64,000 nucleotides of DNA, taken from Candidatus Omnitrophota bacterium. GTDB taxonomy: Bacteria > Omnitrophota > Gorgyraeia > Zapsychrales > Zapsychraceae. The position numbers and the translations under genes are program-made. The stretch lies in NCBI GenBank assembly GCA_050250375.1, contig JBFWOS010000002.1, forward strand, positions 374,345-438,344, in the 5' to 3' direction. Positions 1 through 64,000 of this stretch are shown one piece after another. Positions within the stretch are counted from its first letter, which is position 1. Each line of letters begins with the position of its first letter. The notes beneath the pieces are model-generated. The model was not told the origin of the DNA. It ran no database searches and was given only the letters and a program-made list of their open reading frames with translations.

Positions 1-173
1 GCGGAACTACTTGCGCGGTTGTTTTAGGTATATGAGTAGATGAGTGAAGCGAAAAAGAAGTGTAAAGTTAAAGGTTTAACGTTTAAAACTAAAGTGTTAA
101 TAAGTTAAGATTTTTTTATCGGTTTCATTTTAAACTTTTCACGTTAAACTTCTTGTTTTTAACCATTAAGAAT

Positions 174-1289
174 ATGATCCGTATTTTATTTATAATTTGG
201 TCTCTCGAACGCGGCGGCGCGGAACGGTTTTTAGCCGGATTGCTGGAGCATATGGACCGGACCCGTTTTGACCCGGTCCTGTGCTGCATGAACTGGAAAG
301 GGGAATGGGCAGAACCGCTGGAGAAAAAAGGGATAAAAGTCATCGCGCTCAACAAAAAAAACGGGATTGATTTGAAAGCCTTTCGGGCATTAGTCCGTAT
401 TATTAGAGAAGGGCGGTTTCAAATTGTTAATACCCATTTGTGGCTGGCTGATGTGATGGGCCGTGTGGCCGCAATTCTTTGCGGCGTACCGGTGATCATA
501 ACGACCGCTCAGAATGTGGATGTTTGGAAGAAATGGCATCACCGCCTGGTTGACCGGATCTTATCTTATAGAACGACAAAAATGATCGCCGTATCCAATG
601 CCGTAAAAGAATATTACCATCGCCAGGTCGGTTTTCCGGCGGCTAAGATTGAGGTTATACCGAACGCGATTGATGTATCCGCTTATGAGGATGCGGGGGA
701 TGTAACCTATCTGCAGAAAGAATTCGATCTGAAGCCGGGAGATTTTGTGCTGGCCTGCATCGGCCGGCTGAATTTACAAAAAGGGCATAAATATCTTCTT
801 GAGAGTTTAAAAGAAATATATAATGAAATGCCTGATTTGAAGGTTTTAATCGTGGGGGATGGCGAAGAACGGGACAATTTGAAACGAACCGCTGAAAACG
901 ATGGGATTATGCCGATGTTGCGATTTACCGGACAGCGCAAAGATATCCCGCAGGTCTTGGCATTATCCAAGGCGCTTATTTTGCCGTCGATTTTTGAAGG
1001 ATTGCCGTTATGTGTGCTGGAGGCGATGGCATCGGCCCGTCCGGTGATCGCGACCGATGTCGGCGGCACAAAAGAATTGGCGGTTGACGGCCAAACGGCA
1101 TTTATCGTTGAACCGAAAAGGCCGGAGTTGTTATCGGAAGCGGTCAGGCGGTTACGCGCGCTTCCTGATCAAGGCCGGCAGATGGGGATCAACGGGCGTG
1201 AAATCGTCAGACGAGAATTTTCGATTTCGACGATTACACGAAAAACATCAGATATGTTTGAACATTTAGTTGAGGGTGTCAATGTTTAA
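174..1289 (+). CDS. GT4-family (GT-B fold) glycosyltransferase
   Basis: N-terminal RILFIIWSLERGGAE and C-terminal EGLPLCVLEAMASARPVIATDVGG motifs typical of group-1 glycosyltransferases. ORF track starts at 153; I prefer the in-frame ATG at 174 (MIRILFII), which puts the conserved GGAE motif at the usual distance from the N-terminus. Confidence 0.78.
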   Translation: MIRILFIIWSLERGGAERFLAGLLEHMDRTRFDPVLCCMNWKGEWAEPLEKKGIKVIALNKKNGIDLKAFRALVRIIREGRFQIVNTHLWLADVMGRVAAILCGVPVIITTAQNVDVWKKWHHRLVDRILSYRTTKMIAVSNAVKEYYHRQVGFPAAKIEVIPNAIDVSAYEDAGDVTYLQKEFDLKPGDFVLACIGRLNLQKGHKYLLESLKEIYNEMPDLKVLIVGDGEERDNLKRTAENDGIMPMLRFTGQRKDIPQVLALSKALILPSIFEGLPLCVLEAMASARPVIATDVGGTKELAVDGQTAFIVEPKRPELLSEAVRRLRALPDQGRQMGINGREIVRREFSISTITRKTSDMFEHLVEGVNV

Positions 1290-4200
1290 GAAATTATTAT
1301 TTATTGCATTTATTTGGTATTTGCCATTGCAGTTAAAACTGCCTAATTTCCCGATCTTCCCGATGATCAATATTTTATTTATATTGTTAACGGGAGTCTT
1401 TTTAAGTTCGCGAAACGAAAAATTTGTCCGGCCCAGATTTGAGACACCGTTAATGTTTTTTCTAATTATATGGATGTTTTCTTTTGTATACGCGTGTATG
1501 TTCACGGATGGCATGCCGCGAGTTGAAATTGCCCGTGAATTTAAAAGGCTTTATTTATTGCCCTTGGGATACTTTATACTCTCAAGATGCATCACGGATA
1601 AAAAGGAAATTCCATTTTATTTTGCGGCCTTTCTTTTATGTCTTGTATTTGCTGGGCATAATACTTTACGTAATGGGGTTCTTGCCGGCGCGAATTATGC
1701 AATCCATAAAAGATCTTCCGGGCCTTTCGGGACGGACTGGCAGGCTTCGGATATAGCCGGAGGTTATATTGCTACCTTTACGCCATTGTTGGTTTCCTTT
1801 TTCTTTTTTTCTCGTCAACGTATGAGTAAATTATTAAGCGCAGTTGGTGTCGGTGCTTGTGGTCTTGGTTTGATGGCGACGTATTCCCGTGGTTCCATGA
1901 TGGCGTTACTCTTTGCTTGTATTGCTATTGTTATTGTGGGAACAAATGAACTTGCCAAGGAATCAAAGATTAATTTTTTGGTGATTATTATAGGATTGGT
2001 GGTTGGTTGTGTTTTTTGGAAAGCATGGGTTCCGCAATCGATAATTGCCAGGGTTGAAGGTACTATAGAATTGGATGACGAAGAAAAGGATTATTACGAT
2101 TATTCATTAACCGATGATGAAGGCGATAGTGTGCTGGATCAGAGTTCTCAATTGCGGATGAAAGCGTGGAACGAAGGGCTTCAATTCTTTATGGACAATC
2201 CTCTTACTGGAATCGGATTCCGACAAGTACAGTTTCAATTAGGCCATGACCCACACAACACTTTTGTTCTGATTGCCTCAGAAATGGGTGCGGTTGGATT
2301 TCTGATATTTGTCTGGCTTATATTCAGTGTTATGGGGCATGGGTTTAGATTAATGGGAACGGAATATAATAATCTTGCTGTAGGAACAGTCGGGATGATG
2401 GTTGGATTTATCGTGGTGAATTGTTTTTATTCTAATTTTTTCCGGGATAACGTTGCGGGCAGTTTTTGGGTAATACTGGCTATTATAGCAGCTGCCGATA
2501 ATTTCAGAGATGACCAATCCGATTCAACCAATAATAATTCAGATTTACCTGGAAATAAACGACAGACCTACGCGGAGTATCGTAAAAAATACTTAAAAAG
2601 CGTGTTGTTTATCTTTTTTGTGTTTTGTTTTACATCGTCTGCGATGGCCAGCGAAGTTAAAATTGAGAGATGGTGGTCTGAAAAGAATGTTTCACATTTG
2701 AGTGTACTAGATGATTTAAAGCCAGGATTGACTGGCGAGATATATTATGTTGATGGATTAAATGGAAATGACAACAATTATGGAAATTCATTGAAGTTCC
2801 CTTTTAAGAATATAGGTCGGGGAATTCAAAATTTAAAAGCCGGAGATATATTATTAATTAAAGCGGGTATTTATAAGGAAAAACTTTGGATTCAAACCGC
2901 TGGAACTCCTGAAAAACCTGTGATCATTGGTCCATATGGTGATGGTGAAGTCATTCTTGATGCTTCACTTGAAATAGACTCGTGGCAACCTTATAAAGGA
3001 AATATTTACAAGGTCAGTTGCAGTAAAGAAGTAGGTGCTGTGGTCATTGATGAAAATCCATTATTTCCAAATTATAATTTATATGAGCTGTCAGAAAATC
3101 AATGGTATTACGATATTGCTAACAAACTTTTGTATGTCTACCTTAAGAATGGCGAAAATCCAAATAATCATCCTGTAGGTGTCGTCGAATATTCAAAATA
3201 CAATCATGCGGTTTTTCTTAATGGTGCCCGCCACGTCTTTCTTTACGGGTTGACAGTGCGCTACGCGGGAGGTAAAGGAATTGAGATTTTAGGCCCGTAC
3301 AATCGGATAGAGCAGTGCAATATCAAGTTTAATGCGGCGCACGGCATAGGTATGTTTCGTTATGAAAATCAACATTCTGATTACACATCAGTTGTTAAGA
3401 ATCACGTATATCATAATTTTTTAATCAATTGGCCCAGAGGGCGTTGGCCATATAAAAATGGCGGGTGGGGAATGGGCATCGCCGGTTCTGCCAGTGAAAA
3501 TGGAGTGATCACCGGAAACGTTGTCCATAAGAACGGAGGAGAAGGTATTGGCGTTCCAGTTGTCGGAGGGCAAGTAATTGATAATATTGTGTATGATAAC
3601 TGGAGTGTGAATATTTATTCAGACAGTTCTTCAAAGGCAATTATTGACCGGAATTTAATCTATTGTGAAGATATAGATCCGGCGGACTTAACAAATAATA
3701 AGGATGAAAGACCTTGGGATGGCAGGAGCCTTAAACGTTTGAGAGCCGAGGGAATTATGACGGCGGATGAAGATGAGCCTGCGCTAAGCCATGATCTAAA
3801 AATAACAAATAATATCATCATAGGTTGTAGGAAGGGGGTTTCGCACTACGGCCCTGCTGCTTGGTCCGGATTGAAGGATGTGCTTGTTGCACATAATACG
3901 ATTATTTTGCCAGATGCAGACGGAATTTGGGAAGATTTTGTCGGAATTAATGTCCCATGGAATGAAGGCAATAACGCCGGGACCGTTTATCGGAATAATA
4001 TTGTTTATGCAACTCACAAAGATACATTGTTGGTTAACGTGGCGCATGATCCGTTATACAGAATTGAACCATTCCATGGGATTGCATTTGATCACAACAT
4101 TTGGTATCACACATCTCGAAAGAAACCATTTTATTTTGGGATCCCGCTGATAACCTTTTTTCAGGATTATGATTTTAAAGGCTGGCTGAAACGGGGGGAG

Positions 4201-4404
4201 GATAGAGATATTGATCGTGATAGTCAATATAAAGACCCTATGTTTGTTAATCGTATAGGTTTTACGGCAGAGTCCGTTAAACTCATGAAAAATTCACCGG
4301 CTGTGAATTCAGGAAAAATTATAGAGGGGCTTAAGACCGATTATATGGGAAATCCCAGGGATGAACGGCCTGATATCGGGGCGTTGGAGGTCATGTTCCA
4401 GTGA
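1282..4404 (+). CDS. O-antigen ligase / Wzy-like polymerase membrane domain (exosortase-associated O-ligase-like) fused to a C-terminal right-handed parallel beta-helix (pectin-lyase-fold) domain
   Basis: About 420 aa of polytopic membrane protein with a Wzy_C-like core (SRGSMMALLFACIAIVIVG, and so on). This is followed by about 600 aa with repeated NxxGxGIxV / NGGEGIGV beta-helix rungs. ATG at 1282 is preceded by GAGGGTG; the ORF-track TTG at 1270 is less likely. Confidence 0.7.
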   Translation: MFKKLLFIAFIWYLPLQLKLPNFPIFPMINILFILLTGVFLSSRNEKFVRPRFETPLMFFLIIWMFSFVYACMFTDGMPRVEIAREFKRLYLLPLGYFILSRCITDKKEIPFYFAAFLLCLVFAGHNTLRNGVLAGANYAIHKRSSGPFGTDWQASDIAGGYIATFTPLLVSFFFFSRQRMSKLLSAVGVGACGLGLMATYSRGSMMALLFACIAIVIVGTNELAKESKINFLVIIIGLVVGCVFWKAWVPQSIIARVEGTIELDDEEKDYYDYSLTDDEGDSVLDQSSQLRMKAWNEGLQFFMDNPLTGIGFRQVQFQLGHDPHNTFVLIASEMGAVGFLIFVWLIFSVMGHGFRLMGTEYNNLAVGTVGMMVGFIVVNCFYSNFFRDNVAGSFWVILAIIAAADNFRDDQSDSTNNNSDLPGNKRQTYAEYRKKYLKSVLFIFFVFCFTSSAMASEVKIERWWSEKNVSHLSVLDDLKPGLTGEIYYVDGLNGNDNNYGNSLKFPFKNIGRGIQNLKAGDILLIKAGIYKEKLWIQTAGTPEKPVIIGPYGDGEVILDASLEIDSWQPYKGNIYKVSCSKEVGAVVIDENPLFPNYNLYELSENQWYYDIANKLLYVYLKNGENPNNHPVGVVEYSKYNHAVFLNGARHVFLYGLTVRYAGGKGIEILGPYNRIEQCNIKFNAAHGIGMFRYENQHSDYTSVVKNHVYHNFLINWPRGRWPYKNGGWGMGIAGSASENGVITGNVVHKNGGEGIGVPVVGGQVIDNIVYDNWSVNIYSDSSSKAIIDRNLIYCEDIDPADLTNNKDERPWDGRSLKRLRAEGIMTADEDEPALSHDLKITNNIIIGCRKGVSHYGPAAWSGLKDVLVAHNTIILPDADGIWEDFVGINVPWNEGNNAGTVYRNNIVYATHKDTLLVNVAHDPLYRIEPFHGIAFDHNIWYHTSRKKPFYFGIPLITFFQDYDFKGWLKRGEDRDIDRDSQYKDPMFVNRIGFTAESVKLMKNSPAVNSGKIIEGLKTDYMGNPRDERPDIGALEVMFQ

Positions 4405-5543
4405 GTATTGATGTAAATAAAATCAAGGTGCTTTTCGTTCATCCCAACAATAAACTCACCGGCCAGGAATTCTCGCTGATTGAGCGGATGAGGGCGTTAA
4501 GAAAGTTCGATGTGTGGTGCGAATTGCTTTTGCCGGAAGAAGGGGATTTCAGCCGGCTGGTGGGCGAGAATGATTTTCCGATCCATTATTGCGAGATGGA
4601 CCGGTTAAAAAAGTTAAATCCGTTTCCGTATTTAAGAACTCTGAAACGGATCCATAAAATCGTTGCCGACCACAAACCAAGCCTGATTCATTGTTCGGGA
4701 ATATATCCGAACCATTTCTGCCTTCCGGTCGCGCGCTTTAATAACCTGCCGATTATCGGCCAGGTGACAACGGATGTTTACAATGAATACGATATCAGCT
4801 CTAACTTCGTCAAGAAAATGGATTTGATCATCACCTGTTCGCTGGCCGCCAAACATCATCTGGAAAAAATGGTTGAAATCGACAAAGATAAAATTATCTG
4901 TATCTACGACGGTATTTCGGAAAATAACCGGGATTTTTCCAAGGAAGAGATCGGTAAGCTGAGAGAGGAATTCAAGGTGGGGGAGGATGACAAGGTTGTC
5001 GGGCAGTTATCGGAGATCATTCCCCGTAAAGGCTGTGAATATTTTATCGAGATGGCGTACAAGGTTAAACAGTTTTTCCCGAAAGTTAAATTTTTTATTG
5101 TCGGAAAAAATCACGGTGATGAGTATGAAAGAAAACTGCGGGAGCAGATCAGGTCGTTGAAACTGGAGAAAGATGTGATCCTGACCGGGTTCAGAAAAGA
5201 TTATTACGCGTTTTTGCAGATGTTTGATGTCAGTGTGCTGGCTTCCCTGGCTGAAGGATTGGGCCGGGTCATTGTCGAAACACAATATATGGCCAAACCG
5301 GTGGTGGCAACCGCGGTGTCCGGGAATGTTGAGGCGATTGAAGACGGCAAGAACGGTATGCTGGTCCCGCCGCAGAATCCGGAAGAGCTGGCGAAAAAGG
5401 TCACCGAACTTCTGAACGATCCGGAAAAAGGCAGGACGCTGGGCGCCTGCGGTTTTATATCGGCCAAGAATACATTCAGTCTGGCGAAACACGCCAGCAC
5501 CTTAAAAGAAATGTATATCAAATTGTTAAAGGAATATCGATAA
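4401..5543 (+). CDS. GT4-family glycosyltransferase
   Basis: C-terminal GT-B motifs (VLASLAEGLGRVIVETQYMAKPVVATAVSGNVE). GTG start overlaps the upstream stop (GTGA), with GGAGG 11 nt upstream. Confidence 0.78.
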   Translation: MSIDVNKIKVLFVHPNNKLTGQEFSLIERMRALRKFDVWCELLLPEEGDFSRLVGENDFPIHYCEMDRLKKLNPFPYLRTLKRIHKIVADHKPSLIHCSGIYPNHFCLPVARFNNLPIIGQVTTDVYNEYDISSNFVKKMDLIITCSLAAKHHLEKMVEIDKDKIICIYDGISENNRDFSKEEIGKLREEFKVGEDDKVVGQLSEIIPRKGCEYFIEMAYKVKQFFPKVKFFIVGKNHGDEYERKLREQIRSLKLEKDVILTGFRKDYYAFLQMFDVSVLASLAEGLGRVIVETQYMAKPVVATAVSGNVEAIEDGKNGMLVPPQNPEELAKKVTELLNDPEKGRTLGACGFISAKNTFSLAKHASTLKEMYIKLLKEYR

Positions 5544-5564
5544 GAGAGATAAAGGTGACGAGTG

Positions 5565-6263
5565 ATGAATAAAACATCCATATTAATCCCGACAAGATTT
5601 AATAACCGTTGGCCGTTGGAACTGACGTTTCAGACGATCCGGAAATATACAAAATGCCCGTATGAGATCATCGTTGGTGACGCGGGGATGGAGCCCGAAG
5701 CGCTGGAATTCGTCAAGGCGCAGAAGGATGTCCAGATTTGTCCTTGTCCGGATCCGATCCGGCCTAAAGATACGCTGGCCCGGTTTGCCCAATCTCCTTA
5801 TTTAATGTTTGTTCATGACGACATCCAGGTGCTCAAGGATGGTTGGCTGGAGCGCAGGATTGAATTGATGGAATCGGATCCGCGGGTCGGGGTAGTCGGT
5901 GAAATGAGCCACAATTACCTTGAAGGCTGGCGCTGGAAAAGATATTTTACGTTTTCACCGATTCATAAGCGGTTTTTTCCGCTGGGAATGCTGGTCCGCA
6001 AGAAGACCCAGGACCATCTCGAGCTGAAATGGGGGATTGAACGGGGATTTGACACCGGCGGTATTGCGTATCTGCAATTCTATAAACAGAAAGACTGGAA
6101 ATATAAAAAATATTTGTTCGGACAGGATATCAAACATTGGGGGCAGATGACCTGGGTGTTAAAGGAACGCAAACACACAACGCTGAATCTAAAGGAATTA
6201 CAAGATGAACGGCAGGTCAAGGTGAATATGATCAAAGAACTGCTGGCCAAGAAACAATATTAA
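5565..6263 (+). CDS. GT2-like glycosyltransferase (divergent)
   Basis: N-terminal SILIPTRFNN...EIIVGDAG and an HDD motif resemble a GT-A fold, but it is short and divergent. AAAGGTGA RBS lies before the ATG. Confidence 0.45.
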   Translation: MNKTSILIPTRFNNRWPLELTFQTIRKYTKCPYEIIVGDAGMEPEALEFVKAQKDVQICPCPDPIRPKDTLARFAQSPYLMFVHDDIQVLKDGWLERRIELMESDPRVGVVGEMSHNYLEGWRWKRYFTFSPIHKRFFPLGMLVRKKTQDHLELKWGIERGFDTGGIAYLQFYKQKDWKYKKYLFGQDIKHWGQMTWVLKERKHTTLNLKELQDERQVKVNMIKELLAKKQY

Positions 6264-6276
6264 GAATCTGAAAACC

Positions 6277-7215
6277 ATGAATGACATCCGACATCCTTTA
6301 GTCAGTATCGTTACGCCTACCTTTAACCGCAGCCGTTTTATCGATCGTCTGGTTAAAAATGTGCTGGCGCAGACGTATCAGGATTTCGAACTCGTCCTCG
6401 TGGATGACGGATCTACTGACAATACCCGGGAGTTGGTTGACCGGTGGATTAAAGAGAATCCCGGCCGTATCCAATATGTCTATCAGCCGAACCAGGGGTC
6501 GGGAGCGGCGCGTAACAACGGGATTAAACAGGCAAAAGGTAAATATATTGCCTTTCTCGATTCTGATGATGAGTGGACGCCGGACTATCTTGACAAAATA
6601 ATGACGGTATTGGAAAAAGGTGAATTTCAATGGACCGTCACCGGTGCCCGGCGTATCGATATCGGCAAGGACGGCCGTGAGCTGGATACGAAACTGATCC
6701 GTTGTCACCTGCAGGAGTTCAGCCATTTTTTTAAACGGGAATTAAACGTATATGAAGCGTTATTGACCGGAAATGTGGTCGGTGAAACTTCACGGATTGC
6801 CGTCCTGAAACAGGCGCTTTTAGCGGTGGGCGGTTTTCGGGACCATTTGAAACTCAGCCAGGATTATGAATTATGGCTGAGGCTGGCCAAAGCCGGCTAC
6901 AAATTGTTTATAACGGATGAACCGCTGGTCCTCTACCGTAAAAGCGTGGACAGCGTCACAAAAACACGCCTGGTTGAAGGTTTGCGTTACGGGTTTGAGA
7001 TCATCTGCGAATACAGCCGGGACGCGGTGAAACTGGATCCGATGTACCGGAAATTTTATGGCGAGAAATTGTGGGGATATGCCCGTGACATTCTTCATCA
7101 GCCGAAGAGGGACTATATTTTGATTCTAAAATGCATGATCAAAAGCTTGATGTTTGATTTTAATCTGACGAGAATATTTTCTTCATTAAATACTAACATG
7201 AATGTATCCAAATGA
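6277..7215 (+). CDS. GT2-family glycosyltransferase
   Basis: Classic GT2 N-terminus VSIVTPTFNRSRFIDRLVKNVLAQTYQDFELVLVDDGSTDNT, with a DSDDE motif. Confidence 0.82.
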   Translation: MNDIRHPLVSIVTPTFNRSRFIDRLVKNVLAQTYQDFELVLVDDGSTDNTRELVDRWIKENPGRIQYVYQPNQGSGAARNNGIKQAKGKYIAFLDSDDEWTPDYLDKIMTVLEKGEFQWTVTGARRIDIGKDGRELDTKLIRCHLQEFSHFFKRELNVYEALLTGNVVGETSRIAVLKQALLAVGGFRDHLKLSQDYELWLRLAKAGYKLFITDEPLVLYRKSVDSVTKTRLVEGLRYGFEIICEYSRDAVKLDPMYRKFYGEKLWGYARDILHQPKRDYILILKCMIKSLMFDFNLTRIFSSLNTNMNVSK

Positions 7216-7979
7216 CCGATGATAAAATTATATTGATGTACCACGGGATTACGGAAGAAGGCTTGATGCCGCCTTCCGAACGTGAGGTCGGCGCCGATCT
7301 TTATGATGTCAGGGTTGAAGACTTTTCCGCCCAGCTTGAATTGATCCGTAAAAAAGGGCTGGGTGTCAAAAAAATCGAAGAGGCCGGCACCAATGACATT
7401 GTCATCACCTTTGACGATGGTGAGTTTAATAATTTCAGTCTGGCCATGCCGTTGTTAAAACAGCACCAGTTCCCGGCGTATTTTTTTGTTATTACCAAGA
7501 GAGTCGGCCGTCCGGGTTATGTGCGGATGGAAGAAATTAAGGAGATGGTAAAGCAGGGCATGATCGTCGGTTCACACGGCATGAGTCATGAGGCGCTAAC
7601 CAACCTGAAAGACACCCTGCTTAATGAAGAACTGTCGGCGTCCAAGAAATATCTGGAACGGAATCTGGGCATTACCATTAATGATCTGTCGATCCCGCGG
7701 GGGTTTTGTAATGACAAGGTGCTGGATATGGCCTACGCCGCCGGTTACAAAAATGTATTTATTTCCGGACGGCCCAAAGACCTGGTCAATACGCTTTGTC
7801 ACAGCCGGGTGGCCGTGAAGAAAAACTGGGATCTTAAGCGGTTTGAGATGGCTTTAGACCGGCAGGTTCCGATTAAGGAAACGCTGACGGAGAAGACCAA
7901 AAATTTCAGTAAGCTTATTTTACGGGAAAACGGATATAACTGGATACGCAGCACATTATTAAAATTATTTAAAGGCTGA
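7212..7979 (+). CDS. polysaccharide deacetylase (NodB homology domain; PEP-CTERM-locus type)
   Basis: ITFDDGEFNNF...VGSHGMSHEAL motifs of the carbohydrate esterase 4 / NodB domain. The position inside an exosortase locus matches the PEP-CTERM-locus deacetylase subfamily. Confidence 0.75.
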   Translation: MTDDKIILMYHGITEEGLMPPSEREVGADLYDVRVEDFSAQLELIRKKGLGVKKIEEAGTNDIVITFDDGEFNNFSLAMPLLKQHQFPAYFFVITKRVGRPGYVRMEEIKEMVKQGMIVGSHGMSHEALTNLKDTLLNEELSASKKYLERNLGITINDLSIPRGFCNDKVLDMAYAAGYKNVFISGRPKDLVNTLCHSRVAVKKNWDLKRFEMALDRQVPIKETLTEKTKNFSKLILRENGYNWIRSTLLKLFKG

Positions 7980-7999
7980 TTCGACAGGATTTAAATCAT

Positions 8000-9748
8000 A
8001 TGGCGAAATTGTTATGTTTGATGAATAACCGCAATGAAGCGTTTCCGCAGAAGGCGGTTGACGCGTTGAGTTACAACAAGGATTGGGAATTCCATTGTTA
8101 TAAAGGCGGCATGGTTTATATGGCCGCGCTGGATCTTCCCTTTAAGAATGTCAGTGATTATTGGCTGGAGGATGATCGTTATGTCCTGATGGTTGATGGA
8201 GAGATTATGTCCTGGAAGGATGAGCCTCAGGATCCTTCAACCGCGCAAAAGCTCCTCAATTTATATCGTTCCAAGGGGCCGGATATGGTCGATTATCTCA
8301 ACGGCAACTTTACTTTGTTCATTTTCGATAAACGGGAAAAATCTTTATGGGTCGCGAACGACCGGATGGGGCTAAGGCCGCTGTATTATTTCGAATACAA
8401 CGGAAAATGTTGTTTTTCATCGGAAGTAAAGGCGTTATTGGCTGATGAGGAATTCCCGGGGAAGTGCAATCTTCAATCAGTCCTTGATTTGCTGACCTAT
8501 GAATACGTCCTGGAAGACCTGACGCTGGTTGAAAATATCTTTGTCTTTCCTTATGCGTCAACCGCCCTGATTGACTCCCGCACGCAGAAACTGGTCCCGC
8601 AGCGTTATTGGGATTTTAATTATCAGCGGGTAGACCAGGCTGAATTGACCGACCGGTATATGGAACAGTATCTGGGTGTGTTCACGCAGGCGGTTGAACG
8701 CACGATGAAAGGGACGTATGCGCCGGTTGGATTGCCGCTCAGCGGAGGCCTCGATTCACGGCTGATTGCCGCGGTCATAGATCGAAGATATTTTCCATTG
8801 CATACATTCACCTTCGGGGAAAAAGGATGTGATGATGTAAAATACGCCCAGAAAATCAGCCGTATCCTGGGTGGAAGTCACCATTATATCCCGATCAAAC
8901 ATGAAGAACTGGGTTCTTTTTTTGAAAAAGGCGTTTCATACAGCGACGGGATGTTTACCTGTCTGCATTATCATTATCTGAATATGACGGATGAACTGGC
9001 CGCGCATGTCAAGATCGCACTCGACGGAATGGCCGGGGATGTTTTTCCCCGCCGGATGTATTCCTATCTTGAGGGGACAGATGTCAACGCCGCCTTTAAA
9101 GCCTTTGATACCTTTGGAGAAAATTTAAGGAGCCGGATTTTTAAGAAAGAATATGCCGGGGATCTTGCAACAGCCCGGCAAAGATTTGACGGGTTATTTG
9201 ACCGTGTGGCCAGGGCCTGTCCGGTGAGCCCGGTTGATTATCTCAATATAACCCAACGGCAGCGAAAGTTTATCAATTACGGCAAGGTCGGGAAACGCAA
9301 TTATGTTGAGATGCGGATGCCGTTTCTCGACTACGATTTTATGGATTTTTGCCTGACGATGCCGCTGGATTTCCGTTTAAACGGCAAACTTGTCAAAAAT
9401 ATTTTCAGGAAATATTATCCGGCCCTGTCCCGCGTTCCGAAGGCTGATGCCGGTCCGCTTTTTCCGAATCGAATTCAGCAGGCGGTTCATTGGAGGATGC
9501 AGGCGTTGAAAACCAAGCTTGGGATCAATTCAAGTTATGCGGATTATAAAAAATATTTCAGGACATTTTTAAAGGGGTTCATCCACGGACAACTTACGTC
9601 CGCAGAATTTAGACGGGTCCCGTATTTCGATCATCAGGAAGTGGGTCAACTGCTGGATGAGCATTTCTCCGGGCAGCAGAATTATGAAAAACAAATCGCG
9701 GCCTTGCTGACTGTTGCCATCTGGTCCAAACAATATTTTAAACAATGA
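8000..9748 (+). CDS. asparagine synthetase (AsnB)-like amidotransferase, exosortase-locus associated; N-terminal Cys nucleophile absent
   Basis: PP-loop SGGLDS motif (LPLSGGLDSRLIAAV), plus RDxxGxxPLYY and SExKAL motifs shared with AsnB. The N-terminus is MAKLLC rather than MCG. Confidence 0.72.
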   Translation: MAKLLCLMNNRNEAFPQKAVDALSYNKDWEFHCYKGGMVYMAALDLPFKNVSDYWLEDDRYVLMVDGEIMSWKDEPQDPSTAQKLLNLYRSKGPDMVDYLNGNFTLFIFDKREKSLWVANDRMGLRPLYYFEYNGKCCFSSEVKALLADEEFPGKCNLQSVLDLLTYEYVLEDLTLVENIFVFPYASTALIDSRTQKLVPQRYWDFNYQRVDQAELTDRYMEQYLGVFTQAVERTMKGTYAPVGLPLSGGLDSRLIAAVIDRRYFPLHTFTFGEKGCDDVKYAQKISRILGGSHHYIPIKHEELGSFFEKGVSYSDGMFTCLHYHYLNMTDELAAHVKIALDGMAGDVFPRRMYSYLEGTDVNAAFKAFDTFGENLRSRIFKKEYAGDLATARQRFDGLFDRVARACPVSPVDYLNITQRQRKFINYGKVGKRNYVEMRMPFLDYDFMDFCLTMPLDFRLNGKLVKNIFRKYYPALSRVPKADAGPLFPNRIQQAVHWRMQALKTKLGINSSYADYKKYFRTFLKGFIHGQLTSAEFRRVPYFDHQEVGQLLDEHFSGQQNYEKQIAALLTVAIWSKQYFKQ

Positions 9749-9754
9749 TTCATT

Positions 9755-10921
9755 ATGGTTGTTAACGGTATGAAATTTTTATTCTGGTTTTTTATGTTCC
9801 TCATTGCGTATTGTTATTTTTTTTATCCGGTTCTGTTGAGAGTTTTTGCGCGGCTGGTTCCCAGGAAAATTAACAAACAAACTATAACTCCGTCGGTATC
9901 GGTTGTTATTTCAGTCTGGAACGAAGAGGACGTCATCGAAGCCAAGCTGAACAATTTTTTAGCCCTGGATTATCCGGCAGATCAATTTGAAATCCTTATC
10001 GGATCGGACGGATCAACCGACCGGACAAATGCGATCATCAGGCAGTTTCAGGATCAAAGGATCCGCCTGGTTGAGTTGAATGACCGCAAAGGAAAAATGG
10101 CGACGCTGAACCGTCTGGTTGCGCTCGCGAAAAATGAAGTCATTATTTTTACGGACGCCCGGCAGACATTTGAACGTAATGCGATCAGGGAATTGGTCGC
10201 CAATTTTGCGGATCCCACGGTCGGATGTGTGAGCGGGGAGTTGATTTTTTCAAGTAAAGAAGGGGGGACGGCGCGGGGGATCAACCTGTACTGGAATTAT
10301 GAAAAGTTTATGAGGGATTGTGAAAGCCGGATCCATTCCATGCTGGGAGCGACCGGAGCGATTTACGCCATCCGGCGGGAACTGTACAGCGAAGTGCCGG
10401 TCGAAATAGTCCTGGATGATGTTTATATTCCTTTTAAGATTATCCAAAAAGGGTACCGCGCCATCTTTGACGGGGCCGCCAGGGCTTATGATGAAGTCGC
10501 GGACAGTCCCCGGGAAGAGTACAGGCGCAAGGCCAGGACGTTATTCGGGAATTACCAGATTTTCAAACGTTTCACGGGTTTGTTCAATCCGTTTAGCAGT
10601 CCGGTCGCCATCCAGTTTTTTTCGCATAAGTTTTTAAGGGTTATTGTTCCGTTTCTGATGATTGGAATTTTTTGTCTTAATATCGCGCTGGTTTATGATC
10701 CGTTTTACCGGATGGTGCTGGTGTTGGAAATTGTCTTTTACGGCATGGCCGTAACAGGCGCCTTGGCAAGACACCAAAAGTATGGTATTCTCAAACTTCT
10801 TTCCAGGGTCTGCTATGTGCCATATGTCTTTTGTCTGCTGAATTTTTCAGCGCTGATTGGTTTTATAAGGTACATTGGTTCAAAACAAACTATAACCTGG
10901 GAAAAGGCAAGGGCTCAATAA
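9755..10921 (+). CDS. membrane-bound GT2-family glycosyltransferase (synthase-like)
   Basis: N-terminal TM, then SVVISVWNEEDVIEAKL...ILIGSDGSTDRT, DAR and QxxRW-like region and C-terminal TM helices. Architecture resembles processive GT2 synthases. Confidence 0.7.
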   Translation: MVVNGMKFLFWFFMFLIAYCYFFYPVLLRVFARLVPRKINKQTITPSVSVVISVWNEEDVIEAKLNNFLALDYPADQFEILIGSDGSTDRTNAIIRQFQDQRIRLVELNDRKGKMATLNRLVALAKNEVIIFTDARQTFERNAIRELVANFADPTVGCVSGELIFSSKEGGTARGINLYWNYEKFMRDCESRIHSMLGATGAIYAIRRELYSEVPVEIVLDDVYIPFKIIQKGYRAIFDGAARAYDEVADSPREEYRRKARTLFGNYQIFKRFTGLFNPFSSPVAIQFFSHKFLRVIVPFLMIGIFCLNIALVYDPFYRMVLVLEIVFYGMAVTGALARHQKYGILKLLSRVCYVPYVFCLLNFSALIGFIRYIGSKQTITWEKARAQ

Positions 10922-10923
10922 TT

Positions 10924-11757
10924 ATGGAAAAACTGACCAGTTTTGTTAAATCTAACCGGAAAATACTCTTGTCATTTTTTGTCATGGCGGTCGTGTATTT
11001 TCCGACCTTGATCTGGATGTGGGACCGGTGGTGGGTCAGGGATTCTTATTATTCACACGGTTTTTTGATCCCGATTGTCAGTCTATACCTGATTTACCAG
11101 ATGAAAGACGAGCTTTCCAAGATCAAAGTTAAGGAATCACCCTGGGGCATGAGGATGGTTATCGCCGGCGTTTTGCTGCATCTTTTCGCGTCGCATCCGA
11201 ATATCCGTGTATTTTTTATATCGGGGTTTTCGATGATGTTTGTCGTGTCCGGGATAATTTTGTATTTTTACGGCGAGGAGATTTTTAAGAAAATTTCTTT
11301 TCCGTTAGCGTTTCTGGTTTTTATGATCCCGCTGCCATTGGTGGTCATCAATAAACTCAGCCTTCAGTTAAAGATGTTTGCGGCCGAGCTGGCGGCGATC
11401 ACGCTTAATAATATGCGGATTCTGGCAGTCAGGGAAGGGAGTATTATCCGGATGCGCCACGCGCAGGTTATTGTCGATGATGTGTGCAGCGGGCTGCGAT
11501 CGTTAATTTCGCTGGCAGCCCTGGGAAGTATTTTTGCTTATTGGCTGAAGGGGGCCACCTGGAAAAAATTGATATTATTTTTTTCCACCATACCGATCGC
11601 GATCATTACCAATATGTGCCGGGTGGTGGTCTTGTCCTGCATCAGTGAAATCTGGGGCACCGAATACGCCGACGGATTTGTCCATGACATGACCGGGTTT
11701 ATGGTGTTTGCGCTGGCATTTGTCATGTTATACACGGTAGGGAAATTGCTCGAATGA
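10924..11757 (+). CDS. xrtA: exosortase (XrtA/EpsH-like)
   Basis: Polytopic membrane protein with the exosortase catalytic-Cys motif DDVCSGLRSL. It sits directly upstream of an EpsI-like gene and in a locus with PEP-CTERM proteins. The ORF-track start at 10831 overlaps the previous gene; the ATG at 10924 follows its stop. Confidence 0.78.
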   Translation: MEKLTSFVKSNRKILLSFFVMAVVYFPTLIWMWDRWWVRDSYYSHGFLIPIVSLYLIYQMKDELSKIKVKESPWGMRMVIAGVLLHLFASHPNIRVFFISGFSMMFVVSGIILYFYGEEIFKKISFPLAFLVFMIPLPLVVINKLSLQLKMFAAELAAITLNNMRILAVREGSIIRMRHAQVIVDDVCSGLRSLISLAALGSIFAYWLKGATWKKLILFFSTIPIAIITNMCRVVVLSCISEIWGTEYADGFVHDMTGFMVFALAFVMLYTVGKLLE

Positions 11758-12383
11758 AAAATAAAAAATTAATCTTCGTTGGCGTGCTTGTCATTATTTC
11801 AGGGATCGTGTCCTGGACCACTTATCTCAGGGAGTACATTCAGGAAGATACGGTCAACATTCACTCATTTCCCAAGGAAATAAACGGCTGGGTCTCCGAA
11901 GAAATCCCGATCTCGGATGTTGAATACGCGATCCTGGAAACCCGCAACGCGTTTGTCCGCCGGTATACAAATCCCCAGGGAAAAGAAGTGTATATGTTTA
12001 CGGTTTATTCGCAAAAAAACCGTAAGGTTTCCCATCCCCCGGAGGTGTGTTATACCGGAGGCGGGGTCCGGGTGTCCAGCAATGAGATTGACACCATTCA
12101 TGTGCCGGAGGGTAATCTTACGATCAAGGCCCATAAACTGGGCCTTGAACAGAAAAATTACAAGCAAATCGCGTATTACTGGTTCAAGGTCGGGAAGTCT
12201 TTTACCCCCAGTTACTTCAAACAGCAATTGATGATTTTGACGAAAAATTTTGTCGGTAAGCCGGAAAGCAGTGCCCTGATCCGGGTCTCAGCGACCGTTT
12301 TAACGGATGAGGAAAGCGCCGTTGCGGATATCAAAGAGTTTACCGGTGTGATGCTCCCGCACATTTTTCAACACCTTCCTTAA
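11754..12383 (+). CDS. epsI: EpsI-family exosortase-associated protein
   Basis: About 209 aa with an N-terminal signal anchor. Its start overlaps the xrtA stop, which is the typical EpsH-EpsI gene pair arrangement. Confidence 0.6.
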   Translation: MKNKKLIFVGVLVIISGIVSWTTYLREYIQEDTVNIHSFPKEINGWVSEEIPISDVEYAILETRNAFVRRYTNPQGKEVYMFTVYSQKNRKVSHPPEVCYTGGGVRVSSNEIDTIHVPEGNLTIKAHKLGLEQKNYKQIAYYWFKVGKSFTPSYFKQQLMILTKNFVGKPESSALIRVSATVLTDEESAVADIKEFTGVMLPHIFQHLP

Positions 12384-12581
12384 TCTATATAATAAATTAA
12401 AATATGTTCACCCTGTTCAACATGTGTTGATAAAATTAAACATTACGAAGATGGATTTGTCATGGGATGTCTGTATTTGTCATAGTATGTCCTAGTGACC
12501 GGAATAAACGAAATTTATTTAAGTATATTATTTACAGCATTTTATGTAATTATTGAAATATGGGTTGATTGTGTTCTAAAG

Positions 12582-12598
12582 TTGGCACGCATATTGCT
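12582..12598 (+). promoter_or_regulatory. sigma-54 (RpoN) -24/-12 promoter TTGGCACGCATATTGCT
   Basis: Exact match to TGGCACG-N4-TTGCW with GG and GC correctly spaced, about 50 nt upstream of the sugar-transferase ATG. A sigma-54-dependent activator is encoded at 18179..19576. Confidence 0.62.
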
Positions 12599-12648
12599 CT
12601 ATTCGTGGGTACGTATATATTTATGAAAACGTTTTCACGAGGAGCAGC

Positions 12649-13503
12649 ATGACAAGAAAGAAGAAACAACTAGAAACAAGAAAAAGAATTTTAGCCGGTT
12701 TATTTGTGATGGTATTCGGCTTATGTGTGGCATCAGCCTGGGCAACGGTTTCATTCGTAAAACCTCAGGATGCTTCCCAATATATAGCGACTGCAGACCG
12801 ATCCGAGATCCCAGCTGATGTAACAGAAACAGCCAAAACACGGGCCCCGGAACCTTCAACAATGGCCCTTTTTGGCGGCGGTATCGTGGGTATGGTGATG
12901 AGTTTTATCCGAAGGACTTATGCGGCGGTCAAAAGAGTGTTTGACGTTGTGGCTTGTGTTGCCGGGGCGATCATCCTTTCGCCACTATTGATCCTGGCGG
13001 CGGTTTTGGTCAGGGTAACGTCCAAAGGCCCGATTATCTATTCGCAGACACGGGTCGGGAAAGACGGACAGCATTTCCAAATTTATAAATTTCGCACAAT
13101 GAGAGTTGATGCTGAAAAAAATACCGGTCCTGTCTGGGCGGCTAAAGATGATAAACGCTTGACCCCGGTCGGTAAATTTTTAAGAAAATCGCATATTGAT
13201 GAACTTCCCCAGCTTTTTAATGTGTTTAGAGGGGAAATGAGTGTGATCGGACCAAGACCTGAGCGGCCTGTTTTTGTCACCGAATTCAAACAGATTATCC
13301 CCAATTACGAAAATCGATTGGCGGTAAAACCCGGTATCACCGGTTTGGCCCAGGTCTGGCACCGGTATGATGAAACGATCCAGGATGTGAAGAAAAAGTT
13401 AAGATATGACCTCCTATATATCAGAAGGATGTGTTTCTGGGCTGACCTGAACATTATCCTCAGAACAGTTCGCGTTGTCATTACAGGGGAGGGAGCCCGA
13501 TAG
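12649..13503 (+). CDS. polyprenyl-phosphate sugar transferase (small PGT / EpsB-like 'bacterial sugar transferase' domain) with an N-terminal extension containing a PEP-CTERM-like motif
   Basis: C-terminal catalytic domain YKFRTMRVDAEKNTGPVWAAKDDKRLTPVGKFLRKSHIDELPQLFNVFRGEMSVIGPRPERP. The N-terminus has a signal anchor followed by PEPSTMALFGGGIVGMVMSFIRR. GAGGAG RBS is present. Confidence 0.82.
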   Translation: MTRKKKQLETRKRILAGLFVMVFGLCVASAWATVSFVKPQDASQYIATADRSEIPADVTETAKTRAPEPSTMALFGGGIVGMVMSFIRRTYAAVKRVFDVVACVAGAIILSPLLILAAVLVRVTSKGPIIYSQTRVGKDGQHFQIYKFRTMRVDAEKNTGPVWAAKDDKRLTPVGKFLRKSHIDELPQLFNVFRGEMSVIGPRPERPVFVTEFKQIIPNYENRLAVKPGITGLAQVWHRYDETIQDVKKKLRYDLLYIRRMCFWADLNIILRTVRVVITGEGAR

Positions 13504-13605
13504 ACAACACCTCATACATTACATCTTTAGGGAGATGTTTAATATAAAGATTAAAACAATGAAAAAAAACATAATCAAAAAAGTTCAAACAAGGGGAGTA
13601 GAAAA

Positions 13606-14485
13606 AATGAAGAAATTATTTTACGTACTTGCACTTGCTCTGACCGTTGCTTTACCGGCAACAGGGGCAATGGCTGATCCTGGCCCGTACGACACAACAA
13701 AATGTGCCGATAATAACGGTGGCGGTGTCTTTACAGCCTGCGAATCAAACAACACGGTTGATGTCTTTAATGCCATCAACAAGGTCTTTACAGACCGTGG
13801 TTTGGCTTCACCGGGATATACTGATAATGAAGGAACAGATGCCGTTCAATATGTTGCGCAGAACGAATTCTGGTCACAATTATCATCTGATGACTCATCA
13901 CAATTCGCTTTTATTTCGCTGACAGCGGGCAATTTAAACACCTTGGGTGTTTTTCCGGCTGGCGGTAATGCGGCAACCGATTCAACATTCTTTTCACTTA
14001 CTTTTACTGGTGAACAATTTACCGGTAATGGTACAATTGGTAATCCATATCCTGGTTTTACCAATCCGTTGAATAATGTTGATTTTGGTTTTTCACTAAA
14101 ATCAAATAATGAACCATTTTATACAAATATTCTTTCTTCAGTTCCTGGACAAAATGCTGATGGATTGGATCATATGCTGACTTTTGAATTGTCAGCCTTG
14201 GCTGGTCAAACCATCTATGTCAAATTGGATGGAAACAACGATGGGGACCTGGATGACGTCGAAGACACATTGGTAGAAATTGAACTGACCGATGAGACAT
14301 TCCTGATCGCCTGGGAAGATCTTTTTAATTCTTCTGCTGAGTTTGATTCTGATTACAATGATTCAATTTTCTTGGTTACCAAGATCAAACCAACAGACCA
14401 TGTCGTTCCTGAACCAATGAGTATGTTATTATTCGGAAGCGGTTTGGCCGGTTTAGTGGCTACTCGCCGAAGAAAAGTTTGCTAA
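13606..14485 (+). CDS. PEP-CTERM domain secreted protein (exosortase substrate)
   Basis: Signal peptide MKKLFYVLALALTVALPATGAMA; C-terminus VPEPMSMLLFGSGLAGLVATRRRKVC is a canonical PEP-CTERM sorting signal. AAGGGGAG RBS is present. The ORF-track start at 13475 has a long unconserved leader. Confidence 0.82.
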
Positions 14486-14566
14486 TTGTTTTAAAGTTGC
14501 AATTTGTTGCAGTATCTTTTTATAAAGTGACTTAAGAGAAATCTTAAGGAAGGAGGGTATATCCCG

Positions 14567-14848
14567 ATGGAAGTTTTAAAAAAGACAAAAACACTAAGAG
14601 CCTTATTTGCGGCAGCTCTTGTTCCATTCATCACCGCTTGTAATGGCGGTGGAGGTGGGGGTGGTTCAGCCCTTCTTGGCGTCGGCAGTTTATTTAGTGG
14701 CACAGGAGGCGGAGGGGAAGCCGGTCCAGGTTTACTCCCCGGTGGAGACCAAGTGGCTTCACTAACGAACCCGGAACCAGCTAGCATGTTACTTGTTGGA
14801 AGTGGAATGGCAGCGATGGCCTACTTTAACAGAAAGAGAAAGCAATAA
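14567..14848 (+). CDS. small glycine-rich PEP-CTERM protein (93 aa), possible lipobox
   Basis: C-terminus NPEPASMLLVGSGMAAMAYFNRKRKQ; signal peptide ending ITAC; poly-Gly tracts; GGAGGG RBS. Confidence 0.68.
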   Translation: MEVLKKTKTLRALFAAALVPFITACNGGGGGGGSALLGVGSLFSGTGGGGEAGPGLLPGGDQVASLTNPEPASMLLVGSGMAAMAYFNRKRKQ

Positions 14849-14884
14849 GAAAAGTCTGAAATTGACGATACAAGGCAAAAAAAT

Positions 14885-14924
14885 AAGGCAGGTTATTTAA
14901 AAAATAGCTTGCCTTATTTTTTTA
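14885..14924 (+). terminator. rho-independent terminator
   Basis: AAGGCAGG ... CTTGCCTT stem followed by TTATTTTTTT immediately after the last PEP-CTERM gene. Confidence 0.6.
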
Positions 14925-15127
14925 TCTTCGAAGGAAGATATTTATAAAAAACTAAATGGTTTCCCATAAATTTTATGGATTTGTCATTGACGGTGATTAA
15001 ACCCTATGCTACGATCATTGGCATAATATATTCGTACATAATGGTTTACCCGAATTTAAGATAATCAGACGGCTTTTATTCTTTGTCTTGAATTATTGAT
15101 GTTCGGGACAAGGGGATAGGTAAATAT

Positions 15128-15991
15128 ATGAAAGAGAAAAAATCACAACCTAAAATTTTTACAATCCTGCGCTCATCCGTCAATACAATTTTCACGAATG
15201 ACGCCATCATTTTTCCATTCTTTGTCATTATATTTTTTCAACTGTTAATTTTGGAAATTTTGTATTTCATTCCGCAATGGCCGCTGAATGTCTTTTTCGG
15301 TCCGATCGTGGCGAAACTCTGGTCGGTTACCTATATGCATTATCCGTTTAATCTGGTACTATTGCCGAAATTATTTTATTATGCGCTAATCCCGGTTTAT
15401 ATTCTGTTGTCCAGTTTTTTGATTTGCATGGCGATTTCCGCCATTCTCATGATCAATAACGATGAAGAACCTAAAGTGGGGGTAATTTTCAAACGGCTGC
15501 TTCCTTCCTATATATATATCGTTGTATGTTCGGTGATCACATTTTTCTTTATCAAACTTTTTATGCAGGGTTATGACCTGATTTATGAACGGGCGATGAA
15601 TATCCGCTCCCAGGCTGGGCCGATTTACTGGCTTAAAGCAACGGTTGTTCAGGGGGCGCCTTATTTTAAAGTCCTGTTGAATGTGCTGGGAACAACCATG
15701 TTTGCTTATGTGTTTCCGCTGATTGTCATTGAAAAACGCAATGTGTTTACAGCCATCATCGAGAATTTGAAATATGTGATAACAGCCCCGATTAAGACAT
15801 TCCTCATTGTCCTTATCCCGACATTGTTATATATCCTTATTCTGTTATCCCGGGGGCATGTCCCGTTTGAAGCGGAAATCCCTGAAATGCGGGTGGTATC
15901 GATCGTGGTGAGTGTTTTGGTGATGGTTTTTATTGACGCGGTCATTTATACATCCATAACAACATTTTATTTAATCAGAAAAGGACAGTAG
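15128..15991 (+). CDS. polytopic integral membrane protein, function unknown
   Basis: 287 aa with at least 7 hydrophobic helices; no recognisable motif. Confidence 0.5.
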   Translation: MKEKKSQPKIFTILRSSVNTIFTNDAIIFPFFVIIFFQLLILEILYFIPQWPLNVFFGPIVAKLWSVTYMHYPFNLVLLPKLFYYALIPVYILLSSFLICMAISAILMINNDEEPKVGVIFKRLLPSYIYIVVCSVITFFFIKLFMQGYDLIYERAMNIRSQAGPIYWLKATVVQGAPYFKVLLNVLGTTMFAYVFPLIVIEKRNVFTAIIENLKYVITAPIKTFLIVLIPTLLYILILLSRGHVPFEAEIPEMRVVSIVVSVLVMVFIDAVIYTSITTFYLIRKGQ

Positions 15992-16888
15992 ATGAAGAAG
16001 GCCTATCTATTTTTATTCGCGATTTTACTCGGGGTTTTTGCTGTTCTGACGGCCATGGACTTTCGGGGGAATTATGCCTCTGAACGGACGTTATGGAGGA
16101 TTAATAATGTTTTCGCCAAGGCGGCCCGGGATCCAAAGATTATTCCGGAAGCAACCTTCATCCGGATCGTTAACCAGTATGAACAATTTATTAAAGATTA
16201 TCCCGATTCGACCTTGTTGCCGGTAGCCCACATCCTGATCGGCCGTGTGTATATGATTAAAAAAGAATTCGGGAAGGCCAGGGATATTTATGAGGAAGTT
16301 GTAAAGTTGTATCATGACAAACCGAATATCGCTGTGGAAGTGGTGGCTGATATCGGGAGGACGTACGCGTTGGAAGAAAACGTGAATGGTGTGATCGGAA
16401 ATTACAAACGGGTCATCCAGGATTATCCGACCACCCAGATAGGGCTTCAGGCGCCCATTTTATTGACTAAATTGTATTCGGTCCGGGGAGATTCTGTTCG
16501 GACGGAAGAGGCGTATAAACAGGCGGTCGAACATTATAAAAAATTAATTAATGATAATCCCAATGACCGGATCGAATTTGACGCGTTACGGTCGCTGGGG
16601 ACATTATATCTGACGGCCAATCAAAAAAGAAAAGCGGTGGAGACCTTCGGAAAGGTTCTTGTAAAATTTCCCCAACGGGAGTATTTGACGTCGAACAGAG
16701 TTACCACCCTTATTAAAACAATTAATACGGTTGCCATCGTTGATCTGAAAGATTATGATCTTCCGGTTTCGATTTATGAAGAATTTATCAAAGTCCATCC
16801 CGACCACCCGTTTGTGAGTTCATTTAAGGATATTATCGAAAGCGTCAAATTATTAAAAGACAGTAAATTAACGATTGATGGAAAATAA
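15992..16888 (+). CDS. secreted TPR-like helical-repeat protein
   Basis: Signal peptide MKKAYLFLFAILLGVFAVLTA; helical repeat composition resembles tol-pal YbgF-like or TPR proteins. Confidence 0.42.
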   Translation: MKKAYLFLFAILLGVFAVLTAMDFRGNYASERTLWRINNVFAKAARDPKIIPEATFIRIVNQYEQFIKDYPDSTLLPVAHILIGRVYMIKKEFGKARDIYEEVVKLYHDKPNIAVEVVADIGRTYALEENVNGVIGNYKRVIQDYPTTQIGLQAPILLTKLYSVRGDSVRTEEAYKQAVEHYKKLINDNPNDRIEFDALRSLGTLYLTANQKRKAVETFGKVLVKFPQREYLTSNRVTTLIKTINTVAIVDLKDYDLPVSIYEEFIKVHPDHPFVSSFKDIIESVKLLKDSKLTIDGK

Positions 16889-16905
16889 TAAATTGAGCCT
16901 TCGAG

Positions 16906-18192
16906 ATGAAATCAGCCATTGATGAGTTAAGCCAGGCAGAATTATTTCAGAAAATCGGTGACATTTGTGCGACAGTCAACACGGCTTTGGGAGAGAAAGA
17001 TTTACTCGACGTGTCGCTTAAAAAAATTATGGAATTGTATGGAGCGACCCGCGGTTCGGTTTTTATCATTACAGAGGCCGGCCACGAGTTGATGCTCAAG
17101 AGTTCTTTCGGTATGAAGATCCAAGAAAAAGAAAGTATGATTAAACAGATGGGGCAGGGAATCGTCGGCCGGGTTGCCCAGTTAAAAGAACCGATGTACG
17201 TGGACGATATCGCGAAAGACGGCCGTTTTAGCAATTTCAAGGGCCGGGGCAGTTATTCAACGCCTTCCTTTATCTGCGCCCCGCTGATGGTCAAAGACCA
17301 GCTGATCGGCGTGATTAACATCGCTGATAAAGAGACAGGCAACCGATTTAACGAGACCGACATGCAGCTGCTGGATTTTCTTACCACCCAGGTCGCATTA
17401 AACCACCGACGGATCCAGCTGCATCAAAAATTCAAACGCATCGTTAAAGAAAAAGAAAGTCTGAAAGACCAGCTCGGCCAGACCGACCAGGAAAAAAATA
17501 AACTTAAAAAGCAGATCGTCGTCCATGAAAAGCTGGCCACCATCGGCAAGCTCGCCGGCGGTATTGCGCATGAATTCAATAATCCGCTGGACGGAGTTAT
17601 GCGGTACACGAACCTCTGTCTGGACCATATCCAGGAAGATGAGGTGGTCCGCGGATATCTGATTGAAATCAAACACGGTTTGAACCGTATGGCCAATATT
17701 GTCCGCAACCTTCTGGCCTGTTCCCGGGAGGATTATCCCGCCCAGCAATTTGTCGAGTTGAAACAGGCGTTTGAGCATGCCCTGTCCGCGAAAATGAACG
17801 AAATATTACGCAAGAATATAGTTGTTGAACGGAATATTTCCCAGAGCATTCGTCCGATCCGGGATCTTGGCATCGAACGTATTTTTACGAATTTGATCAA
17901 TAACGCAGTGGACGCCATTGACCAGGGGGGGAAGATTTCCATGAAGGCCGAGATCCATACCCAGGTTCTTGTCATTTATTTTTCCGATACGGGGCGGGGG
18001 ATCAGTCCGGAGCATATCAGCAAGGTTTTCGAACCGTTTTTTACGACCAAGGATATCGATAAAGGCTGCGGGTTGGGTCTGACGATTGTCGGGGAAATTA
18101 TCAAATCGTATGAAGGAACCATTGATATTGAAAGTGAGGTAGGGGTGGGGACGGCTTATACCATTAAAATCCCGTTAATTGACCATGATTGA
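16906..18192 (+). CDS. GAF-domain sensor histidine kinase (PrsK-like partner of the sigma-54 regulator)
   Basis: N-terminal GAF domain, HisKA H-box (HEFNNPL) and HATPase_c N/G boxes (NLINNAVDA, DTGRGI, GLGL). Confidence 0.72.
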   Translation: MKSAIDELSQAELFQKIGDICATVNTALGEKDLLDVSLKKIMELYGATRGSVFIITEAGHELMLKSSFGMKIQEKESMIKQMGQGIVGRVAQLKEPMYVDDIAKDGRFSNFKGRGSYSTPSFICAPLMVKDQLIGVINIADKETGNRFNETDMQLLDFLTTQVALNHRRIQLHQKFKRIVKEKESLKDQLGQTDQEKNKLKKQIVVHEKLATIGKLAGGIAHEFNNPLDGVMRYTNLCLDHIQEDEVVRGYLIEIKHGLNRMANIVRNLLACSREDYPAQQFVELKQAFEHALSAKMNEILRKNIVVERNISQSIRPIRDLGIERIFTNLINNAVDAIDQGGKISMKAEIHTQVLVIYFSDTGRGISPEHISKVFEPFFTTKDIDKGCGLGLTIVGEIIKSYEGTIDIESEVGVGTAYTIKIPLIDHD

Positions 18193-19576
18193 TAAACGCG
18201 ACAACCAGAAATATAACATTATGGTGGTGGACGACGAGCCGCTGATCCGGGAATCTTTGTTCGAGATTTTCAAGATCGAAGGATTCCGGGTGCAGATGGC
18301 ATCATCCGCCGAAGAAGCGCTGAAAGTCCTGGAAAAACATCCGGCGGATATTATTATCACCGATTTGAAATTGCCGAGAATGAGCGGCCTTGAGCTGCTC
18401 CAGGAAGTAAAAAAGAATTATGAAAGAACGGAAGTCATCGTGATCACCGGGTACGGATCGATCGAGACGGCCGTAGAAGCCATGAAGATCGGCGCCTTTG
18501 ATTATATAACCAAACCGATCAATGACAGTGAGATTAAGCTTATTATCGGGAATATTGTCGGGAAACTCAGGCTGATTGAAGAAAACGTCGCTTTAAGGGG
18601 GTTGATCGCCAAGGACAAACGCAAATCGCTGGCCGGGATGATCGGTTCCAGCCAGAAAATGCAGGCGGTTTACAACATCATCGATTCCGTCGCGTCCACA
18701 AACGCCACGATCTTGATTACCGGAGAGAGCGGTACAGGTAAGGGGATGGTGGCCAAGGCAATTCATTATTGTGATGAAAACCGTAAAAATAAACCGTTTG
18801 TTGAAATCAGCTGCGGGGCGCTCTCGGAGACCCTGCTGGAAAGCGAACTCTTTGGGCATATGAAGGGGGCTTTCACGGGAGCGATCAAGGACAAAGAAGG
18901 GCGCTTTGAATACGCAAAGGGTGGAACAATCTTTCTCGATGAAATCGACGCGTTTTCTCCCAGCCTTCAGGTAAAACTGTTAAAGGTTTTGCAGGACGGT
19001 GTCTTTGAGCGGGTCGGCGATAATGTGACCCGCAAGGCCGATGCCAGGATTATCGTGGCAACCAACCAGCAGTTGACGGATCTCGTCGATGAAGGGACAT
19101 TCCGTGAAGATTTGTATTACCGGATCAATGTCATCGCGATCCAGATGCCGCCCCTGCGGGACCGCAAGGACGATATCAAAGTGCTGGTTGACTTTTTCCT
19201 GGATCTCTACAGCAAATCAAACAATAAGAAGATTTCCGGCGTTTCCGATGAAGTGATCAAGATGTTTAAGAACTACAATTGGCCGGGCAATATCCGTGAA
19301 CTGGAAAACGCCATTGAAGGGGCGGTGATTATGGCCAAGACCGAGACCGTTCAGAAACAGGATGTACCGAATTATGCCAAATTTGATGAAACGGAGATCC
19401 GGTCGACGGAGATTAAATCGTTAAAGAAGGCGACTGAACAACCTGAACGGGAGCATATTATTTCCATACTTAACGAATGTAATTGGAACAGGAACAAGGC
19501 TGCTGCTGCGTTGGGGGTTAACCGGACAACTTTATACAATAAAATGAAAAAATATCATATTCTGGATAAAAAATAA
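18179..19576 (+). CDS. sigma-54-dependent Fis-family response regulator (NtrC-type; PrsR-like)
   Basis: Receiver domain (VVDDEP...DLKLP), AAA+ sigma-54 interaction domain with GESGTGKG Walker A and GAFTGA motif, and a C-terminal Fis-type HTH. Confidence 0.88.
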   Translation: MTMIDKRDNQKYNIMVVDDEPLIRESLFEIFKIEGFRVQMASSAEEALKVLEKHPADIIITDLKLPRMSGLELLQEVKKNYERTEVIVITGYGSIETAVEAMKIGAFDYITKPINDSEIKLIIGNIVGKLRLIEENVALRGLIAKDKRKSLAGMIGSSQKMQAVYNIIDSVASTNATILITGESGTGKGMVAKAIHYCDENRKNKPFVEISCGALSETLLESELFGHMKGAFTGAIKDKEGRFEYAKGGTIFLDEIDAFSPSLQVKLLKVLQDGVFERVGDNVTRKADARIIVATNQQLTDLVDEGTFREDLYYRINVIAIQMPPLRDRKDDIKVLVDFFLDLYSKSNNKKISGVSDEVIKMFKNYNWPGNIRELENAIEGAVIMAKTETVQKQDVPNYAKFDETEIRSTEIKSLKKATEQPEREHIISILNECNWNRNKAAAALGVNRTTLYNKMKKYHILDKK

Positions 19577-19582
19577 ATACCT

Positions 19583-20608
19583 ATGACCGATAATAAATCC
19601 CGAAAATTAGCGCAACAATTAATTATCAAAGACAAGTGGTGGGACATGCTTTCACGGTTTATCGATGTCCTGCGGATTAATATTTATATTGTCGACCGGG
19701 CCGGTAAAATTATCCTCCCTCCGGAGGAGAGCAAATACGGCGGACGGTTGTTGGCCCATCCGGAGCTGGGCTTCGATATTTTCAAGGAAGGGGACCAGTT
19801 TGAGGCCCAGTTTGTGCACCACACCCACTACCTTGAAACCGTGAACCGGTATGATTTGTTCAGTTACGCGATTCCGCTCAAGACCACCGCGCAGGAAATG
19901 ATTGCGTATGTCATGGTCGGGCCGATCATCCTTAACAAGCGATTGGAGATAAGTGAATATGTAAATCAGGCCAAGTTGATCGGTGCCAATGAGGACGACG
20001 TTCTTAATGAAGTCAACGAAATCCGGGTCGTGTCCAATATCATGATGAACTCGATTATCAATCTGCTTACCGAAATTGTCCGGGACAGCATTGAAATCAA
20101 TTCACTCAACGAGTCGACAATGACTGAAAATACGGTCTCCCAGAAGATGTGGGAAAAAGAGTTTGAAACGATTGCCAATGAGATTTATTCGACGGTGCGG
20201 GTAGACGAACTGTTGATCACCCTGCTGGATGTGGCTTTGAAAATGACTGATACGGAGTGCGGTTCGGTCATGATGCTCGACCGTAACACCAATGAATTGA
20301 CCATCAAGGCGTCCAAGGGCCTGAATGATCTTAAGATTCAGGGGATCCGTGTCAAGGTTGGAGACGGGATCGCCGGACTGGTGGCCAAGGTCAAGGCCCC
20401 GCTCATCATTGATGGCGGAAATCCGGATAACCGTGTCGCCCATATGTTGACCCGGCCGGAGATTCGAAAAGCTTTAGTCATGCCATTGGTTTCCAAAAAC
20501 CGCTGTTATGGAATTCTGAATCTGCACACCAACGGGGCGAATGACAAGATTGTTGAAAATCTTGATAATCTCCAATATCTGACCCAGTTATTATCCTCAG
20601 CGTTTTAA
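19583..20608 (+). CDS. GAF domain-containing protein
   Basis: C-terminal GAF-like region (TECGSVMMLD...GIAGLVA); no output domain. Confidence 0.5.
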   Translation: MTDNKSRKLAQQLIIKDKWWDMLSRFIDVLRINIYIVDRAGKIILPPEESKYGGRLLAHPELGFDIFKEGDQFEAQFVHHTHYLETVNRYDLFSYAIPLKTTAQEMIAYVMVGPIILNKRLEISEYVNQAKLIGANEDDVLNEVNEIRVVSNIMMNSIINLLTEIVRDSIEINSLNESTMTENTVSQKMWEKEFETIANEIYSTVRVDELLITLLDVALKMTDTECGSVMMLDRNTNELTIKASKGLNDLKIQGIRVKVGDGIAGLVAKVKAPLIIDGGNPDNRVAHMLTRPEIRKALVMPLVSKNRCYGILNLHTNGANDKIVENLDNLQYLTQLLSSAF

Positions 20609-20693
20609 AAGATTTTGTATCCCTTGAAGCGGATGATATACTTTCCACATGTTATATTTTGGCAATTTATTGATACTAAATAATCTGTAAAAT

Positions 20694-21719
20694 ATGAAAA
20701 AGACAATCTTAGTGGTGGGCGGGGCTGGTTATATCGGTTCGCATGCTTTTGTCGAACTCCTGAATTCAGGGTATGACGCGGCTGTGATTGATAACTTCTC
20801 AAACGCCGAACATAAAGTGATCGGCCGGCTCAAAGAATTGACGGATACGGATGTCAGGCTTTACGAAGGCGATTGCAACGACCGGGCCTTTATGGATCAG
20901 GTTTTCCGTAAGGAGGCAGGCGTGTGCGGGGTGATCCATTTCGCGGCGTTTAAAGCGGTCGGCGAGTCCGTTAGGGATCCTCTGAAATATTACCAGAATA
21001 ATATCGGGTCCACGCTAGTCCTGCTGGATACGATGATCCGGCACCAGGTCGAACTGTTCGTTTTTTCATCGTCTTGCACCGTCTACGGACAGCCGGATCA
21101 ATTGCCGGTGACCGAATTAACGCCGAAAAAGCAGGCGCAGTCTCCGTACGGGAATACCAAAAGAATTTGCGAGGAAATCATCGAAGATTGTGTGACGAGC
21201 GGGGCGCCCATCAAGGCCGTCATGCTGAGGTATTTCAATCCCATCGGTGCTCATCCTTCAGCACTGATCGGCGAGTTACCGCTGGGTGTGCCGAATAACC
21301 TTGTTCCGTTCGTGACCCAGACCGTCGCCGGGATCAGGGAAAAACTAACGGTTTTTGGCAATGATTACAAGACTCCGGACGGCACCTGTGTTCGGGATTA
21401 TATTCATGTGGTTGATCTGGCCAAGGCTCATGTCAAGGCTCTGGATTTTCTGTTAACGGTTAAAGAGAAGAATCATTTTGATTTAATTAATGTCGGGACC
21501 GGGAAGGGGAACAGCGTTATGGAAGTGATCAAGACTTTTGAAAGGGTTACAGGGAAGAAAGTGAATCATGAAATCGGCCCCAGACGGGACGGCGACGTTG
21601 AGGCGGTCTATGCAAACGCGGACAAGGCCAAGGCTGTTATCGGTTGGGAAGCCGGGCTTACCCTGGAAGATGCATTAAAAGACGCCTGGAATTGGCAAAA
21701 AAGTCTGAAACAGTCCTAG
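20694..21719 (+). CDS. galE: UDP-glucose 4-epimerase
   Basis: N-terminal VVGGAGYIGSH Rossmann motif, YxxxK, and full-length similarity to GalE. Confidence 0.85.
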   Translation: MKKTILVVGGAGYIGSHAFVELLNSGYDAAVIDNFSNAEHKVIGRLKELTDTDVRLYEGDCNDRAFMDQVFRKEAGVCGVIHFAAFKAVGESVRDPLKYYQNNIGSTLVLLDTMIRHQVELFVFSSSCTVYGQPDQLPVTELTPKKQAQSPYGNTKRICEEIIEDCVTSGAPIKAVMLRYFNPIGAHPSALIGELPLGVPNNLVPFVTQTVAGIREKLTVFGNDYKTPDGTCVRDYIHVVDLAKAHVKALDFLLTVKEKNHFDLINVGTGKGNSVMEVIKTFERVTGKKVNHEIGPRRDGDVEAVYANADKAKAVIGWEAGLTLEDALKDAWNWQKSLKQS

Positions 21720-21727
21720 GAGATTAT

Positions 21728-22699
21728 ATGAAAACAGTTTTATTGACCGGAGCGGCCGGATTTATAGGATCCAAAACGGCAGAATTCTTGCTGGCCGATA
21801 AAATCAGGGTCGTCGGCCTTGATAATTTGAATGACTACTACGATGTGAAGATCAAGCAGCACCGCTTAAGGTCTCTTAGAGGTCATAAGAATTTTATATT
21901 CCATAAAGGGGATATAGAGAACCAGACGGTCTTAAAGAAAATATTTAAGCAATATAAATTTGATGCGGTGGTTAATCTGGCGGCCCGCGCCGGTGTCCGC
22001 TACAGCATGATCAATCCCTATGTGTATTTTTCGACGAATACCCAGGGGACGCTGAATTTGCTTGAGCTGTGCAAGGATTTTAAGATCAACAAATTTGTTC
22101 TGGCGTCAACGTCTTCTCTATATGCGGGGCAGAAAATGCCCTTTACCGAAAAATTGGCGGTCAATACGCCCATTTCTTCCTATGCCGCCAGCAAGAAGGC
22201 GGCTGAAGTGACGTGTTACACCTACCATTATTTATACGGGATTGATGTGACGATCCTGCGGTATTTCACGGTCTACGGACCAGCCGGCCGCCCTGATATG
22301 TGTATGTTCCGGTTCATTAAGTGGATTGATGAGGGTAAGCCGATTGAACTATTTGGTGATGGTTCGCAAAGCCGTGATTTTACCTATGTGGATGATATCG
22401 CCAAGGGCACGATTAAGGCGATGCGCAAGGTCGGCTTTGAGGTGATCAATCTTGGGGGCGGTAACAAACCTTACAAATTAACCTATATTATAAAGCTGAT
22501 CGAAAAGTATTTGGGAAAAAAAGTGAAGATCAGGCATTTCGATTTTCATAAAACGGATCTGAGGGCAACATGGGCCAATATTCACAAGGCCAAACAAATT
22601 CTGAAATGGGAGCCCAAAATAGGTCTGGAAGAAGGGGTCAGGCGTTGTGTGCAATGGTACGTGGACAACAAAAGCTGGGTAAAAGACGTCAAACTATAA
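21728..22699 (+). CDS. NAD-dependent nucleotide-sugar epimerase (UDP-glucuronate 4-epimerase-like)
   Basis: TGAAGFIGS Rossmann motif, YAASKKAAE catalytic YxxxK, and DVTILRYFTVYGPAGRPDM. ATG at 21728 is preceded by GGAG; the ORF-track start at 21644 overlaps galE. Confidence 0.8.
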   Translation: MKTVLLTGAAGFIGSKTAEFLLADKIRVVGLDNLNDYYDVKIKQHRLRSLRGHKNFIFHKGDIENQTVLKKIFKQYKFDAVVNLAARAGVRYSMINPYVYFSTNTQGTLNLLELCKDFKINKFVLASTSSLYAGQKMPFTEKLAVNTPISSYAASKKAAEVTCYTYHYLYGIDVTILRYFTVYGPAGRPDMCMFRFIKWIDEGKPIELFGDGSQSRDFTYVDDIAKGTIKAMRKVGFEVINLGGGNKPYKLTYIIKLIEKYLGKKVKIRHFDFHKTDLRATWANIHKAKQILKWEPKIGLEEGVRRCVQWYVDNKSWVKDVKL

Positions 22700-23529
22700 A
22701 ATGGTATTTAATTTTCCTCCTGACGGCGGCTTCGTTATTCCTTCCGCTGTTTTCCTCCGGGGTCGTTGAATCTAAAGAGCGGCCGGACTCCATTTATCCT
22801 CCGTTAATTGATGCTGTGATTCTTCGGTTAAAACAATCCTACGGAATTCAGTTTTGTTATTATGGAATCGACAAGGCCGGATTCAAAGATGGCGATATGG
22901 CCTTTGAAGAAGCCGATATGTCTGATTATAAAAGGCTGTACCGGTATATCCAGATTTTTGACGAAGAGATTCAAAAGTACCCGGCCGATTTTTTTCGACA
23001 GGAGAATTTGAAAGAAATCTATTTTGTAAAGAGGTTGTTTCATAAGGAAAACAACGCGGAAGGTCTCTATGACTATCGAAAGAAAATTATCTTTTTTGAT
23101 TTTGCGAGCCAAGGGGGAGGGATGCTGGTTGCGAGGCACAATATTCATCATGAGATATTTCATGCGCTTGATACCAATACGTTTAACTGGAAGGAGCAGG
23201 ATTGGGAGGATCTGAATGAGCCGGATTTTGAGTATGTTAAAACCGGAAAGGTTTTTATCGGTGGTGAAAAAAATGAATCCAATTATTTTGCTCCCCACCG
23301 AAAAGGGTTTGTTACTTATTACGCGATGAAGTCTGCTTACGAAGACAAGGCGGAGGTGTTTGCCTGTCTTTTTATCAAATCTCAAAATCGTTTAATCCAC
23401 CGGTGGGCGTTAAACGATCCTATCCTTGAGAAAAAAATCCAGGCCATCAAGCGGTTCCTGAAAGAGTATTCACAGGGGCAGATTGATGAGTTGTATTTTG
23501 AAAAACTCTGGAAAAATTTCACCAAATAA
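22654..23529 (+). CDS. secreted hypothetical protein with HExxH motif (possible zinc-dependent hydrolase)
   Basis: Signal-peptide-like KWYLIFLLTAASLFLPLFSS and a HEIFHALD motif. Start is uncertain: the chosen ATG overlaps the epimerase 3' end by 46 nt. Confidence 0.4.
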   Translation: MVRGQQKLGKRRQTIKWYLIFLLTAASLFLPLFSSGVVESKERPDSIYPPLIDAVILRLKQSYGIQFCYYGIDKAGFKDGDMAFEEADMSDYKRLYRYIQIFDEEIQKYPADFFRQENLKEIYFVKRLFHKENNAEGLYDYRKKIIFFDFASQGGGMLVARHNIHHEIFHALDTNTFNWKEQDWEDLNEPDFEYVKTGKVFIGGEKNESNYFAPHRKGFVTYYAMKSAYEDKAEVFACLFIKSQNRLIHRWALNDPILEKKIQAIKRFLKEYSQGQIDELYFEKLWKNFTK

Positions 23530-23669
23530 CAGTCAGGTTGTTCGTTAAAAAATCATAAAAAGATGTTAACATCTCTTAATGCCATATTATAATAAGCACA
23601 TGCTCATAATAAACGCCATGTTAATGTGAGCATTTGATTAAAATAATATTACGTTTAAAAGGTGCCAGC

Positions 23670-24047
23670 ATGAAAAAAGGCCGCCGGAAAAAAGTTCGTT
23701 ATATCCAGCAAATGCCTCAGGTTTCTCAGTTCTCGCCCCGCGGCAAGCCGGGTCGTCCGGATGAAGTCGAATTAAAAGTTGATGAATTCGAGGCGATCAA
23801 GCTTGCCGATTACCAGGGATATGATCAATCTGAAGGCGCTCAGGCTATGGGTATTTCCCGGGCCAGTTTTGGGCGCATCTTGCGGAGCGCCCGTAAAGTT
23901 CTGGCAACCGCGATGGTTGACGGTAAGATTATTCGTATCCGTATCGGTGATGTGCAGGTTGGCGTTCGTCAAAAGAATCTTCCGGTCAAAGATAAGTCTG
24001 CTTCTGATGTTCAAAAGGCCGAGCAAACCCTAAGAGATATATTCTAA
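23670..24047 (+). CDS. DUF134 (UPF0251) family putative DNA-binding protein
   Basis: RRKKVRY...FSPRGKPGRP...EAIKLADYQGYDQSEGAQAMGISRASFGRILRSARKVLA matches the DUF134 signature (sigma-70 region-4-like HTH). AAAAGGTG RBS is present. Confidence 0.6.
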   Translation: MKKGRRKKVRYIQQMPQVSQFSPRGKPGRPDEVELKVDEFEAIKLADYQGYDQSEGAQAMGISRASFGRILRSARKVLATAMVDGKIIRIRIGDVQVGVRQKNLPVKDKSASDVQKAEQTLRDIF

Positions 24048-24301
24048 AGTACGATAAAAGCGCCCAAGGCCAAGGTGGTTCCTTATAAGCTTTGATGCTT
24101 TTGACTGCGTTTTTATTTTTCTACAAACTTCCTATAATACATCTTATGTTAACTAGATTATATATAAAACCCTGATTTATTGGGACTTTGCGGAAGTTTG
24201 GTTTGTTTTTATTTAGTGAGTTTTGGCTGGTTAAAAGGATAAAAAAACTTATCCGAAGAATTTACGGGCTTCCAGATTTCATCTGCTTTTAATCTTCTGT
24301 A

Positions 24302-24712
24302 TTATTTAAACGAAACGAATTCCGGCTCCTTCTGGTGCGGGGTCATGGCTTCAGCCGTTTCGATATCAATTTCCAGCAGGATAAAATTCGGGTCATCGAT
24401 TCCCCCGAAATATTGTTTTAACATGGGAATCGTATCCCATAAAAGCTGTTTGTTTTCTTTATTGGTTGTTATCTTTCCCTTGCCGGCCAGGCGGGCATAC
24501 CACATTTTTCGGTCCACAAAACAAATCTCAACCTGGGGGTTTTTCTCAATCTGTTTGATTGTCCTTGACCGGCCTAACAGGGCGACCAGCAGCTGGTCAT
24601 GGTCGGTTAAGAAAGGCATCATGGGCCGGACACGCGGCTGGTTCCCTTCCATCGTTGCTAAAAGACCGAAACCGGTATCTCTGATTAGATCAATCACATC
24701 ATCTTTTGTCAT
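24302..24712 (-). CDS. pyridoxamine 5'-phosphate oxidase-like FMN-binding protein
   Basis: 136 aa with a split-barrel PNPOx-like pattern (LLATMEGNQPRVRPM). Confidence 0.55.
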   Translation of the reverse strand: MTKDDVIDLIRDTGFGLLATMEGNQPRVRPMMPFLTDHDQLLVALLGRSRTIKQIEKNPQVEICFVDRKMWYARLAGKGKITTNKENKQLLWDTIPMLKQYFGGIDDPNFILLEIDIETAEAMTPHQKEPEFVSFK

Positions 24713-24753
24713 GTCTGAACCCTTTCTTTTTAAAAAGTGTACCGAATGATTTG

Positions 24754-25578
24754 TTAACTGGGCGATAAAATTCCCTTAATTTTTTCTTTGAATTTATCCG
24801 TATCTAACTGGTTTTGATTGGAGATTCTCACAATTTCGGCCGCGATGGAGACCGCAATTTCTGCCGGTGATTGCGCGCCGATATCAATACCGGCCGGGAT
24901 GTTGATCCTTTTTAACGATTTTTGCGTTACTCCGGCATCTTTAAGCCGTTTAAAAAATTTGATTCGTTTGGCTTTGCTGGATATGACGCCTATGTAACCG
25001 GCCTTTGAGTTGATCGCGATTTCCAGGCATTCATAATCAAACTCATTGCCCTGGGTCACAATCATGATATAGGTATTCTGATCGATTTTGCATTGTTTTA
25101 GTTTGTCTTTATAGTTTCCGGAAAAAACCTGATCAACGTGGATGAGCTTTTTTTTATTCGCAAATTCTTTTCGGTTGTCGATGACCGTCACATGGAAATC
25201 CAGGATTTTACAAATCATCGAGAATGGCAGTCCGATATGGCCGGCCCCGCAAAGGATCAGTTTGTTTTGCTGGGTAAAAGGTTCAATAAATACTTTGATT
25301 TGACCGCCGCAAACAGACTGGCCCTTTTGTCCGAAATAGTCATACGTAACCAGTTTTGGTTTTTTTGATTTTATGGCATCCAGGCATTGCTGCTGGGCGT
25401 CTTTTTCATTGCGCCCGCCGCCGATTGATCCAAAGGAAGTCCCGTCTTCCAGGACCACCATCTTTGCTCCGGCCTTGCGTGGTGTTCCTTTCAGGGTGCT
25501 TTCGATGATTGTGGCGAAAGCAAACATCTGGCCATTCTTTTCAGCAGTTAATGCCCGGCTGAGCAGTTCATGGTCCAT
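24754..25578 (-). CDS. xdhC: XdhC/CoxI-family molybdenum-hydroxylase accessory protein
   Basis: N-terminal XdhC_CoxI domain and C-terminal Rossmann-like domain (LILCGAGHIG). Confidence 0.75.
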   Translation of the reverse strand: MDHELLSRALTAEKNGQMFAFATIIESTLKGTPRKAGAKMVVLEDGTSFGSIGGGRNEKDAQQQCLDAIKSKKPKLVTYDYFGQKGQSVCGGQIKVFIEPFTQQNKLILCGAGHIGLPFSMICKILDFHVTVIDNRKEFANKKKLIHVDQVFSGNYKDKLKQCKIDQNTYIMIVTQGNEFDYECLEIAINSKAGYIGVISSKAKRIKFFKRLKDAGVTQKSLKRINIPAGIDIGAQSPAEIAVSIAAEIVRISNQNQLDTDKFKEKIKGILSPS

Positions 25579-25579
25579 C

Positions 25580-26143
25580 TTAATTGCTTACGACATAGGC
25601 ATTGAGGATTTTTTGTTCTTCAATCGGACGGTCACCTGGACCCGTCGGTGTCTGTTCAATGGCGCCAACAACGGTAATTCCTGATACAACCTCGCCGAAA
25701 ATGGTGTGTTTCATATTGAGCCACTGGGTCGCGGCGGTCGTGATGAAGAACTGTGAACCGTTTGTGTTGGGGCCGGCATTCGCCATGGCCAGCAATCCGG
25801 GACGGTCAAAGGTTAGGGCCGGGGACACTTCGTCTGCAAACTTACCGCCCCAGATACTTTCTCCTCCCCGTCCGGTACCGGTTGGATCTCCTCCCTGAAT
25901 CATGAAATTAGGGATAACCCGGTGAAAGATAAGCCCATTATAGTAGCCGTTGTTGATATGTCCGATGAAGTTTTCACAGGTTTTCGGGGTAATATCACAA
26001 AATAAATTGATTTCGATGTCTCCCTGGTTTGTTTGCAGGACAACGGTTGTTGGGGCCATTTGGGCGGTTCCTTTGTTTGCGGTTAATACGAGGATTGAGA
26101 TTAAAGCGATTAAACAAATAAATAGACTGATAATTTTTTTCAT
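25580..26143 (-). CDS. secreted cyclophilin-type peptidyl-prolyl cis-trans isomerase
   Basis: Signal peptide; FHRVIPNFMIQGGD and GPNTNGSQFFIT cyclophilin motifs. Confidence 0.88.
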   Translation of the reverse strand: MKKIISLFICLIALISILVLTANKGTAQMAPTTVVLQTNQGDIEINLFCDITPKTCENFIGHINNGYYNGLIFHRVIPNFMIQGGDPTGTGRGGESIWGGKFADEVSPALTFDRPGLLAMANAGPNTNGSQFFITTAATQWLNMKHTIFGEVVSGITVVGAIEQTPTGPGDRPIEEQKILNAYVVSN

Positions 26144-26286
26144 TTTTTGTCCTTTTTTAGTCTTAGAATGTGCCGGTGATTTTATTGATTTTTATGACAA
26201 TCCTGAATTCGTCAAATATTTTAAACAAAAAGATTTTACCACAGCATACTTCGTGGGGGAACTATCTTTTTTGACGGCATTGAGGT

Positions 26287-27318
26287 TTACGTTTCTTTGG
26301 CTGAATCATCGTTTCGCAGGGAATCCGGGGTTGTTGAATCCGGTTTTTTCATGCGGTCCATTTCCAGATTTTTTTCCAGGATGGCCTCTTCCAGATCGGC
26401 CGCCTTATCTTTCAATTGTTCGGCTTGTATTTTTTGCTGTTCTGTCTCCATCCGGGCGTTTTTCAAGGAAAATTGAAGTTCTTTAGCCCGGTCTTTGACT
26501 TCTTTAATTTCACTTTCAAGGATCGCTTTGAGTTTAAAAAAATCTTCCCGGTTTTTTAGTTCATTCGTTAATTGATCTTCTGCCTGAGCCAGTTTCCGGC
26601 TGTTTTCGTGGAATAACGCCTCTAATTTTTCATATTTGTTTTTCCATTCCTCCAGATGGGCGGAAGATTCCTGTTCACGTTTGGCCGAGGATGAGTTTTG
26701 TTCGCCGGCGTCATCGTAATGCGTCGTTGTCAGTGAAGCCGTACCGGTTCCGGCGGGTTCATTCCGGTTATTTATGTTTTCTTTGGCGGACAGCGTTTCA
26801 TCATTGGATGGCGGCTTGGATTTCTTTGTCAGATTGGCAAATTTCGTGGCTTGCGGGATGTCATCCTGTGGATTAACTCTTTTCTTTCCGAAAGTCAGTT
26901 TCATGGACAGCTTATCCATAAAACTATTCGATTTCTTCGGTTCAGGCTGTTCCGGATCGTTTGCAGCAGGTGTAATTTTAAGCAGTCGACTCTCCATATC
27001 CGTTGGGGGCTTCTTTCCAAAAAACTTTTTAATGAATGGATTATTTCGTGTGGATGATTGATTCGTTGTTTGATTTTTGATCGGGGCTAATTTTGTTTGA
27101 TTAATGGCGTTTGTCTTTTGAGCCGGGGGTGCAGTAACGGCAGACAATTTTCTTTTGGGATGGGCGATTTTACCGGTCACATCGAAATGTTTCAGGTCTT
27201 CCGGGGCAATTTTCTCAATTTGATTTTGGTCAGAATCATTTTTCATCAGCCACAGCACATAACCGATGCCGCACAGACTGACACCTACGACCGTACAATA
27301 TATATAAAATAAAGGCAA
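26287..27318 (-). CDS. membrane-anchored low-complexity / coiled-coil protein
   Basis: N-terminal TM, Lys/Pro-rich linker, and C-terminal heptad-rich Glu/Lys segment. Confidence 0.45.
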   Translation of the reverse strand: MPLFYIYCTVVGVSLCGIGYVLWLMKNDSDQNQIEKIAPEDLKHFDVTGKIAHPKRKLSAVTAPPAQKTNAINQTKLAPIKNQTTNQSSTRNNPFIKKFFGKKPPTDMESRLLKITPAANDPEQPEPKKSNSFMDKLSMKLTFGKKRVNPQDDIPQATKFANLTKKSKPPSNDETLSAKENINNRNEPAGTGTASLTTTHYDDAGEQNSSSAKREQESSAHLEEWKNKYEKLEALFHENSRKLAQAEDQLTNELKNREDFFKLKAILESEIKEVKDRAKELQFSLKNARMETEQQKIQAEQLKDKAADLEEAILEKNLEMDRMKKPDSTTPDSLRNDDSAKET

Positions 27319-27379
27319 GGATTCCCTCCTGTTTAAAAGATACCCTCCCCCCTACCGTTAAATGGCCGAAATTGGGGGA

Positions 27380-27409
27380 TTGACAATTCTGTAAACCTAA
27401 ATGTATAAT
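27380..27409 (+). promoter_or_regulatory. sigma-70-type promoter TTGACA-N18-TATAAT
   Basis: Near-consensus -35 and -10 hexamers directly before the mocA-like gene. The ORF-track ATG at 27401 lies inside the -10 box. Confidence 0.5.
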
Positions 27410-27415
27410 TGGGTT

Positions 27416-28006
27416 ATGTTATCATGCCTCTTGTTAGCCGCTGGTCAAAGCCAACGTTTCGGATCACCCAAGGCCCTAGTCAAATTTAAAGACCAACTCA
27501 TTATTCAGCGGTTGCAGCAAACAATCCTTGATGCCAAAATTGACGAGTTGATTATTGTGTTAGGTGCCCATGCTCAGGAGATTGAACCTTTCCTATTAAA
27601 ACACAGTCAAGTTCAGTTTGTCTACAACAAAGATTATAATTTTGGCCAAACGTCCTCATTTATCAAAGGGTTAGAGAAAATAAATAAATTATCACAGGGA
27701 ATCGTTTTGTTGCCGGTGGATTATCCCTGGGTGGCTTCGGACACGATTACTGCGCTCAGGGAAGAATTCTATCGGCATTCCCGAAAAATAATTATTCCTG
27801 TCCATAACGGAAAAAAAGGACACCCCCCCATCTTTCCGATCCGGTTAAAGGATCAATTTCTAAAACTGGATTATTCACAAGGGATTAATTCGGTTTTCCG
27901 GGACGCTGGTAATGAAATTAATTTGTTTCCGGTAGACGATCCAGGGGTCATTCAGACATTCAATACCCGCGCGGAATTTGAAAAAATTACGGCAGAATTT
28001 AAGTGA
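27416..28006 (+). CDS. MobA/MocA-like molybdenum cofactor nucleotidyltransferase
   Basis: N-terminus LLAAGQSQRFGSPKAL, the MobA-type LAAGxSxRMG motif; lies next to Mo-hydroxylase genes. Start 27416 is chosen because 27401 is inside the promoter -10; the mRNA is possibly leaderless. Confidence 0.72.
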   Translation: MLSCLLLAAGQSQRFGSPKALVKFKDQLIIQRLQQTILDAKIDELIIVLGAHAQEIEPFLLKHSQVQFVYNKDYNFGQTSSFIKGLEKINKLSQGIVLLPVDYPWVASDTITALREEFYRHSRKIIIPVHNGKKGHPPIFPIRLKDQFLKLDYSQGINSVFRDAGNEINLFPVDDPGVIQTFNTRAEFEKITAEFK

Positions 28007-28019
28007 TTCCAAATTCAAA

Positions 28020-28397
28020 CTATTTTAAGACAACGACTGTCCCTTTAAAATTGGCGCGGACGTAGGCGTTACCGACAAATTGCTGGGCCGGAAGGCTTTT
28101 CCATTCTCCGGTCGCGTCGGACTGAATATTGATGACCGCATCGCCTCCCAAGATGGCCGCTTCGCGTTTCATACGTTCGACCACTTCACTTAAACTTTGT
28201 CTTCGCTCCGCGTTCACGGTCACATAGCCGATGACTTCGTGCGGCTGGGTGGCCTCCGGCATGTACTGGATATCCTTAGTTGATGATTTGGAAGGATAAT
28301 AGTTCAGAGTCGTATCTTCTGAAGAAACTTTATACAGGCTGCAGGCGGATGTAACAACGATTAAGGATAGAAGTAAAAAGATGTGATTGGTTTTCAT
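28020..28397 (-). CDS. small lipoprotein, function unknown
   Basis: Signal peptide with a lipobox-like VVTSAC. Confidence 0.4.
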   Translation of the reverse strand: MKTNHIFLLLSLIVVTSACSLYKVSSEDTTLNYYPSKSSTKDIQYMPEATQPHEVIGYVTVNAERRQSLSEVVERMKREAAILGGDAVINIQSDATGEWKSLPAQQFVGNAYVRANFKGTVVVLK

Positions 28398-30730
28398 TTT
28401 TGTTTCTCCTGTTCCTCTTTTTCATTAAGAGCTTTAATAATCTTGTCCGGTGTGATGGGCAATTCTTTGATGCGCACCCCGATCGCGTCTTCAATCGCAT
28501 TGGCGATGGCGGCTGAAGTCGGCAATAATGAAGCCTCCCCCATTCCTTTCGCGCCGAAAGGTCCTTCAGGGTCGTTTGTCTCAACGAGGATGCTTTCCAT
28601 CGGGGGCATGCCCATGGTTCGGGGTAGTCTGTAATTAGCAAAATTACCGTTCGCCGGGCGTCCTTTTTTATCAAAATGCAAATTTTCCAGAAACGTATAT
28701 CCGATCCCCATGGCCAGTGACCCCTCAATTTGTCCTTCAACGGATTGGGGGTTGATCGCCTTGCCGATGTCGTGGGCGTCATACATTTTTAAAATAGTCA
28801 CCTCGCCGGTTTCCTTATTGACCTCGACTTCAGCGATCTGGGCCTCAAAACCGTAACTGCCGGACACATTGCCTTCACCGGTCCGAAAATCAATGGGCGT
28901 GGTTTTTGGATTATAACTGCCCCGTCCGATAATCTGCCGTCCATAATTAAATGAATAGGCTAACTGCAGGGCCTTATCAAAATCCATGATGACAGTGCCG
29001 TCTTTTTTGTTAACCACTTCTTCCGCTCTAATATCTAAGTCATCACTGACTAAATTTAATTCTTCACTCACGACCGATAAAACCTGATTTTTAGCATCCC
29101 TGGCCGCCCGGATGGTGGCATTGCCGGAAATGAACGTGACCCGCGAGGCAAAACTTCCGGTATCAAAAGGGGTGATTTCCGTGTCTCCGGATTTGCATTT
29201 GATCCGGCTGTAACTGACCCCTAATTCTTGGGCGGCAATCTGGGAAAGAGCCGTATTTGAGCCCTGGCCGGTATCGGCCGCTCCCGTAAACAAATAAACG
29301 GAACCGTCCTCTTCCACTTTAACGATTGAACCGGCGGATTCATGGGATTTGTACATTTTGGAACCCATGACGTCCGCGGCGATCCCGATGCCGATCCCCC
29401 GGCACAAATGGCTTTGTTGTCCGCGTTTTTCTTTCCATTTGGCGGATGCGCAGGCCTTTTCAATACACTCTTTCAGTCCGTTGGTGGTCAGTTTCATCTG
29501 GTTGACCGTCGTCATATTCGGCGACGTGATATTTTTCATGCGGAAATCAACCGGGTCCATTCCGATGCCTTTGGCCAGCAGATCTATATGGGATTCAATC
29601 GCAAACCCCGCCTGGACCCCACCAAAGCCCCGCATGGCGCCACTAATCGGGGTATTGGTGTAGACGCGGTAACCGGTGATCCTGAAATGTTGTAATTTGT
29701 AAACCATAAAAATTCTCATGATCGCGGCGGCCAGCACGGTTGGTCCGTAACTGCAATAAGCCCCTCCGTCCGCGATGACTTCTCCGGTCATGGCGACAAT
29801 GGTCCCGTCCTTTTTAACGCCGGATTTGATCCGGTAGATCATCCCGTGTTTTCTTCGAGACGCGAGAAATTCCTCTTCCCGGTTGTAGCAGATCTTAACC
29901 GGAAGACCGCCCGCCTTTTTAGACAGCATACAGGCGGCAAAATCCATCGGCAGCATTTCCAGTTTGCCGCCGAACCCCCCGCCCACCGCCATTTTAATGA
30001 CCCGGACGTCGTTCAAGTCCATCTTAAGGGTTTTGGCCAGGGCTTCCCGGCATTTAAACGGAGCCTGGCTTGAGGCCCATAAGGTAACTTTGTTTGAAAA
30101 TATTTCCCACTGCCCGACGCAGACATGCGGTTCCATGGCGGACTGATGCGCGGCCGGCGCGTAAAATTTATCTTCCCGGACATAATCGGCCTCTTTGAGC
30201 GCGCGGTCCGGGTTCCCGAAATTGACGGGCAGTATAACCGCAATGTTATTTAACGATTCATGGATCAGAGGCGCCCCGGGTTTCATGGCTTCTTCGACAT
30301 CCACCACATGCGGCAGGATTTCATATTCGACTTTGATCAGTTTGATCGCCTGGTCAACGGTCTCTTCATCAACCGCCGCGATCGCCCCGAATTCATCGCC
30401 GATATACCGGACTTTTTCCGATTCAAGCGCCATCTGGTCAATCGTATGCGGGAAAAAATATTCATTGGATCCGAATTTGATGTTATGCGTGTCTTTGGCT
30501 GTGATGATGGCCCGCACTCCGGGAAGTTTTTCCGCTTCAGATGTGTCGATGTTGAGAATTTTTGCGTGCGGGTGCGGGGAACGGAGCATTTTCCCTATGA
30601 GCATGTTCGGGAAACTCACGTCAAACGCGTATTTGGTCTGCCCGGTGACCATCCCGAGTCCGTCAATCCGGGGGACACTTTTTCCGACGGGATCCACATA
30701 TTCTTTTTTATAGCTGGTCATTCTTGGCAT
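28394..30730 (-). CDS. xanthine dehydrogenase-family molybdopterin-binding large subunit (aldehyde oxidase / xanthine dehydrogenase type)
   Basis: GGGFGGK Mo-cofactor motif, AMRGFGG active-site loop, and a/b hammerhead and MoCo-binding domains throughout. Start is chosen at the ATG just downstream of the small-subunit stop; the ORF-track TTG at 30775 overlaps it. Confidence 0.85.
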   Translation of the reverse strand: MPRMTSYKKEYVDPVGKSVPRIDGLGMVTGQTKYAFDVSFPNMLIGKMLRSPHPHAKILNIDTSEAEKLPGVRAIITAKDTHNIKFGSNEYFFPHTIDQMALESEKVRYIGDEFGAIAAVDEETVDQAIKLIKVEYEILPHVVDVEEAMKPGAPLIHESLNNIAVILPVNFGNPDRALKEADYVREDKFYAPAAHQSAMEPHVCVGQWEIFSNKVTLWASSQAPFKCREALAKTLKMDLNDVRVIKMAVGGGFGGKLEMLPMDFAACMLSKKAGGLPVKICYNREEEFLASRRKHGMIYRIKSGVKKDGTIVAMTGEVIADGGAYCSYGPTVLAAAIMRIFMVYKLQHFRITGYRVYTNTPISGAMRGFGGVQAGFAIESHIDLLAKGIGMDPVDFRMKNITSPNMTTVNQMKLTTNGLKECIEKACASAKWKEKRGQQSHLCRGIGIGIAADVMGSKMYKSHESAGSIVKVEEDGSVYLFTGAADTGQGSNTALSQIAAQELGVSYSRIKCKSGDTEITPFDTGSFASRVTFISGNATIRAARDAKNQVLSVVSEELNLVSDDLDIRAEEVVNKKDGTVIMDFDKALQLAYSFNYGRQIIGRGSYNPKTTPIDFRTGEGNVSGSYGFEAQIAEVEVNKETGEVTILKMYDAHDIGKAINPQSVEGQIEGSLAMGIGYTFLENLHFDKKGRPANGNFANYRLPRTMGMPPMESILVETNDPEGPFGAKGMGEASLLPTSAAIANAIEDAIGVRIKELPITPDKIIKALNEKEEQEKQK

Positions 30731-30737
30731 AGATGCG

Positions 30738-31208
30738 TTATTTGTTTTTCGCCAGTTCATGGCCGGCCGTTTCAACGGCCTCGATAATCTTTAAGTATCC
30801 GGCGCACCGGCACAGATTTCCGTCAAGCGCGTAATCAATTTCTTCACGGGTCGGGGCGGTGTTCCGGTCAAGCAAAGCCTTGCCTGACATGATAAACCCG
30901 GGGATACAAAAACCGCATTGGACGGCCCCTTTGTCCAGAAATGCCTGCTGGAGCGGATGAAGTTTATCCCCTTGCGACAAACCTTCAATCGTCACGATCT
31001 CATCGGCTTCAACGGCCTTGGCCAGGGTGATGCAGGATAAAACCGCTTTGCCGTTGACGGTGACCGTACACGTTCCGCATTCAGATTCCTCACACCCTGT
31101 CTTGGTCCCGGTCAGGCCCAAATGGTCGCGTAAAACTTCCAAAAGGGTTTCATTCCCCTTTAGTTCGAGTTCGTAATTTTTCTGGTTGATGGTCAGCGTC
31201 GTTTTCAT
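30738..31208 (-). CDS. (2Fe-2S)-binding small subunit of molybdenum hydroxylase
   Basis: Two [2Fe-2S] cysteine clusters (CEESECGTCTV and QCGFCIPG...CRCAGY). Confidence 0.88.
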   Translation of the reverse strand: MKTTLTINQKNYELELKGNETLLEVLRDHLGLTGTKTGCEESECGTCTVTVNGKAVLSCITLAKAVEADEIVTIEGLSQGDKLHPLQQAFLDKGAVQCGFCIPGFIMSGKALLDRNTAPTREEIDYALDGNLCRCAGYLKIIEAVETAGHELAKNK

Positions 31209-31209
31209 A

Positions 31210-32058
31210 TCAGATATTTTGGGTTAACTCGTTCACGGCCTGTTTCAGGCTTAAACGAAACATGTGTTTTTTGTAGTCACTGCTTCGTTTATCATAAATA
31301 GTTTCGGTTATATGGTCAAGGGCTTCCTGGCCCAAGCGGGCGGATATCGGCTGCGAATTGAGAAATTCTTCCAGGGCGTAATCTCTTTGGGCAAATTCAA
31401 CGCAATTATTCAGGGCAACACGTGTGTCTGTAAATCGGGTTCCCTTTATGGTTGTCCGGATGATCAAAGATAATAACGGGATATCAACAAATTGTGATTT
31501 TTTGACGCGCCGGTAGGCTGTCCTCGTCGCCGGATCCAGCGGAAAAGAAATCTTGGTCAGGACCAGGCCGGTTTTGGCGGCATTCTTAAAAAATTCTTCA
31601 GGGTCAATGATCTGTTCTTTCAGCGATTCATCAATAAAATAAAGTTTTGCTCCCAGGCCGACCGTAACGGCCGGCATCTCCGTCCAGGTATAACGGCAGG
31701 TTAAATTGCCTCCGATGGTGGCCATGTTGCGAATCGGCTGGGTCGAGATATTTTTGCAGACAAGTTTTAACAAAGGCAGCCGTTCTGCGACCTGCTTATG
31801 GGAGTAGATATCCGAAATAGCGGTCATCGATTTTATAACAAGGGCGTTCCCTTCCACAGAGATTCCTTTTAATTCGTTAATCTTCTGCAGGCTGATAATG
31901 TGCTGGGGTGTTTTGGCCCCGTTGCGTTTCAGCAGTTTAAGCTGGTTGAGCAGAAACGTCCCCCCTGCCTGGAGTCTGGCATTCTCCAGCTTGCTGTATA
32001 ATCCGGTCAGCTCGCCGATTGTTTTCGGGGCATGAAATGTGAATGAATTCAATAACAT
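31210..32058 (-). CDS. FAD-binding medium subunit of molybdenum hydroxylase
   Basis: FAD_binding_5 and CO_deh_flav_C pattern (AGGTFLL, TIGGNL). Confidence 0.8.
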   Translation of the reverse strand: MLLNSFTFHAPKTIGELTGLYSKLENARLQAGGTFLLNQLKLLKRNGAKTPQHIISLQKINELKGISVEGNALVIKSMTAISDIYSHKQVAERLPLLKLVCKNISTQPIRNMATIGGNLTCRYTWTEMPAVTVGLGAKLYFIDESLKEQIIDPEEFFKNAAKTGLVLTKISFPLDPATRTAYRRVKKSQFVDIPLLSLIIRTTIKGTRFTDTRVALNNCVEFAQRDYALEEFLNSQPISARLGQEALDHITETIYDKRSSDYKKHMFRLSLKQAVNELTQNI

Positions 32059-32185
32059 TGTTTATGGATTTGATGATGGGTTAATTGTCTGTCTTTTTTT
32101 GTCCGTCTCCATCCTCTTCCGGTGTAACCCTTTAATGTGGGAGTAGTATATCAGAAAATCAATTTTACGCAAGAATTTCGGCGGA

Positions 32186-34027
32186 TCATCCCGTGTCCTT
32201 TGGCTTGTCCAGAAAATCCTCAACCGCGACGTCAACAACGGCAAAATCCCAGCCATGGCCGGCGATTTCTTCCTTGATGGTTTCAGCCGGTTTGTCTTTA
32301 AAAACAGACTGATGGACGTTCAGGTATGTCAGCAGGATGGTTTTATTGAACTGCTGATGTTTATTTAAATACCAGCGCATGGGTTTTTCTTCAGTCTTTC
32401 GGTTTAGGATAAACGCAATAATTCCAAAAATTAACGGTAAGGCAATGACAAAGATGGAGCTGATCAAATAATAAGCGTGGACTTCACCGAAAAGATAACC
32501 GGTTGAATGCCAGAACGCGTCAAAAACATAATGAGCGACCAGAGTACAGATAAAACCATATTTAAGATAAATGTATGAAAGGAAAATGCCCAGGATGGAG
32601 ACTTCCACGGCCCGGAACCACATGGGATATACCGGATAAGTTGAATGGGCGAATCCCCAAAGCAGTGATGACGCGATAACAGCCGCGGCCGTATTTTTAA
32701 ATATCTTCTTTCCCAGGCTGATGCCGAACATCCGGTAAAGGATTTCTTCGGAAACACTGGCCTGAAATCCAAGCGTGATCCCTGCCAGGAACGGAAAATA
32801 CGCGGATGTTAATGTGGTCATCCAGGAATACTCCACCCAGACGCCGCAATATTTCTGGCCGAGTTTTAAAATCAGGGATTGTATTCCTAGCAGGATAATA
32901 AAGACAAAATATCCCAAGAAGATGGACTTGGCCACTTCTCTGGAAAAGAATGTGGAGTGGATATATTTCAGCAGACTTCCCTGCTTTTTGTCCTTGAACA
33001 CCTCAAAGTGGATCAGTTCCCCCGAGAGCCCCGGCATCAGTACAAAGAATGAAGACATCACTGTTCCGACAAAGGCGTTGATGAAAAAACGGACCAGATA
33101 AGAATTAAACGGAGATGTCGTCACATATCCGCTGAGGATTGATTCGAAAGAATTGAAAAACCCGAGCATGGATAATGTGAACACGATGACAGAAATAAAT
33201 ATATATGTTTTCTTTGTTGTATGCATCGCCAGATGATTGCGCCGGGACACGACAAAATAGACGGCGGAAATATAGAAAATCATGCTGAATATTCGGACCA
33301 CCACGGACAAATTGTCGGATATGTTTCCCTGTTTGGCCAGATCCCGGTTAAAATCTTCCGGGACCTGAAAGGTATGATGGCTGAACCGCAGAACTTGATC
33401 ACCGGAAATAGTGATTGAAGAGATCAGTTTTCCGGTCCCCCCTTTTATGGTCCAGGGGATGGATACGTCTTTGTGCAACCAGGCGAATGTATGATCATTT
33501 CGAAAATCATAGATGGTCGTCAGGTCTCCTTTAATTTCATAATTGTCCGTGTCAAAATTGAACCGTTCATTTAAAAATCGGATCGCGTCGGCCCGGGCTT
33601 CATTTTTGGTGATGATATCAATTTTGGCTGTTTCTTCAAGAGAATGGGAGTAACCGATCACCTGCCCTGTCCGGGAGGAGACGGTGACCGCATATTGTTC
33701 TTTGTCGCCTTCCTTGAAGAAAGCAATGCTCCAGTAAAATAAGTCGAAATTATAAGTTTCAATGAATTCGTTCAGCTTATCCAGACCGATGGTCTTTTGC
33801 AGGTATTGATTTGGCATCTGAGAACGTTTGAATGTAATGGAATGCTTGAAGTCATGCAGATCGGGTTCAATGGAAGATACATATTCGTTTGCAATTTTCA
33901 GTGCCTCAGTACGGTCAACGGTCAGTGTCACAAACGTCATCTGGGGATAACTGTAAATGTACCAGATGACGATGCTTAATAACGCACAAAGCGTATATAT
34001 GATCCAGAGTTTTTTCTTCAGGTTCAC
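32186..34027 (-). CDS. CPBP-family (CAAX protease-like) intramembrane metalloprotease with a large N-terminal extracytoplasmic domain
   Basis: C-terminal EEILYRMFG, FAHSTYP and HYVFDAFW motifs (EExxxR / FxxxH / HxxxD). About 250 aa of N-terminal domain follows a signal anchor. Confidence 0.6.
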   Translation of the reverse strand: MNLKKKLWIIYTLCALLSIVIWYIYSYPQMTFVTLTVDRTEALKIANEYVSSIEPDLHDFKHSITFKRSQMPNQYLQKTIGLDKLNEFIETYNFDLFYWSIAFFKEGDKEQYAVTVSSRTGQVIGYSHSLEETAKIDIITKNEARADAIRFLNERFNFDTDNYEIKGDLTTIYDFRNDHTFAWLHKDVSIPWTIKGGTGKLISSITISGDQVLRFSHHTFQVPEDFNRDLAKQGNISDNLSVVVRIFSMIFYISAVYFVVSRRNHLAMHTTKKTYIFISVIVFTLSMLGFFNSFESILSGYVTTSPFNSYLVRFFINAFVGTVMSSFFVLMPGLSGELIHFEVFKDKKQGSLLKYIHSTFFSREVAKSIFLGYFVFIILLGIQSLILKLGQKYCGVWVEYSWMTTLTSAYFPFLAGITLGFQASVSEEILYRMFGISLGKKIFKNTAAAVIASSLLWGFAHSTYPVYPMWFRAVEVSILGIFLSYIYLKYGFICTLVAHYVFDAFWHSTGYLFGEVHAYYLISSIFVIALPLIFGIIAFILNRKTEEKPMRWYLNKHQQFNKTILLTYLNVHQSVFKDKPAETIKEEIAGHGWDFAVVDVAVEDFLDKPKDTG

Positions 34028-34041
34028 AGGGGCCTCAAGCT

Positions 34042-34725
34042 TTACAGTAAATTTATGACTTCCGTCGGTAACTCATTGAGTTCCTGGTTTCCCAGGACCT
34101 TGATCGACCAGCGCAGCAGTTTGAGTTTTTGGGATAACCTGTTGTCCGGTTCGGTGACTTTTTCCAGACGTTTCCGGGATAGAAAAAGAACTTTTTGTAA
34201 CGTATCAAACATAATCCGCGCCTCTCGCGGCCGGTTGCTGCCGTTTGAAACGATATTTTCCAGGCCGTTAAAGGCCATCTCGTTGACGGTGATATTATAG
34301 TGGTCAAGCTTTTGGATCAGGGCCGGGACCATGGATTTGTAGTATTTATAACGGTCGATTAAACACAAGGTATGCATGATTTCAACCTGGACAAACGGTG
34401 AATCAGTCCTGTTTAACCGCCGCAAAAGCATTTTTTCAATATTCTTTTTTTCTTTGGAGACGACTTCATGCGAAAAATTTTCTTTAAAGACCCGCAAAGC
34501 GGCTGCGCGCTGATATTCATTCGGCAGCGCGTCATCATTGATCATTTCAATAATGATTTCCAAGGAGTATTTTCTGTATTGTTCGGTCCCCTTGTTAAGC
34601 AGACTCTTGTCATCAAATATCGTTGAGTAGGCCGTCGGGCCGTTTGTTCCGTCAGCTCCGGCAGGAAAAGAGGAAAATAAAATATCAACCGCCAATAATA
34701 TAAGGATTCGGATAAGTAATTTCAT
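34042..34725 (-). CDS. secreted hypothetical protein (helical repeats)
   Basis: Signal peptide; no motif recognised. Confidence 0.4.
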   Translation of the reverse strand: MKLLIRILILLAVDILFSSFPAGADGTNGPTAYSTIFDDKSLLNKGTEQYRKYSLEIIIEMINDDALPNEYQRAAALRVFKENFSHEVVSKEKKNIEKMLLRRLNRTDSPFVQVEIMHTLCLIDRYKYYKSMVPALIQKLDHYNITVNEMAFNGLENIVSNGSNRPREARIMFDTLQKVLFLSRKRLEKVTEPDNRLSQKLKLLRWSIKVLGNQELNELPTEVINLL

Positions 34726-35570
34726 GAACGGGCCATCTCCAGTGACAGATCGATGGACGGAGCCGAATGGGTAATGGCTCCCAGGGAAATACGGTCCACC
34801 CCCGTCTTAGCCACCGACTGGATTGTTTTGAGAGTGATTCCCCCGGATGCTTCCAGTAAAATTTTTTTGTTTAAACGGTTCCGGATTAGAACCGCTTTTT
34901 TTATCTGAACCGGTGACATATTATCCAGCATGATCATATCCGGTTTGGACAAAATGGCCTCCGTTAATTGTTCAACCGTTTCTACTTCAATCATAATTGT
35001 TTTTTTTGTTTTGTTTTTTACTCGTTTTATATTCTCTGCAATAGACAGTCCCTTTGTTCTCGCAGCCAGGTGATTGTCTTTGATGATCACCATATCGGAT
35101 AGATTAAACCGGTGATTGATGCCGCCTCCGCAGCGCACCGCATATTTTTCAAGCCAGCGTAAAGTGGGAGTAGTTTTCCGGGTGTCTAAAATGGCCGTAT
35201 TGTATTTCTTGACCATCGAGACATATTGCTGTGTCATCGTGGCTATCCCGCTGAGGTAGGCGAGGACATTCAACGCTGAGCGTTCACCCGTAAGGATGGC
35301 CCGTGTACGGCCTTTAATCACGGCAAGACAATCCCCCTTCTTGATTCCGGTTCCGTCTTTAAATTTCGTTTGAAAAGAAATGGACTTATCCAATCGTTTG
35401 AAGACCAGCTTTGCCAGATCCATCCCGCATAATACACCGTTTTGTTTTGCGATAATTCGGGCTCCAGACCGATGGTCAGAACGGACAAGTGAATTGGTCG
35501 TAATATCCAAAGAAGGTAAATCTTCTTTGAGAAGTTGTGTTATAAAATTCTTAATCAGAGTTTTATTCAT
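34722..35570 (-). CDS. nadC: nicotinate-nucleotide pyrophosphorylase [carboxylating]
   Basis: Full-length similarity to quinolinate phosphoribosyltransferase (TGERSALNVL, LDTRKTTPTLR, KDNH). Confidence 0.86.
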   Translation of the reverse strand: MNKTLIKNFITQLLKEDLPSLDITTNSLVRSDHRSGARIIAKQNGVLCGMDLAKLVFKRLDKSISFQTKFKDGTGIKKGDCLAVIKGRTRAILTGERSALNVLAYLSGIATMTQQYVSMVKKYNTAILDTRKTTPTLRWLEKYAVRCGGGINHRFNLSDMVIIKDNHLAARTKGLSIAENIKRVKNKTKKTIMIEVETVEQLTEAILSKPDMIMLDNMSPVQIKKAVLIRNRLNKKILLEASGGITLKTIQSVAKTGVDRISLGAITHSAPSIDLSLEMARS

Positions 35571-35735
35571 AATTAATATTAATGTTAAGTATTATAATTG
35601 TAGGGGTTATAAGTTTCAAGTGTATTCTCGAAGGAGATAGAGGGGGAATTTTTACGGACGGGTATTTTATAAATGAAAAAATCCTGTCTTGTTTCAACGG
35701 CAGGATTTTTTCAGATCGTTTAGGGTCGGTAAAGA

Positions 35736-36296
35736 TTATGGGGTGTCAGCCATTGCGGGCTGTTCTTCATCAACCTGCTCTTCTCCGGTATTTGTTAACA
35801 GCTCATTTGCCTGGACTACTTCGGGGGCCGCAACGTCGACCCCTTCGGTTTTTACCTCAACTGGCAACAGCGCTCCGTCCACCGGTTCGTCACCCGGAAA
35901 ATTAAAATTGAAATCCATATTGATCGGTTCGCTGGGCATGGGTCCTTTTGATAATTTTGAGATTAGTTTCCATTTTTTAGGTCCCCAGAAAAACCATTCA
36001 AATTCAAGCTCATCGCCCGCTTTTAACTCACTGAGGTCGGTCATATTGACTAATTTAATGGTTAATCGATTGAAAGTATATAAAATATCTTCCATTTCAT
36101 TTGTTTCCCAATTGTATTCGGTAATACGAATGGCTTGGCCTGGAATGTCAATCTTGGAAAACGTACCAAATCCTGTAGCCGGAGAATGTTCCGTGGGCGA
36201 TTGGGCTTGACTGGCTTCCTGCTCCTGAGCTTCAACAGGAGGTGATATGAGTAAAGCTAAACCTGCCATTAGAATAAGTAAGTGGAATTTGAACAA
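35736..36296 (-). CDS. secreted acidic hypothetical protein
   Basis: Signal peptide MFKFHLLILMAGLALLISPPVEA; no known motif. Confidence 0.4.
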   Translation of the reverse strand: MFKFHLLILMAGLALLISPPVEAQEQEASQAQSPTEHSPATGFGTFSKIDIPGQAIRITEYNWETNEMEDILYTFNRLTIKLVNMTDLSELKAGDELEFEWFFWGPKKWKLISKLSKGPMPSEPINMDFNFNFPGDEPVDGALLPVEVKTEGVDVAAPEVVQANELLTNTGEEQVDEEQPAMADTP

Positions 36297-36397
36297 TGCC
36301 TGCTCCTTTATCTTGGTAAACCTTTTCTGGGTGTACAGGTAAATTTAGATTTCAATTATAATAAATTTAACATAAATAATAGGAATTTTTCAAGAGG

Positions 36398-36565
36398 CTA
36401 TTTTTTAAATCCGAACACGGTAAAAACCAGGTAAAAATAGGTTACGGTGAAGACCAGTCCATACCAGTACCATGGGACATCAAACAGGACCGGAACAAAC
36501 TGGACGATCATCAGCGTAAAACTGAAAACACAGATTTTCAGGAGACCGATATCCACCCAGTTCAT
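36398..36565 (-). CDS. small membrane protein
   Basis: Two hydrophobic helices; the ATG directly abuts the tag stop. Confidence 0.3.
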   Translation of the reverse strand: MNWVDIGLLKICVFSFTLMIVQFVPVLFDVPWYWYGLVFTVTYFYLVFTVFGFKK

Positions 36566-37215
36566 TTTCCTGATTTTTTGGTTCGCCCATTCTGTAAACA
36601 TAATGTCTCCTTTGGTGAGGTTGGGATTTTCTTTTGCCCGCGGACCAGCTCCTTATGCCGGAAACAGTTTGTGGCATGATCATTGACCATCCCGCTGGCC
36701 TGCATATAAGCGTAACAGATCGTCGGGCCGACAAAATTAAACCCGCGTTTGCGTAAATTGGCACTCATCGCTGTTGATTCAGCGGTTTTCGCCGGAAGTT
36801 TTTGAGATCCGGCAAACCGGTTAACTTTAGTTTTGTGCCCGACAAACTGCCAGATGTACTGATCAAACGATCCGAATTCTTCCTGAATTCGCAGGAAAGC
36901 CCTGGCGTTTTGGACTGCCGATTCGATCTTCATCCGGTTACGGATAATGCCTGTATCCTTAAGCAGACGGTTGATATCCTTTTTGGTGTAGGCGGCCACC
37001 TTGACCGGATCGAAACCGGCAAACGCTTTGCGGTACCCTTCCCGTCTGCGCAGAATAGTCAGCCAGCTTAAGCCGGCCTGGGCCCCATCAAGAATCAAGT
37101 GTTCAAAATGCTTGCGGTCATCGTGGATCGGTACCCCCCACTCATGATCGTGATAGTTGTAATAATCAGTATGACTATGCGCCCAGGCGCAACGGGTTAT
37201 TGTTTTTTCGGTCAT
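36562..37215 (-). CDS. tag: DNA-3-methyladenine glycosylase I
   Basis: RCAWA...YHDHEWG...ILDGAQAGLSW signature with Zn ligands of the Tag family. Confidence 0.82.
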   Translation of the reverse strand: MTEKTITRCAWAHSHTDYYNYHDHEWGVPIHDDRKHFEHLILDGAQAGLSWLTILRRREGYRKAFAGFDPVKVAAYTKKDINRLLKDTGIIRNRMKIESAVQNARAFLRIQEEFGSFDQYIWQFVGHKTKVNRFAGSQKLPAKTAESTAMSANLRKRGFNFVGPTICYAYMQASGMVNDHATNCFRHKELVRGQKKIPTSPKETLCLQNGRTKKSGK

Positions 37216-37241
37216 ATTTCTTTGGGATTAAAATATTGTTC

Positions 37242-37790
37242 CTAAAGGAACGGAAAATAATAAAAAATTTTGTTGATCGCTTCGGTCAGTTTGGGATGTT
37301 CGGCCCCGACCCGTTTTCCTAGAATTTTTAGAATCAGCATAAAATCTTTGAAGCCTGCGGACAGATTCTTTTTGTGGCGCATCACCTCTTCAAACTGGTG
37401 CAGGGTATCTTTGGCGAGGTCTTCGGCAGACTCGGAGGAAACCAGCTCTTCCAGATAATCGATGATCTTTTCAAATTCATTCTGCTGCAGCCAGACCCCA
37501 TGGCAATGTTCACATTTATCAATAAAAATGTCGGAATGGCTGTACGGGATGGAATGCATTTCCTTCTGACATTGCGGGCAGAGTGTGCCTTCCGGGGTAT
37601 CATCGATCAAACTTGTATCCTGGTCAAAAGGATCAAAGTCAATCCAGCGCAGATCTTCATCCGTGTCGTCTTTTGCCTTTTTGAGTTCGCCCCGGTCGAA
37701 CCAGCGTCCGTGGCAGCTCGGGCATTCGCCGATGGCCACACCTTTAAATAGGATATTTTTTAATTCATCATGACATTGCGGACATTCCAT
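37242..37790 (-). CDS. tandem zf-TFIIB-type zinc-ribbon domain protein
   Basis: Two CPxC...G...CPxCxGxW(F/L)D modules (CPQCHDEL...CPSCHGRWFD and CPQCQKEM...CEHCHGVWL). Confidence 0.6.
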   Translation of the reverse strand: MECPQCHDELKNILFKGVAIGECPSCHGRWFDRGELKKAKDDTDEDLRWIDFDPFDQDTSLIDDTPEGTLCPQCQKEMHSIPYSHSDIFIDKCEHCHGVWLQQNEFEKIIDYLEELVSSESAEDLAKDTLHQFEEVMRHKKNLSAGFKDFMLILKILGKRVGAEHPKLTEAINKIFYYFPFL

Positions 37791-38135
37791 AGGGGGTTCC
37801 TTCCTGTTTACATAATGTCCCTGATTGACTTGGCTGCGCCAGTGTTTGAATCATATTATCTTGTATAAACGATCAACCTTCAAGAATTTATTTGATTAAG
37901 ATTCTTAATGTGAGTGGAAATCTGCGGCCGGCGATGCGAAATTATACCCCCAACCCTACACGTCTCCTCACCCAAGTAAACATGCGGATTGGGGGTATAG
38001 TTCTGATAATGCTAGCGTTACCAGACTTAATCCGTTTACTTTTTCAAGTAAACGGGAAGATTGCCTTCTGTTTATATTCTATAAAAAAAGACACAGAGGG
38101 TATATTGGATAAAGTAAGTAGAAGATTACGTGTTA

Positions 38136-38450
38136 TTACTTATGTTTTGTCCCGCTGCCGGGAAGGGTTTTTGGTAAGACCGGCCTGAAAACGGCGCGCA
38201 ATAACCAGCCGATCCCTTTACCGGTCCAATAAGCCGCGACGATATTGGCCAGAAAAATCAATCCGTAAGCGTAAAAAGCCAGGTCATGATCGATAAACCG
38301 TTCAACGAAAATAATCCAGGGCAGTACCGGGATCACAACCACATAACCGCAGTACTGTCCGGAACAGGTCCGGGCGTAATACCAGCAGAAAGCCGTACCG
38401 GCCAGGTACAGCAGAACGAGCAAGACTCCGAAGAAAGATATTTTTTTCAT
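38136..38450 (-). CDS. small integral membrane protein
   Basis: Three hydrophobic helices. Confidence 0.35.
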   Translation of the reverse strand: MKKISFFGVLLVLLYLAGTAFCWYYARTCSGQYCGYVVVIPVLPWIIFVERFIDHDLAFYAYGLIFLANIVAAYWTGKGIGWLLRAVFRPVLPKTLPGSGTKHK

Positions 38451-38463
38451 GTGATAGAAGTGA

Positions 38464-39183
38464 TTAATTAATAAAACTCATGCCGAAGCCGATGAGTCCC
38501 CCGAATACTCCTCCCCAGACCACCAGCCAGCCCAGATGTTCCCGGATCATGCGTTGAATGATTTCCTTGACCATGCCCGGGGTGAGCTGGTCCAGCCGCT
38601 GATCGACGATTTCTTCAATTTTGGCGCTGACCTCGTGACTCACATGACTGGGGAGCACATTGTCTTCCAGGGCCTTTAAGAATTTCGGGCTTTTGGTCAT
38701 GTCCAGCAGGAGCAATTCCATTTTCCGTTTGAAAACGGGACGAACCGGTTCAAAGGCGATGTCGGCCTTGACCAGGTTCAGGATGTTGCCCAGGGCGTTA
38801 TCAAGGATCAATTCCACCAGACGGTCAAACATCTGGTCATAATCAATCGAATCCAGAACAGGTTTCAGATTAATATTGGCGGCCGTCGAGTTATTCTGTC
38901 CCTGAAAAAATTTGTCAACATTCTCATCCGTGAAAAATTCATTCATGATGAGGTGTTTGATGGCGGCCTTGAATTCTTCAAAGCGCTGGGGGATGACGCC
39001 TGATCCGTAAAGAAACGGCACTTTTTCAAAAAGCATGTACACGGCCAGCCAGTTCGTCAGGGCCCCGGACAGCGCGAAGAAACCGACCGACAGGGTTTGT
39101 TCCTTATAATAGTCCGGAACAAAATAACCGGCGATGATGATCAAGACAGCACACAGATTGGTGAAAAAACTTTTATTCATCAA
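38464..39183 (-). CDS. DUF445-like membrane protein
   Basis: N- and C-terminal TM helices (GWLVVWGGVFGGLIG) flanking a soluble helical domain. Confidence 0.45.
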   Translation of the reverse strand: MMNKSFFTNLCAVLIIIAGYFVPDYYKEQTLSVGFFALSGALTNWLAVYMLFEKVPFLYGSGVIPQRFEEFKAAIKHLIMNEFFTDENVDKFFQGQNNSTAANINLKPVLDSIDYDQMFDRLVELILDNALGNILNLVKADIAFEPVRPVFKRKMELLLLDMTKSPKFLKALEDNVLPSHVSHEVSAKIEEIVDQRLDQLTPGMVKEIIQRMIREHLGWLVVWGGVFGGLIGFGMSFIN

Positions 39184-39461
39184 TCTTTACGCTGGGTGAT
39201 TTCCACCAGGTGATACCCGAAGTCGGTTTTGACCGGTCCGTGGACGACCCCGACCGCTTCTTTGAAAACAACCCGGTCAAATTCAGGGACCATTTGACCC
39301 GGAGAAAATTCGCCCAGCTCCCCCCCTCTTTTCCCGGACGGGCATTTGGAAAATTGTTTCGCGACCTCCGCAAAATCTTTTCCGGTCTCAATTTCGCCTT
39401 TTAATTTCAGGCATTCTTTTTCTGTTTCAACGAGGATGTGACGTGCGCTGGCTTTGGCCAT
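39180..39461 (-). CDS. ppiC: parvulin-type peptidyl-prolyl isomerase (PpiC)
   Basis: 93 aa; ARHILV...GGELGEFSPGQMVPEFD...GYHLVE rotamase motifs. Confidence 0.82.
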   Translation of the reverse strand: MAKASARHILVETEKECLKLKGEIETGKDFAEVAKQFSKCPSGKRGGELGEFSPGQMVPEFDRVVFKEAVGVVHGPVKTDFGYHLVEITQRKD

Positions 39462-39488
39462 GACGGGTCCTTTCTTTGTGGGTTGTTC

Positions 39489-40232
39489 TTAGTTTTTCAT
39501 AAAAATGGAAATATGCTGGCTCGGCAGAACATCGATGGTTTTTATCCAAACCAGGCCGGCGGCCTTCATTTCTTTCCTTAGCTGATTAACCGTCATCTTG
39601 TGCAGCGGTTTGATCGGCAGTTGCGGGTCTTCCCCCCGGTATTCAACGAACACGACGCGGCCGTCCGCCTTCAGGGCCCGGACAATCGAGCGCATCATTT
39701 CCCTGGGATGCGAGAATTCATGATAGGCATCGACCATAAAAGCGACATCAACGCTGTTGTCCGCAAGGCCCGCGGCGTCAATTTGTCCGCGTTGGACAAT
39801 CACGTTCTGAAGATCCAAATCCCGCTTTTTTTGTTCCAGGTGGTCGATCATTTCCGGACCGATTTCAACGGTGTAAACTTTACCCTCTGGGACCAGCGGG
39901 GCGATGCGAAATGTGAAATAACCCGAACCCGCGCCGATGTCCGCCACCACGTCGTCCGGTTTCAGCGCCAGCGCGTTGATCACGGCCCGGGGTTTTTCCG
40001 TCTGTTCACGGTCATGACGTTCCAGCCATTCAATAGCCCCGTGTCCGCTGATCATTCCGGCAATCTCCCGTCCCATATAAAATTTGCCGGTGCCGTCCGG
40101 CGAGGCCTCAGCCTTCGTGTACGGGGAATGGGTTATCCTGCACAATTGAACGATAGAAAGACTGCACGCGGCCAATCCCAGGAATATCACCAGACGAAAG
40201 TATAATTTGTTGCCTTTCCTCACGCGGGACAC
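39489..40232 (-). CDS. class I SAM-dependent methyltransferase (membrane-anchored)
   Basis: VADIGAGSGYFT motif I; N-terminal signal anchor. Confidence 0.7.
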   Translation of the reverse strand: MSRVRKGNKLYFRLVIFLGLAACSLSIVQLCRITHSPYTKAEASPDGTGKFYMGREIAGMISGHGAIEWLERHDREQTEKPRAVINALALKPDDVVADIGAGSGYFTFRIAPLVPEGKVYTVEIGPEMIDHLEQKKRDLDLQNVIVQRGQIDAAGLADNSVDVAFMVDAYHEFSHPREMMRSIVRALKADGRVVFVEYRGEDPQLPIKPLHKMTVNQLRKEMKAAGLVWIKTIDVLPSQHISIFMKN

Positions 40233-40249
40233 TGCTCCCTCTAAGCGGC

Positions 40250-40645
40250 TCAGGTGTGTTCGATGTTCTGGCCGAAACCGATATCGTAACCGTCAATATC
40301 CTGGATGCCGAATTCCAGGCAGCCGTATTCCTTGACCCCGAGGTCGTAATCGATCTTGGCGCCCCTGGATCTCAGTTCATCGTAAAGCAGTTTGGCGTCA
40401 TCCACCCAGTAGTAGATGTTCCATAAATTATTAACCACTTTCCAGTGCGGTTTAATCTCCCCGGGATCTTCGACCTGGTGCAGCATCAATTCGCAAAGGT
40501 CCCGGTGGATCATGCAGAAAGTCTTTTGCTCACCGTAAAAGAGCGGTTCTTCAAATCCGCACTGGTTCATATAGTACTCGACAGATTTTTCTATACTTTT
40601 GACGATCAGAATCGGCGCGCAATTAAGAAATTTTGTTTTTTTCAT
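40250..40645 (-). CDS. VOC / glyoxalase-bleomycin-resistance family protein
   Basis: 131 aa with a beta-alpha-beta-beta-beta module pattern. Confidence 0.6.
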   Translation of the reverse strand: MKKTKFLNCAPILIVKSIEKSVEYYMNQCGFEEPLFYGEQKTFCMIHRDLCELMLHQVEDPGEIKPHWKVVNNLWNIYYWVDDAKLLYDELRSRGAKIDYDLGVKEYGCLEFGIQDIDGYDIGFGQNIEHT

Positions 40646-40747
40646 TCATTTTGTTTTTTAAGTGTTGGATCGTCTGATAACTTTATTTGATCTTCCATAA
40701 CCGACGTGTTGGTTCTTCCCTGCAGATGTTTGTTTTACTCCCGGAAA

Positions 40748-41182
40748 TTATAGCATTTTAGATTCCCTGCGTGTGACGGGAGTCTTGCCGAGCAGTTTGA
40801 GATTTTTTTTCAGGATCTGGTCCCGGATATCGTCATCTGGATTTCTGAGGACGAAATATATAATAATTCCGATGAAACCGATGATCAGGATCATCTGGAC
40901 CATTTGCTCGTTCGGGATGATCCAGGTCGTGGCCAGCAAAATTCCGGAGAAAACGCCCAGGCCGATGAATTCCCCCTTGCGTGAATCCATGACGCATTTG
41001 TCGCAGATGTATTCGCGCTGTTTTCCGAGGACCTCGTAGCGGGTGTTACCCAGGGCCTCATCGACCTTGAGATTGTAAATGCTCATGTCAAATTTAAGCA
41101 AGAGGACTTCCCCGAATTTGTCCTGGGTCGGATCGACGAGTTTGGCCTTGCGGCAGCCTTCGCATGAATATTCTTGAGACAT
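40748..41182 (-). CDS. hypothetical membrane-anchored protein with N-terminal Cys pairs
   Basis: CEGC ... CDKC possible zinc ribbon, then two TM helices. Confidence 0.38.
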   Translation of the reverse strand: MSQEYSCEGCRKAKLVDPTQDKFGEVLLLKFDMSIYNLKVDEALGNTRYEVLGKQREYICDKCVMDSRKGEFIGLGVFSGILLATTWIIPNEQMVQMILIIGFIGIIIYFVLRNPDDDIRDQILKKNLKLLGKTPVTRRESKML

Positions 41183-41251
41183 AAACGATAACCCTTTTTA
41201 TTTAAGATTCATTCTAACAGAAGCGGCCAGTTAAGAAAATAGTTAATCAAT

Positions 41252-42922
41252 TTAAATAAACAGGATCACCAGGATCTGCGCGGCCATGACACGCAGGAGC
41301 ATGACCAGCGGATAAACCGTCGCGTACGAAAGCGATACGGCGTTGGTTTTGGACTGGGCGTTGGCAAAGGCCAATGCCGGCGGATCGGTCATGCTCCCGG
41401 CCAGAAGTCCGCAAATGGTAAAATAATTGAGTTTGAGCCAGATCCGGGCGATGAAGGCCGTGATCATCAGCGGTAAAAAAGTGATGACTGCGCCGGCCGC
41501 GATCCAGCTTAATCCTTCACCCGCGACCAGGGTGTGCAGAAAATTTTTTCCTGAGGACAAACCGACACAGGACAAAAACAGGGCGATCCCGAATTCACGC
41601 AGCATAAAATTAGCGCTTTTGGGCAGATACCAGATCACCGGACCGATATGGCCCAGACGGCTCAGGCAGATCGCCGCCAGCAAGGGCCCTCCGGCCAGCC
41701 CCAGCCGGACGGGGACCGGGATCAAAGGAAGATGAATGGGAATACTGCCGATGAAAATCCCGATGGCAATGCCGATAAAAACCGGCATCAGGTGAACGAC
41801 CCCCAGTTCTTTGGGGGTGTCTCCCAGCACGCTGGACATCCTGTCAAGCGCGTCCTCTTCCCCGACAACGACGATCGTGTCGGCATACTGGATGTCCAGA
41901 TCGGGCGTGGCCGAAAATTCTATGCCGGAACGGTTGATCCTGGTCACGGTCACATCGGAAAAGCCGGACAGGCTGATTTCCTTGATACTCTTGCCGACCA
42001 TCTTCCCCTGGGTGACGATGATCCGGCGCGAAACAACCGGGCTTTTGACGTCCGCGTGCAAATTGACGGCGCTCTGGCTGCCGATCAGGACGAGGAGATT
42101 CTTCAACTTGTTTTTCGGCCCGACCGCGTGGACAGTGTCCTGCAAACGCAAGACCGTGTCGGGTTTTGCCAGAGTGACAACGTCCTGATGCATCACCCGG
42201 GAAATGACCACACCCGCCTCTTTGATAAACGGCAGTTCGGCGATTGTTTTTCCGTCGATGTTGGTGTTCTCCACGCAAAAATCCAGGGACGCCAAAGGCG
42301 GCGTGCTTTCCTTCTGGAATTTCTCAAATGCGGCCTGTTCCGTCTTCAGGTCAATCTTAAACAAAAACCGGACCAGCAGCATGGCCAGGATGATGCCCAT
42401 AATCCCGAACGGGTAGGCCATCGCGTAGGCGAGCCCCGGCAGCTGAGGGGTATTTTCAGGCAGGCCGGGCATCATCGCCAGCGTCTGCTGGGCCGCGCCC
42501 AGAGACGGCGTGTTGGTCGTCGCCCCCGAAAAAAGCCCGACGGCCGAGGCCGTGGGGACCAGCCCGGTCAGGATATAGACGGCTGTGATGGCGAAACCGC
42601 ACAGCACAACACCGGCGGCCAAAAGGTTTAGCGCCAGCCCGCTGCGTTTTAACGATGAAAAAAATCCCGGTCCGACCTGCAGGCCGATTGAATACACAAA
42701 CAGGATCAGCCCCAGCTCGCGGGTGAATTCCAGGATGTGTTGGTCGACGCCCATATGGAAATGGCCGAAGATGATCCCGGCAAACAGCACCCCGGCCACC
42801 CCCAGGCGGATGCCGAAGACAGCGACATTGCCGATCATCAGGCCGAGTGTGATCACCAGGCTGTAGATAAACAAAACGTGGGAAATATTTTCCCCGGTCA
42901 GGAGATTGATCAGTGTGTTCAT
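41252..42922 (-). CDS. YidE/YbjL-family putative transporter (AAE family, two TrkA-C domains)
   Basis: Duplicated Asp-Al_Ex membrane halves flanking a central cytoplasmic region; GC-rich. Confidence 0.72.
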   Translation of the reverse strand: MNTLINLLTGENISHVLFIYSLVITLGLMIGNVAVFGIRLGVAGVLFAGIIFGHFHMGVDQHILEFTRELGLILFVYSIGLQVGPGFFSSLKRSGLALNLLAAGVVLCGFAITAVYILTGLVPTASAVGLFSGATTNTPSLGAAQQTLAMMPGLPENTPQLPGLAYAMAYPFGIMGIILAMLLVRFLFKIDLKTEQAAFEKFQKESTPPLASLDFCVENTNIDGKTIAELPFIKEAGVVISRVMHQDVVTLAKPDTVLRLQDTVHAVGPKNKLKNLLVLIGSQSAVNLHADVKSPVVSRRIIVTQGKMVGKSIKEISLSGFSDVTVTRINRSGIEFSATPDLDIQYADTIVVVGEEDALDRMSSVLGDTPKELGVVHLMPVFIGIAIGIFIGSIPIHLPLIPVPVRLGLAGGPLLAAICLSRLGHIGPVIWYLPKSANFMLREFGIALFLSCVGLSSGKNFLHTLVAGEGLSWIAAGAVITFLPLMITAFIARIWLKLNYFTICGLLAGSMTDPPALAFANAQSKTNAVSLSYATVYPLVMLLRVMAAQILVILFI

Positions 42923-43071
42923 GGTTTTCTGGGATAAAGCTTACTAAGATTTTGGGTGAGAAAAGAATTCGAGTAAGATTTGATTATAACGCTCCTACGG
43001 GACAACTCAAGCTTTTTTTCGGATGAAGTCCCCCGCCCTTCCCCGCAGGATCATGGCCGGCGGATACACCG

Positions 43072-44457
43072 TCAAGGTTTACTTAAGGCCTCGCCAAAAG
43101 CGCCGTTGTTCTCCTTCTCCCATCCGCAGCAGACAAAAGGGATTGTCTTGGAATAAAATCCAAATGAGCTGGGGCCCTTTACGGGCTGATGAAAATTGGT
43201 ATTCTCGTTCTGCTTGAGCCATGGCCGAGGATTGATTTCCATAAATTGACGGCAGAAGATGTCCCGTGTCCCGACCATGCGTTGATAAATACCCGTGACC
43301 GTCGTGACGCACAGGATGACCGTCAGAAAAAACTGAAATGCGGTTAATTTGTCCGTTTTCCATGTCTTGCCAGGAGGAAAGGCTGAAAGGGCTAACGGCG
43401 CTAAAATGAACGTCGGCGCGAAGTACCGCGGAAATCCATCCCCCTCCCACGCGATGCCGCAATACCCGACTAAAATGAAAACGGCGGAAGAAAGCGAAAT
43501 TACCGCCAGCGGTTCAGCCGGCCGATTGTTCTTCCGTTCCCGATAGATGAAATACGCGGTGATCATTAAAATAAACAGGGGCTGGATAAACCAGGCGCTG
43601 TTTGAGCCGATATACTGAAACACCAGGGAAAGTTTATAAACAAAGGTGCTCCAGATCCCTTCATGCCGGACAGATCTCATGTAAATCCGGCCGGTCATGT
43701 TAAATCCCCCCAAAAAGTTTGGCGCGTCGTACAAGAATGATAATAATCCGCCCAGCATGACACCCAGGCATGTTCCCAGTCCGATGCGCGCCATGGCTTT
43801 TTTTCCTTCATAAACAAATCCGGCCGTAATGATTGAACCGATGCCGACCAGAAGAAATTCAATTTTACCGAGCGACAAAAGAAACGCCCCGGCCGCGCAC
43901 CAGCCGATCGAATTTTCCGATTGCCGGCCGCGCACCAGACAACCTAAAAAAAGGATCAGTAACAGAGCCGATACGGCGCCGTCATACTGGATTTGTATGG
44001 ACGCGAGGAACGGTAAAGGAAAACAGGCGAATGATGTAAGCAGAAATGTTCCCCAGAGCCGGTTTGCCGCCGGGATTATCAGGACAGCGAGAACCATGGC
44101 CGCGCCATAGATCAACAAGACCGCCGCCCGCATGAAAGTTCCCCGGTAGGGATAAAGTTTGGAAGCCGGGTCTTCAAGCTCAAATGCGTGATAGAAAACG
44201 GCATAAATGACGGCGGGAAAAACATAACCGGCCAGATTGTGTTCGGGAAGAATTTCATGGAGAGTCCCGTCAACGTCACGCGCAACGAGCAAACGCGGGG
44301 TTTTTCCGCGCACGACATTTTCAACGGCATAGGCGAACAGCCCTTCTTCTCCGCAGAGCACTGCGTTTAAAAAAGGCAGTCGGGTCAGGACGACAATCGT
44401 CAATAACAGGACGATGATTAAATTCTGGAATTTTGGAATCGGTGTGTCGTTCATCAC
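43072..44457 (-). CDS. polytopic membrane protein, possibly a GT-C-fold (ArnT/PMT-like) glycosyltransferase
   Basis: At least 10 TM helices, with an acidic motif in the first loop (EEGLFAY). Confidence 0.35.
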   Translation of the reverse strand: MMNDTPIPKFQNLIIVLLLTIVVLTRLPFLNAVLCGEEGLFAYAVENVVRGKTPRLLVARDVDGTLHEILPEHNLAGYVFPAVIYAVFYHAFELEDPASKLYPYRGTFMRAAVLLIYGAAMVLAVLIIPAANRLWGTFLLTSFACFPLPFLASIQIQYDGAVSALLLILFLGCLVRGRQSENSIGWCAAGAFLLSLGKIEFLLVGIGSIITAGFVYEGKKAMARIGLGTCLGVMLGGLLSFLYDAPNFLGGFNMTGRIYMRSVRHEGIWSTFVYKLSLVFQYIGSNSAWFIQPLFILMITAYFIYRERKNNRPAEPLAVISLSSAVFILVGYCGIAWEGDGFPRYFAPTFILAPLALSAFPPGKTWKTDKLTAFQFFLTVILCVTTVTGIYQRMVGTRDIFCRQFMEINPRPWLKQNENTNFHQPVKGPSSFGFYSKTIPFVCCGWEKENNGAFGEALSKP

Positions 44458-44582
44458 GGTTAAAGGTGTTTATGGTCTTGATCAGATTGCACGTGTCATC
44501 GTTTTTATAGTTATTCCCGCCCTCTCCTGACTAAAAACGTCCAGTCATTTTGGTGGATAAAGTCAAAAGAAGGTCTTCTTCC

Positions 44583-47054
44583 TCATGAACTTGGACGTGG
44601 TTCTTTTTTAGTCAACGGGATAAACAAGATACAACTGTATACCCCGGCGGCGATCAGTAAAAAACATTTGAAACCGACAATGGTCGAAAGATAAACGCTG
44701 GCGGCGCTGCCGATCACACTCATATACCCGTTTAACCCCCAGGCCAGGGGAACGAGATGGTTGCTGGTCTGCCCCAGTTTCTTCAGCCCCTGCGGGAACA
44801 AAATCCCCAAAAAAAGTCCGAGGGGAAGAATGCATAAAAATACAAAACATAACTTAACCGCCATGGGCCTGCCGAGTGTTTGTTCAATCAGGACGGGCAG
44901 AAAAAAGTAACCAAGGAGCAGCAGCACAATACAAATCAGTACGGTTGATTTCAGGGAAATCTTCATATTTTTTAAGACAGCATCCGACAAATATGATCCC
45001 AGCCCCAACGAAAATAACAGACCGGCCAGGATCACCGACAACGCGTAAATCGGGTTGGCCAGGTACAGGACGAACTGATTGAGCAGGCTGATCTCAACAA
45101 GCATAAACGCGAACCCGATGGCTGAAAAATAAATAAAAAACGGCAGATCGCGCGAAAAGACAATATCTTTGCGGTTAAGCCTGAAGATGACAGCGATGGC
45201 CGCGGCAACAAAGGCAATGATACAAAAAATAAATCCCATCATATATAAGTGAAAGCTGTAGTGCTGATTATAAATGGAAGACAAATCATTCTTGATAAAT
45301 GACCAGAACGTCTTGTCCGCGAACGAGTAGATATAGAAATAGTTTCCGATAAAAGGTTTGTCATCCGTAATCAGGGTTAAATTAAACTTCAGATCCAGGC
45401 TCAGCCGGTGCAAGACCCCCGAGAAATCCACGGATTTAACAATATCGGTAATCACATCGTGCACGGACTTTTGCAAGGGTGTGTTTCTCTCAATGTCATA
45501 ATGAGGAGTATAGATGGACGCAAGCCCCATCATTTTGATATGGCCTGACAGCCGGTCAATGTCGTTTTTGGAAAATCCGGATTTTTTAACGACCAGATAA
45601 GCGTTGTCAAACGGGGTCAGCATTTCCCGATAGATTGTATCGTTTTTTAAGAGTTCCCGGGCGGTGACCAGCGTAAAATGATCTGAGATGTCCGCGACCC
45701 CCGATTCCGCGAACGCCTGCCTGAGGACAGCGATGGTCCGGAGTTTGTTCCCGTTGACAATGACTATGGTCCCGTCCGGTTTAAGGACGCTCAGGACCCG
45801 TTTGAAGGCTTCTTTCGTATATAAAAATTGGGCGGAATTCGCGTTAACCCCGAGATAATTATTAACGGGCGACCCGGACCAGGAAAAGATGACGGTATCG
45901 TAACGTTTTTTTTGCGTCTCCAGAAATTGCCTCCCTTCCTGAACAACCATGTGCACATTCTCCAGGGCGAAAAATTCCTTCAGATGGAATTCCGGCAGGC
46001 TGACGGCTTTGTTGACAATCAGCGGGTTGAGTTCCACTCCCGTAATGTCCGCCGTCCCTGCGGAGTAACTGTAGGCCTCGAGCATGTCTTTGCCGGCCCC
46101 CGCCATCAGAATAAGAATATCCCGGGGCTGGTCGATCAGGAATCCTAACGACGTTGCCGAAAATTCTTCAAACAGCTTATACCTGAACGGTTGTTCCGGA
46201 TCAAACGCGTCCAGATGAGCGATCCCCGCCCCGTTATCAATGAGGAATTTGTATTTCAGATTGTTTTTTCCGCTCTCTTCGATCAGGGAAACACGTGAAT
46301 AGATGTTCCAGCCGGACCATAATTCCCGGAACACGGTCGACCGGTTGGAAAACACATTTCCCCGCGCGTAAAATGTCATGATGACGATGCTTAAAATCAA
46401 AAATACAAGACTGGATAATTTCGAGAATTTTGAGTAGCCGTAGCGGTTTTTTAAATAAAGCGCCATCGCAAAACACACCAGAGTCAAAAACAAGGCGATC
46501 GGATAAAGATCAAACCAGCTCATCAGCAGGCTGCCGAGGATGCAGCCCGCGGCCGCCCCGGTCAGGTCAAAATAATAAAACCGGGTGGCCTGCGCGGAAA
46601 AGATCTTGTAAATGATTGAAATGACCAGGCCCAAATAGAAAAAACAAATGGAGAAATATACGCCGGTGATCCCCGACAAAATGATGATATCCCGCAGGGA
46701 ACGGTCGAACGCCAGTACGCCCGTTTCCTGGTAATTGAAGACCGCCTCCATCGAGTTGGAGGCCTGAAGGCTCAACAGGGCGATCGCGATAACGGTGAAA
46801 TAGAAAAATAACAAGACGCCGAATGTATGGATAAAGGACGGGATGCGTTTTAACATTTCAGCGGCGGGAACATTCTTATATTTCCAGAACGCGTACACAC
46901 CCGCTGAACTCAGCCCCAAAAAAGCAAAGGTTATGGACAGAAACGGCAGTTTGAGATAAACCCGCAGGAAAGCGGAAAGGACGATTTGGACCGTCAAGAC
47001 CAGAAAGCTCAGCAGGAATAAAATGACAGGAAATTCTTTTTCCGTTTTATGCAT
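44583..47054 (-). CDS. large membrane protein with an embedded spermidine-synthase-like (class I methyltransferase-fold) domain
   Basis: About 330 aa of N-terminal TM region. The central soluble domain matches aminopropyltransferase-like proteins (GAGKDMLEAY...VELNPLIV...DTVIFSWS). C-terminal TM helices follow. Confidence 0.55.
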   Translation of the reverse strand: MHKTEKEFPVILFLLSFLVLTVQIVLSAFLRVYLKLPFLSITFAFLGLSSAGVYAFWKYKNVPAAEMLKRIPSFIHTFGVLLFFYFTVIAIALLSLQASNSMEAVFNYQETGVLAFDRSLRDIIILSGITGVYFSICFFYLGLVISIIYKIFSAQATRFYYFDLTGAAAGCILGSLLMSWFDLYPIALFLTLVCFAMALYLKNRYGYSKFSKLSSLVFLILSIVIMTFYARGNVFSNRSTVFRELWSGWNIYSRVSLIEESGKNNLKYKFLIDNGAGIAHLDAFDPEQPFRYKLFEEFSATSLGFLIDQPRDILILMAGAGKDMLEAYSYSAGTADITGVELNPLIVNKAVSLPEFHLKEFFALENVHMVVQEGRQFLETQKKRYDTVIFSWSGSPVNNYLGVNANSAQFLYTKEAFKRVLSVLKPDGTIVIVNGNKLRTIAVLRQAFAESGVADISDHFTLVTARELLKNDTIYREMLTPFDNAYLVVKKSGFSKNDIDRLSGHIKMMGLASIYTPHYDIERNTPLQKSVHDVITDIVKSVDFSGVLHRLSLDLKFNLTLITDDKPFIGNYFYIYSFADKTFWSFIKNDLSSIYNQHYSFHLYMMGFIFCIIAFVAAAIAVIFRLNRKDIVFSRDLPFFIYFSAIGFAFMLVEISLLNQFVLYLANPIYALSVILAGLLFSLGLGSYLSDAVLKNMKISLKSTVLICIVLLLLGYFFLPVLIEQTLGRPMAVKLCFVFLCILPLGLFLGILFPQGLKKLGQTSNHLVPLAWGLNGYMSVIGSAASVYLSTIVGFKCFLLIAAGVYSCILFIPLTKKEPRPSS

Positions 47055-47224
47055 ATATTAAAAAGGACACACAATCCTTAACGCTTTGGTCTTGATTCCG
47101 GGCTTGATTTTTAAACCATTATACACAAAATTGGATGAAAACACCTAAGATAATATAATTGAGGAAGCGAAGAATCCGGGGCCAGGAATCCGAGGCGCGC
47201 ACTGAATGATGAGCCCGCCTCCTC

Positions 47225-47273
47225 CCCCGCCTTAAACCGTAGTTATTTTGTAACATTGGGATTAGGGGGTGGA
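47225..47273. repeat. R1 repeat copy A (CCCCGCCTTAAACCGTAGTTATTTTGTAACATTGGGATTAGGGGGTGGA)
   Basis: 49-nt element. Identical copy at 49592..49640; partial copies at 47941..47967 and 48768..48800. Confidence 0.85.
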
Positions 47274-47298
47274 TTTATTGTACAGACAGCCTTTTCCT

Positions 47299-47829
47299 TT
47301 AACTATTTAATTTTAAAATGTCACATATTTCTTCGGGTAAATTGTCGCTATAATTCACAGAGCGATTAATTGTTTCTCCATCGCCATCAGTGTCAAAGTT
47401 AATTTCCATTAGGAAATACGGATGTTCACTTGTGACAATTTTGTGTAGCTCGATACCATGCAAATCAGTTTTAATTCTATTCAGAATTTGTACTGTAAGG
47501 GATTTATGAATGTAATAAAATCCACATTGGGAATTAGAACCTACACTTTCTAATATAAGACTTAAATGCCTGTATATTTTAAGACGTACCAATCCACATT
47601 CAAAAGGAATCATTTTAAGAAAGAAATTCTTGCTGGGGGCTCCCGATCCTGTCCAAAGAATTTCCACGTTGGGATCTTTCGATATTTTCTGATAGAAGCT
47701 TCTGGTTTTTCCACCTTGACCAAATATTAATATCTCAAAATCTTTGAAATTAATAGATTTAGAGCTTACAAAATTATTGATCGTTTCCCAAAAATTATTT
47801 CTTAGTAATTCGTCAGAAGTAGTTTTCAT
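47299..47829 (-). CDS. hypothetical protein, AT-rich cassette ORF
   Basis: 176 aa; no motif; AT-rich codon usage unlike flanking genes. Confidence 0.45.
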   Translation of the reverse strand: MKTTSDELLRNNFWETINNFVSSKSINFKDFEILIFGQGGKTRSFYQKISKDPNVEILWTGSGAPSKNFFLKMIPFECGLVRLKIYRHLSLILESVGSNSQCGFYYIHKSLTVQILNRIKTDLHGIELHKIVTSEHPYFLMEINFDTDGDGETINRSVNYSDNLPEEICDILKLNS

Positions 47830-47884
47830 TTATATTATTTAAGTGGAGGCCAATGACCTGGGCTTGTTTGTCCTGGAATAAATT

Positions 47885-47940
47885 AATAAATAGGGACGGA
47901 GGCTATTTATTGTCAAAAGCAGGGTCCGTCCCTAGTTATT
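47885..47940. repeat. H hairpin element copy 1 (TAGGGACGG-N26-CCGTCCCTA)
   Basis: Perfect 9-bp inverted repeat with a conserved loop. Second copy at 48801..48865; partial at about 48424..48478. Confidence 0.8.
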
Positions 47941-47967
47941 TATTTTGTAACATTGGGATTAGGGGTG
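47941..47967. repeat. R1 repeat copy B (3' portion, TATTTTGTAACATTGGGATTAGGGGTGG)
   Basis: Matches the 3' 27 nt of R1 with one G deleted; directly abuts the H element. Confidence 0.8.
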
Positions 47968-47987
47968 GCTGACCAATTATTTTTTAT

Positions 47988-48221
47988 CTATCCAAACTTC
48001 ATATTATCAGAAACAGTATCATCTTCTAAATAAAACTCAACGTCCCCCACTCCGCTCTTTCCATCATAATTACTCCGAAAATGAAAATGATTTTTTGTTT
48101 TATTTCCTTTATTTTCTTTTAGCCAATTAAGATTTGAGATTAATTTATCAATGTCTTTTTCTTTAAGTCCAATAAATAAGCCAAACCATCCCGTATTAAA
48201 GTTCTCAATATTTATGTTCAT
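47988..48221 (-). CDS. hypothetical small protein, cassette ORF
   Basis: 77 aa; AT-rich; no motif. Confidence 0.4.
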   Translation of the reverse strand: MNINIENFNTGWFGLFIGLKEKDIDKLISNLNWLKENKGNKTKNHFHFRSNYDGKSGVGDVEFYLEDDTVSDNMKFG

Positions 48222-48423
48222 AAATTCTTCCTTGCTTTATAAGATTGCATTATCTTGTCGGGGGAACATGTTCATTACCCCCATTCCTTTCACTATCATG
48301 CCAATGTGGCCCCAAACCTGGCTGGTTGGGTCCACCTTCTCTGTCCCATCGTCTTCTGGTCCATTCCAATGACGGTGTTTTCCGCCCGTATTATCACTTG
48401 CTTTTGGCTCTTCTGTCTACCCT

Positions 48424-48478
48424 TCTGGAGGGACCCAATCATCGGGATTGGCTGAAAAGCAGGGTCCGTCCCTAGTTA
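48424..48478. repeat. degenerate/partial H element
   Basis: AAAAGCAGGGTCCGTCCCTAGTTA is identical to the right arm of H. The left arm is degenerate (GGGACCC). The element supplies the TAG stop of the 93-aa ORF. Confidence 0.6.
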
Positions 48479-48753
48479 GTCTGATTATTTTCCATTTTCC
48501 TCTTATTATAAACATCTATTAATAGCTTTAAATCTTTTTCATATTCTTCTAAACTAGCCCAACCACTTTCTTTGGAAAAAGTTCTTTCTAACGTCAAATC
48601 CAAATAATTTGCTATTTGTTTCAATTTTTCAAACAACAAAATCTCACGATGTCGGTCTAGTAGTTTAATAATCTTATTAGACTTTCGTAATTCTTTAATT
48701 AAAGATTGAACACTCTGTAGATCTTTTTCCCATCTATCTTCATTAAAATTCAT
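48472..48753 (-). CDS. hypothetical small helical protein, cassette ORF
   Basis: 93 aa, charged, AT-rich; its stop codon lies inside the H-like element. Confidence 0.45.
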   Translation of the reverse strand: MNFNEDRWEKDLQSVQSLIKELRKSNKIIKLLDRHREILLFEKLKQIANYLDLTLERTFSKESGWASLEEYEKDLKLLIDVYNKRKMENNQTN

Positions 48754-48767
48754 ATTAATCTGACCTT

Positions 48768-48800
48768 CCCCGCCTTAAACCGTAGTTATTTTGTAACATT
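48768..48800. repeat. R1 repeat copy C (5' 33 nt), interrupted by the H element
   Basis: CCCCGCCTTAAACCGTAGTTATTTTGTAACATT followed immediately by H at 48801..48865. Confidence 0.8.
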
Positions 48801-48865
48801 TAATAAATAGGGACGGAGGCTATTTATTGGACAAATGTCAAAAGCAGGGTCCGTCCCTAGTTATT
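48801..48865. repeat. H hairpin element copy 2
   Basis: TAGGGACGGAGGCTATTTATTGGACAAATGTCAAAAGCAGGGTCCGTCCCTAG. It contains the TAG stop of the 101-aa ORF. Confidence 0.8.
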
Positions 48866-49162
48866 CACAATAATAAAAATTACCTTTTCCCAATAAAAGA
48901 CAAAGAATCCGAATATGTTTAATACAAGTATAAAAATAAATGCCTCGTATTTTTTACGCCAGAGTAGATAAGTTAAAATGAAATACAAAAATACCCATGC
49001 CCCCTGAAGAATGATTGTTGTCGGTTTGTCTAAGAGCCATGCCGAATTTGCACTCATAAAACTATGTGGATTCGACAATACAGTATGTGGAATATAAAGT
49101 GCAAAATAACACGCCACAATAGAATTTACTATAACAAGTAATGGAAGAACGAATTTAGCCAT
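48857..49162 (-). CDS. small membrane protein (3 TM), cassette ORF
   Basis: 101 aa, hydrophobic; ends in the CCCTAG of the H element. Confidence 0.45.
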   Translation of the reverse strand: MAKFVLPLLVIVNSIVACYFALYIPHTVLSNPHSFMSANSAWLLDKPTTIILQGAWVFLYFILTYLLWRKKYEAFIFILVLNIFGFFVFYWEKVIFIIVNN

Positions 49163-49198
49163 ATTCGTAAAATTAGGGACAGTGGACTAGACGAAAGT

Positions 49199-49537
49199 TT
49201 AAAAAAATGAAATAAGTGATAATAGAATCATGAAAGTTCCAAGAAAATAAAAGAACACTTCATATGCTTTTTTATCTGATAAACCATTAAGCATAAAACT
49301 CGTAAATCGTGAATTTTTGTCGAAATAATCTTCCATTGAGTAGATATAATCATTTGCCCAGAATTTTGAAAATATTAGTATATGTAATCCAATTAATAAA
49401 TAAATTATGGCACTATACAACTCAAGCGCTTCTTTTGATAAAAAATGATTTTTGAAGAAAGTCGTTAGAATGTTTATAAAAAGGTTCAGAATAAGAAGCC
49501 ATTTGGTAATTCTATAAAAGGCGGTATTAAGTTTCAT
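49199..49537 (-). CDS. small membrane protein (3 TM), cassette ORF
   Basis: 112 aa, hydrophobic, AT-rich. Confidence 0.45.
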   Translation of the reverse strand: MKLNTAFYRITKWLLILNLFINILTTFFKNHFLSKEALELYSAIIYLLIGLHILIFSKFWANDYIYSMEDYFDKNSRFTSFMLNGLSDKKAYEVFFYFLGTFMILLSLISFF

Positions 49538-49591
49538 ATAATTTGTGCTAAATCAAGGGTATGTCCCGTTCTCCCAATTTTAACAACCCTT

Positions 49592-49640
49592 CCCCGCCTT
49601 AAACCGTAGTTATTTTGTAACATTGGGATTAGGGGGTGGA
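49592..49640. repeat. R1 repeat copy D
   Basis: Identical to copy A over 49 nt. It supplies the last codons (S-T-P-stop) of the 140-aa ORF. Confidence 0.85.
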
Positions 49641-50051
49641 CTGTCTGACATGTTGTTTCCATTTGCCTTCTTTATCTCTCAATTCAAACTTTTCGACAAT
49701 ATCTTTGTTCTCACCTTCGCCACCTTCAACACCATCGCGCCCAAAGCTTTTAAAAGTGACAGAATAATCATCATTGACATAAAATAAAATTTCTCTATTC
49801 CATCCATCTTTAGTGGAATTAAGTGTACCGTGCAATTCCGGCAATAAATCTAAACTATTTGGTGGTTTATTGTTAGTTTGAGCATATTGTAATACTCTTT
49901 TTGTCAGTACCCTTATAATTGTAACAGTCGTTGCCTCGGGAGGTATTGGGTGTATGAAGAAAATAGCAACTAATACGGAAATCCCCAATAAGATGGCCAA
50001 AGCTTTGTACACCGCTCGCACGCGGATATGTTCTCGAATTGAAGTGTTCAT
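49629..50051 (-). CDS. putative immunity protein for the adjacent RHS toxin tip (N-terminal TM, soluble C-terminal domain)
   Basis: 140 aa; lies immediately downstream of the RHS C-terminal toxin domain, the canonical immunity position. No family recognised. Confidence 0.4.
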   Translation of the reverse strand: MNTSIREHIRVRAVYKALAILLGISVLVAIFFIHPIPPEATTVTIIRVLTKRVLQYAQTNNKPPNSLDLLPELHGTLNSTKDGWNREILFYVNDDYSVTFKSFGRDGVEGGEGENKDIVEKFELRDKEGKWKQHVRQSTP

Positions 50052-50080
50052 GGATCAATCATTGGATAATAATCTACTGT

Positions 50081-50599
50081 TTACTTGGTGGAGCCGCGGG
50101 GATGGCCAAACCCGAAGTCTTGAAGTAAATCGAACATTTCTTCTGCGAAATCACGACAACTCGAAGTTAATGGTCGATACGGAAAAGGTTTGCCAACCAA
50201 CGAATCCAGATAATTTTTTATTTCTGCATCTTCAAGAGGTGTGGTTTCAAGATAGTAGTCTTCTTTAATTTTCCCACCCTTCAGTGGATCTTCATAAATA
50301 TACCCTGTTAATCCGAATGGCCATGTAAATGTTGGTTCTGTGATAATTATACCGAAACTATATGAGCTATATTCACCGTTAGGATCTCCTACATTAATAC
50401 TTTCATGTGGCAATGGCTCTCCTATAGATGGCCCCTCTATCCAAACATCTAAACCAAACGGATCGATGAACTTTATCGGATTACTAACAGCATACTCATA
50501 AAGATTCAAACTATCCGCATACCCTATCGGATCCCTCTGCAAAAACCTGCCGATACTAGGGTCATACTGTCTGGCCCGATATAGCCGACCGGCAATCAA
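50081..50599 (-). CDS. orphan RHS-repeat-associated core C-terminus plus variable C-terminal toxin domain (truncated; no RHS repeat body, no ATG)
   Basis: RLYRARQYDPSIGRFLQRDPIGYADSLNLYEYAVSNPIKFIDPFGL matches the RHS/YD core-domain end (DPxGL). It is followed by about 125 aa of unique C-terminal sequence. The frame is continuous with pirin apart from a single TAA. Confidence 0.7.
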   Translation of the reverse strand: MIAGRLYRARQYDPSIGRFLQRDPIGYADSLNLYEYAVSNPIKFIDPFGLDVWIEGPSIGEPLPHESINVGDPNGEYSSYSFGIIITEPTFTWPFGLTGYIYEDPLKGGKIKEDYYLETTPLEDAEIKNYLDSLVGKPFPYRPLTSSCRDFAEEMFDLLQDFGFGHPRGSTK

Positions 50600-50605
50600 T
50601 CCATA

Positions 50606-51325
50606 TTATTTAAGATCAAAGAGCAAGAATTCAGAGGCTTCGGGGGATTTGAGAGTGATCTCTTGGGCGTGTTCAATCGCCGCGCCGTCCCCTGTCTTCA
50701 GGGATTGCCCGTCCAGGGTCAATTCCCCTGTAATCATCTGCACCCAGAGGCCGCGGTCCGGTGTTGCCGGATAAACCCTGCTCTGCCCCCGGGCCAATTG
50801 CCCGTGATAAACCCGCGCATCCTGGCTGATGAACAAACAGCGGTCCTCTTCGCGGTTCGACGCAAAAAGGGTTAAGCCGCGGTCTTTTTTTAAACCGGAT
50901 AACGGCAGCTGCTGATAACGCGGTTTCAACCCTTTTTCTCCCGGGAAGATCCATATCTGCAGGAAGTGAACGGGATGGGCGGCTGACGGATTAAATTCGC
51001 TATGGGTAATCCCGGTCCCGGCGCAGATCGCCTGGACCTCGCCGGCCGTCAGCACCGACCCGTGGCCGAGGCTGTCTTTGTGCTCAAGTTCCCCTTCGAT
51101 CACATACGAGATGATCTCCATGTCCCGGTGGGGATGCGCGTCAAACCCGTTGCCGGGCTGGACCGTGTCGTCATTGATGACCCGCAGGGTCCTGAAACGC
51201 GTATGCTCCGGGTCCTGATATTCCCCGAACGAAAAGGTGTGGTATGAATCCAGCCAGCCGAAATCCGCGTGCCCGCGTCCGTCCGCGTGCCGGACGGTTA
51301 TCGTTTTATTTTTGAGTTCACTCAT
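50606..51325 (-). CDS. pirin-family protein
   Basis: Bicupin with HPHRDMEI...E metal-binding motif; full length (239 aa). Confidence 0.85.
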   Translation of the reverse strand: MSELKNKTITVRHADGRGHADFGWLDSYHTFSFGEYQDPEHTRFRTLRVINDDTVQPGNGFDAHPHRDMEIISYVIEGELEHKDSLGHGSVLTAGEVQAICAGTGITHSEFNPSAAHPVHFLQIWIFPGEKGLKPRYQQLPLSGLKKDRGLTLFASNREEDRCLFISQDARVYHGQLARGQSRVYPATPDRGLWVQMITGELTLDGQSLKTGDGAAIEHAQEITLKSPEASEFLLFDLK

Positions 51326-51866
51326 GAGGGTCCATTCCAGTTTTTAATCCGTCGATGCTGGTCCGGTTTTTATCCCGCCAATATTGTTTGATCCCGTCTT
51401 CTCCCTTCTGGGCCGACCAGCGCACCAGCGCGTCACGTTCGCCCTTGAATTCGTAAAACGGGATGGAAAATCCGCAGGAGGTCTGGAGTGATTCGACGGT
51501 GATGATAAAGATCTGCCGTGTCCCGGGAAGCTGGTCAAAGTCTTTTGAAAAAGAATCCCAGCCATCCTCACCGGGATATATACAGCGTCCGGTCCCGTAG
51601 ATCCGCAGGATCAAAGGCTGCTGGGTAAAACTGCAGAACATGATCGTGATGCGTCCGTTAGTCTTCAGGTGGGCGGCGGTTTCATTCCCGCTGCCGGTCA
51701 GGCTTAAGAATCCGACGGTGGTTGGAGACAATATCCGGAAGGTGTCCATGCCTTTCGGGCTGAGGTTGATCCTCCCCCCGGCATCAGCCGTGGCGCAGAA
51801 AAAAATTTTCTGTTCCCGGATAAACGTGATCAAATTGTCGTCTAATTGAGTGAAGAATTTGGCCAT
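51318..51866 (-). CDS. pyridoxamine 5'-phosphate oxidase-related FMN-binding protein
   Basis: 182 aa with a split-barrel pattern. Confidence 0.65.
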   Translation of the reverse strand: MAKFFTQLDDNLITFIREQKIFFCATADAGGRINLSPKGMDTFRILSPTTVGFLSLTGSGNETAAHLKTNGRITIMFCSFTQQPLILRIYGTGRCIYPGEDGWDSFSKDFDQLPGTRQIFIITVESLQTSCGFSIPFYEFKGERDALVRWSAQKGEDGIKQYWRDKNRTSIDGLKTGMDPHE

Positions 51867-51881
51867 GGCCCTGCTCTTTTA

Positions 51882-52202
51882 TTATGTGTAGAAATTCACG
51901 GATGTGACAATGCCGTCTTTGAAGAGGATGTAAATATTGCGCATGCCGCGGTATTCCCAGCGGCCGATGCCCCGCAGGACCGGTTCACCCCAGACGGCCT
52001 GGACCTGGTCTTTGGTCATCCCGGGAACGACCTTGCCTTTTTCCATCGCTTTGCGGATATATTCGTCCTCGACCGGATGCAGATCCAAATACCTTAGCCG
52101 CGTGCTTTTATCCTGTATCCGCATCGGGGTGGTCGTTTCACATCCGGCCAGGGCCGCGAGCAGGCATACAACAAATAATAATTGGAGGTTAGTTTTTTTC
52201 AT
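51882..52202 (-). CDS. BamE/SmpA-OmlA-like lipoprotein
   Basis: Lipobox LAGC; GMTKDQVQAVWGEP motif typical of BamE-like domains. Start at the internal ATG (MKKTNLQLL). Confidence 0.5.
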   Translation of the reverse strand: MKKTNLQLLFVVCLLAALAGCETTTPMRIQDKSTRLRYLDLHPVEDEYIRKAMEKGKVVPGMTKDQVQAVWGEPVLRGIGRWEYRGMRNIYILFKDGIVTSVNFYT

Positions 52203-52231
52203 ATGAGGGTTTGATTGGTTATCCATATGGG

Positions 52232-52663
52232 TTAAGAATGGTTGACCTGAACATCGTCCGGATAGGGACTGCCCTTACCGGTCTCGATCAGGCTTTTCAA
52301 ACTGAGCAGGAACACGGCCCATTTGGTCGTGCAATGGGCGAACAGTTCCGATTCCTCGCTCCAGCATTCATGTTTGAAATTGACGAATGTCTGTCCGTTC
52401 GCTTCTTTCAGTTCAAAGATGATCTGAGTGTCCTGCCACTGCGGGTCGGCCTCAACGCATTGCCAGGCGACCTTGCCGGGATTTTGCTGCAGGACCTGCA
52501 TCGACGCGGCGGCATTACCGAAATAGATTTTAAAATCTCCTCCGGCTTCAAAGTCACCTTCGGCCCGGCTCCACCAGCCCGATACCCCTTCCGCGCTGGA
52601 CAGGGCCAGATAGACATTTTCCGGTTTGGCTTTAATCCCGACTTGATGATGAATGGTAAACAA
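52232..52663 (-). CDS. SRPBCC (AHSA1-like) domain protein
   Basis: 143 aa with an Aha1-like / polyketide-cyclase-like fold pattern. Confidence 0.6.
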   Translation of the reverse strand: MFTIHHQVGIKAKPENVYLALSSAEGVSGWWSRAEGDFEAGGDFKIYFGNAAASMQVLQQNPGKVAWQCVEADPQWQDTQIIFELKEANGQTFVNFKHECWSEESELFAHCTTKWAVFLLSLKSLIETGKGSPYPDDVQVNHS

Positions 52664-52732
52664 CGGACAACCCTCCTTAACATTGAATATCCGGTTAATA
52701 AATGGCGAAACGGACTGATTACAATCGGCCGC

Positions 52733-52990
52733 TCACGAGTCTGTTTTATTGCCGGTGTTGCTGATAAAGATCAGAAGAATACAGGTCACGACAATAATGC
52801 CGACGACTTTGATGGTTTTGAACGCGAATTCTTTTGCCGTTTCCCCGGTAAAAATATCAAGGACAAAACAGATACTCACACTGGCCAGAATGAGCAGTAA
52901 GAACGTCGTGGATACTTTCAGGATCATTTCCATTTGTTTGTTCATAAGCCCTCCGCGGGTGAACTTTTTGGAACCATTATAGCGTAACAA
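52733..52990 (-). CDS. small membrane protein
   Basis: Two TM helices. Confidence 0.3.
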   Translation of the reverse strand: MLRYNGSKKFTRGGLMNKQMEMILKVSTTFLLLILASVSICFVLDIFTGETAKEFAFKTIKVVGIIVVTCILLIFISNTGNKTDS

Positions 52991-53045
52991 AAAAATTTTA
53001 ACATCGCACTGACGGCATTTTTAACGTTTTACAGGCAACGCCGGA

Positions 53046-53555
53046 TTATTGATTAAAGAAGCTTCCCCCTGTGGTTACGGATAAAACCTTAGAGCCGGTT
53101 TTTCCCAGAGTGATCGGGGTGGCGGTGTATTTAAATCCCTCCGGTGACATTTTACAGCTGAACCTGAATCCCGAATCCTCCCGGTTGCAGTAATCGTCTT
53201 TAATAAAAGGCGGAAAGTTTTCGGTCAATTGGGACATCCGGCTCGGGTACACTCCGCCGTTGGCCTTGGCAAACCGTTCGGTGGCCTTGGCCATACGCGT
53301 CAGTGTCTTGCGGGCCCGGTTGTCCAGATACTCAACCCCTGGATTGGACGGGTCTTCCAGCGCCAGCAGAGACTGGATTTCCTGAAGTTTTTTTTCAAGG
53401 ATTTCTTTTTCAAGCTCCAGTTGTTTGACCTCGTCCATCAGCTGCTCATGTTTCTGGAAATCATTCTCATCTGCCCGGCCCAGGCCGGTCAACAGGCCCG
53501 GTTGGAACATAAGGCTCAAACAAAGGAGTGTGATAGTTATTGGTCTTTTATTCAT
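53046..53555 (-). CDS. secreted coiled-coil protein with pseudopilin/GspG-like C-terminal domain (paralog of 63006..63539)
   Basis: Signal peptide, heptad region, then ATERFAKANGGVYP...FRFSC...YTATPI. AGGAGAG RBS before the ATG at 53555; the ORF-track start is upstream. Confidence 0.45.
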   Translation of the reverse strand: MNKRPITITLLCLSLMFQPGLLTGLGRADENDFQKHEQLMDEVKQLELEKEILEKKLQEIQSLLALEDPSNPGVEYLDNRARKTLTRMAKATERFAKANGGVYPSRMSQLTENFPPFIKDDYCNREDSGFRFSCKMSPEGFKYTATPITLGKTGSKVLSVTTGGSFFNQ

Positions 53556-53728
53556 GGCGGTCTCTCCTGCGATCATCACGTATCTGACATAGCTGCAAAC
53601 AGACCCTATTCTACCAAGACCGGAAAAAACCTTCCAGTTAAAAATACGGAGAGAACCGATTGGCTCTGATGAAGCCCCTCCCTCCTGACAACGAATAGAG
53701 TATTGACGTGAAGGATGTCCGCCGGTCC

Positions 53729-54136
53729 TTAATCTGCCTGAAAATCGGAAAATAATGCTTTTAGGTTTTTTCGGGTGAAAAAACAAATAATCAATATATC
53801 AAAAATAAGGCCTAAATAAATTTGCCGGAATTCCCTATTGGTTATTAAATAATATTTTGAATAAATGACGGTCCCCAGGATTATATGAAGGCCGTCCAAG
53901 ATCGTTAATCGAATAAGGAGTTGTCGAAACTTATAACCGATGAACAAAATAAAATTGCCAAGTATGAAAAATCCCAGGTTTATGACAAATGATACTATGG
54001 ACAGGATTTTTACCGCTGTCGGGTAATTGATAAATTTGTTCTGCCATTCAAAGTTTGAAAAATATCCAGACAAGGAAAGTGAAGCGAACAAAATAAGAAT
54101 TACACACAATATCTTAACTAAAAAACGGAGTTTCAT
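53729..54136 (-). CDS. integral membrane protein
   Basis: Four hydrophobic helices. Confidence 0.3.
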   Translation of the reverse strand: MKLRFLVKILCVILILFASLSLSGYFSNFEWQNKFINYPTAVKILSIVSFVINLGFFILGNFILFIGYKFRQLLIRLTILDGLHIILGTVIYSKYYLITNREFRQIYLGLIFDILIICFFTRKNLKALFSDFQAD

Positions 54137-54151
54137 TGTTTGATGGCCGGT

Positions 54152-54592
54152 TTATGTTTGGTTTACATCATAAAAATGTTTCCAAACAAAAAAAGGCAGA
54201 AGGTAAAACAGTCCAAAGACCAGGCCTCCTCCAAGATAGGCGGCCCGGACCAGTGTGGGAAGATCTTCATTAAATCCTTTGGCTCCGAGCATCAACGCCA
54301 GGACGAACAGGAATATCCCGCACATCGGCCCCCAGATTTTTCGGCGCCAGTATCCGGCCCCGGTCAAAGCAATATACCCCCCGACGATACCATACAGGAT
54401 GAACAGGAAAATTTGAGTGCGGACAGGGGAAATATCCGGCCTGTACGGCAGGGGCTGGGTTTCACCAAGGAGCTCCGGGTGAAAGACAAAAACCAGCGGA
54501 AATAAGCAGATCACAATTCCGGTCAGTACGAGCAGCCGGCTGAATATTTTGATCAGGAGTAAAATTATTTTTTCACTTTGGGTCATCGTCAT
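54152..54592 (-). CDS. integral membrane protein
   Basis: Four hydrophobic helices. Confidence 0.3.
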   Translation of the reverse strand: MTMTQSEKIILLLIKIFSRLLVLTGIVICLFPLVFVFHPELLGETQPLPYRPDISPVRTQIFLFILYGIVGGYIALTGAGYWRRKIWGPMCGIFLFVLALMLGAKGFNEDLPTLVRAAYLGGGLVFGLFYLLPFFVWKHFYDVNQT

Positions 54593-55602
54593 TTTTTCAA
54601 GTGGGTTTTATATAATTCTTTGATGAGGTTTAATTCGAGTTGGGGATTCCGCGGGATCCCCAGTTTTTCCGCGGTCACCATGTCATCGTAACTCTTTTGG
54701 TATTCTTTCAGGTAAAAATATGCGGCCGATCGGTTGGCATAAAACCCCGGGACCGCGGGCATGCCTTCAATGGCCCTGGTTAAATCCTCGACGGCCCTGG
54801 CGTAATCTTTCTGGTCCAGATAAATGACGGCCCGGTTGCTGTAATTGAGCGCGGCCCCCTCCGGCGCGAGGTCAATGGCCTTGGCGAGGTCTGCCAGCGC
54901 CTCGGCCGTTTGGCCCAGACTGAAATAGGCCATCCCCCGGTTCGCATAGGTATATTCATCCGCGGGATTGAGGCGTATGGCCCGGTTGAAATCGGCCAGG
55001 GCATCCTGCGGACGGTTGAGTTTCAGGAAACATTCCCCGCGATTAGAATATCCGATATAGTCTTCGGGTTCGAGTTTGATCAGTTGAGAAAAATCGTCCG
55101 CTGCCCGGGCGTAGTCCTGAAGGGTGTAATAAGCGTTCGCGCGTTGATAATAACTGTCCCAGAGCCGGTATTTCCCGTTGATCGCGACGGTCAAATAAAC
55201 CGCGGCGGTCTGCAACTCCCCGGCCTGCGAAAATTCACCGGCTTTTTTAAACGCGTCGGCCGGATCATCGGTATCGGCTGTCACTTCTGCCGGAAGGACA
55301 GGCACGGCGGTCTGATTTTTGTTAAACGTTTCCTTGAGCAGGCGGCCGTATTCGGGACTTTCACGCGGGTACTCTTCTCCGCTGACAGATTCAATGTCCT
55401 TGAGCGAATAACGGACGACCTTGCCGTCCGGGAAGGCGACATCAATCAATTCAGCGGTCTTATTAAGGACATCTACGTCAATCACCCGGCCGTCTTTTAA
55501 CTTAATGACGGCGGACTTTAATTCTCCGCCGTGGCTGAGCGGTACGGCGATCAGCCCTGTCAGGATGAGCAGATGGATAATCCGGTAACTGGAATGATTC
55601 AA
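54589..55602 (-). CDS. secreted TPR-repeat protein
   Basis: Signal peptide; at least six 34-aa repeats with the W-LG-Y / A-F-A-P pattern. Confidence 0.72.
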   Translation of the reverse strand: MNHSSYRIIHLLILTGLIAVPLSHGGELKSAVIKLKDGRVIDVDVLNKTAELIDVAFPDGKVVRYSLKDIESVSGEEYPRESPEYGRLLKETFNKNQTAVPVLPAEVTADTDDPADAFKKAGEFSQAGELQTAAVYLTVAINGKYRLWDSYYQRANAYYTLQDYARAADDFSQLIKLEPEDYIGYSNRGECFLKLNRPQDALADFNRAIRLNPADEYTYANRGMAYFSLGQTAEALADLAKAIDLAPEGAALNYSNRAVIYLDQKDYARAVEDLTRAIEGMPAVPGFYANRSAAYFYLKEYQKSYDDMVTAEKLGIPRNPQLELNLIKELYKTHLKK

Positions 55603-55636
55603 AACAGACTCCTATTCATTTTGATTACGGTTTGGT

Positions 55637-56413
55637 TCAAATGGTTTGCCTCAGGATCTTGGCAATTTCCCAAGACGTATTTTTCCCATCCCAGTATTTA
55701 CGATGGGCTTCCACGGGAAAAAAACCGGTATTAACGGAAATGTCTTTTAGATCAATATTGCTGAAAAACGGTTTGCACCGCCGGGCGACCCCGTCGTCCG
55801 GGTCATACAGGTTATACCATCCTTTTAAATTATCAGGCAGGCGGATATCGCTGTCGGTGTGTCCCATGGCGGAAATAAACAGCGGGACCGGTGAACCCAG
55901 GGTGATCAGGGCCTTGATGGTCCAGTCCGGATCGGCCCGAAATTTCCTGAACCCGAATAGATAATCAAAGGCGATGACGCTGCCCAGCGAATGGGCAACG
56001 ACCACCAGGTCTTTGCCTTCCGCGGTGATTTCCCGAAAGCGTTCATCGATCCTTTGCAGGATGGACATCCGTCCGCTCTCTTTATCCCCCTTGTCCTTGA
56101 CATAAAAAAGGATCTGCAGGACAAGCGGGTCGATTTTTTTGGTAAAGATATTCCAGATCCCTTTTTTACGGCCGTACAGTTCGTATTCCAGTTCAGTGTA
56201 GCGGTTGGTCAGGTCTAACGTCACGTCGGCCCAGATGATTTCTTTCTGGACCAGCCGGGCCGCGGTTTCCTGCAGAGTTTGGTTGTCCATACCCGGGCCG
56301 GCCAGCTGTTTGAGATAATCTTCCTGGATCGCGTTGAACAGCCGGGTCGAATAACCGGACGACTGGGCATTAATGCCGTGGATAAAAATAATTTGGGTGT
56401 TCGCTGAAGACAT
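55637..56413 (-). CDS. alpha/beta-hydrolase (lipase-like serine hydrolase)
   Basis: GHSLG nucleophile elbow (VVAHSLGSV). Confidence 0.6.
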   Translation of the reverse strand: MSSANTQIIFIHGINAQSSGYSTRLFNAIQEDYLKQLAGPGMDNQTLQETAARLVQKEIIWADVTLDLTNRYTELEYELYGRKKGIWNIFTKKIDPLVLQILFYVKDKGDKESGRMSILQRIDERFREITAEGKDLVVVAHSLGSVIAFDYLFGFRKFRADPDWTIKALITLGSPVPLFISAMGHTDSDIRLPDNLKGWYNLYDPDDGVARRCKPFFSNIDLKDISVNTGFFPVEAHRKYWDGKNTSWEIAKILRQTI

Positions 56414-56415
56414 CG

Positions 56416-57147
56416 TTAACGGACCCGTAACTTTTTATTTTCCCGGAAATCCTTGAATTTTTCTTTTGTCGTTTTCTGGGTATCTTTGACCCCGAAGTTT
56501 CCCCAGAACGGACGGTGGAAATATGACCGGGCGAGTTCTTCATCAACGTAATTTTCGTTACGGCCCTGAAAATAAGAATAGAGTTCGGTGAGCGCCCCGC
56601 GGTGCGTGATGTCCGCAATGGTCAGCACATGATCGTTCATCAATTCATCCACCAGAGTCTTGTAGGCCTCAACAGGCTTATAGGTCCCGGTTGCAGTTTT
56701 GATGACCTTGCCCCCGTATTTGTTGTAGATGATGCTGTCAAAGTGCCAGGCCAGTATTTCCGATTTGATCTCAATCTTCTTGGCCTCGTCGATTTTGGCG
56801 TAGGGGTTCTTGCGCATGTTCCGGAAGTATTTGACGTAGGCCTCATATTCTTCAACGGTCAATTCGTACCGGTTTTCCGCAAGGATACGGTTGATGATAT
56901 GCTGGTGGATTTGTTTGGCCAGCAGGTCCATCCGGTAGGTAAATTCATACCGCCGGAATGTTTCGGCGTCCATTTCTTTTTGTTTCTGCGCCCGGAGGGT
57001 TTCATTCATCTCGAATTCAAACGGATAGATCCGGGTGTTGTTGAAAATAACGACAGCCTGTTTGTCCTGTTCCGCGGCCTGGGCGAAGGGGCTCACAACG
57101 CACAAACTTACGCACAAGACTGCTTGAATAATTCGTTTGTCCAACAT
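56416..57147 (-). CDS. secreted hypothetical protein
   Basis: Signal peptide; no motif. Confidence 0.4.
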   Translation of the reverse strand: MLDKRIIQAVLCVSLCVVSPFAQAAEQDKQAVVIFNNTRIYPFEFEMNETLRAQKQKEMDAETFRRYEFTYRMDLLAKQIHQHIINRILAENRYELTVEEYEAYVKYFRNMRKNPYAKIDEAKKIEIKSEILAWHFDSIIYNKYGGKVIKTATGTYKPVEAYKTLVDELMNDHVLTIADITHRGALTELYSYFQGRNENYVDEELARSYFHRPFWGNFGVKDTQKTTKEKFKDFRENKKLRVR

Positions 57148-57293
57148 AACGCAATCTCCTTTTTCCGAATAGTTCTAAAACGGACCATCAAATTTTCTGA
57201 TTCAGCCTTAACGGCAGAACAGAATTTATTTTATTATACATGCCAGGCCGGAACTATTTGAAGTTTATTTTTTTCGGCCGGTGATTTTTCCGG

Positions 57294-57677
57294 TTAATCC
57301 GTCTCGGCCACGGCTTCGATTTCAACCAGGCAGTCCAGCGGCAGGCGAGCGACCTGAACGGTGGAACGGGCCGGGGCCGTACCGGACTTAAAGTGTTTTG
57401 CGTAGACCTCATTCATCGCCTTGAAATCATTCATGTCCAGAAGAAATACGGTTGTCTTGACGACATGATCGATAGAGGTTCCGGCCGCGGCCAGCACCGC
57501 CTTCATGTTGGTAATGACTTGTTCGGTTTGTTCGGTAATACCGCCGTCTATTTTTTTACCTTCTTTAGTCAGCGGGATTTGACCGGCCAGGAATACAAGT
57601 TTACCGGAACGGACGGCCTGGCTGTACGGTCCGACCGGCTGCGGTGCGTGTTTGGAAAGAATGATCTTTTTTGTCAT
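57294..57677 (-). CDS. ridA: RidA/YjgF-family reactive intermediate deaminase
   Basis: 127 aa; PQPVGPYSQA...GQIP signature. Confidence 0.85.
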   Translation of the reverse strand: MTKKIILSKHAPQPVGPYSQAVRSGKLVFLAGQIPLTKEGKKIDGGITEQTEQVITNMKAVLAAAGTSIDHVVKTTVFLLDMNDFKAMNEVYAKHFKSGTAPARSTVQVARLPLDCLVEIEAVAETD

Positions 57678-58132
57678 TATACTGTCCTTCTCTGGTTTAA
57701 ATCGGTTAAATTTTTAAGCCGGAATCCGAACGGCCAATAACGGCAGGTAATGTTCAGGTTCTCGGTGATTTTGATTTCTGTTTCGGGGCTTACCGTGACG
57801 AGGCCGTGCCAGATCCCTTTAAAGACGACGACGGGACGGTCGAGGGTAAAACATTCCATGCGGTTTAGGTCTTTGGTCAGGGACACAAAAATCAGGGCCG
57901 TTCCGCTGACCGGTTCAAAGGTCTCATCACTCGCCGGATGGCATTCCAAACGGCCGATGGAACGGTCCCTCAGGACGAGATAAGCGGCGCGCCAGCCGTT
58001 CCGGTTCGGCGCGCGGTGCACGATGCGCCACAAGTTGCGGACGGGGCCCTTTTTATTTTTGTCCGGGTATTCAATCACACGGCCGTAAGGACGGAATGTT
58101 TTGGTTGTTATGGGTAATGGCCGCGGTTTCAT
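57677..58132 (-). CDS. ureidoglycolate lyase-like cupin protein
   Basis: About 150 aa; weak AllA-family resemblance. Confidence 0.45.
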   Translation of the reverse strand: MKPRPLPITTKTFRPYGRVIEYPDKNKKGPVRNLWRIVHRAPNRNGWRAAYLVLRDRSIGRLECHPASDETFEPVSGTALIFVSLTKDLNRMECFTLDRPVVVFKGIWHGLVTVSPETEIKITENLNITCRYWPFGFRLKNLTDLNQRRTV

Positions 58133-58135
58133 GGA

Positions 58136-58789
58136 TTAAAGAATATCAATAAACCCTTTGCCTTTGTTTTGTTCCTTGACGGTTTTCGGTTTTCCGTAAA
58201 CGGTGATGGTCCCGGGACCGTAATTGGTGACATCAATTGATTCGCCGGCAAAGACGTCGATCCGGGCCGATCCGGTCGAGGTGACTTGCGCGGATTTCGC
58301 GGTCAATCCGGAAAAAATCGTGCTGCCCTCTCCTTCGACGTTGAGCGTCAGATGCCCGACCGTGCCTTTGGCCAGGATCGGCCCGACCGTTTTATTGTTG
58401 ACGGTCAGGGTCTTTTGATCAACGATGGAAATATACAGGTTGGCGGTGCTGGCATGCGTGATTTCCCGGATCTCGGGCGTAACCAGTTTGATCTTGATCG
58501 GGTTTTTGGTCTGCAGGCCCCTGAGCTGGTCCAGGCGTAAAATATTGTTTTCCACGCGGGCTACAATCAACGGGTTGATATTATCATCCGCCGTGATGGT
58601 CATTTTCGGCTTTCCCCCCTGCTGAAGGGTAACTTCATAGACGCGGTCGATTAGAATTTTATCAAACGGCTCAAGGTCCCGTTCAAGACTTGCCACCCGG
58701 TTGGAGCCGCGCACCACCCCGGAATCACACCCGTTTCCGGTCAGAATCAGACTGACCCCCAGCATAATTATAAATTTGATATTCAGCAT
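58136..58789 (-). CDS. DUF2807 (GIN domain)-like beta-rich lipoprotein (paralog of 62207..62884)
   Basis: Lipoprotein signal; TITADDNI and repeated beta-strand motifs shared with the paralog. Confidence 0.45.
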   Translation of the reverse strand: MLNIKFIIMLGVSLILTGNGCDSGVVRGSNRVASLERDLEPFDKILIDRVYEVTLQQGGKPKMTITADDNINPLIVARVENNILRLDQLRGLQTKNPIKIKLVTPEIREITHASTANLYISIVDQKTLTVNNKTVGPILAKGTVGHLTLNVEGEGSTIFSGLTAKSAQVTSTGSARIDVFAGESIDVTNYGPGTITVYGKPKTVKEQNKGKGFIDIL

Positions 58790-58875
58790 TAAGCCTATTG
58801 TATCACAGGAAAAAAATGACTTTCAAAGATTCAGAGAAAAATTGCCGGACGTGTCCGGAGGAAGACCAACGGCCG

Positions 58876-59577
58876 TTACGGAGCGGGGTTTTTGACCATC
58901 GGGACAAACCGGACCGGGATGATATTTTTTTGCACGATGCCTTGCCCGGTCTTTGTGATCAGGATTAAGTCCTGTTCTTCTCTTCCGACCGGGACGACCA
59001 TGCGTCCGTCGATTTTTAATTGTTCGATCAGGGCCTGCGGGATTTCTTCAGGGGCGGCCGTTACGATGATCGCGTCGTATGGGGCATATTCTTTCCATCC
59101 GGCGTATCCGTCACCGTGTTTGACAGTTATGTTTTTATAGCCCAGCTGATTCAACAACACACGGGCCGAGTCAGCCAGCGGTTTGATGATCTCCACGGAA
59201 AACACCTCCGCCGTGATTTCTCCCAGAATAGCGGCCTGGTAACCCGACCCGGTCCCGATTTCCAGGACACGGTGGTCCTTTTTTAATTCCAGGACTTCGG
59301 TCATCAGGGCGACAATGTAAGGCTGGGAGATGGTCTGATTTTCCGCGATGGGCAGTGCCCGGTCGGTATAGGCCTGCGAGTGCAGATGTCCGGGCACAAA
59401 TAAATGCCGTTCGACCTTCAGCATCGCGTCTGTCACCCGCTGGTCCCGGATTCCCCGGCGGATGATCTGGTTTTCGACCATGGCCCGGCGGTGGGCCGCG
59501 AAAGGTTCATCATCCCTCGAACAATTCATCAATATCATGGGGAGTATCATCATCAGGATCGGGACAAGCCGTTTCAT
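58876..59577 (-). CDS. pcm: protein-L-isoaspartate O-methyltransferase
   Basis: TISQPYIVALMTE...VLEIGTGSGYQAA signature; N-terminal signal peptide. Confidence 0.86.
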   Translation of the reverse strand: MKRLVPILMMILPMILMNCSRDDEPFAAHRRAMVENQIIRRGIRDQRVTDAMLKVERHLFVPGHLHSQAYTDRALPIAENQTISQPYIVALMTEVLELKKDHRVLEIGTGSGYQAAILGEITAEVFSVEIIKPLADSARVLLNQLGYKNITVKHGDGYAGWKEYAPYDAIIVTAAPEEIPQALIEQLKIDGRMVVPVGREEQDLILITKTGQGIVQKNIIPVRFVPMVKNPAP

Positions 59578-59951
59578 TTTTGCAGGGCTTTGACGGCCTC
59601 TTCTTCCGACTGGAAGACCAGGATCTTGTCCTGGAGTTTATAGATTTCCAGCAATTTGAGAAATTCTTCAGGCACGTTGATAAAAGCAAGTTTATGGTAA
59701 TGTTTGCTGTTTTGTTCAAGGCGCTCCAGGATGTTGGCGATGGTGGATGAATCCACATCGTTCACGTTCTGGTAGTCAACTACGATGCTGAGATTGTCCC
59801 GTTCGTTGACCTGGTGCAGGCGCATCATTTCGTCGATCATCTTGCGTGATTCATGCATCGTGTGCTGGTTGATGTCCCCGTTAAGGCGGACAATGATCAG
59901 GTTGCCTTCTTCCCGGGCGATAAAACTGGGGTGCTGGTATTCGTCACTCAT
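59574..59951 (-). CDS. STAS-domain protein (anti-sigma-factor antagonist-like)
   Basis: 125 aa; STAS fold pattern. Confidence 0.55.
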   Translation of the reverse strand: MSDEYQHPSFIAREEGNLIIVRLNGDINQHTMHESRKMIDEMMRLHQVNERDNLSIVVDYQNVNDVDSSTIANILERLEQNSKHYHKLAFINVPEEFLKLLEIYKLQDKILVFQSEEEAVKALQK

Positions 59952-59954
59952 TGA

Positions 59955-60377
59955 TTATCCGTCCCATGAAGCGGTATCGTAACCGGGGTCCTGGGCCGGG
60001 GCCATTTGCGCTTCCGGCTGGTAATCGCCGCCTGAGTTTCCAGATCCTTCCGAATTCCGTTTCGGCAGAAAATGGATGTTGTTCGCCACGATGCGGACCT
60101 TGGTCTGGGTCTTGCCGTCTTTTTCCCAGCGGTCCTGTTTAAGCCGCCCTTCGACAACGATGCCGCTGCCTTTGGACAGATATTTGGCGCAGTTTTCCGC
60201 CATGGTTCCCCAGATCTCAATATCAAAATAGGAAACTTCCTGGACTTTTTGTCCGTCCTTTGAATAGACCCGGTTGTTGGCGATGGATAGGTTACAGACC
60301 GGTCGTCCGGCCGATGTAAAACGCATCTCCGGATCGCGGGTCAGGTTGCCCAGCATGTTTACACTGTTTAAGCTCAT
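59955..60377 (-). CDS. ssb: single-stranded DNA-binding protein
   Basis: OB-fold SSB signature (VNMLGNLTRDPEMRFT...VVEGRL) with an acidic C-terminal tail (DTASWDG-like). AAGGA RBS is present; the ORF-track start is upstream. Confidence 0.85.
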   Translation of the reverse strand: MSLNSVNMLGNLTRDPEMRFTSAGRPVCNLSIANNRVYSKDGQKVQEVSYFDIEIWGTMAENCAKYLSKGSGIVVEGRLKQDRWEKDGKTQTKVRIVANNIHFLPKRNSEGSGNSGGDYQPEAQMAPAQDPGYDTASWDG

Positions 60378-60405
60378 TTTATTTGATCCTTTCGGTTGAT
60401 GATGA

Positions 60406-60894
60406 TTAATGTCCGTGTCCGCAGCCGCCCTCTCCGTGCAGGTGTCCATGGGCCAGTTCATCCGGTGTGGCATCCCTGACTTCAACCACTTCAATGTCAA
60501 AACGCAGGGACTGCCCGGCAAACGGGTGATTGAAGTCCACCCTGACAGATTCTGCAAGAATTTCGAGGACGGTCACGATCTGCTCACCCTGCGGGCTGTG
60601 CACCTGCAGGTTTGTCCCGGGTTTTAATTCCTGCGGATTTTCAAATTCACTGATCGGGACTTCCTTGACCAGGTCGGCCTGGTGCGGTCCGAAGGCGTCT
60701 TCCGGGGCCAGGCTGACATTAAACTTGTCCCCCTGTTTGTGCCCGGCCAGCGCTTTTTCAAGTCCCGGCATCAGATTATTCTGACCGTGTATGTAACCCA
60801 AAGGCGGTTGCCCTTCGGAAGAATCGATCGTCTCGCCTTTTTCATTTTTGAGTTCGAAATGAAATAAGGCGACTTTTTCGTTCTCAATGTTCAT
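60406..60894 (-). CDS. slyD: FKBP-type peptidyl-prolyl isomerase SlyD with His-rich C-terminus
   Basis: FKBP core, IF insert, and C-terminal HGHLHGEGGCGHGH metal-binding tail. Confidence 0.85.
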   Translation of the reverse strand: MNIENEKVALFHFELKNEKGETIDSSEGQPPLGYIHGQNNLMPGLEKALAGHKQGDKFNVSLAPEDAFGPHQADLVKEVPISEFENPQELKPGTNLQVHSPQGEQIVTVLEILAESVRVDFNHPFAGQSLRFDIEVVEVRDATPDELAHGHLHGEGGCGHGH

Positions 60895-60974
60895 GCGTTT
60901 TCCTTTCTCGGACGCTGGCCGATGGTTGTGATTTCAACGGACGCTCAATAAAAGCGCGTATTTTAATACTTGAA

Positions 60975-61877
60975 TCAAGTGATCCGGCCATCCCGAAAAG
61001 CCACGACAAATTTCTCAGCCGGCGCGGCCTTCATTTTCGGGTAAACAATGTGTTCGCCGTTTTTCAGGGTTGCGTTCATTGTAATAGAAAGAACACCTTC
61101 CAGTCTATATTCGGCGATATCCTCAATCAGTATGACTTTTGCGGGCTGCATAAGAATATAAATGGCTTTTGATGTCATGAAAAAAGTTTTTTCGGTCAAA
61201 GAAACCAGATATTCAGCTTCCTGGATGTTTCTCATTAAATGGGATGTCTCAAAATCTTTTTTATATTTTTCATGCCCGGCGATAAATTTTTCAAATGAAT
61301 TTTGTTCGGCTTCTTTCTTGAACAGATCCGACAATGGATCCATGGTCCCTCTTTTCCATTGAATATAAGTGATTGCCATGAATTTTTGAAAGGGAGTGTT
61401 TTGTTTGGCGATCAAAGCCTGGTCAGAGATATCCATTGCTTCGGGATTAGTTTGCTGTTTTTCCAAGGTCACTCGTTCGGCAATGGCCTTTTGTTCGTCC
61501 TGCAATTCCTGTTCGAGTTTTTCTTTCCCTCTGATCAGGCGACCCAGCATGATCCCGGCCCAGCCGCAACCGAACATCACAATATATCCGAGAAATCCGC
61601 CGGCAATGAACAAAGATTGACCGCCCCCGCCGTATTTCGCGATGGTACGAAGGAGTAAAAAATAAACAAGGACTAATCCCATAATAAATCGCCCGATCGA
61701 AAAATTCCCCCGGTTATCGTGGGCGATAAAGAAAACCAGACAAGATATGATGGACGGAAGGATGGCGTCCTCAAAATCCACCTGATTCAAACGGCTCCAG
61801 ATAAGCGGGACAAAGAATAATCCTCCCAAAATAAAAATGCCTAGGCCGAATGGAATATAGTCTGATTTTCTAAACAT
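60975..61877 (-). CDS. membrane protein, function unknown
   Basis: N-terminal four TM helices and a soluble C-terminal domain. Confidence 0.4.
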   Translation of the reverse strand: MFRKSDYIPFGLGIFILGGLFFVPLIWSRLNQVDFEDAILPSIISCLVFFIAHDNRGNFSIGRFIMGLVLVYFLLLRTIAKYGGGGQSLFIAGGFLGYIVMFGCGWAGIMLGRLIRGKEKLEQELQDEQKAIAERVTLEKQQTNPEAMDISDQALIAKQNTPFQKFMAITYIQWKRGTMDPLSDLFKKEAEQNSFEKFIAGHEKYKKDFETSHLMRNIQEAEYLVSLTEKTFFMTSKAIYILMQPAKVILIEDIAEYRLEGVLSITMNATLKNGEHIVYPKMKAAPAEKFVVAFRDGRIT

Positions 61878-61886
61878 GCGATCCTT

Positions 61887-62204
61887 TTATTCCTGGTTTT
61901 GCTGCCACGCGCTGAAGCCGCCTTTCAGACTGACAGGATTGGCAAATCCGTGTTCCTTCAGAGCGGCGCATACACCCAAACTGCTGTTGCCGAAATAACA
62001 GTAACACAGGACTGTTTTGGATTTATCGGTCGTTTCCAGAAACTCTTCAAATGTGTCGGGCGTCAGATGCCGGGCGCCTTCAATATTTCCGCTTTCATAA
62101 TCCAGCCCGGAACGGATATCAATGATGATGACATCTTCCTGCCGGATCATTTGTCTGGCTTGCGCCGCGTCTACCTCTTTGATTTCTTCATCATTGGGAT
62201 TCAT
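61887..62204 (-). CDS. rhodanese-like single-domain sulfurtransferase
   Basis: Active-site CYCYFGNSS loop. Confidence 0.8.
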   Translation of the reverse strand: MNPNDEEIKEVDAAQARQMIRQEDVIIIDIRSGLDYESGNIEGARHLTPDTFEEFLETTDKSKTVLCYCYFGNSSLGVCAALKEHGFANPVSLKGGFSAWQQNQE

Positions 62205-62206
62205 CG

Positions 62207-62884
62207 TTATTTCCTTTTGATTTGCCCGGAGCCCGAGTTATCAATCGTCTGGACCTCCGGGTTACCGTAATAAATGATTTCCCCTTTTCCCCGGTTGACC
62301 GCGTTCAGTTCTTCTGTAGCGGTGACGACCACCTGACCCGGTCCGGACATCAGGACTTCACATTTCCTGGACGGCAGATCCTGCAGCAGAACGGTTCCCT
62401 TACCGGTGGAATCAATCCAGAGTTTGTCAACCTCTCCCAGTCCGGTGACCTTGCCCGAACCGGACATGGAAATATCGAGAAATTTCAATTTGAGATTGTC
62501 GAGTAAGACAGTTCCTGTTCCCTGATGGTTTATTCTCTCAATATCCGGGGATTCGATCAATATTTTAATTTCGTTCGTTGTTGTGAAGCCCTTGGAAAAT
62601 TCGAGCCGCAGGATGCCGTCAATGATCTTCGGGATAAATAAAGAAGCGATGTTGTCATCGGCCGTGACCGTAACGCGCGGGCTGATTCCCGCGGCGAGGG
62701 TGACATCAAAAGAGCGGTCGATCTGCACGCCGTCGAATTCATGGGAATCAAAGATCTGAGTGGATGTCAGACCGGAGCCGGTAATTTCACCGTCTCTGTA
62801 TTTTGACTTTCCGGCTTTCGGAAGGTTGTCGCAACCCTGTATCAGAATACATCCAAGAAAAAGAATTATAAGGGTTTTAAGCAT
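62207..62884 (-). CDS. DUF2807 (GIN domain)-like beta-rich lipoprotein
   Basis: Lipobox LIQGC; TVTADDNI motif shared with 58136..58789. Internal ATG start chosen (MLKTLIILFLGC). Confidence 0.45.
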   Translation of the reverse strand: MLKTLIILFLGCILIQGCDNLPKAGKSKYRDGEITGSGLTSTQIFDSHEFDGVQIDRSFDVTLAAGISPRVTVTADDNIASLFIPKIIDGILRLEFSKGFTTTNEIKILIESPDIERINHQGTGTVLLDNLKLKFLDISMSGSGKVTGLGEVDKLWIDSTGKGTVLLQDLPSRKCEVLMSGPGQVVVTATEELNAVNRGKGEIIYYGNPEVQTIDNSGSGQIKRK

Positions 62885-63005
62885 GATTCCGTTTTTAAAA
62901 ATGTTAAAATACCGCCAACGTTTGTAAATAATATAAATGATATTGAACGCACCGTCAATATGGTTTATGGCCAATTTGAGAGTTTGGGCGTGGTTTTCGG
63001 GCCGG

Positions 63006-63539
63006 TTAATCCCGTTCCAAGACTCCTCCTGTGCTGATGCTGATCACGGAGAATCCATCGGTTTTTTTTTCAACGGGTGTCGCGGTGAATGTATATCCAA
63101 AAATAGATGTTTCACAGGAGAACGTAAAACCGGCCATGGTTTGACCGCAGTAGTTGATTTTCAGGTATGGGACGATTGCGTCGGTCAATAGGTCCATGGC
63201 CACTGGGTAACTGCCGTAATTATCTTTGGCGTAACGTTCGGCCCCGGTCGACATATCGGTCAACGTCTTTTTAATCCGTTCTTCAACTTTTTCTATATCG
63301 ATGGTTTTGGTCCTTTCGGTCCCCTGATAGTTGCTGCGAATCGAGTTGCTTCCCGCGACTGATTCCAGAAAGCGGATCCGGGTTTTTAGATCGCTGATTT
63401 CCCGTTTTAAGGTCATATTTTCTTCTGTTAGCCGCTGAATGGTCTGTTCAGCCGACTGAGCTTGTCCTGTTTGTGGAGTCATCATGAGAACAGCCGTTAG
63501 AAAAAATGTGAATAAGAATGAAGGATTACGCATATTCAC
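63006..63539 (-). CDS. secreted coiled-coil protein with pseudopilin/GspG-like C-terminal domain
   Basis: Signal peptide, heptad region, then AERYAKDNYGSYP...FTFSC...FTATPV; paralog of 53046..53555. Confidence 0.45.
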   Translation of the reverse strand: MNMRNPSFLFTFFLTAVLMMTPQTGQAQSAEQTIQRLTEENMTLKREISDLKTRIRFLESVAGSNSIRSNYQGTERTKTIDIEKVEERIKKTLTDMSTGAERYAKDNYGSYPVAMDLLTDAIVPYLKINYCGQTMAGFTFSCETSIFGYTFTATPVEKKTDGFSVISISTGGVLERD

Positions 63540-63994
63540 TCACTTTTTTTTTGTCCGAGAGGCAGGTTTAGTTTAAAACGTTTAAATCCTAACAAATATA
63601 AAATTTGGGACACGCAGACGGTCGCGGCCAGCCCCAGGCAATAAATAACCCAAAAAGGTTCAGGCGGAATCCGGGTCAACGTATTCCCGGCTATTTTTTT
63701 TTGTTCGGGGGTTCCTTGAAAACGGTACTGGTTGGCTGAGAACGGGTTTGTGAATATCGGGATAAGAAGCCTAGGATGCCGCAACAGGTCTGTCCACCGC
63801 GGACGGCAACCGATTTTTTCGGCCAGTTCGTCCATGTACCGGGTGTACTCAACCAGGCCGGTGACCCGGTCTGACACCTTGAAAAAATTTGTTTTGTGCC
63901 ACTTTGCGTCCGCTTCAATTTCCCTGGCCATTATTTCAGGCGGAGGCAAACGGGTCCGTCCGCTTAACAGGCTGGCAAACCAGCGGGCCTGCAT
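63536..63994 (-). CDS. hypothetical protein with C-terminal TM helix (may extend beyond window)
   Basis: ORF reaches to within 6 nt of the window end. Confidence 0.35.
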   Translation of the reverse strand: MQARWFASLLSGRTRLPPPEIMAREIEADAKWHKTNFFKVSDRVTGLVEYTRYMDELAEKIGCRPRWTDLLRHPRLLIPIFTNPFSANQYRFQGTPEQKKIAGNTLTRIPPEPFWVIYCLGLAATVCVSQILYLLGFKRFKLNLPLGQKKSE

Positions 63995-64000
63995 CTCCGC

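Follow-up and report, generated by a model that had tools for sequence, protein, structure and literature searches.

How did a run of AT-rich small genes, punctuated by conserved repeats, come to lie directly behind the orphan tip of an RHS toxin in a Candidatus Omnitrophota genome? The genes occupy a 3.4-kb islet within the 64-kb stretch of DNA analyzed here (the window), between the pirin gene (50606-51325) and the gene for an 823-aa membrane protein (44583-47054). All seven small ORFs that the initial annotation had placed between these two genes were located (77-176 aa), each on the minus strand and encoding, in reading order, 172, 140, 112, 101, 93, 77, and 176 aa. The islet is the lowest-GC part of the window, with a GC content of 0.25-0.40 versus 0.50-0.60, and the GC3 of its ORFs (0.23-0.35) lies well below that of the flanking genes (0.58-0.69); this deviant composition supports the earlier description of the islet as a compositionally foreign, AT-rich insert in the Omnitrophota genome. 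The islet would have been acquired horizontally and inserted exactly behind the pirin stop codon. Two kinds of repeat, R1 and the hairpin H, are found within it. GC-rich host-like DNA begins directly past the last R1 copy (copy E), forming a composition step; at the pirin/RHS edge, a remnant of R1 or H was looked for and none was detectable. Thus, the sites do not enclose the entire islet.

The first ORF (50081..50599, minus strand) encodes an orphan RHS tip of 172 aa, the N-terminus of which matches positions 33-76 of the 76 in TIGR03696 (E 3.9e-16), confirming that the array starts directly behind an RHS core-end with the DPFGL motif. The tip keeps the final stretch of the RHS core, ~44 residues (…YDPSIGRFLQRDPIGY…IDPFGL), and the RHS core ends in solved Rhs/TccC structures match this N-terminal part only. 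Its TTG start codon lies 7 nt past the pirin stop codon, in frame with pirin. The C-terminal domain of ~120 aa, a predicted toxin, weakly resembles PPPDE/Peptidase_C97, with a PF05903 match of E 0.008 for the tip itself and 8e-6 for its homolog P0002. H65 and C148 are invariant in this domain among four homologous sequences, and only three homologs of the domain in the RHS tip were found; the genes downstream of the closest, P0002 and P0003, encode unrelated multi-TM proteins. ORF140 (49629..50051, minus strand) begins 29 nt behind the toxin gene and, as annotated initially, occupies the canonical immunity position. It encodes an N-terminal TM anchor followed by a T2SSG-like globular domain, and its match to Pfam PF08334 (T2SSG; 22.7 bits, gathering score 21) shows that the absence of any recognizable motif, claimed for all of the small ORFs, was wrong for this one. 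With a cutoff of E≤1e-3, its family has 669 representatives, falling to 215 with a cutoff of 1e-10, and all sampled members match T2SSG. By sequence similarity, ORF140 is thus one member of a large protein family in which a T2SSG domain is anchored to the membrane. Any immunity or defensive role of the islet's small proteins would be putative: none of the small ORFs matched a known immunity family, and the claim that they are immunity genes is unsupported. The RHS tip and ORF140 would form an orphan polymorphic-toxin pair and the first module of the islet, with a toxin composed of an RHS core-end and a PPPDE-like Cys/His peptidase domain that would be undeliverable without a full RHS shell.

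Five repeat sites, all read on the minus strand, punctuate the ORFs, and four of the five carry an exact 15-nt core, AATGTTACAAAATAA, which occurs exactly four times at spacings of 824, 846, and 697 nt. Site A (49588..49640) is a full R1 copy, consisting of a left arm, the core, and a right arm (CTACGGTTTAAGGCGGGGAAGG). Site B (48764..48865) is a composite in which H (48865..48800) is followed by the core and a 37-nt R1 right arm (48800..48764), and site C (48451..48480) contains only the left arm and loop start of H (ACTAACTAGGGACGGACCCTGCTTTT; 24-30 nt). Site D (47880..47965), also composite, contains the R1 left arm with the core (47965..47937; 26-29 nt) and then H (47940..47883), and site E (47221..47273), again a full R1 copy, is the last element of the islet. 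R1, previously counted as four 49-nt copies, is instead present as two full copies of 53 nt and two half copies; H has two full copies, and its third copy, noted earlier as degenerate, consists of the left arm only. The full R1 copies A and E are 98% identical, and the two full H copies (58-66 nt, with a loop of 24-32 nt) are identical save for an 8-nt loop indel; overall, the R1 and H copies are 98-100% identical, and chance falls far short of explaining them (0 expected in shuffled sequence). The H hairpin is significant (z -4.3) and the R1 fold is not (z -0.4), with the composites giving z -2.0 (site B) and z -4.3 (site D; 0/200 shuffles). R1 has a weak two-fold symmetry (14/25 pairs, p ~0.011), and the motif AATAACTA.GG next to the core is common to H-left and the R1 right arm (p ~0.007). 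Every unit ends in such an element, consistent with the boundary element per cassette noted earlier: its last stop codon is at, or ≤25 nt from, the element, and three stops lie inside elements, namely those of ORF140 (in copy A), ORF101 (AAC TAG, in H), and ORF93 (AAC TAG, in the half-H). In site B, the R1 right arm carries a Shine-Dalgarno-like GGGGAAGG 10 nt ahead of the ORF93 start.

The ORFs lying between the sites show no relation to one another. ORF112 (49199..49537; GC 0.26) and ORF101 (48857..49162), on the minus strand, have ~3 TM segments each and no family match. Three of the small proteins had been described as mostly TM helices, which holds for these two and not for ORF140, with its single N-terminal TM and soluble domain. 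Both are absent from the public gene calls for the contig and, lying uncalled on a T-rich strand, may not be genes. Family, PDB, and plasmid searches gave no significant match for ORF93 (48472..48753, minus strand), a charged helical small protein, and no match for ORF77 (47988..48221, minus strand), which encodes a small soluble protein and is provided with a good Shine-Dalgarno sequence, AAGGAAG. ORF176 (47299..47829, minus strand) is a soluble ORFan: a search with this ORF against 5.8 billion proteins returned only ORF176 itself, Pfam, NCBIfam, PHROG, PADLOC, PDB, and plasmid searches gave no match, and its single-sequence AF2 model has a pLDDT of 35. This ORFan, together with the other small ORFs without family matches, fits typical cassette cargo. 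Between ORF77 and site C lies a spacer of ~230 nt (48222..48450) that is apparently non-coding; it is purine-rich on the minus strand, richer in GC (0.43), and folds with a z-score of -0.84, with no Rfam match even at E≤10 and no significant similarity to R1.

Within the window, R1 and H are confined to the 3.4-kb islet. The initial annotation had named genome-wide, REP-like scatter as an observation that would speak against its reading; as far as could be tested, none was seen, with 0 copies in the ~105 kb sampled outside the islet (60 kb in the rest of the window and 45 kb taken at two further places on the contig). Scans of viral contigs, JGI metagenomes, and GTDB species representatives gave no copy of R1 or H beyond single chance-level 21-mers, and no second genome or metagenome contig with either was found among those scanned; these scans thus offer nothing to indicate mobility, the gain or loss of cassettes, or conservation of the sites. 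A domain search of ORFs of at least 180 aa in the window found no integrase, recombinase, or transposase, and canonical attC R″/R′ boxes are absent from the elements, in agreement with the initial annotation on both points.

The best reading, held tentatively, is that cassettes accreted in an integron- or rAID-like manner next to the orphan toxin-immunity pair. After the first module, three units of 0.7-0.85 kb (ORF112 with ORF101; ORF93, the spacer, and ORF77; ORF176) would be joined head to tail at the common core, with interchangeable flanking arms of either R-type (R1 left/right) or H-type (the two arms of hairpin H). The units measure 697-846 nt between cores, a typical cassette size. Units would be added or shuffled via conservative recombination at the core, which we infer from five sites in one metagenome-assembled genome (MAG). 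Sites A and E, with their full R1 copies, would represent joints of R by R type. Exchange of an R-type with an H-type site would account for the hybrids B (H-core-R right) and D (R left-core-H), which look like its two reciprocal products. Indeed, reciprocal exchange between two site types at a common core would be expected to leave this set of sites: L-core-R (twice), H-core-R, and L-core-H. The recombination enzyme would be supplied in trans, as with integron cassette clusters lacking an integrase. Three of the ORFs take their stop codons from the elements, and the R right arm contributes a Shine-Dalgarno-like sequence. Promoter and terminator scans detected none belonging to the array itself, and the array is therefore probably transcribed, and presumably co-transcribed, by read-through from the PNPOx-pirin operon.

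A serious rival, although a rather unlikely one, is that R1 and H are passive REP/BIME- or MITE-like mosaic elements of the AT-rich donor genome or of the present lineage, located at gene ends, unrelated to gene assembly, and carried along with contiguous foreign DNA. BIMEs combine a hairpin with conserved linker motifs in mosaic arrangements at gene 3′ ends, and the site mosaics resemble them; the hairpin formed by H is strong and almost perfect, overlap with stop codons is seen in the elements as it often is in REPs and MITEs, no recombinase is nearby, and sites A/E, B, and D could also have arisen if H had been lost or gained precisely between direct repeats of 14-15 nt. However, five sites, one per unit, fall in 3.4 kb and none in the ~105 kb sampled, where a family dispersed at one per 10 kb would give ~10 copies; the viral, JGI, and GTDB sequences likewise hold only the chance-level 21-mers, RAYT and TnpA are absent, and 98-100% identity would not be expected of relics carried along passively, which should drift. 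Less probable still is that the repeats are expression modules, with H a terminator, attenuator, or stabilizer stem-loop and the R1 right arm a 5′ UTR with a ribosome-binding site, spread among neighboring genes of one operon by local duplication and gene conversion. A U-rich run follows H, GGGGAAGG lies 10 nt before the start of ORF93, and the ORFs all lie in one orientation directly behind the PNPOx-pirin operon, with promoters not predicted to be enriched, but the 24-32-nt loop is large and the terminator scan misses H, R1 is not significantly structured as RNA or DNA, the distance between its right arm and the start of ORF112 is 50 nt, and none of the islet's genes follows copy E. Reciprocal hybrid sites and identical boundaries of unrelated ORFs would also be left unexplained.

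It is improbable that the repeats are scars left when newer toxin-immunity modules displaced older ones, with R1 the relic of a toxin-gene 3′ end that was reused as a homology patch, as in the classical orphan clusters of rhs/cdi. The only metagenome match of the R1 junction 21-mer (22 nt, copy B) does lie within an RHS toxin-domain CDS, that of an 832-aa RHS protein (L015, 826-847, coding MLQNNYG in the C-terminal toxin domain), where the nhmmer alignment of R1 reaches 32 nt, and other orphan RHS loci have long direct flanking repeats (L006, 141 nt; L009, 101-219 nt). Yet one exact AT-rich 21-mer match is about what chance gives (roughly 0.2-1 expected, an estimate made with the total length of the collection not known), a parallel scan gave an equally good match antisense in an unrelated Clostridia gene, and similarity between L015 and islet proteins does not extend beyond eight residues; moreover, R1 and H are not RHS core-coding sequence, and the window has no full-length rhs gene as a recombination partner. 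Very improbable, finally, is an assembly artefact, in which the repeats would have given rise to a chimeric insertion in the MAG contig. The source is a metagenome-assembled genome, the independent Logan contigs L002 and L004 break inside R1, and no retrieved independent contig crosses the pirin/RHS or R1/host joint; against this, the islet sits within a 1.0-Mb contig with host-like sequence on both sides, sites B to E occur in the same order on L002, and the breaks fall at >31-nt repeats, exactly where any k-mer assembler would stop.

Cassette accretion, the favored reading, can be set beside several known systems. The orphan rhs-CT/rhsI clusters of Enterobacteria, reportedly described by Poole et al. 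in 2011 and Koskiniemi et al. in 2014, share with the islet a core end (…DPxGL) with a variable C-terminal domain, a small gene in the immunity position behind it, and AT-rich DNA. In contrast to those clusters, the islet is preceded by pirin with no full-length rhs upstream, its repeats are not core-coding, so tips could not be swapped through them, and its five further ORFs are unpaired with toxin fragments. REPs and BIMEs likewise join a short hairpin to conserved linker motifs, variously arranged, at gene 3′ ends, but the islet elements are not dispersed (0 in ~105 kb outside), no RAYT is present, and H, at 58-66 nt, has a large loop.

With integron cassette arrays that have no integrase (CALINs) and with sedentary chromosomal integrons, the islet shares units of 0.7-0.85 kb holding one or two ORFs that lack promoters, point the same way, and mostly match no family, and a conserved element after each unit, often holding the stop codon. 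As in sedentary integrons, copies of the elements in the array are nearly identical, the hybrid sites are consistent with site-by-site exchange, and the ORF140 homolog P0221 is cargo of a genuine attC-type array (L024), beside a BrnT/BrnA module. Unlike integron sites, the islet elements lack RYYYAAC and GTTRRRY boxes, R1 has no hairpin, and the stem of H is almost perfect, without a bulged-base architecture, its sole mismatch being the C/G position of the AAC/GTT triplet; furthermore, the common core lies outside hairpin H, on either side, and both IntI and attI are lacking. The rAID-1 (recombinase-associated acquired interbacterial defense) regions of Bacteroidales are recombinase-linked arrays of orphan immunity genes with low GC and conserved intergenic motifs (Ross et al.; 10.1101/471110; PMC12247911). 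Their co-oriented short genes (77-176 codons in the islet), GC well below that of the host, intergenic repeats, and link to polymorphic toxins all recur here, where the array opens with an RHS toxin tip. However, rAID-1 has a XerD-like tyrosine recombinase at its 5′ end and the islet none in 64 kb; the islet genes match no known immunity family, its host phylum is Omnitrophota rather than Bacteroidales, it has only three to four units, and its repeats seem unrelated to rAID motifs, a comparison made by description only. Overall, we put forward, as a hypothesis resting on this one locus, that the Omnitrophota islet may have been built by a different mechanism of cassette accumulation.

The 3.4-kb AT-rich insert in the window (the islet) proves to be real and is unusual in structure. 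Its best description is that of an orphan RHS toxin islet combined with an integron/rAID-like, repeat-bounded array of small genes. Its upstream neighbour is a complete pirin gene (50606-51325, minus strand; Pfam Pirin and Pirin_C_2), and on the other flank (44583-47054) lies the gene for a membrane protein of 823 aa that has a spermidine-synthase-like domain. Between these flanking genes, the seven minus-strand small ORFs of the initial annotation—172, 140, 112, 101, 93, 77, and 176 aa in length—are all present, and the AT-richness reported there is borne out, with 47.2-50.6 kb showing the lowest GC content of the window (0.33-0.36 per kb; window mean about 0.46, flanks 0.50-0.60). The GC content of the individual ORFs is 0.26-0.38 in six of the seven and 0.42 in the RHS tip, and the third-position value (GC3) is 0.23-0.35 in the seven islet ORFs versus 0.58-0.69 in four flanking genes. 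Along the minus strand, the order is RHS tip, ORF140 (the small ORFs being named by length), site A, ORF112, ORF101, site B, ORF93, site C, a 230-nt spacer, ORF77, site D, ORF176, site E, and then GC-rich host DNA. All islet ORFs are co-oriented and every unit closes with a repeat site; the elements contain the stop codons of ORF140, ORF101, and ORF93, and ORF77 and ORF176 end 22 and 25 nt short of theirs.

The claimed repeats were recovered as four seeds of 21-28 nt, each in two or three copies, found within the window only in the islet and expected zero times in shuffled sequences. Two families account for the five sites: R1, consisting of a left arm, a 15-nt core, and a right arm, and the hairpin H. 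Sites A (49640..49588, minus) and E (47273..47221, minus) are full R1 elements with left arm, core, and right arm; site B (48865..48764, minus) consists of H, then the 15-nt core AATGTTACAAAATAA, and then the R1 right arm; site C (48480..48451, minus) is the H left arm alone; and site D (47965..47880, minus) consists of the R1 left arm, then the same 15-mer, and then H. R1, initially counted as four copies, is present as two full copies and two complementary halves, and for H the two full copies stand, differing by one 8-nt loop indel, with the supposedly degenerate third being half an H. The core occurs exactly four times, at spacings of 824, 846, and 697 nt, and together with its arms is described by the patterns CCCTAATCCCAATGTTACAAAATAACTACGG and TAGGGACGGA-N20-45-TCCGTCCCTA.

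H folds significantly as single-stranded DNA (z -4.3), and the folding of R1 is not significant (z -0.4). A motif directly beside the core, AATAACTA.GG, is common to the H left arm and the R1 right arm (p about 0.007), and R1 shows weak two-fold symmetry around the core (14/25 pairs, p about 0.011); both are modest hints of protein-binding half-sites. Readings of the core as dif/Xer-like or attC-like were rejected by eye, with only ATGTTA resembling a XerD arm and no XerC arm being found. An R1/H remnant at the pirin/RHS edge was likewise rejected, its local alignment score being reached by 44% of random windows, and an R1-left-like stretch after site C was also not significant.

The RHS core-end claimed for the first ORF was confirmed by a match to TIGR03696 (33-76/76, E 3.9e-16), and the core ends of solved Rhs/TccC structures (PDB) align with that same part of the tip only. 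Since the match is confined to the last 44 positions of the core, the protein is an orphan tip and not a deliverable toxin. Just three relatives of its toxin domain were detected in 5.8 billion proteins, at 37-54% identity, and these are short orphan tips too, lying beside RHS or YD-shell fragments. His65 and Cys148 are invariant between the toxin domain and its three relatives, and a weak but recurrent match to PPPDE/Peptidase_C97 (PF05903) was observed, with an E of 0.008 in the RHS tip and 8e-6 in the relative P0002. The structure predictions proposed in the initial annotation were made for the toxin (AlphaFold, four sequences, pLDDT 42) and for ORF176 (single-sequence model, pLDDT 35), and both models were too poor for a fold search.

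At window 50599-50611, the RHS-tip ORF is in the frame of pirin, with only TAA TAT GGA before its TTG start, and pirin and the tip would fuse on read-through of a single stop codon; the shared frame may be a coincidence (a one-in-three chance). Another genome (GCA_964359575.1) contains a cleanly bounded toxin islet, in which a different orphan RHS tip, P0008, is accompanied by a Transglut_core2 gene and two small ORFs. That islet lies inside a FabA/ApeP-like gene of a polyketide-like operon, between two direct copies (141 nt, 98% identical) of the 5′ part of this gene (5393-5533 and 7989-8129 of the fetched stretch L006).

ORF140 starts 29 nt after the toxin. The statement that no small ORF has a recognizable motif does not hold for ORF140, which is no ORFan. 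Besides a TM anchor at its N-terminus, it carries a T2SSG-like domain that scores above the gathering threshold of PF08334, and its family has 669 representatives at E<=1e-3. To our knowledge, no immunity role has been assigned to this T2SSG-like family. The genes downstream of the toxin-domain homologs P0002 and P0003 encode small multi-TM proteins with no relation to ORF140, ORF112, or ORF101, and because these downstream genes are unrelated, position is the sole basis for assigning ORF140 an immunity function.

ORF112 and ORF101 (48857-49537) have about three TM segments each and a GC content of 0.26-0.32; they are omitted from public gene calls, which show an 876-nt gap at this point (8201-9077 of the fetched contig stretch L001), and this absence together with the T-rich strand makes them uncertain as genes. 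No match to ORF93, ORF77, ORF112, or ORF101 was found in Pfam, NCBIfam, PHROG, or PADLOC, plasmid tblastn and PDB searches gave nothing for ORF93, ORF77, or ORF176, and the 5.8-billion-protein collection contained no homolog of ORF176. No islet ORF matched an immunity family in Pfam, NCBIfam, or PADLOC, and no paralogy was found among the islet ORFs. The 230-nt spacer between site C and ORF77 is purine-rich on the minus strand, and it is this bias, not coding, that leaves three plus-strand frames open together at 48245-48372 (overlapping ORFs of 66-76 codons). The spacer has a GC content of 0.43, above that of the rest of the islet, has no Rfam match, and is not structured in the folding test. 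Rfam gave nothing at the gathering score over the window and only noise in the islet at E<=10, and a scan for tRNA/tmRNA genes found none.

The initial claim that the window contains no integrase or recombinase was upheld. Every window ORF of at least 180 aa was checked via Pfam or the precomputed Pfam hits of gene calls, and no integrase, resolvase, transposase, or HUH enzyme, and no TnpA/TnpB, was found among them; no full-length rhs/YD-repeat protein was found in the window ORFs, and none of the source genome appears in the toxin-homolog list. The neighbours are housekeeping/envelope genes, including an exosortase/PEP-CTERM polysaccharide locus, a xanthine-dehydrogenase-like cluster, PNPOx, pirin, transporters, and SSB. 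The exopolysaccharide locus at 1-14500 has a somewhat low GC content (0.38-0.48) and encodes an exosortase (EpsH), DUF3485, a PEP-CTERM protein, a sugar transferase, and many glycosyltransferases. Two minus-strand ORFs without a Pfam match, namely a 135-aa multi-TM ORF at 53729-54136 (local GC 0.34) and an 85-aa ORF at 52733-52990 (local GC about 0.42), may be other small foreign inserts close to the islet.

The 823-aa membrane protein has two paralogs (38-39% identity) on its own 1-Mb contig, at 10001-12469 of the fetched stretch L017 and 10001-12475 of L018, as well as many homologs in Omnitrophota and in a few other candidate phyla. An empty-site comparison with its closest ortholog (69% identical) was uninformative, the ortholog lying on a 3.5-kb contig with a different upstream gene (DUF5329). 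At 14369-22475, L018 also carries a giant gene of at least 3329 aa with faint HEAT repeats, which continues beyond the fetched stretch and agrees with the giant genes reported in Omnitrophota (10.1101/2023.11.21.568195).

An integron attC site is an imperfect hairpin of 57-141 nt that contains extrahelical bases and has an R″ (RYYYAAC) and an R′ (GTTRRRY) box at its base. The initial annotation saw no attC core sites in the islet, and by reading this is correct: in H, AATAAC faces TTTATT, without a GTT, and R1 has no boxes and does not fold significantly. The sole mismatch of the H stem sits where the AAC/GTT pair would be, and the stem is otherwise perfect and bulge-free. What the islet shares with integrons, whose cassette units measure about 0.5-1 kb, is the co-orientation of small ORFs with one site per unit, and a unit size in that range by the core spacings. 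No IntI tyrosine recombinase was found among window ORFs of at least 180 aa; CALINs are integron cassette arrays that likewise have no IntI or attI.

Two members of the ORF140 family were placed in genomic context. One comes after a DUF3592 gene and has no toxin in its vicinity, and the other, P0221 (41% identical to ORF140), belongs to an array of small co-directional genes with a lower GC content, next to a BrnT/BrnA toxin-antitoxin pair (genes at 4228-7039 of L024, from the 8-kb JGI contig Ga0654425_0005929). This array contains attC-like imperfect palindromes at L024 5176-5272 and 6297-6392, 1120 nt apart, with R″-like (GGCTAAC/GCACAAC) and R′-like (GTTGTAC) boxes and covarying inner arms (TTCAAAT/ATTTGAA vs CGCTGTT/AACAGCA); no integrase was found on the 8-kb contig. 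Judged from these features, the P0221 array looks like an integron-type cassette cluster without an integrase, and the presence of P0221 in an array punctuated by attC-like elements indicates that the ORF140 gene family does travel as cassette cargo.

In an orphan RHS module, which sits downstream of a full-length rhs, the C-terminal end of an RHS core (PxxxxDPxGL) leads into a variable toxin domain. The islet tip has both the core-end and the variable toxin domain but, unlike a classical orphan rhs cluster, the islet has pirin upstream and no parent rhs in the window, and its repeats are not core-coding. [quoted passage not shown] Low-GC co-directional genes and repeated intergenic elements are found in the islet as well, whereas the XerD-like recombinase of rAID-1 was not found in the window, nor its homologs of T6SS or other immunity genes among the islet ORFs. 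By analogy, the locus would work most like rAID-1 and integrase-less integron cassette clusters, and it fails on what defines them, that is, the recombinase and known immunity homologs of rAID-1 and the attC boxes of integrons.

The strongest single clue for recombination is the make-up of the sites: A and E read left-core-right, B reads H-core-right, and D reads left-core-H. Conservative site-specific recombination is known to proceed from attB and attP to attL and attR, and between attC sites in integrons; in the islet, two site types with a common core would have exchanged arms in this manner. By analogy, the size of the units, the single site that each has, their shared orientation, and cargo that is unrelated and lacks family matches would agree with a cassette array. 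The counter-evidence is substantial, with no enzyme nearby, no attC boxes, no remnant at the pirin edge, and no second example, and the evidence base is one locus in one MAG; cassette recombination in the islet is put forward tentatively, as the best explanation though at somewhat less than even odds. In the main rival explanation, R1 and H would be passively carried mosaic elements of a REP/BIME- or MITE-like kind, and the observed variants could also arise if H was precisely gained or lost between short direct repeats. Elements derived from IS200/IS605 (PATE/MITE) have subterminal hairpins at both ends and a TnpA/TnpB or omega-RNA remnant, and insert 3′ of a fixed tetra- or pentanucleotide; in the islet, the two H hairpins bracket ORF93-ORF77 in direct orientation, and the core contains TTAC, but no TnpA or TnpB was found in window ORFs of at least 180 aa, and the spacer has neither an Rfam match nor a significant structure. 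Lesser rivals are an RNA-level role, with the hairpin forming a module with an RBS, and a scar left by toxin displacement. Misassembly is unlikely, since sites B to E are also present on an independent Logan contig and host sequence returns on both sides of the islet.

REP/BIME elements occur in many copies dispersed in intergenic regions genome-wide, and such scatter, which the initial annotation had named as telling against a cassette system, was not seen in the roughly 11% of the contig examined for repeats. By blastn-short and nhmmer, R1 and H have 0 copies beyond the islet, even degenerate ones, in the other 60 kb of the window, and 0 copies in 45 kb from two distant places on the source contig (L017 and L018, fetched via the paralogs of the 823-aa gene); about 10 copies would be expected with dispersal at 1 per 10 kb, and a sparser family (1 per 50 kb or fewer) is compatible with this result. 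A second locus carrying R1/H was not found in the viral, JGI, or GTDB-representative scans. Three viral-contig scans gave no R1/H match, and a 21-mer of H had 0 matches in JGI metagenomes. The R1-left 21-mer had a single match in the GTDB representatives (from which the source genome is absent), on the antisense strand of a TM gene from a Clostridia MAG; this match is taken as chance. The R1 junction 21-mer had a single match in JGI metagenomes (Ga0209640_10058797, L015 826-847), of 22 nt for copy B and reaching 32 nt in the nhmmer alignment. It lies where the gene of an 832-aa RHS protein encodes the C-terminal toxin domain and itself codes for MLQNNYG, with no protein-level similarity to the islet past eight residues. 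By a rough estimate, a collection this large would yield about one match to an AT-rich 21-mer by chance; the location of the match found is regarded as a striking coincidence and is not built upon.

A broader proposal, that the islet is a working cassette-capture system, neither integron nor rAID, by which Omnitrophota accumulate defence/immunity genes beside an orphan RHS toxin, is considered improbable. Under this proposal, small promoterless cassettes would be exchanged at the 15-nt core, whose flanking arms come in interchangeable types (one of them hairpin-forming), with the recombinase encoded elsewhere. If the repeats are merely passive, the locus would be an ordinary orphan toxin islet with decorative repeats. 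The phylum Omnitrophota is little known, and its bacteria may be predators or depend on hosts. Should the mosaic sites be genuine recombination joints, small-gene cassette accretion tied to interbacterial toxins would not be restricted to integrons or to Bacteroidales, and would operate in Omnitrophota via a new kind of site, for which the 15-nt core and two arm types would provide a simple testable substrate.

Follow-up and report, generated by a model that had tools for sequence, protein, structure and literature searches.

A possible toxin/immunity-type cassette island with mosaic linker repeats behind an orphan Rhs tip in Candidatus Omnitrophota

A 3.4-kb island (47221-50605; 35% GC) in a metagenome-assembled genome (MAG) of Candidatus Omnitrophota encodes, in order, an Rhs C-terminal toxin tip (172 aa) and small open reading frames (ORFs) of 140, 112, 101, 93, 77 and 176 aa, with two families of short repeats, R1 and H, between them. 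The island is tentatively interpreted, with a little less than even confidence, as a small toxin/immunity-type cassette array headed by the orphan Rhs tip, in which R1 and H would be linkers reshuffled by recombination. All structural evidence derives from this one locus of one MAG, viewed in a window of 64 kb (the whole stretch of DNA that was analysed). Every gene of the island is on the minus strand, and the neighbours are a pirin gene and a gene for a spermidine-synthase-like membrane protein. The island ORFs have a GC content of 25.7-38.3% compared to 47-57% for the flanking genes, and on one strand the stop-to-stop frames reach 100 codons or more in four cases and 82 in a fifth, compared to 93 and 83 codons on the other. 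The left edge is formed by an R1 copy (R1-A) that adjoins the promoter region of an 823-aa gene; in an empty-site comparison, the closest relatives of this flanking gene were only 39-43% identical and non-syntenic.

The repeats are built from four modules, which read on the minus (coding) strand as X (CCACCCCCTAATCCC), a 15-nt core (AATGTTACAAAATAA), Z and the hairpin H, with R1 composed of X, core and Z. The R1 copies of the preliminary description are borne out: two full copies (47225-47273 and 49592-49640) share all 49 nt and, over the wider intervals 47221-47273 and 49588-49640, agree at 52 of 53 nt; a 5' half (48768-48800) is identical at 33 of 33 nt, and a 3' part (47941-47967) lacks a single G. 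The core occurs exactly in these four copies. The full H copies, H-B (47883-47940) and H-C (48800-48865), likewise stand, while the stem, given earlier as a perfect 9 bp, is perfect over 10 bp (TAGGGACGGA/TCCGTCCCTA) and reaches 16 bp with one mismatch. The sole difference between the two H copies is an 8-nt indel in the loop; since their stems are identical, covariation cannot be scored. What had been taken for a degenerate third H is merely the plus-strand 3' half (48455-48480), with no partner arm and no hairpin. This half-H adjoins a degenerate piece of R1 (48440-48454) that was previously overlooked. The seven copies are packed into 2.4 kb and all lie between ORFs, with none outside 47.2-49.7 kb in the window, where dinucleotide shuffles give a chance expectation of 0.00-0.07 matches per repeat pattern. 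The GC content of both R1 and H exceeds that of the cassettes next to them, and in three copies the edges of X and Z fall at the same nucleotide beside unrelated DNA.

The modules form five joints, all on the minus strand, in the order X-core-Z, H-core-Z, half-H plus degenerate X, X-core-H and X-core-Z. The outer joints J1 (R1-D, 49588-49640, core 49610-49624) and J5 (R1-A, 47221-47273, core 47243-47257) are X-core-Z. Between them, J2 (48764-48865) is a hybrid of H-C followed by core (48786-48800) and Z, and J4 (47883-47971) is a hybrid of X (47955-47971, one C short), core (47940-47954), a 4-nt ATAA duplication and H-B. The two hybrids are reciprocal and stand in the order expected of one crossover inside the core; this order also fits a circle with X-core-Z integrating into H-core-H. 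H had been described as inserted into R1 at H-C, a claim that does not hold, as no R1 remainder lies past H; R1 is therefore truncated at this joint. The middle joint J3 (48440-48480) has neither hairpin nor core: the H 5' half (48455-48480) abuts a degenerate X (48440-48454) that reads CAGCCA, a 6-nt deletion and ATCCCGATG, and the joint looks illegitimate rather than precise. J3 and J4, with their flanks, are reproduced at 100% identity by an independent Logan assembly.

The head of the island is an orphan Rhs C-terminal tip (50081-50599, minus strand) that begins 6 nt past the pirin stop codon. It consists of the final 44 residues of the Rhs-associated core, IDPFGL among them, followed by a toxin domain of about 120 aa, and thus has the makeup of an Rhs orphan module, a core fragment ending in the DPxGL cleavage motif joined to a variable toxin domain. 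The core portion matches TIGR03696 (positions 33-76 of 76, E=3.9e-16), and a profile of the tip family matches the ends of solved Rhs/TccC cocoons in the PDB (E=1e-8). The toxin domain is PPPDE-like, with a weak match to PF05903 and with His65 and Cys148 invariant in an alignment with P0003-P0005. The closest toxin homologue, 55% identical (locus L003), is followed by a 132-aa gene that is unrelated to the 140-aa ORF downstream of the tip. Similar orphan tips with small genes stand alone in other uncultured genomes, and neither R1 nor H was found in the other orphan-Rhs loci retrieved. The tip, absent from the preliminary description, provides the decisive context for the array.

The small ORFs, all on the minus strand, are co-oriented and unrelated, and the repeats are placed between them, in agreement with their earlier description as cassette boundaries. 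The 140-aa ORF (49629-50051) is at the position expected of an immunity gene; its N-terminal transmembrane helix is accompanied by a pseudopilin-like domain (T2SSG, PF08334; 22.7 bits, cut-off 21), and a homologue search returned only the protein itself. The 112-aa ORF (49199-49537; hydrophobic, about three transmembrane helices), after whose end no repeat is found, and the hydrophobic 101-aa ORF (48857-49162) are unannotated in the GenBank record. The 93-aa ORF (48472-48753) starts 10 nt past Z, the 77-aa ORF (47988-48221) ends 16-20 nt before a linker, and the 176-aa ORF (47299-47829) ends 25 nt before one. The 176-aa protein is a member of an uncharacterised family of roughly 180-aa proteins with 40 representatives, none of them a close homologue, and a fold search gave no clear match. 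An open frame at 48240-48420 (minus strand), which ends in KHRHWNGPEDDGTEKVDPTSQVWGHIGMIVKGMGVMNMFPRQDNAIL and a stop 18 nt before the 77-aa ORF, is possibly a toxin 3'-end remnant. Its GC content is 48.6% compared to 27-29% in the neighbouring ORFs; it has no Pfam match and, because no homologue was found, its identity as a toxin remnant is inference only. The genomic contexts of cassette-protein homologues are heterogeneous, and no Imm, SUKH or other immunity family was detected in the small ORFs by Pfam and NCBIfam (E<0.1) or PADLOC. The small ORFs are putative immunity-type cargo.

The stop codons of three ORFs were correctly placed inside the repeats, and these three (93, 101 and 140 aa) are only half of the six ORFs. 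The last three codons and the TAA (49629-49631) of the 140-aa ORF are within R1-D, while the TAG codons of the 101-aa ORF (CTA at 48857-48859, in the 5' flank of H-C) and the 93-aa ORF (CTA at 48472-48474, in the half-H) both sit in the H flank AACTAGGG. The stops fall in the linkers because the joint between cassette and linker sits at, or a few nt from, the ORF end and because stops occur in two (R1) or more (H) reading frames of the linkers.

The two repeats differ in their propensity to fold. H, whose 10-bp stem is GC-rich, is stable as RNA, with -23.2 kcal/mol (z -5.0) for H-C and -22.1 kcal/mol (z -5.5) for H-B, and is followed by a U-rich tail (UUUAUUAA); it is a strong, terminator-like hairpin with predicted terminator activity. 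Against a terminator role, the H loop is 24-32 nt long and a simple consensus terminator scan calls none of the copies. R1 was also considered as a structured element and rejected, its palindrome folding no better than shuffles as DNA or RNA (z -1.1 to +0.4). No Rfam family matches the region from 46.5 to 51 kb at E<=1.

In the proposed mechanism, H could take the place of either X or Z in a linker, and recombination between linkers would have stacked and reshuffled the cassettes. At least one crossover may have fallen inside the 15-nt core, giving rise to two reciprocal hybrids, H-core-Z (48764-48865) and X-core-H (47883-47971), on either side of a cassette that would hold the 93-aa and 77-aa ORFs with the remnant between them; the joints are accordingly read as probable products of recombination at the core. 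Loop-out and Campbell-type re-integration could proceed via the identical linkers of 37-53 nt, and displacement and illegitimate events of the kind described for Rhs and T6SS arrays may contribute. Host general or short-homology recombination is the most likely enzyme activity and a dedicated integrase is less likely. At the 3' ends of cassettes, H may also work as a hairpin that resembles a terminator or stabilises RNA. Precedents include arrays that arise by sequential displacement and immunity arrays that carry repetitive intergenic motifs (PMC5361080; 10.1101/471110; PMC3482391). Several observations weigh against this proposal. General recombination leaves the origin of identical linkers beside unrelated cassettes at fixed nucleotides unexplained, and a 15-nt core is short for RecA-dependent exchange. 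The small ORFs match no known immunity family, the 55%-identical toxin homologue has an unrelated downstream gene, and the later cassettes lack the Rhs-core homology kept by classical Rhs orphan modules.

The array is best read as resembling rAID-1 and integron arrays while being a member of neither. Like rAID-1, it has co-oriented short genes (77-176 codons compared to about 100-300 in rAID-1; 10.1101/471110; PMC12247911), at least two of which are required together with a GC content below 41% (26-38% here; Ross et al., 10.1101/471110), has a GC content well below that of its genome, is linked to a contact-dependent toxin system and has conserved repetitive intergenic motifs, R1 and H, the likeness lying in the presence of such motifs. 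By contrast, a XerD-family tyrosine recombinase heads the rAID-1 array and none adjoins the array described here, which has a toxin tip at its head, no known immunity family and a host in Omnitrophota rather than Bacteroidales. Rhs orphan modules, which arise by C-terminal displacement, and the immunity arrays of the Vibrio cholerae T6SS, built by sequential displacement, share with the island the core end and toxin domain followed by small genes (PMC5361080; PMC3967940; PMC3150448), the foreign AT-rich cargo and, possibly, a leftover toxin 3' end before a small ORF. Classical modules, however, each keep core homology as a recombination anchor, whereas here only the first module does: tblastn of the core fragment against the window matches 50420-50599 only, the later cassettes are instead bounded by R1 and H, and the 64-kb window contains no full-length Rhs gene. 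Polyimmunity loci are similar in their unrelated small genes arranged in tandem, in one orientation and with short spacers (Zhang et al. 2012, PMC3482391), but are described as never interrupted by toxin cassettes and as having recognisable Imm families; extended loci of this type are reported only from Proteobacteria, Bacteroidetes, Firmicutes and Actinobacteria (PMC3482391).

The foremost alternative, itself unlikely though not negligible, is a dedicated site-specific cassette system in which a recombinase (Xer-type or other tyrosine recombinase) encoded elsewhere moves cassettes as circles, with the crossover in the R1 core between imperfect inverted arms. The fixed repeat edges in three copies and the attL/attR-like order of J2 and J4, as expected for circle integration at the core, are consistent with such a system. 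The R1 core is centred on GTTA-CAAAA-TAAC and its arms match at 6 of 11 positions, which is about as well as the two arms of Escherichia coli dif match each other. ORF ends overlap the site, as in attC; the cargo shares its co-orientation and AT richness with that of rAID-1 (10.1101/471110; PMC12247911); and polyimmunity loci often adjoin XerC/D (PMC3482391). Yet no recombinase or Phage_integrase match is found among the annotated genes at 40.1-60.6 kb or in ten large ORFs (21.6-35.6 kb and 61-63 kb), the fold of R1 is unremarkable, and J4 carries its 4-nt duplication and J3 its 6-nt deletion. Sequence searches argue in the same direction. The R1 21-mer is absent from 185,579 species-representative genomes and has one match in 241 million metagenome records (L002); this match falls within the toxin domain of a full Rhs gene, in a stretch coding for MLQNNYG, and is probably due to chance as the similarity ends after 21-22 nt. 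Thus, no shared cassette pool is visible. An R1 18-mer match in a giant-virus contig was set aside as chance-level.

Integrons bear directly on this alternative. The layout is integron-like, with all ORFs on the minus strand and repeats at five inter-ORF joints. Sedentary integron arrays have near-identical attC sites, such as the Vibrio VCRs, and CALINs occur without an adjacent integrase. Co-oriented cassettes, mostly of no annotated function, each followed by a near-identical imperfect-palindromic repeat that may overlap the stop, are common to integrons, CALINs and, in general form, the island. The attC motifs RYYYAAC and GTTRRRY, in contrast, occur only at 48035-48041, 48325-48331 and 48557-48563 (regular-expression search of 47100-50700, both strands), with none at R1 or H, and IntI is not found in the genes and ORFs listed above. 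In addition, the GTT..AAC of R1 is innermost rather than at the stem base, H is a perfect hairpin without extrahelical bases, and the conserved sequence runs 33 nt past the putative crossover compared to 6 nt in attC. Site-specific insertion, as first suggested, is not demonstrated, given the lack of a nearby recombinase and of canonical integron core motifs and the irregularity of J3.

Rather unlikely is the possibility that R1 and H are small non-autonomous palindromic repeats (REP/BIME-, BOX- or MITE-like) of the genome or of an AT-rich donor, with mosaics as in BIMEs and an incidental position at cassette boundaries. The repeats are discrete, with lengths of 50-65 nt and defined ends, and lie at gene 3' ends; the near-perfect inverted repeat of H spans 16 bp, and the modules combine in mosaics, much as the short palindromic modules of E. 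coli BIME/REP and pneumococcal BOX appear in varying order at gene 3' ends. REP-type elements can also overlap stop codons. The BIME/REP and BOX families are genome-wide, with tens to hundreds of copies, whereas every copy seen here falls within a single 2.4-kb island, with none in the other roughly 70 kb examined (about 73 kb of this genome in all, made up of the window and a further 9 kb). Public genome and viral collections likewise yielded no copies, the H 24-mer being absent from IMG/VR, and the repeats are GC-richer than their cassettes. The repeats are not IS or MITE fragments, in line with the earlier description: no RAYT lies nearby, no transposase is encoded within at least 25 kb on one side or 10-14 kb on the other, and no target-site duplication is present, as the ends of H are inverted but the flanks of both H copies are without direct duplication.

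A further version of the crossover-site idea, which we regard as doubtful, is that the array was seeded by the orphan Rhs toxin, with the R1 core as a crossover site lacking an adjacent integrase; a distant recombinase, possibly host Xer, would move immunity or defence cassettes as circles, of which J2 and J4 would be the attL/attR-like record. It is quite improbable that the repeats are purely regulatory 3'-end modules (terminators or mRNA stabilisers) spread by local segmental duplication and decay with no role in gene acquisition. The stable H hairpin with its U-rich tail, the position of repeats at ORF 3' ends and the purine-rich end of Z (GGGGAAGG), 10 nt upstream of the start codon (ATG) of the 93-aa ORF, would suit such modules, but R1 is without significant structure, the terminator scan is negative and half-H or half-R1 copies cannot act as hairpins; the sequences intervening between copies share no similarity and, therefore, segmental duplication is not visible.

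A metagenome-assembly artefact, with strain alleles strung in tandem via a common R1, is highly improbable. In its favour, the sequence comes from a MAG, and independent Logan contigs are broken within R1 and within the Rhs core motif. Against it, J2-J4 are unique sequences that need real reads, J3 and J4 are covered by the second assembly, and the Logan contig starts with the kind of break that a k=31 graph would give at a repeat, although the repeats of this assembly do not account for its other end. The repeats themselves would remain real.

The accumulation of orphan immunity and toxin gene arrays is understood only in part, with two recorded routes: displacement through recombination, homologous or illegitimate, and arrays that are associated with a recombinase and carry repeat motifs of no demonstrated function. 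The island presents identical fixed-edge linkers, a common 15-nt core and reciprocal hybrids in a compact, readable form and, if the joints prove to be recombination products, would provide a simple setting in which to ask what enzyme assembles arrays of this kind. Were the repeats dispersed REP-like elements, the finding would be ordinary; were the crossover-site reading true, the candidate phylum Omnitrophota would have, in this island, an integron-like platform for gene capture that uses a new type of site. The favoured reading of a toxin/immunity-type cassette island, if true, would extend such arrays to Omnitrophota, members of which are suspected in the literature to be predatory.

The two repeat families of the AT-rich island, R1 and the hairpin H, were examined by reading 46.8-50.1 kb of the window and with a repeat finder. 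R1 had been described as identical at 47225-47273 and 49592-49640, and these 49 nt are indeed without differences; the pair extends to 47221 and 49588, where 52/53 nt match. The two partial copies are equally genuine, the 5' 33 nt recurring at 48768-48800 and the 3' part at 47941-47967 with one G missing. The preliminary description of H is correct in that two full copies are present (47883-47940 and 48800-48865, their sole difference being an 8-nt indel in the loop), but the perfect stem (TAGGGACGGA/TCCGTCCCTA) is 10 bp rather than 9 bp, and reaches 16 bp if one mismatch is allowed. The third, degenerate H also exists, at 48455-48480, but as one arm only.

Read on the coding (minus) strand, the linkers form five joints (J1-J5) built from four modules. 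These are X, (CAG)(T)CCACCCCCTAATCCC; a 15-nt core, AATGTTACAAAATAA; Z, which completes R1 as X-core-Z; and H, the hairpin with flanks AATAAC...TTTATTAA. Each R1 copy holds one core, and these four are the only ones in the window. J1 (49588-49640) and J5 (47221-47273) are the full R1 copies R1-D and R1-A and share the same X 5' edge, from which J4 (47883-47971) is off by at most 1 base. J4 follows the 77-aa ORF and reads X-core-H, with a 4-nt ATAA duplication separating the core from H. J3 (48440-48480) follows the 93-aa ORF and joins the 5' half of H directly to an X in degenerate form (CAGCCA followed, after a 6-nt deletion, by ATCCCGATG); this X is a fifth R1 fragment, previously overlooked, and its pattern is found solely at J3 and J4. 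In R1-D, the frame that reads MLQNNYG in the metagenome match described below gives a mini-ORF of 29 codons; its TGA and the start codon of the 112-aa ORF overlap as ATGA.

The proposal that H is inserted into R1 does not hold, as no R1 remainder lies beyond the far side of H. J2 (48764-48865) and J4 are instead reciprocal hybrids with a common core, in the order H-core-Z ... cassette ... X-core-H. This order is expected for an X-core-Z (R1) circle recombining in the core with a chromosomal H-core-H, which is suggestive but weak evidence since few alternative arrangements exist. Excising the 0.83-kb cassette between J2 and J4 would restore an R1; the circle junction predicted for this middle cassette is ...GGTCAGCCACCCCTAATCCCAATGTTACAAAATAACTACGGTTTAAGGCGGGGAAGGTCAGATTAAT..., and the empty site predicted under the circle model is ...CCGTCCCTATTTATTAAATGTTACAAAATAAATAACTAGGGACGG... 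Relatives of the flanking 823-aa gene are too distant (39-43% identity) and non-syntenic, so that none supplies an empty site. At the left edge of the island, R1-A ends in Z (AAGGCGGGGGAGG) and runs straight into AGGCGGGC of the native flank (window 47200-47232), a short direct repeat that could have provided the microhomology for joining the island to the chromosome.

The island (47221-50605) is 35% GC, and its ORFs, all on the minus strand, are 26-38% GC vs 47-57% for the flanking genes. The window is placed on contig JBFXCX010000001.1 (1.0 Mb) of the Candidatus Omnitrophota MAG GCA_050181705.1. A pirin gene flanks the island on one side and the gene for the 823-aa spermidine-synthase-like membrane protein on the other. 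The first island gene (tip172, 172 aa; 50081-50599) starts 6 nt past the pirin stop and is an orphan Rhs tip. Part of it aligns with the final 44 positions of TIGR03696 (Rhs-associated core domain; E=3.9e-16), and a profile of its family hits solved Rhs and TccC cocoons at their C termini. The 120 residues after the core part make up the toxin domain, in which one His and one Cys are invariant; it matches PPPDE weakly. Orphan tips with no full-length Rhs nearby appear in several uncultured genomes. Stand-alone tips of ~170-180 aa with one or two small genes are seen in other uncultured (groundwater) genomes (L008:6622-7923, L009, L010 and L006:9282-11448); those of L008-L010 have a transglutaminase-like gene on one side and FabA-like genes on the other, and in L006 a 588-aa Rhs fragment and an IS lie upstream of the tip.

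Six ORFs follow tip172, of 140, 112, 101, 93, 77 and 176 aa. On one strand of the island four open frames reach 100 codons or more and a fifth has 82; the figures for the other strand are 93 and 83. In shuffled island sequence the longest frame averages 82 codons; most of the ORFs are thus credible genes. The hydrophobic 101-aa (48857-49162) and 112-aa (49199-49537) ORFs, both on the minus strand, are unannotated in the GenBank record of the MAG. As had been claimed, minus-strand ORFs stop inside the repeats: the 140-aa ORF in R1, the 101-aa ORF in H and the 93-aa ORF in the half-H. A linker lies 25 nt past the stop of the 176-aa ORF, and another 16-20 nt past that of the 77-aa ORF; no repeat follows the 112-aa ORF. 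Between the 93- and 77-aa ORFs, a 180-nt stretch of 48.6% GC carries an open frame ending 18 nt ahead of the 77-aa ORF; it could be what remains of a toxin 3' end, a reading that no homologue supports.

Comparison of these ORFs with immunity, defence and other families gives nothing but a borderline match of the 140-aa ORF (49629-50051, minus strand) to the pseudopilin family T2SSG of Pfam (22.7 bits, threshold 21); the prepilin cleavage motif is absent from this ORF. It occupies the expected immunity-gene position. No close homologues of the 140-aa and 176-aa proteins are found among 5.8 billion clusters. An exhaustive search for the latter yields 40 distant representatives of a ~180-aa family in varied accessory contexts, one in Flammeovirgaceae bacterium 311, amid an extended series of small genes that share one orientation, and another adjoining WYL and AAA_15/AAA_21 ATPase genes. 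Given these varied contexts and the lack of close homologues, it is position only that points to a possible immunity role for the cargo.

The reading with the most support, held with somewhat less than even confidence, is that of an island of toxin/immunity-type cassettes seeded by an orphan Rhs tip, in which R1 and H are linkers whose recombination joined and reshuffled the cassettes, with at least one crossover in the 15-nt core, and in which H is also terminator-like. Host general or short-homology recombination is the favoured enzyme source; it would act by loop-out and Campbell-type re-integration via 37-53-nt identical linkers, alongside illegitimate events such as the one that may have formed J3. 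The proposed linker recombination is in line with the displacement models of Rhs and T6SS arrays (PMC5361080).

A dedicated recombinase acting in trans would best account for the fixed edges, but is unlikely; neither an enzyme nor a canonical site is seen. No integrase, recombinase or transposase is encoded among the annotated genes at 40.1-60.6 kb or ten further large ORFs (21.6-35.6 and 61-63 kb). An integron was rejected, the core motifs RYYYAAC and GTTRRRY being absent at R1 and H.

That R1 and H are REP/BIME-like dispersed elements is rather unlikely. Pattern searches with up to 3 mismatches reveal no further copy in the 64-kb window, where shuffles predict 0.00-0.07 matches by chance, and none lies in the 9 kb past it. 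Across 185,579 species, each represented by one genome, the R1 21-mer does not occur; IMG/VR lacks the H 24-mer, and its R1 18-mer match is at chance level. Other orphan Rhs tips reached by protein homology, including a 55%-identical toxin, have no R1 or H and unrelated downstream genes, that toxin (in L003) being followed by an unrelated 4-TM protein. A MITE was rejected, as H has no target-site duplication. The only exact public match to the R1 21-mer came from a metagenome collection (L002:826-846, contig Ga0209640_10058797). It falls in the toxin domain at the C terminus of a complete Rhs gene and reads MLQNNYG in frame, ~120 nt before the stop. Similarity stops at 21-22 nt, and the match is probably chance, though kept as unexplained because the Rhs context is shared. 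The same contig has two tandem Rhs gene starts (1-235 and 3003-3240; MNRRTA.IDAN...) with nearly identical 5' regions, and a putative multi-TM immunity gene comes after its one complete Rhs copy.

Purely regulatory modules are an improbable account of R1 and H. H folds strongly on both strands (as RNA, -22 to -23 kcal/mol, z about -5), and with the UUUAUUAA tail that follows it on the coding strand it resembles a terminator; its loop is 24-32 nt, and a consensus terminator scan does not call it. The stems of the two full copies are identical, leaving no covariation to score. The palindrome of R1 is imperfect, with GTTA-CAAAA-TAAC at its centre, and folds no better than shuffles (z -1.1 to +0.4). 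No Rfam family matches at the repeats.

An assembly chimera is very improbable: in an independent Logan assembly, contig L017 (1,547 nt) equals window 48793-47247 exactly and confirms J3, J4 and their flanks. Both its ends fall inside R1 cores, the start (48793) being where a k=31 graph should break in sequence common to two R1 copies. A second Logan contig (L024, 30.9 kb) stops at window 50540 in the Rhs core motif (after ...YDPSIGRFL). Repeats of this assembly alone do not account for the breaks at 47247 and 50540, a hint that samples SRR27751815 and SRR27751816 contain variants or more copies of R1-like and Rhs-core sequence.

Among described systems, the closest to the cassette island are the rAID-1 arrays of Bacteroidales, Rhs orphan arrays and polyimmunity loci (PMC3482391), with which it shares a common architecture. 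In the rAID-1 arrays a tyrosine recombinase is accompanied by short low-GC genes in one orientation and by intergenic motifs that are conserved and 'reminiscent of integrons' (10.1101/471110; PMC12247911). By contrast, the island lacks the recombinase and immunity families that define rAID-1, as well as the attC features of integrons. It is likewise not a classical Rhs orphan array, as its later cassettes are without the Rhs-core homology kept by such modules. It is quite unlikely, yet conceivable, that Omnitrophota would harbor here a cassette-capture system with a new type of site and no adjacent integrase.

Follow-up and report, generated by a model that had tools for sequence, protein, structure and literature searches.

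A truncated Rhs reading frame lying immediately behind a complete pirin gene in a Candidatus Omnitrophota genome is best explained, with a probability of roughly 0.7, as a non-deliverable orphan rhs-CT that was left by recombination or deletion and sits in an acquired islet. According to this explanation, the tip would consist of the last ~45 residues of the Rhs core, including the DPxGL boundary, followed by an intact toxin domain of ~120 aa, and would have been severed from both parts on which delivery of an Rhs toxin depends, the YD-repeat shell and the N-terminal region for trafficking. It would also form the upstream edge of a 3.4-kb low-GC islet, putatively gained by horizontal transfer, that directly adjoins the pirin stop codon. 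Both the truncation and the mosaic core segment would stem from recombination or deletion within the conserved sequence at the core end. Recombination via a 42-nt identical block could in principle graft the tip onto another rhs gene. Lacking an ATG, a ribosome-binding site, and its own promoter, the tip is probably silent or at most weakly translated from a TTG codon on read-through pirin mRNA. Orphan Rhs toxin fragments are well documented, and the finding is ordinary biology. Throughout, the window denotes the whole 64-kb stretch of DNA that was analysed, and the features discussed are collected in the table below.

The pirin gene matched the Pfam families Pirin (E=5e-33) and Pirin_C_2 (model positions 1-86 of 86) and is of full length, as its homologs (n=80) align through residue 238-239. 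Its composition is host-like (GC 0.57, GC3 0.69) and it shares an 8-nt overlap with the PNPOx-like gene upstream; the genes preceding the RHS tip are pirin, PNPOx, and others. Directly after the pirin TAA the same frame continues with TAT GGA TTG…, and GC3 falls from 0.69 to 0.35 at this stop, which is the edge of the low-GC islet. The core end within the tip ORF reads …YRARQYDPSIGRFLQRDPIG…DPFGL, and the Rhs_assc_core model TIGR03696 matched it above cutoff (E=3.3e-16) at positions 33-76 of 76 only, leaving the first 32 model positions missing and DPFGL present; likewise, the E. coli-type RHS core model NF041261 matched at positions 1219-1261 of 1261 only. HMM-supported homology begins at residue 9 (YRARQYDP), and hence the eight codons before it (YGLIAGRL), which directly follow the stop, resemble RHS only loosely. 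The sole canonical start is the TTG located 6 nt after the pirin stop, which is also the NCBI-annotated start; there is no in-frame ATG before the toxin domain and no Shine-Dalgarno sequence at the TTG. Neither an N-terminal trafficking domain (PAAR, DUF6531, etc.) nor a signal peptide is present in the ORF, no YD-repeat motif occurs in the six frames of the window, and this is the window's only RHS core-end motif. Sequence scans found no terminator after pirin and no promoter-like site on the minus strand between 51881 and 49537, and from the PNPOx promoter to the tip neither kind of signal occurs. These results, drawn from the sequence itself, Pfam, and homologs, bear out an earlier note on this DNA, which had described an ORF without ATG that opens inside the RHS-associated core, lies in pirin's frame one stop codon after a complete pirin gene, and has no YD-repeat body upstream.

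Table. Features of the pirin-RHS locus and adjoining islet (window coordinates)
Feature	Position	Strand	Description
Pirin gene	51325-50606	minus	239 aa, complete; TAA stop at 50608-50606
Low-GC islet, ~3.4 kb	50605-47221	minus	GC 0.26-0.42 vs 0.47-0.57 in flanks
RHS-core remnant, 50 codons, YGLIAGRLYRARQYDPSIGRFLQRDPIGYADSLNLYEYAVSNPIKFIDPFGL	50605-50456	minus	in pirin's frame, directly after TAA
RHS-tip ORF, 172 codons	50599-50081	minus	TTG at 50599 to TAA at 50081
42-nt block CAGTATGACCCTAGTATCGGCAGGTTTTTGCAGAGGGATCCG (encoding QYDPSIGRFLQRDP)	50569-50528	minus	blastn and alignment
Toxin domain, 124 codons + TAA	50455-50081	minus	intact; predicted permuted NlpC/P60-type Cys-His hydrolase
140-aa ORF	50051-49629	minus	one N-terminal TM and GspG-like (type II pseudopilin-like) domain
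112-aa ORF, 3-TM membrane protein	49537-49199	minus	hydropathy
101-aa ORF, 3-TM membrane protein	49162-48857	minus	hydropathy

Two further truncated RHS tips (tip 2 and tip 3) are located on the same contig, ~79 kb away. The 42-nt block is identical in tip 2, a colicin-E5-type tip (42/42), and is shared at 36/42 positions with tip 3, while identity to tip 2 around the block is 13/36 upstream and 45/79 downstream. Tip 2 is itself mosaic, being 33/36 identical to tip 3 upstream and 42/42 identical to the pirin-side tip in the block. As judged from these alignments, the shared block and its mosaic flanks indicate past recombination at the core-end segment. Both tip 2 and tip 3 are flanked by direct repeats, and tip 2 adjoins a MITE terminal repeat that is absent from the window. 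The genome thus holds other RHS core sequences to recombine with, on which the earlier note had made its proposal depend, and nucleotide identity over the core-end segment is complete with one of these partners, which are themselves truncated; the orphan toxin tip that it attributed to recombination is therefore supported as a 5'-truncated orphan Rhs C-terminal module. Some observations count against this explanation. Only other truncated tips and no full-length rhs were identified in ~84 kb of the 1-Mb contig, and a homolog search with the RHS core of tip 3, which returned short proteins only, was lossy in that it missed tip 3 itself. Further, the shared block measures only 42 nt, versus 522 bp at 95% identity in Salmonella. 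In addition, the toxin ORF has stayed completely open although stop codons readily appear in AT-rich DNA such as this, which suggests recent acquisition or some selection and argues against simple decay.

The C-terminal domain, previously reported to match nothing recognisable, could be placed by fold comparison. The fold is papain-like, with matches to PLAAT, Aichivirus 2A, PPPDE, and the T6SS effector TseH, and a conserved His (in PHESINVGDP) lies N-terminal to a conserved Cys (in SSCRDF), from which the domain is predicted to be a permuted NlpC/P60-type Cys-His hydrolase; it is not degenerate and retains both residues. Curated family models gave no significant sequence-profile match to the domain, the only matches, both sub-threshold, being to PPPDE (Peptidase_C97; E=0.008, 16.5 bits vs a cutoff of 29.2) and, for 1 of 28 members, to Lnb_N/DUF4105 (E=0.0098), and a PDB profile search with it returned nothing. 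The toxin family comprises ~280 sequence clusters from many phyla and has no Pfam model. Elsewhere, it forms the C-terminal end of full-length Rhs proteins (1,190-2,543 aa, with RHS_repeat/DUF6531) in Steroidobacteraceae, Cellvibrionaceae, Bdellovibrio, Methylococcaceae, and others, with five member proteins carrying RHS_repeat and five loci having open frames in this size range. Short orphan members also occur, in Citrobacter, in Prochloron, and in tandem orphan arrays, and some homologous tips lie directly beside tyrosine recombinases and primases.

Among the closest known systems are the PLAAT/LRAT H-box/NC enzymes, picornavirus 2A(H/NC), and the PPPDE/DeSI peptidases, together with Tox-Act1/Imm-Act1, in which a phospholipase toxin of the STox_15/Tox-Act1 clade, with phospholipase A activity on PE/PG, acts in the periplasm and is paired with an immunity protein of 2 TM helices (PMC12994826). 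Small proteins of 77-96 aa with 2-3 TM helices, often overlapping the toxin stop, follow the toxin family elsewhere and parallel this pair, with Tox-Act1 compared by its published description (PMC12994826). By analogy with PLAAT/LRAT enzymes, Tox-Act1, and TseH, and given the membrane immunity proteins of homologs, membrane phospholipids, reached from the periplasm, are the most likely target of the toxin. The family differs from the Tox-Act1/TseH group in being Rhs-fused, whereas the latter are stand-alone T6SS cargo, in its His-Cys spacing (~83 aa vs 108 in Tox-Act1, H43/C151), and in showing no significant match to any Pfam model of that group.

The immunity-gene position at the pirin tip, 29 nt downstream, is occupied by the 140-aa ORF, whose Pfam match is to T2SSG (E=1e-4, 22.7 bits vs a cutoff of 21) and whose homolog search returned only itself. 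HMMs of class I and II immunity proteins gave nothing significant against all islet ORFs, the 140-aa ORF included, and a tblastn comparison of these ORFs with 23 RHS loci yielded no match. The 112- and 101-aa ORFs resemble class-I immunity proteins in architecture, without sequence similarity by HMM or BLAST. No recognisable cognate immunity gene or antitoxin was therefore found beside the tip by HMM and homolog searches, and the type of immunity gene that normally follows this toxin is missing here, which weakens a role as a ready reservoir.

Beyond the RHS tip, the islet contains six small same-strand ORFs (140, 112, 101, 93, 77, and 176 aa), three of which encode membrane proteins. Mosaic dispersed repeats occur at 49588-49640, 48764-48865, 48451-48480, 47880-47965, and 47221-47273, such that each ORF group ends in a repeat copy, and the repeat is also found beside tip 3; the only hairpin among the repeat elements is the C element. 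Apart from the T2SSG match, the islet ORFs matched nothing in Pfam, NCBIfam, PHROG, or PADLOC, and an Rfam scan of the islet returned nothing. The one match in the PHROG/PADLOC scan was that of the RHS core to a family of phage giant proteins. The window contains no tRNA and no recombinase, and the islet repeat had 0 matches in JGI metagenomes. An integron gene-cassette array (attC plus intI) was considered and rejected, as the A-O-B repeat folds no better than shuffled sequences (z 0.1 to -0.3) and the surrounding +/-10 kb contain no integrase.

Similar fragments have been described in Enterobacteriaceae as orphan rhs-CT/rhsI modules (Poole et al. 2011, PMC3150448; Koskiniemi et al. 2014, PMC3967940), in which a 5'-truncated rhs runs from the core to DPxGL and on into a variable toxin, as in the pirin tip. 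Both lack translation-initiation and export signals, and both carry a conserved segment common to other rhs copies that may serve as a recombination substrate; in Salmonella, orphan rhs-CTs without initiation signals need recombination with the main rhs (PMC3967940). Unlike these orphans, the pirin tip follows an unrelated housekeeping gene with no main rhs upstream in the window, retains ~45 core residues and an identical segment of 42 nt rather than ~500 bp, has no recognisable cognate immunity gene, and belongs to an Omnitrophota MAG. Another counterpart is a classical Rhs locus with an orphan array in GCA_043821285.1, which shares the phylum and the type of core-end segment and in which a small ORF follows every tip (235-292 aa). 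There, however, the orphans lie behind a full-length Rhs of 1,575 aa, while none is nearby in the window or at locus L003.

The pirin/RHS junction is not an assembly artefact, since it is reproduced in an independent Logan assembly: a short-read contig from run SRR27751816 is identical through pirin and 66 nt past its stop, including 36 nt unique to this tip. That contig ends at window position 50540, inside the 42-nt repeat common to the second tip, and, with a Logan k-mer size that we take to be k=31, the break fits the point where a unitig must end on entering the repeat. The source is a metagenome-assembled genome, and an exact repeat at which the Logan unitig breaks lies in the junction region; nevertheless, a chimera in which pirin and tip are not adjacent, or in which the toxin domain was mis-joined across the repeat, is very improbable. 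The misassembly that the earlier note had allowed for is contradicted by the same join in the Logan contig, host-like sequence borders the islet at either end within a single 1-Mb contig, ordinary short reads span a 42-nt repeat, and a swap across it would still put an orphan tip after pirin. Programmed stop-codon readthrough yielding a pirin-Rhs-toxin fusion protein, also raised earlier, is hardly credible. Both ORFs do share one frame with a single TAA between them, but such placement has a prior of 1/3, and the stop is a TAA followed by T, an efficient terminator context. Further, the sister tip behind asnB lies in a frame different from that of asnB, no RHS motif lies near any of 80 pirin loci elsewhere, the composition break shows different origins of pirin and tip, and a pirin fusion would have no delivery apparatus. 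Given the stop context, the out-of-frame asnB tip, and the pirin loci without RHS, the shared frame is best attributed to chance, at odds of 1 in 3, in a genome as compact as this.

A different possibility is that the tip is expressed within the cell, by read-through of the PNPOx-pirin operon and termination-reinitiation at the TTG, and forms, together with a membrane protein encoded downstream, a pair that modulates growth or resembles a toxin-antitoxin system, as reported for Salmonella rhs orphans. The uninterrupted transcription path (no terminator after pirin, no separate promoter), the annotated TTG so close to the pirin stop, the fully intact toxin domain, and the internal expression of Rhs toxins as type II TA modules (PMC7043789) would be consistent with this, as would the tight placement of Omnitrophota rhs elements behind same-strand housekeeping genes. 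We nevertheless consider it quite unlikely, for TTG is a weak start, here without a Shine-Dalgarno sequence, no recognisable immunity or antitoxin accompanies the tip, and a compact genome predicts tight spacing in any case. The related Tox-Act1, which has been studied experimentally, is harmless in the cytoplasm (PMC12994826), and since the ORF has no signal peptide, a cytoplasmic tip product would probably be without target there. The same spacing (0 nt behind pirin, 8 nt behind asnB, and 34 nt behind rplB, inside the ribosomal operon) could also mean that small-genome Omnitrophota deliberately lodge Rhs tips behind same-strand housekeeping genes as working stand-alone or rapidly swappable toxin cassettes instead of dead orphans, which would ride host transcription with translational coupling and be moved by a lineage-specific repeat-guided mechanism; we regard this as distinctly improbable. 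Lastly, the islet's small membrane-protein genes may have been selected as acquired immunity against incoming toxins, with the toxin fragment as a hitchhiking remnant, and the dispersed A-O-B/C repeats may be the sites at which a lineage-specific recombination system adds one cassette after another to the islet. The six same-strand ORFs with three membrane proteins, their groups each ending in a mosaic repeat, the same repeat beside tip 3, and the recombinases and primases adjoining homologous tips elsewhere favour this. It is unlikely all the same, as the window has no recombinase or tRNA, the A-O-B repeat has no attC-like fold (z about 0), neither other RHS loci nor databases contain homologs of the small ORFs, and the repeat is absent from JGI metagenomes. 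No empty site was recovered via pirin relatives, the closest of which are only ~50% identical.

Omnitrophota are ultra-small, possibly predatory bacteria whose interbacterial weaponry has been little studied, and the non-deliverable orphan tip described here documents Rhs tip turnover by recombination, together with mobile-element scars, in this phylum. For a widespread family of Rhs C-terminal toxins, a fold and, by analogy, a likely membrane-lipid-targeting action can now be offered, and two classes of small membrane immunity partners have been identified. Finally, the conserved core block of 42 nt interrupts short-read assemblies and at the same time marks the joints of recombination, which is useful for assessing MAG quality at polymorphic toxin loci.

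Tip 1, the orphan Rhs C-terminal ORF that follows the pirin gene, retains only the end of an RHS core, matching model positions 33-76 of 76 in the RHS-associated core domain (NCBIfam TIGR03696, E=3.3e-16) and the last 43 positions of a 1,261-position E. coli-type RHS core. HMM-supported RHS homology begins at residue 9 (YRARQYDP), while the first eight codons past the pirin stop are RHS-like only loosely. After that stop, TAA at 50608-50606, the frame continues with TAT GGA TTG ATT GCC…, and pirin itself is full length because 80 metagenomic homologs align to residue 238-239. Neither a YD-repeat motif in any frame nor a second RHS core-end motif was found in the 64-kb window, and an earlier sequence-only note was accurate in describing a partial core, in frame after the pirin TAA, with no YD-repeat body upstream.

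The window belongs to a 1,006,043-bp contig of a Candidatus Omnitrophota MAG (GCA_050181705.1), and the pirin/tip junction, for which the earlier note had proposed a read-level check, is present in short-read data. A Logan contig from run SRR27751816 carries an identical pirin and matches base for base for 66 nt beyond its stop, including 36 nt unique to tip 1; the junction is therefore real in the reads. The Logan contig ends at 50540, and its last unique 31-mer (50570-50540) runs into a 42-nt stretch (50569-50528) that a second RHS tip of the 1,006,043-bp contig carries at 100% identity. Logan unitigs are built at k=31, and the break is explained by entry into this genuine repeat; an assembly chimera at the junction is very unlikely.

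Features of the pirin locus and of compared loci (window positions unless prefixed; L003, locus ~79 kb away on the same contig; L004, locus of a toxin-family member; L025, locus in Omnitrophota GCA_043821285.1)
Feature	Position	Strand	Description
Pirin	51325-50606	minus	239 aa; Pfam Pirin E=5e-33, complete Pirin_C_2
Tip 1 ORF	TTG 50599 to TAA 50081	minus	172 codons, same frame as pirin
Islet	47221-50605		3.4 kb; tip 1 and six small ORFs, same strand
Islet ORF, 140 aa			one TM segment and GspG-like domain (Pfam T2SSG, 22.7 bits)
Islet ORFs, 112 and 101 aa			3-TM proteins each
Islet ORFs, 93, 77 and 176 aa			soluble
Direct repeat CTTAAATAATAT	50607-50618, 47832-47843	minus	12 nt
Mosaic dispersed repeat	47221-47273, 47880-47965, 48451-48480, 48764-48865, 49588-49640; L003 14533-14583	minus (window copies)	
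Stretch without gene-strand ORF	48222-48471		~250 nt in islet; GC above surroundings, strong GC skew
Membrane protein gene	47054-44583	minus	823 aa, polytopic; central spermidine-synthase-like methyltransferase domain; downstream border of islet
Tip 2	L003		218 aa, colicin-E5-type domain; then 100-aa ORF
Tip 3	L003		305-341 aa, complete 76-position core domain kept; then 93-aa ORF
MITE-like element	L003 10966-11174, 13558-13766		209 nt, two perfect direct copies; ~18-nt terminal inverted repeats
Solo end of MITE-like element	L003 10030-10047		abuts 5' end of tip 2 RHS sequence
Uncalled ORF	L004 8535-8810		91 aa, 3-TM; ATGA overlap with toxin gene stop
Complete rhs locus	L025 3287-12781		~10 kb within S10 ribosomal-protein operon; 1,575-aa Rhs, two orphan tips, small ORFs

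Composition shifts abruptly at the pirin stop, from GC 0.57 and GC3 0.69 in pirin to 0.42 and 0.35 in tip 1, reaches GC 0.26-0.38 in the ORFs after it and is back at 0.47 at the 823-aa membrane protein gene, i.e., the composition of the islet is foreign. Its three soluble ORFs had no match in Pfam, NCBIfam, PHROGs, PADLOC or the protein database, and the context contains no recombinase, tRNA or Rfam family. The ORF groups are set apart by dispersed mosaic repeats, and every small-ORF group terminates in one copy. The repeat unit A-O-B (CCACCCCCTAATCCCA-ATGTTACAAAATAA-CTACGGTTTAAGGCGGGG) occurs three times at 98-100% identity, once ~79 kb off next to another RHS tip; it shows no folding, has no Rfam match and is absent from JGI metagenomes. 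Element C, a 60-nt hairpin (DNA fold z = -4.3), substitutes the left or right half around the common ATGTTACAAAATAA core. The islet stretch without a gene-strand ORF likewise has no match in Rfam. One CTTAAATAATAT copy ends precisely at the pirin/tip junction and the other lies 5 nt ahead of the ATG of the 176-aa ORF; the pair could mark a target duplication around a 2.8-kb insertion, or AT-rich DNA may have yielded it by chance (rough p ~0.01-0.06).

Other RHS core sequence, which the earlier note had required as a recombination substrate, does exist in this genome, in two further truncated tips at L003 in inverted orientation. The open frame of tip 2 opens 8 nt past the stop of an asparagine synthase gene, in a frame differing from that gene's, with no canonical start before residue ~39, and a 17-nt copy of the MITE-like element's terminal inverted repeat directly borders the start of its RHS sequence. 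The two full copies of this element bracket an MBOAT gene and an endonuclease/phosphatase-family gene. Copies of a 34-nt direct repeat flank the tip 3 cassette, next to which the islet A-O-B repeat recurs. Tips 1 and 2 share 13/36 nt upstream of the 42-nt block, 42/42 within it and 45/79 downstream, and tips 2 and 3 share 33/36, 36/42 and 45/79, respectively; from this pattern, tip 2 is a mosaic with a breakpoint at the block's 5' edge. It is direct evidence of past recombination among these tips with the segment encoding QYDPSIGRFLQRDP as the joint, 42 straight identities expected by chance at ~6e-4 for 75% per-site identity and ~5e-3 for 88%, the level seen with tip 3.

Searched exhaustively with HMMER, the 124-aa C-terminal domain returned 281 cluster representatives (129 at E<=1e-10), mostly short but with several full-length proteins (1,237-1,950 aa) bearing RHS repeats, DUF6531, DUF6443, NHL or C39 domains. 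Among species genomes, Steroidobacteraceae, a gammaproteobacterium, Cellvibrionaceae, Bdellovibrio and Methylococcaceae carry the domain as the end of open frames of 1,190-2,543 aa, and a short orphan form occurs in Citrobacter, Pseudocitrobacter and Prochloron. At the structure level, for which the earlier note had proposed a prediction, Foldseek gave matches to Aichivirus 2A (probability 1.0) and PLAAT4, with resemblances including CLN5 and YiiX, all of them permuted NlpC/P60 papain-like enzymes with His ahead of Cys. A PDB profile search gave no match, and sequence-level links all stayed below threshold, at E=0.008 for PPPDE and, in a single member, E=0.01 for Lnb_N/DUF4105. Conserved across the family are a His (H[QE]S[IV]NVGDP) and, ~83 residues from it, a Cys ([TS]CR), and in tip 1 the fold and these catalytic residues are intact. 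Scored against a profile built without it, tip 1 reached 112 bits (rank 65 of 143) and kept 29 of 31 columns of >=80% conservation, both differences being conservative; the copy is not degenerate. Two further features come from proteins P0011 and P0017 and loci L004 and L007-L020: most members end in a Ser/Thr-rich tail closing with G-T-S-T-S-R, shortened in tip 1 to …HPRGSTK, and some have a signal-peptide-like N-terminus in place of the RHS core, running straight onto …DPxGL-DVWIEGPS.

In 13 of the examined contexts, the toxin gene is followed, often with an ATGA overlap or a gap of <=60 nt, by a gene for a 76-96-aa protein with 1-3 predicted hydrophobic segments (2-3 in most); these partners form two mutually unrelated sequence classes. 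No window ORF matched either class, and the 140-, 112- and 101-aa membrane proteins are candidate immunity genes by position and architecture only. The uncalled L004 ORF is likely an immunity gene that gene calling missed; a few kb further downstream on that contig lie a primase and a tyrosine integrase. Tox-Act1, a permuted NlpC/P60 T6SS toxin, is toxic in the periplasm only, cleaves PE and PG, requires His43/Cys151 and has a 2-TM immunity protein that neutralises it, and phospholipase activity is described for TseH (PMC12994826). Because the small membrane partners and the signal-peptide-like N-terminus of some members mirror Tox-Act1, the family probably attacks membrane lipids from the periplasmic side, and the target of tip 1 would then be lipid; the His-Cys spacing differs (83 versus 108 in Tox-Act1).

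At 55-56% identity, the two nearest homologs belong to tandem orphan arrays, where every tip opens at a repeated core position and a class-II immunity gene comes next; others adjoin tyrosine recombinases and primases, and another is part of an orphan array of Prochloron that includes a SUKH immunity gene. Full-length rhs is present in Omnitrophota, GCA_043821285.1 encoding a 1,575-aa Rhs and two orphans between rplB and rpsS; this rhs is on the rplB strand and starts 34 nt past that gene's stop. Three dispersed tips with no main gene within 10 kb lie on another long contig. No RHS motif was found within ±6 kb of pirin at 80 pirin loci of other organisms (0/80), so the pirin-Rhs adjacency is unique to this genome.

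Orphan rhs-CT fragments are an established category (PMC3150448), into which tip 1 fits, and they lack initiation and export signals, becoming active only via recombination with a full rhs (PMC3967940). The truncated rhs gene, foreign islet composition, real junction, intact toxin fold and catalytic residues, sister tips and mosaic core block support the earlier note's main interpretation of an orphan tip. Its alternative of stop-codon readthrough was not borne out, as the stop is TAA-T, the fusion would be non-deliverable and nothing speaks in favour; the in-frame position is best explained by chance (1/3), since the genome is compact and its adjacent genes overlap or sit a few nt apart. No promoter-like site was found on the gene strand from the PNPOx promoter region (~51.9 kb) to 49.5 kb, nor a terminator downstream of pirin, and any tip 1 transcript would therefore be operon read-through. 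An intracellular TA-like role has a precedent in Salmonella (PMC7043789) but is disfavoured here, as tip 1 has neither a ribosome-binding site nor a signal peptide and the characterised relative is toxic in the periplasm only.

As an orphan fragment, tip 1 is probably silent and could be re-grafted onto another rhs gene; a full-length partner was not found in the ~84 kb examined of the 1-Mb contig. Together, these analyses also provide an annotation of an uncharacterised Rhs toxin family and reveal lineage-specific repeat and MITE features near Rhs tips in Omnitrophota.
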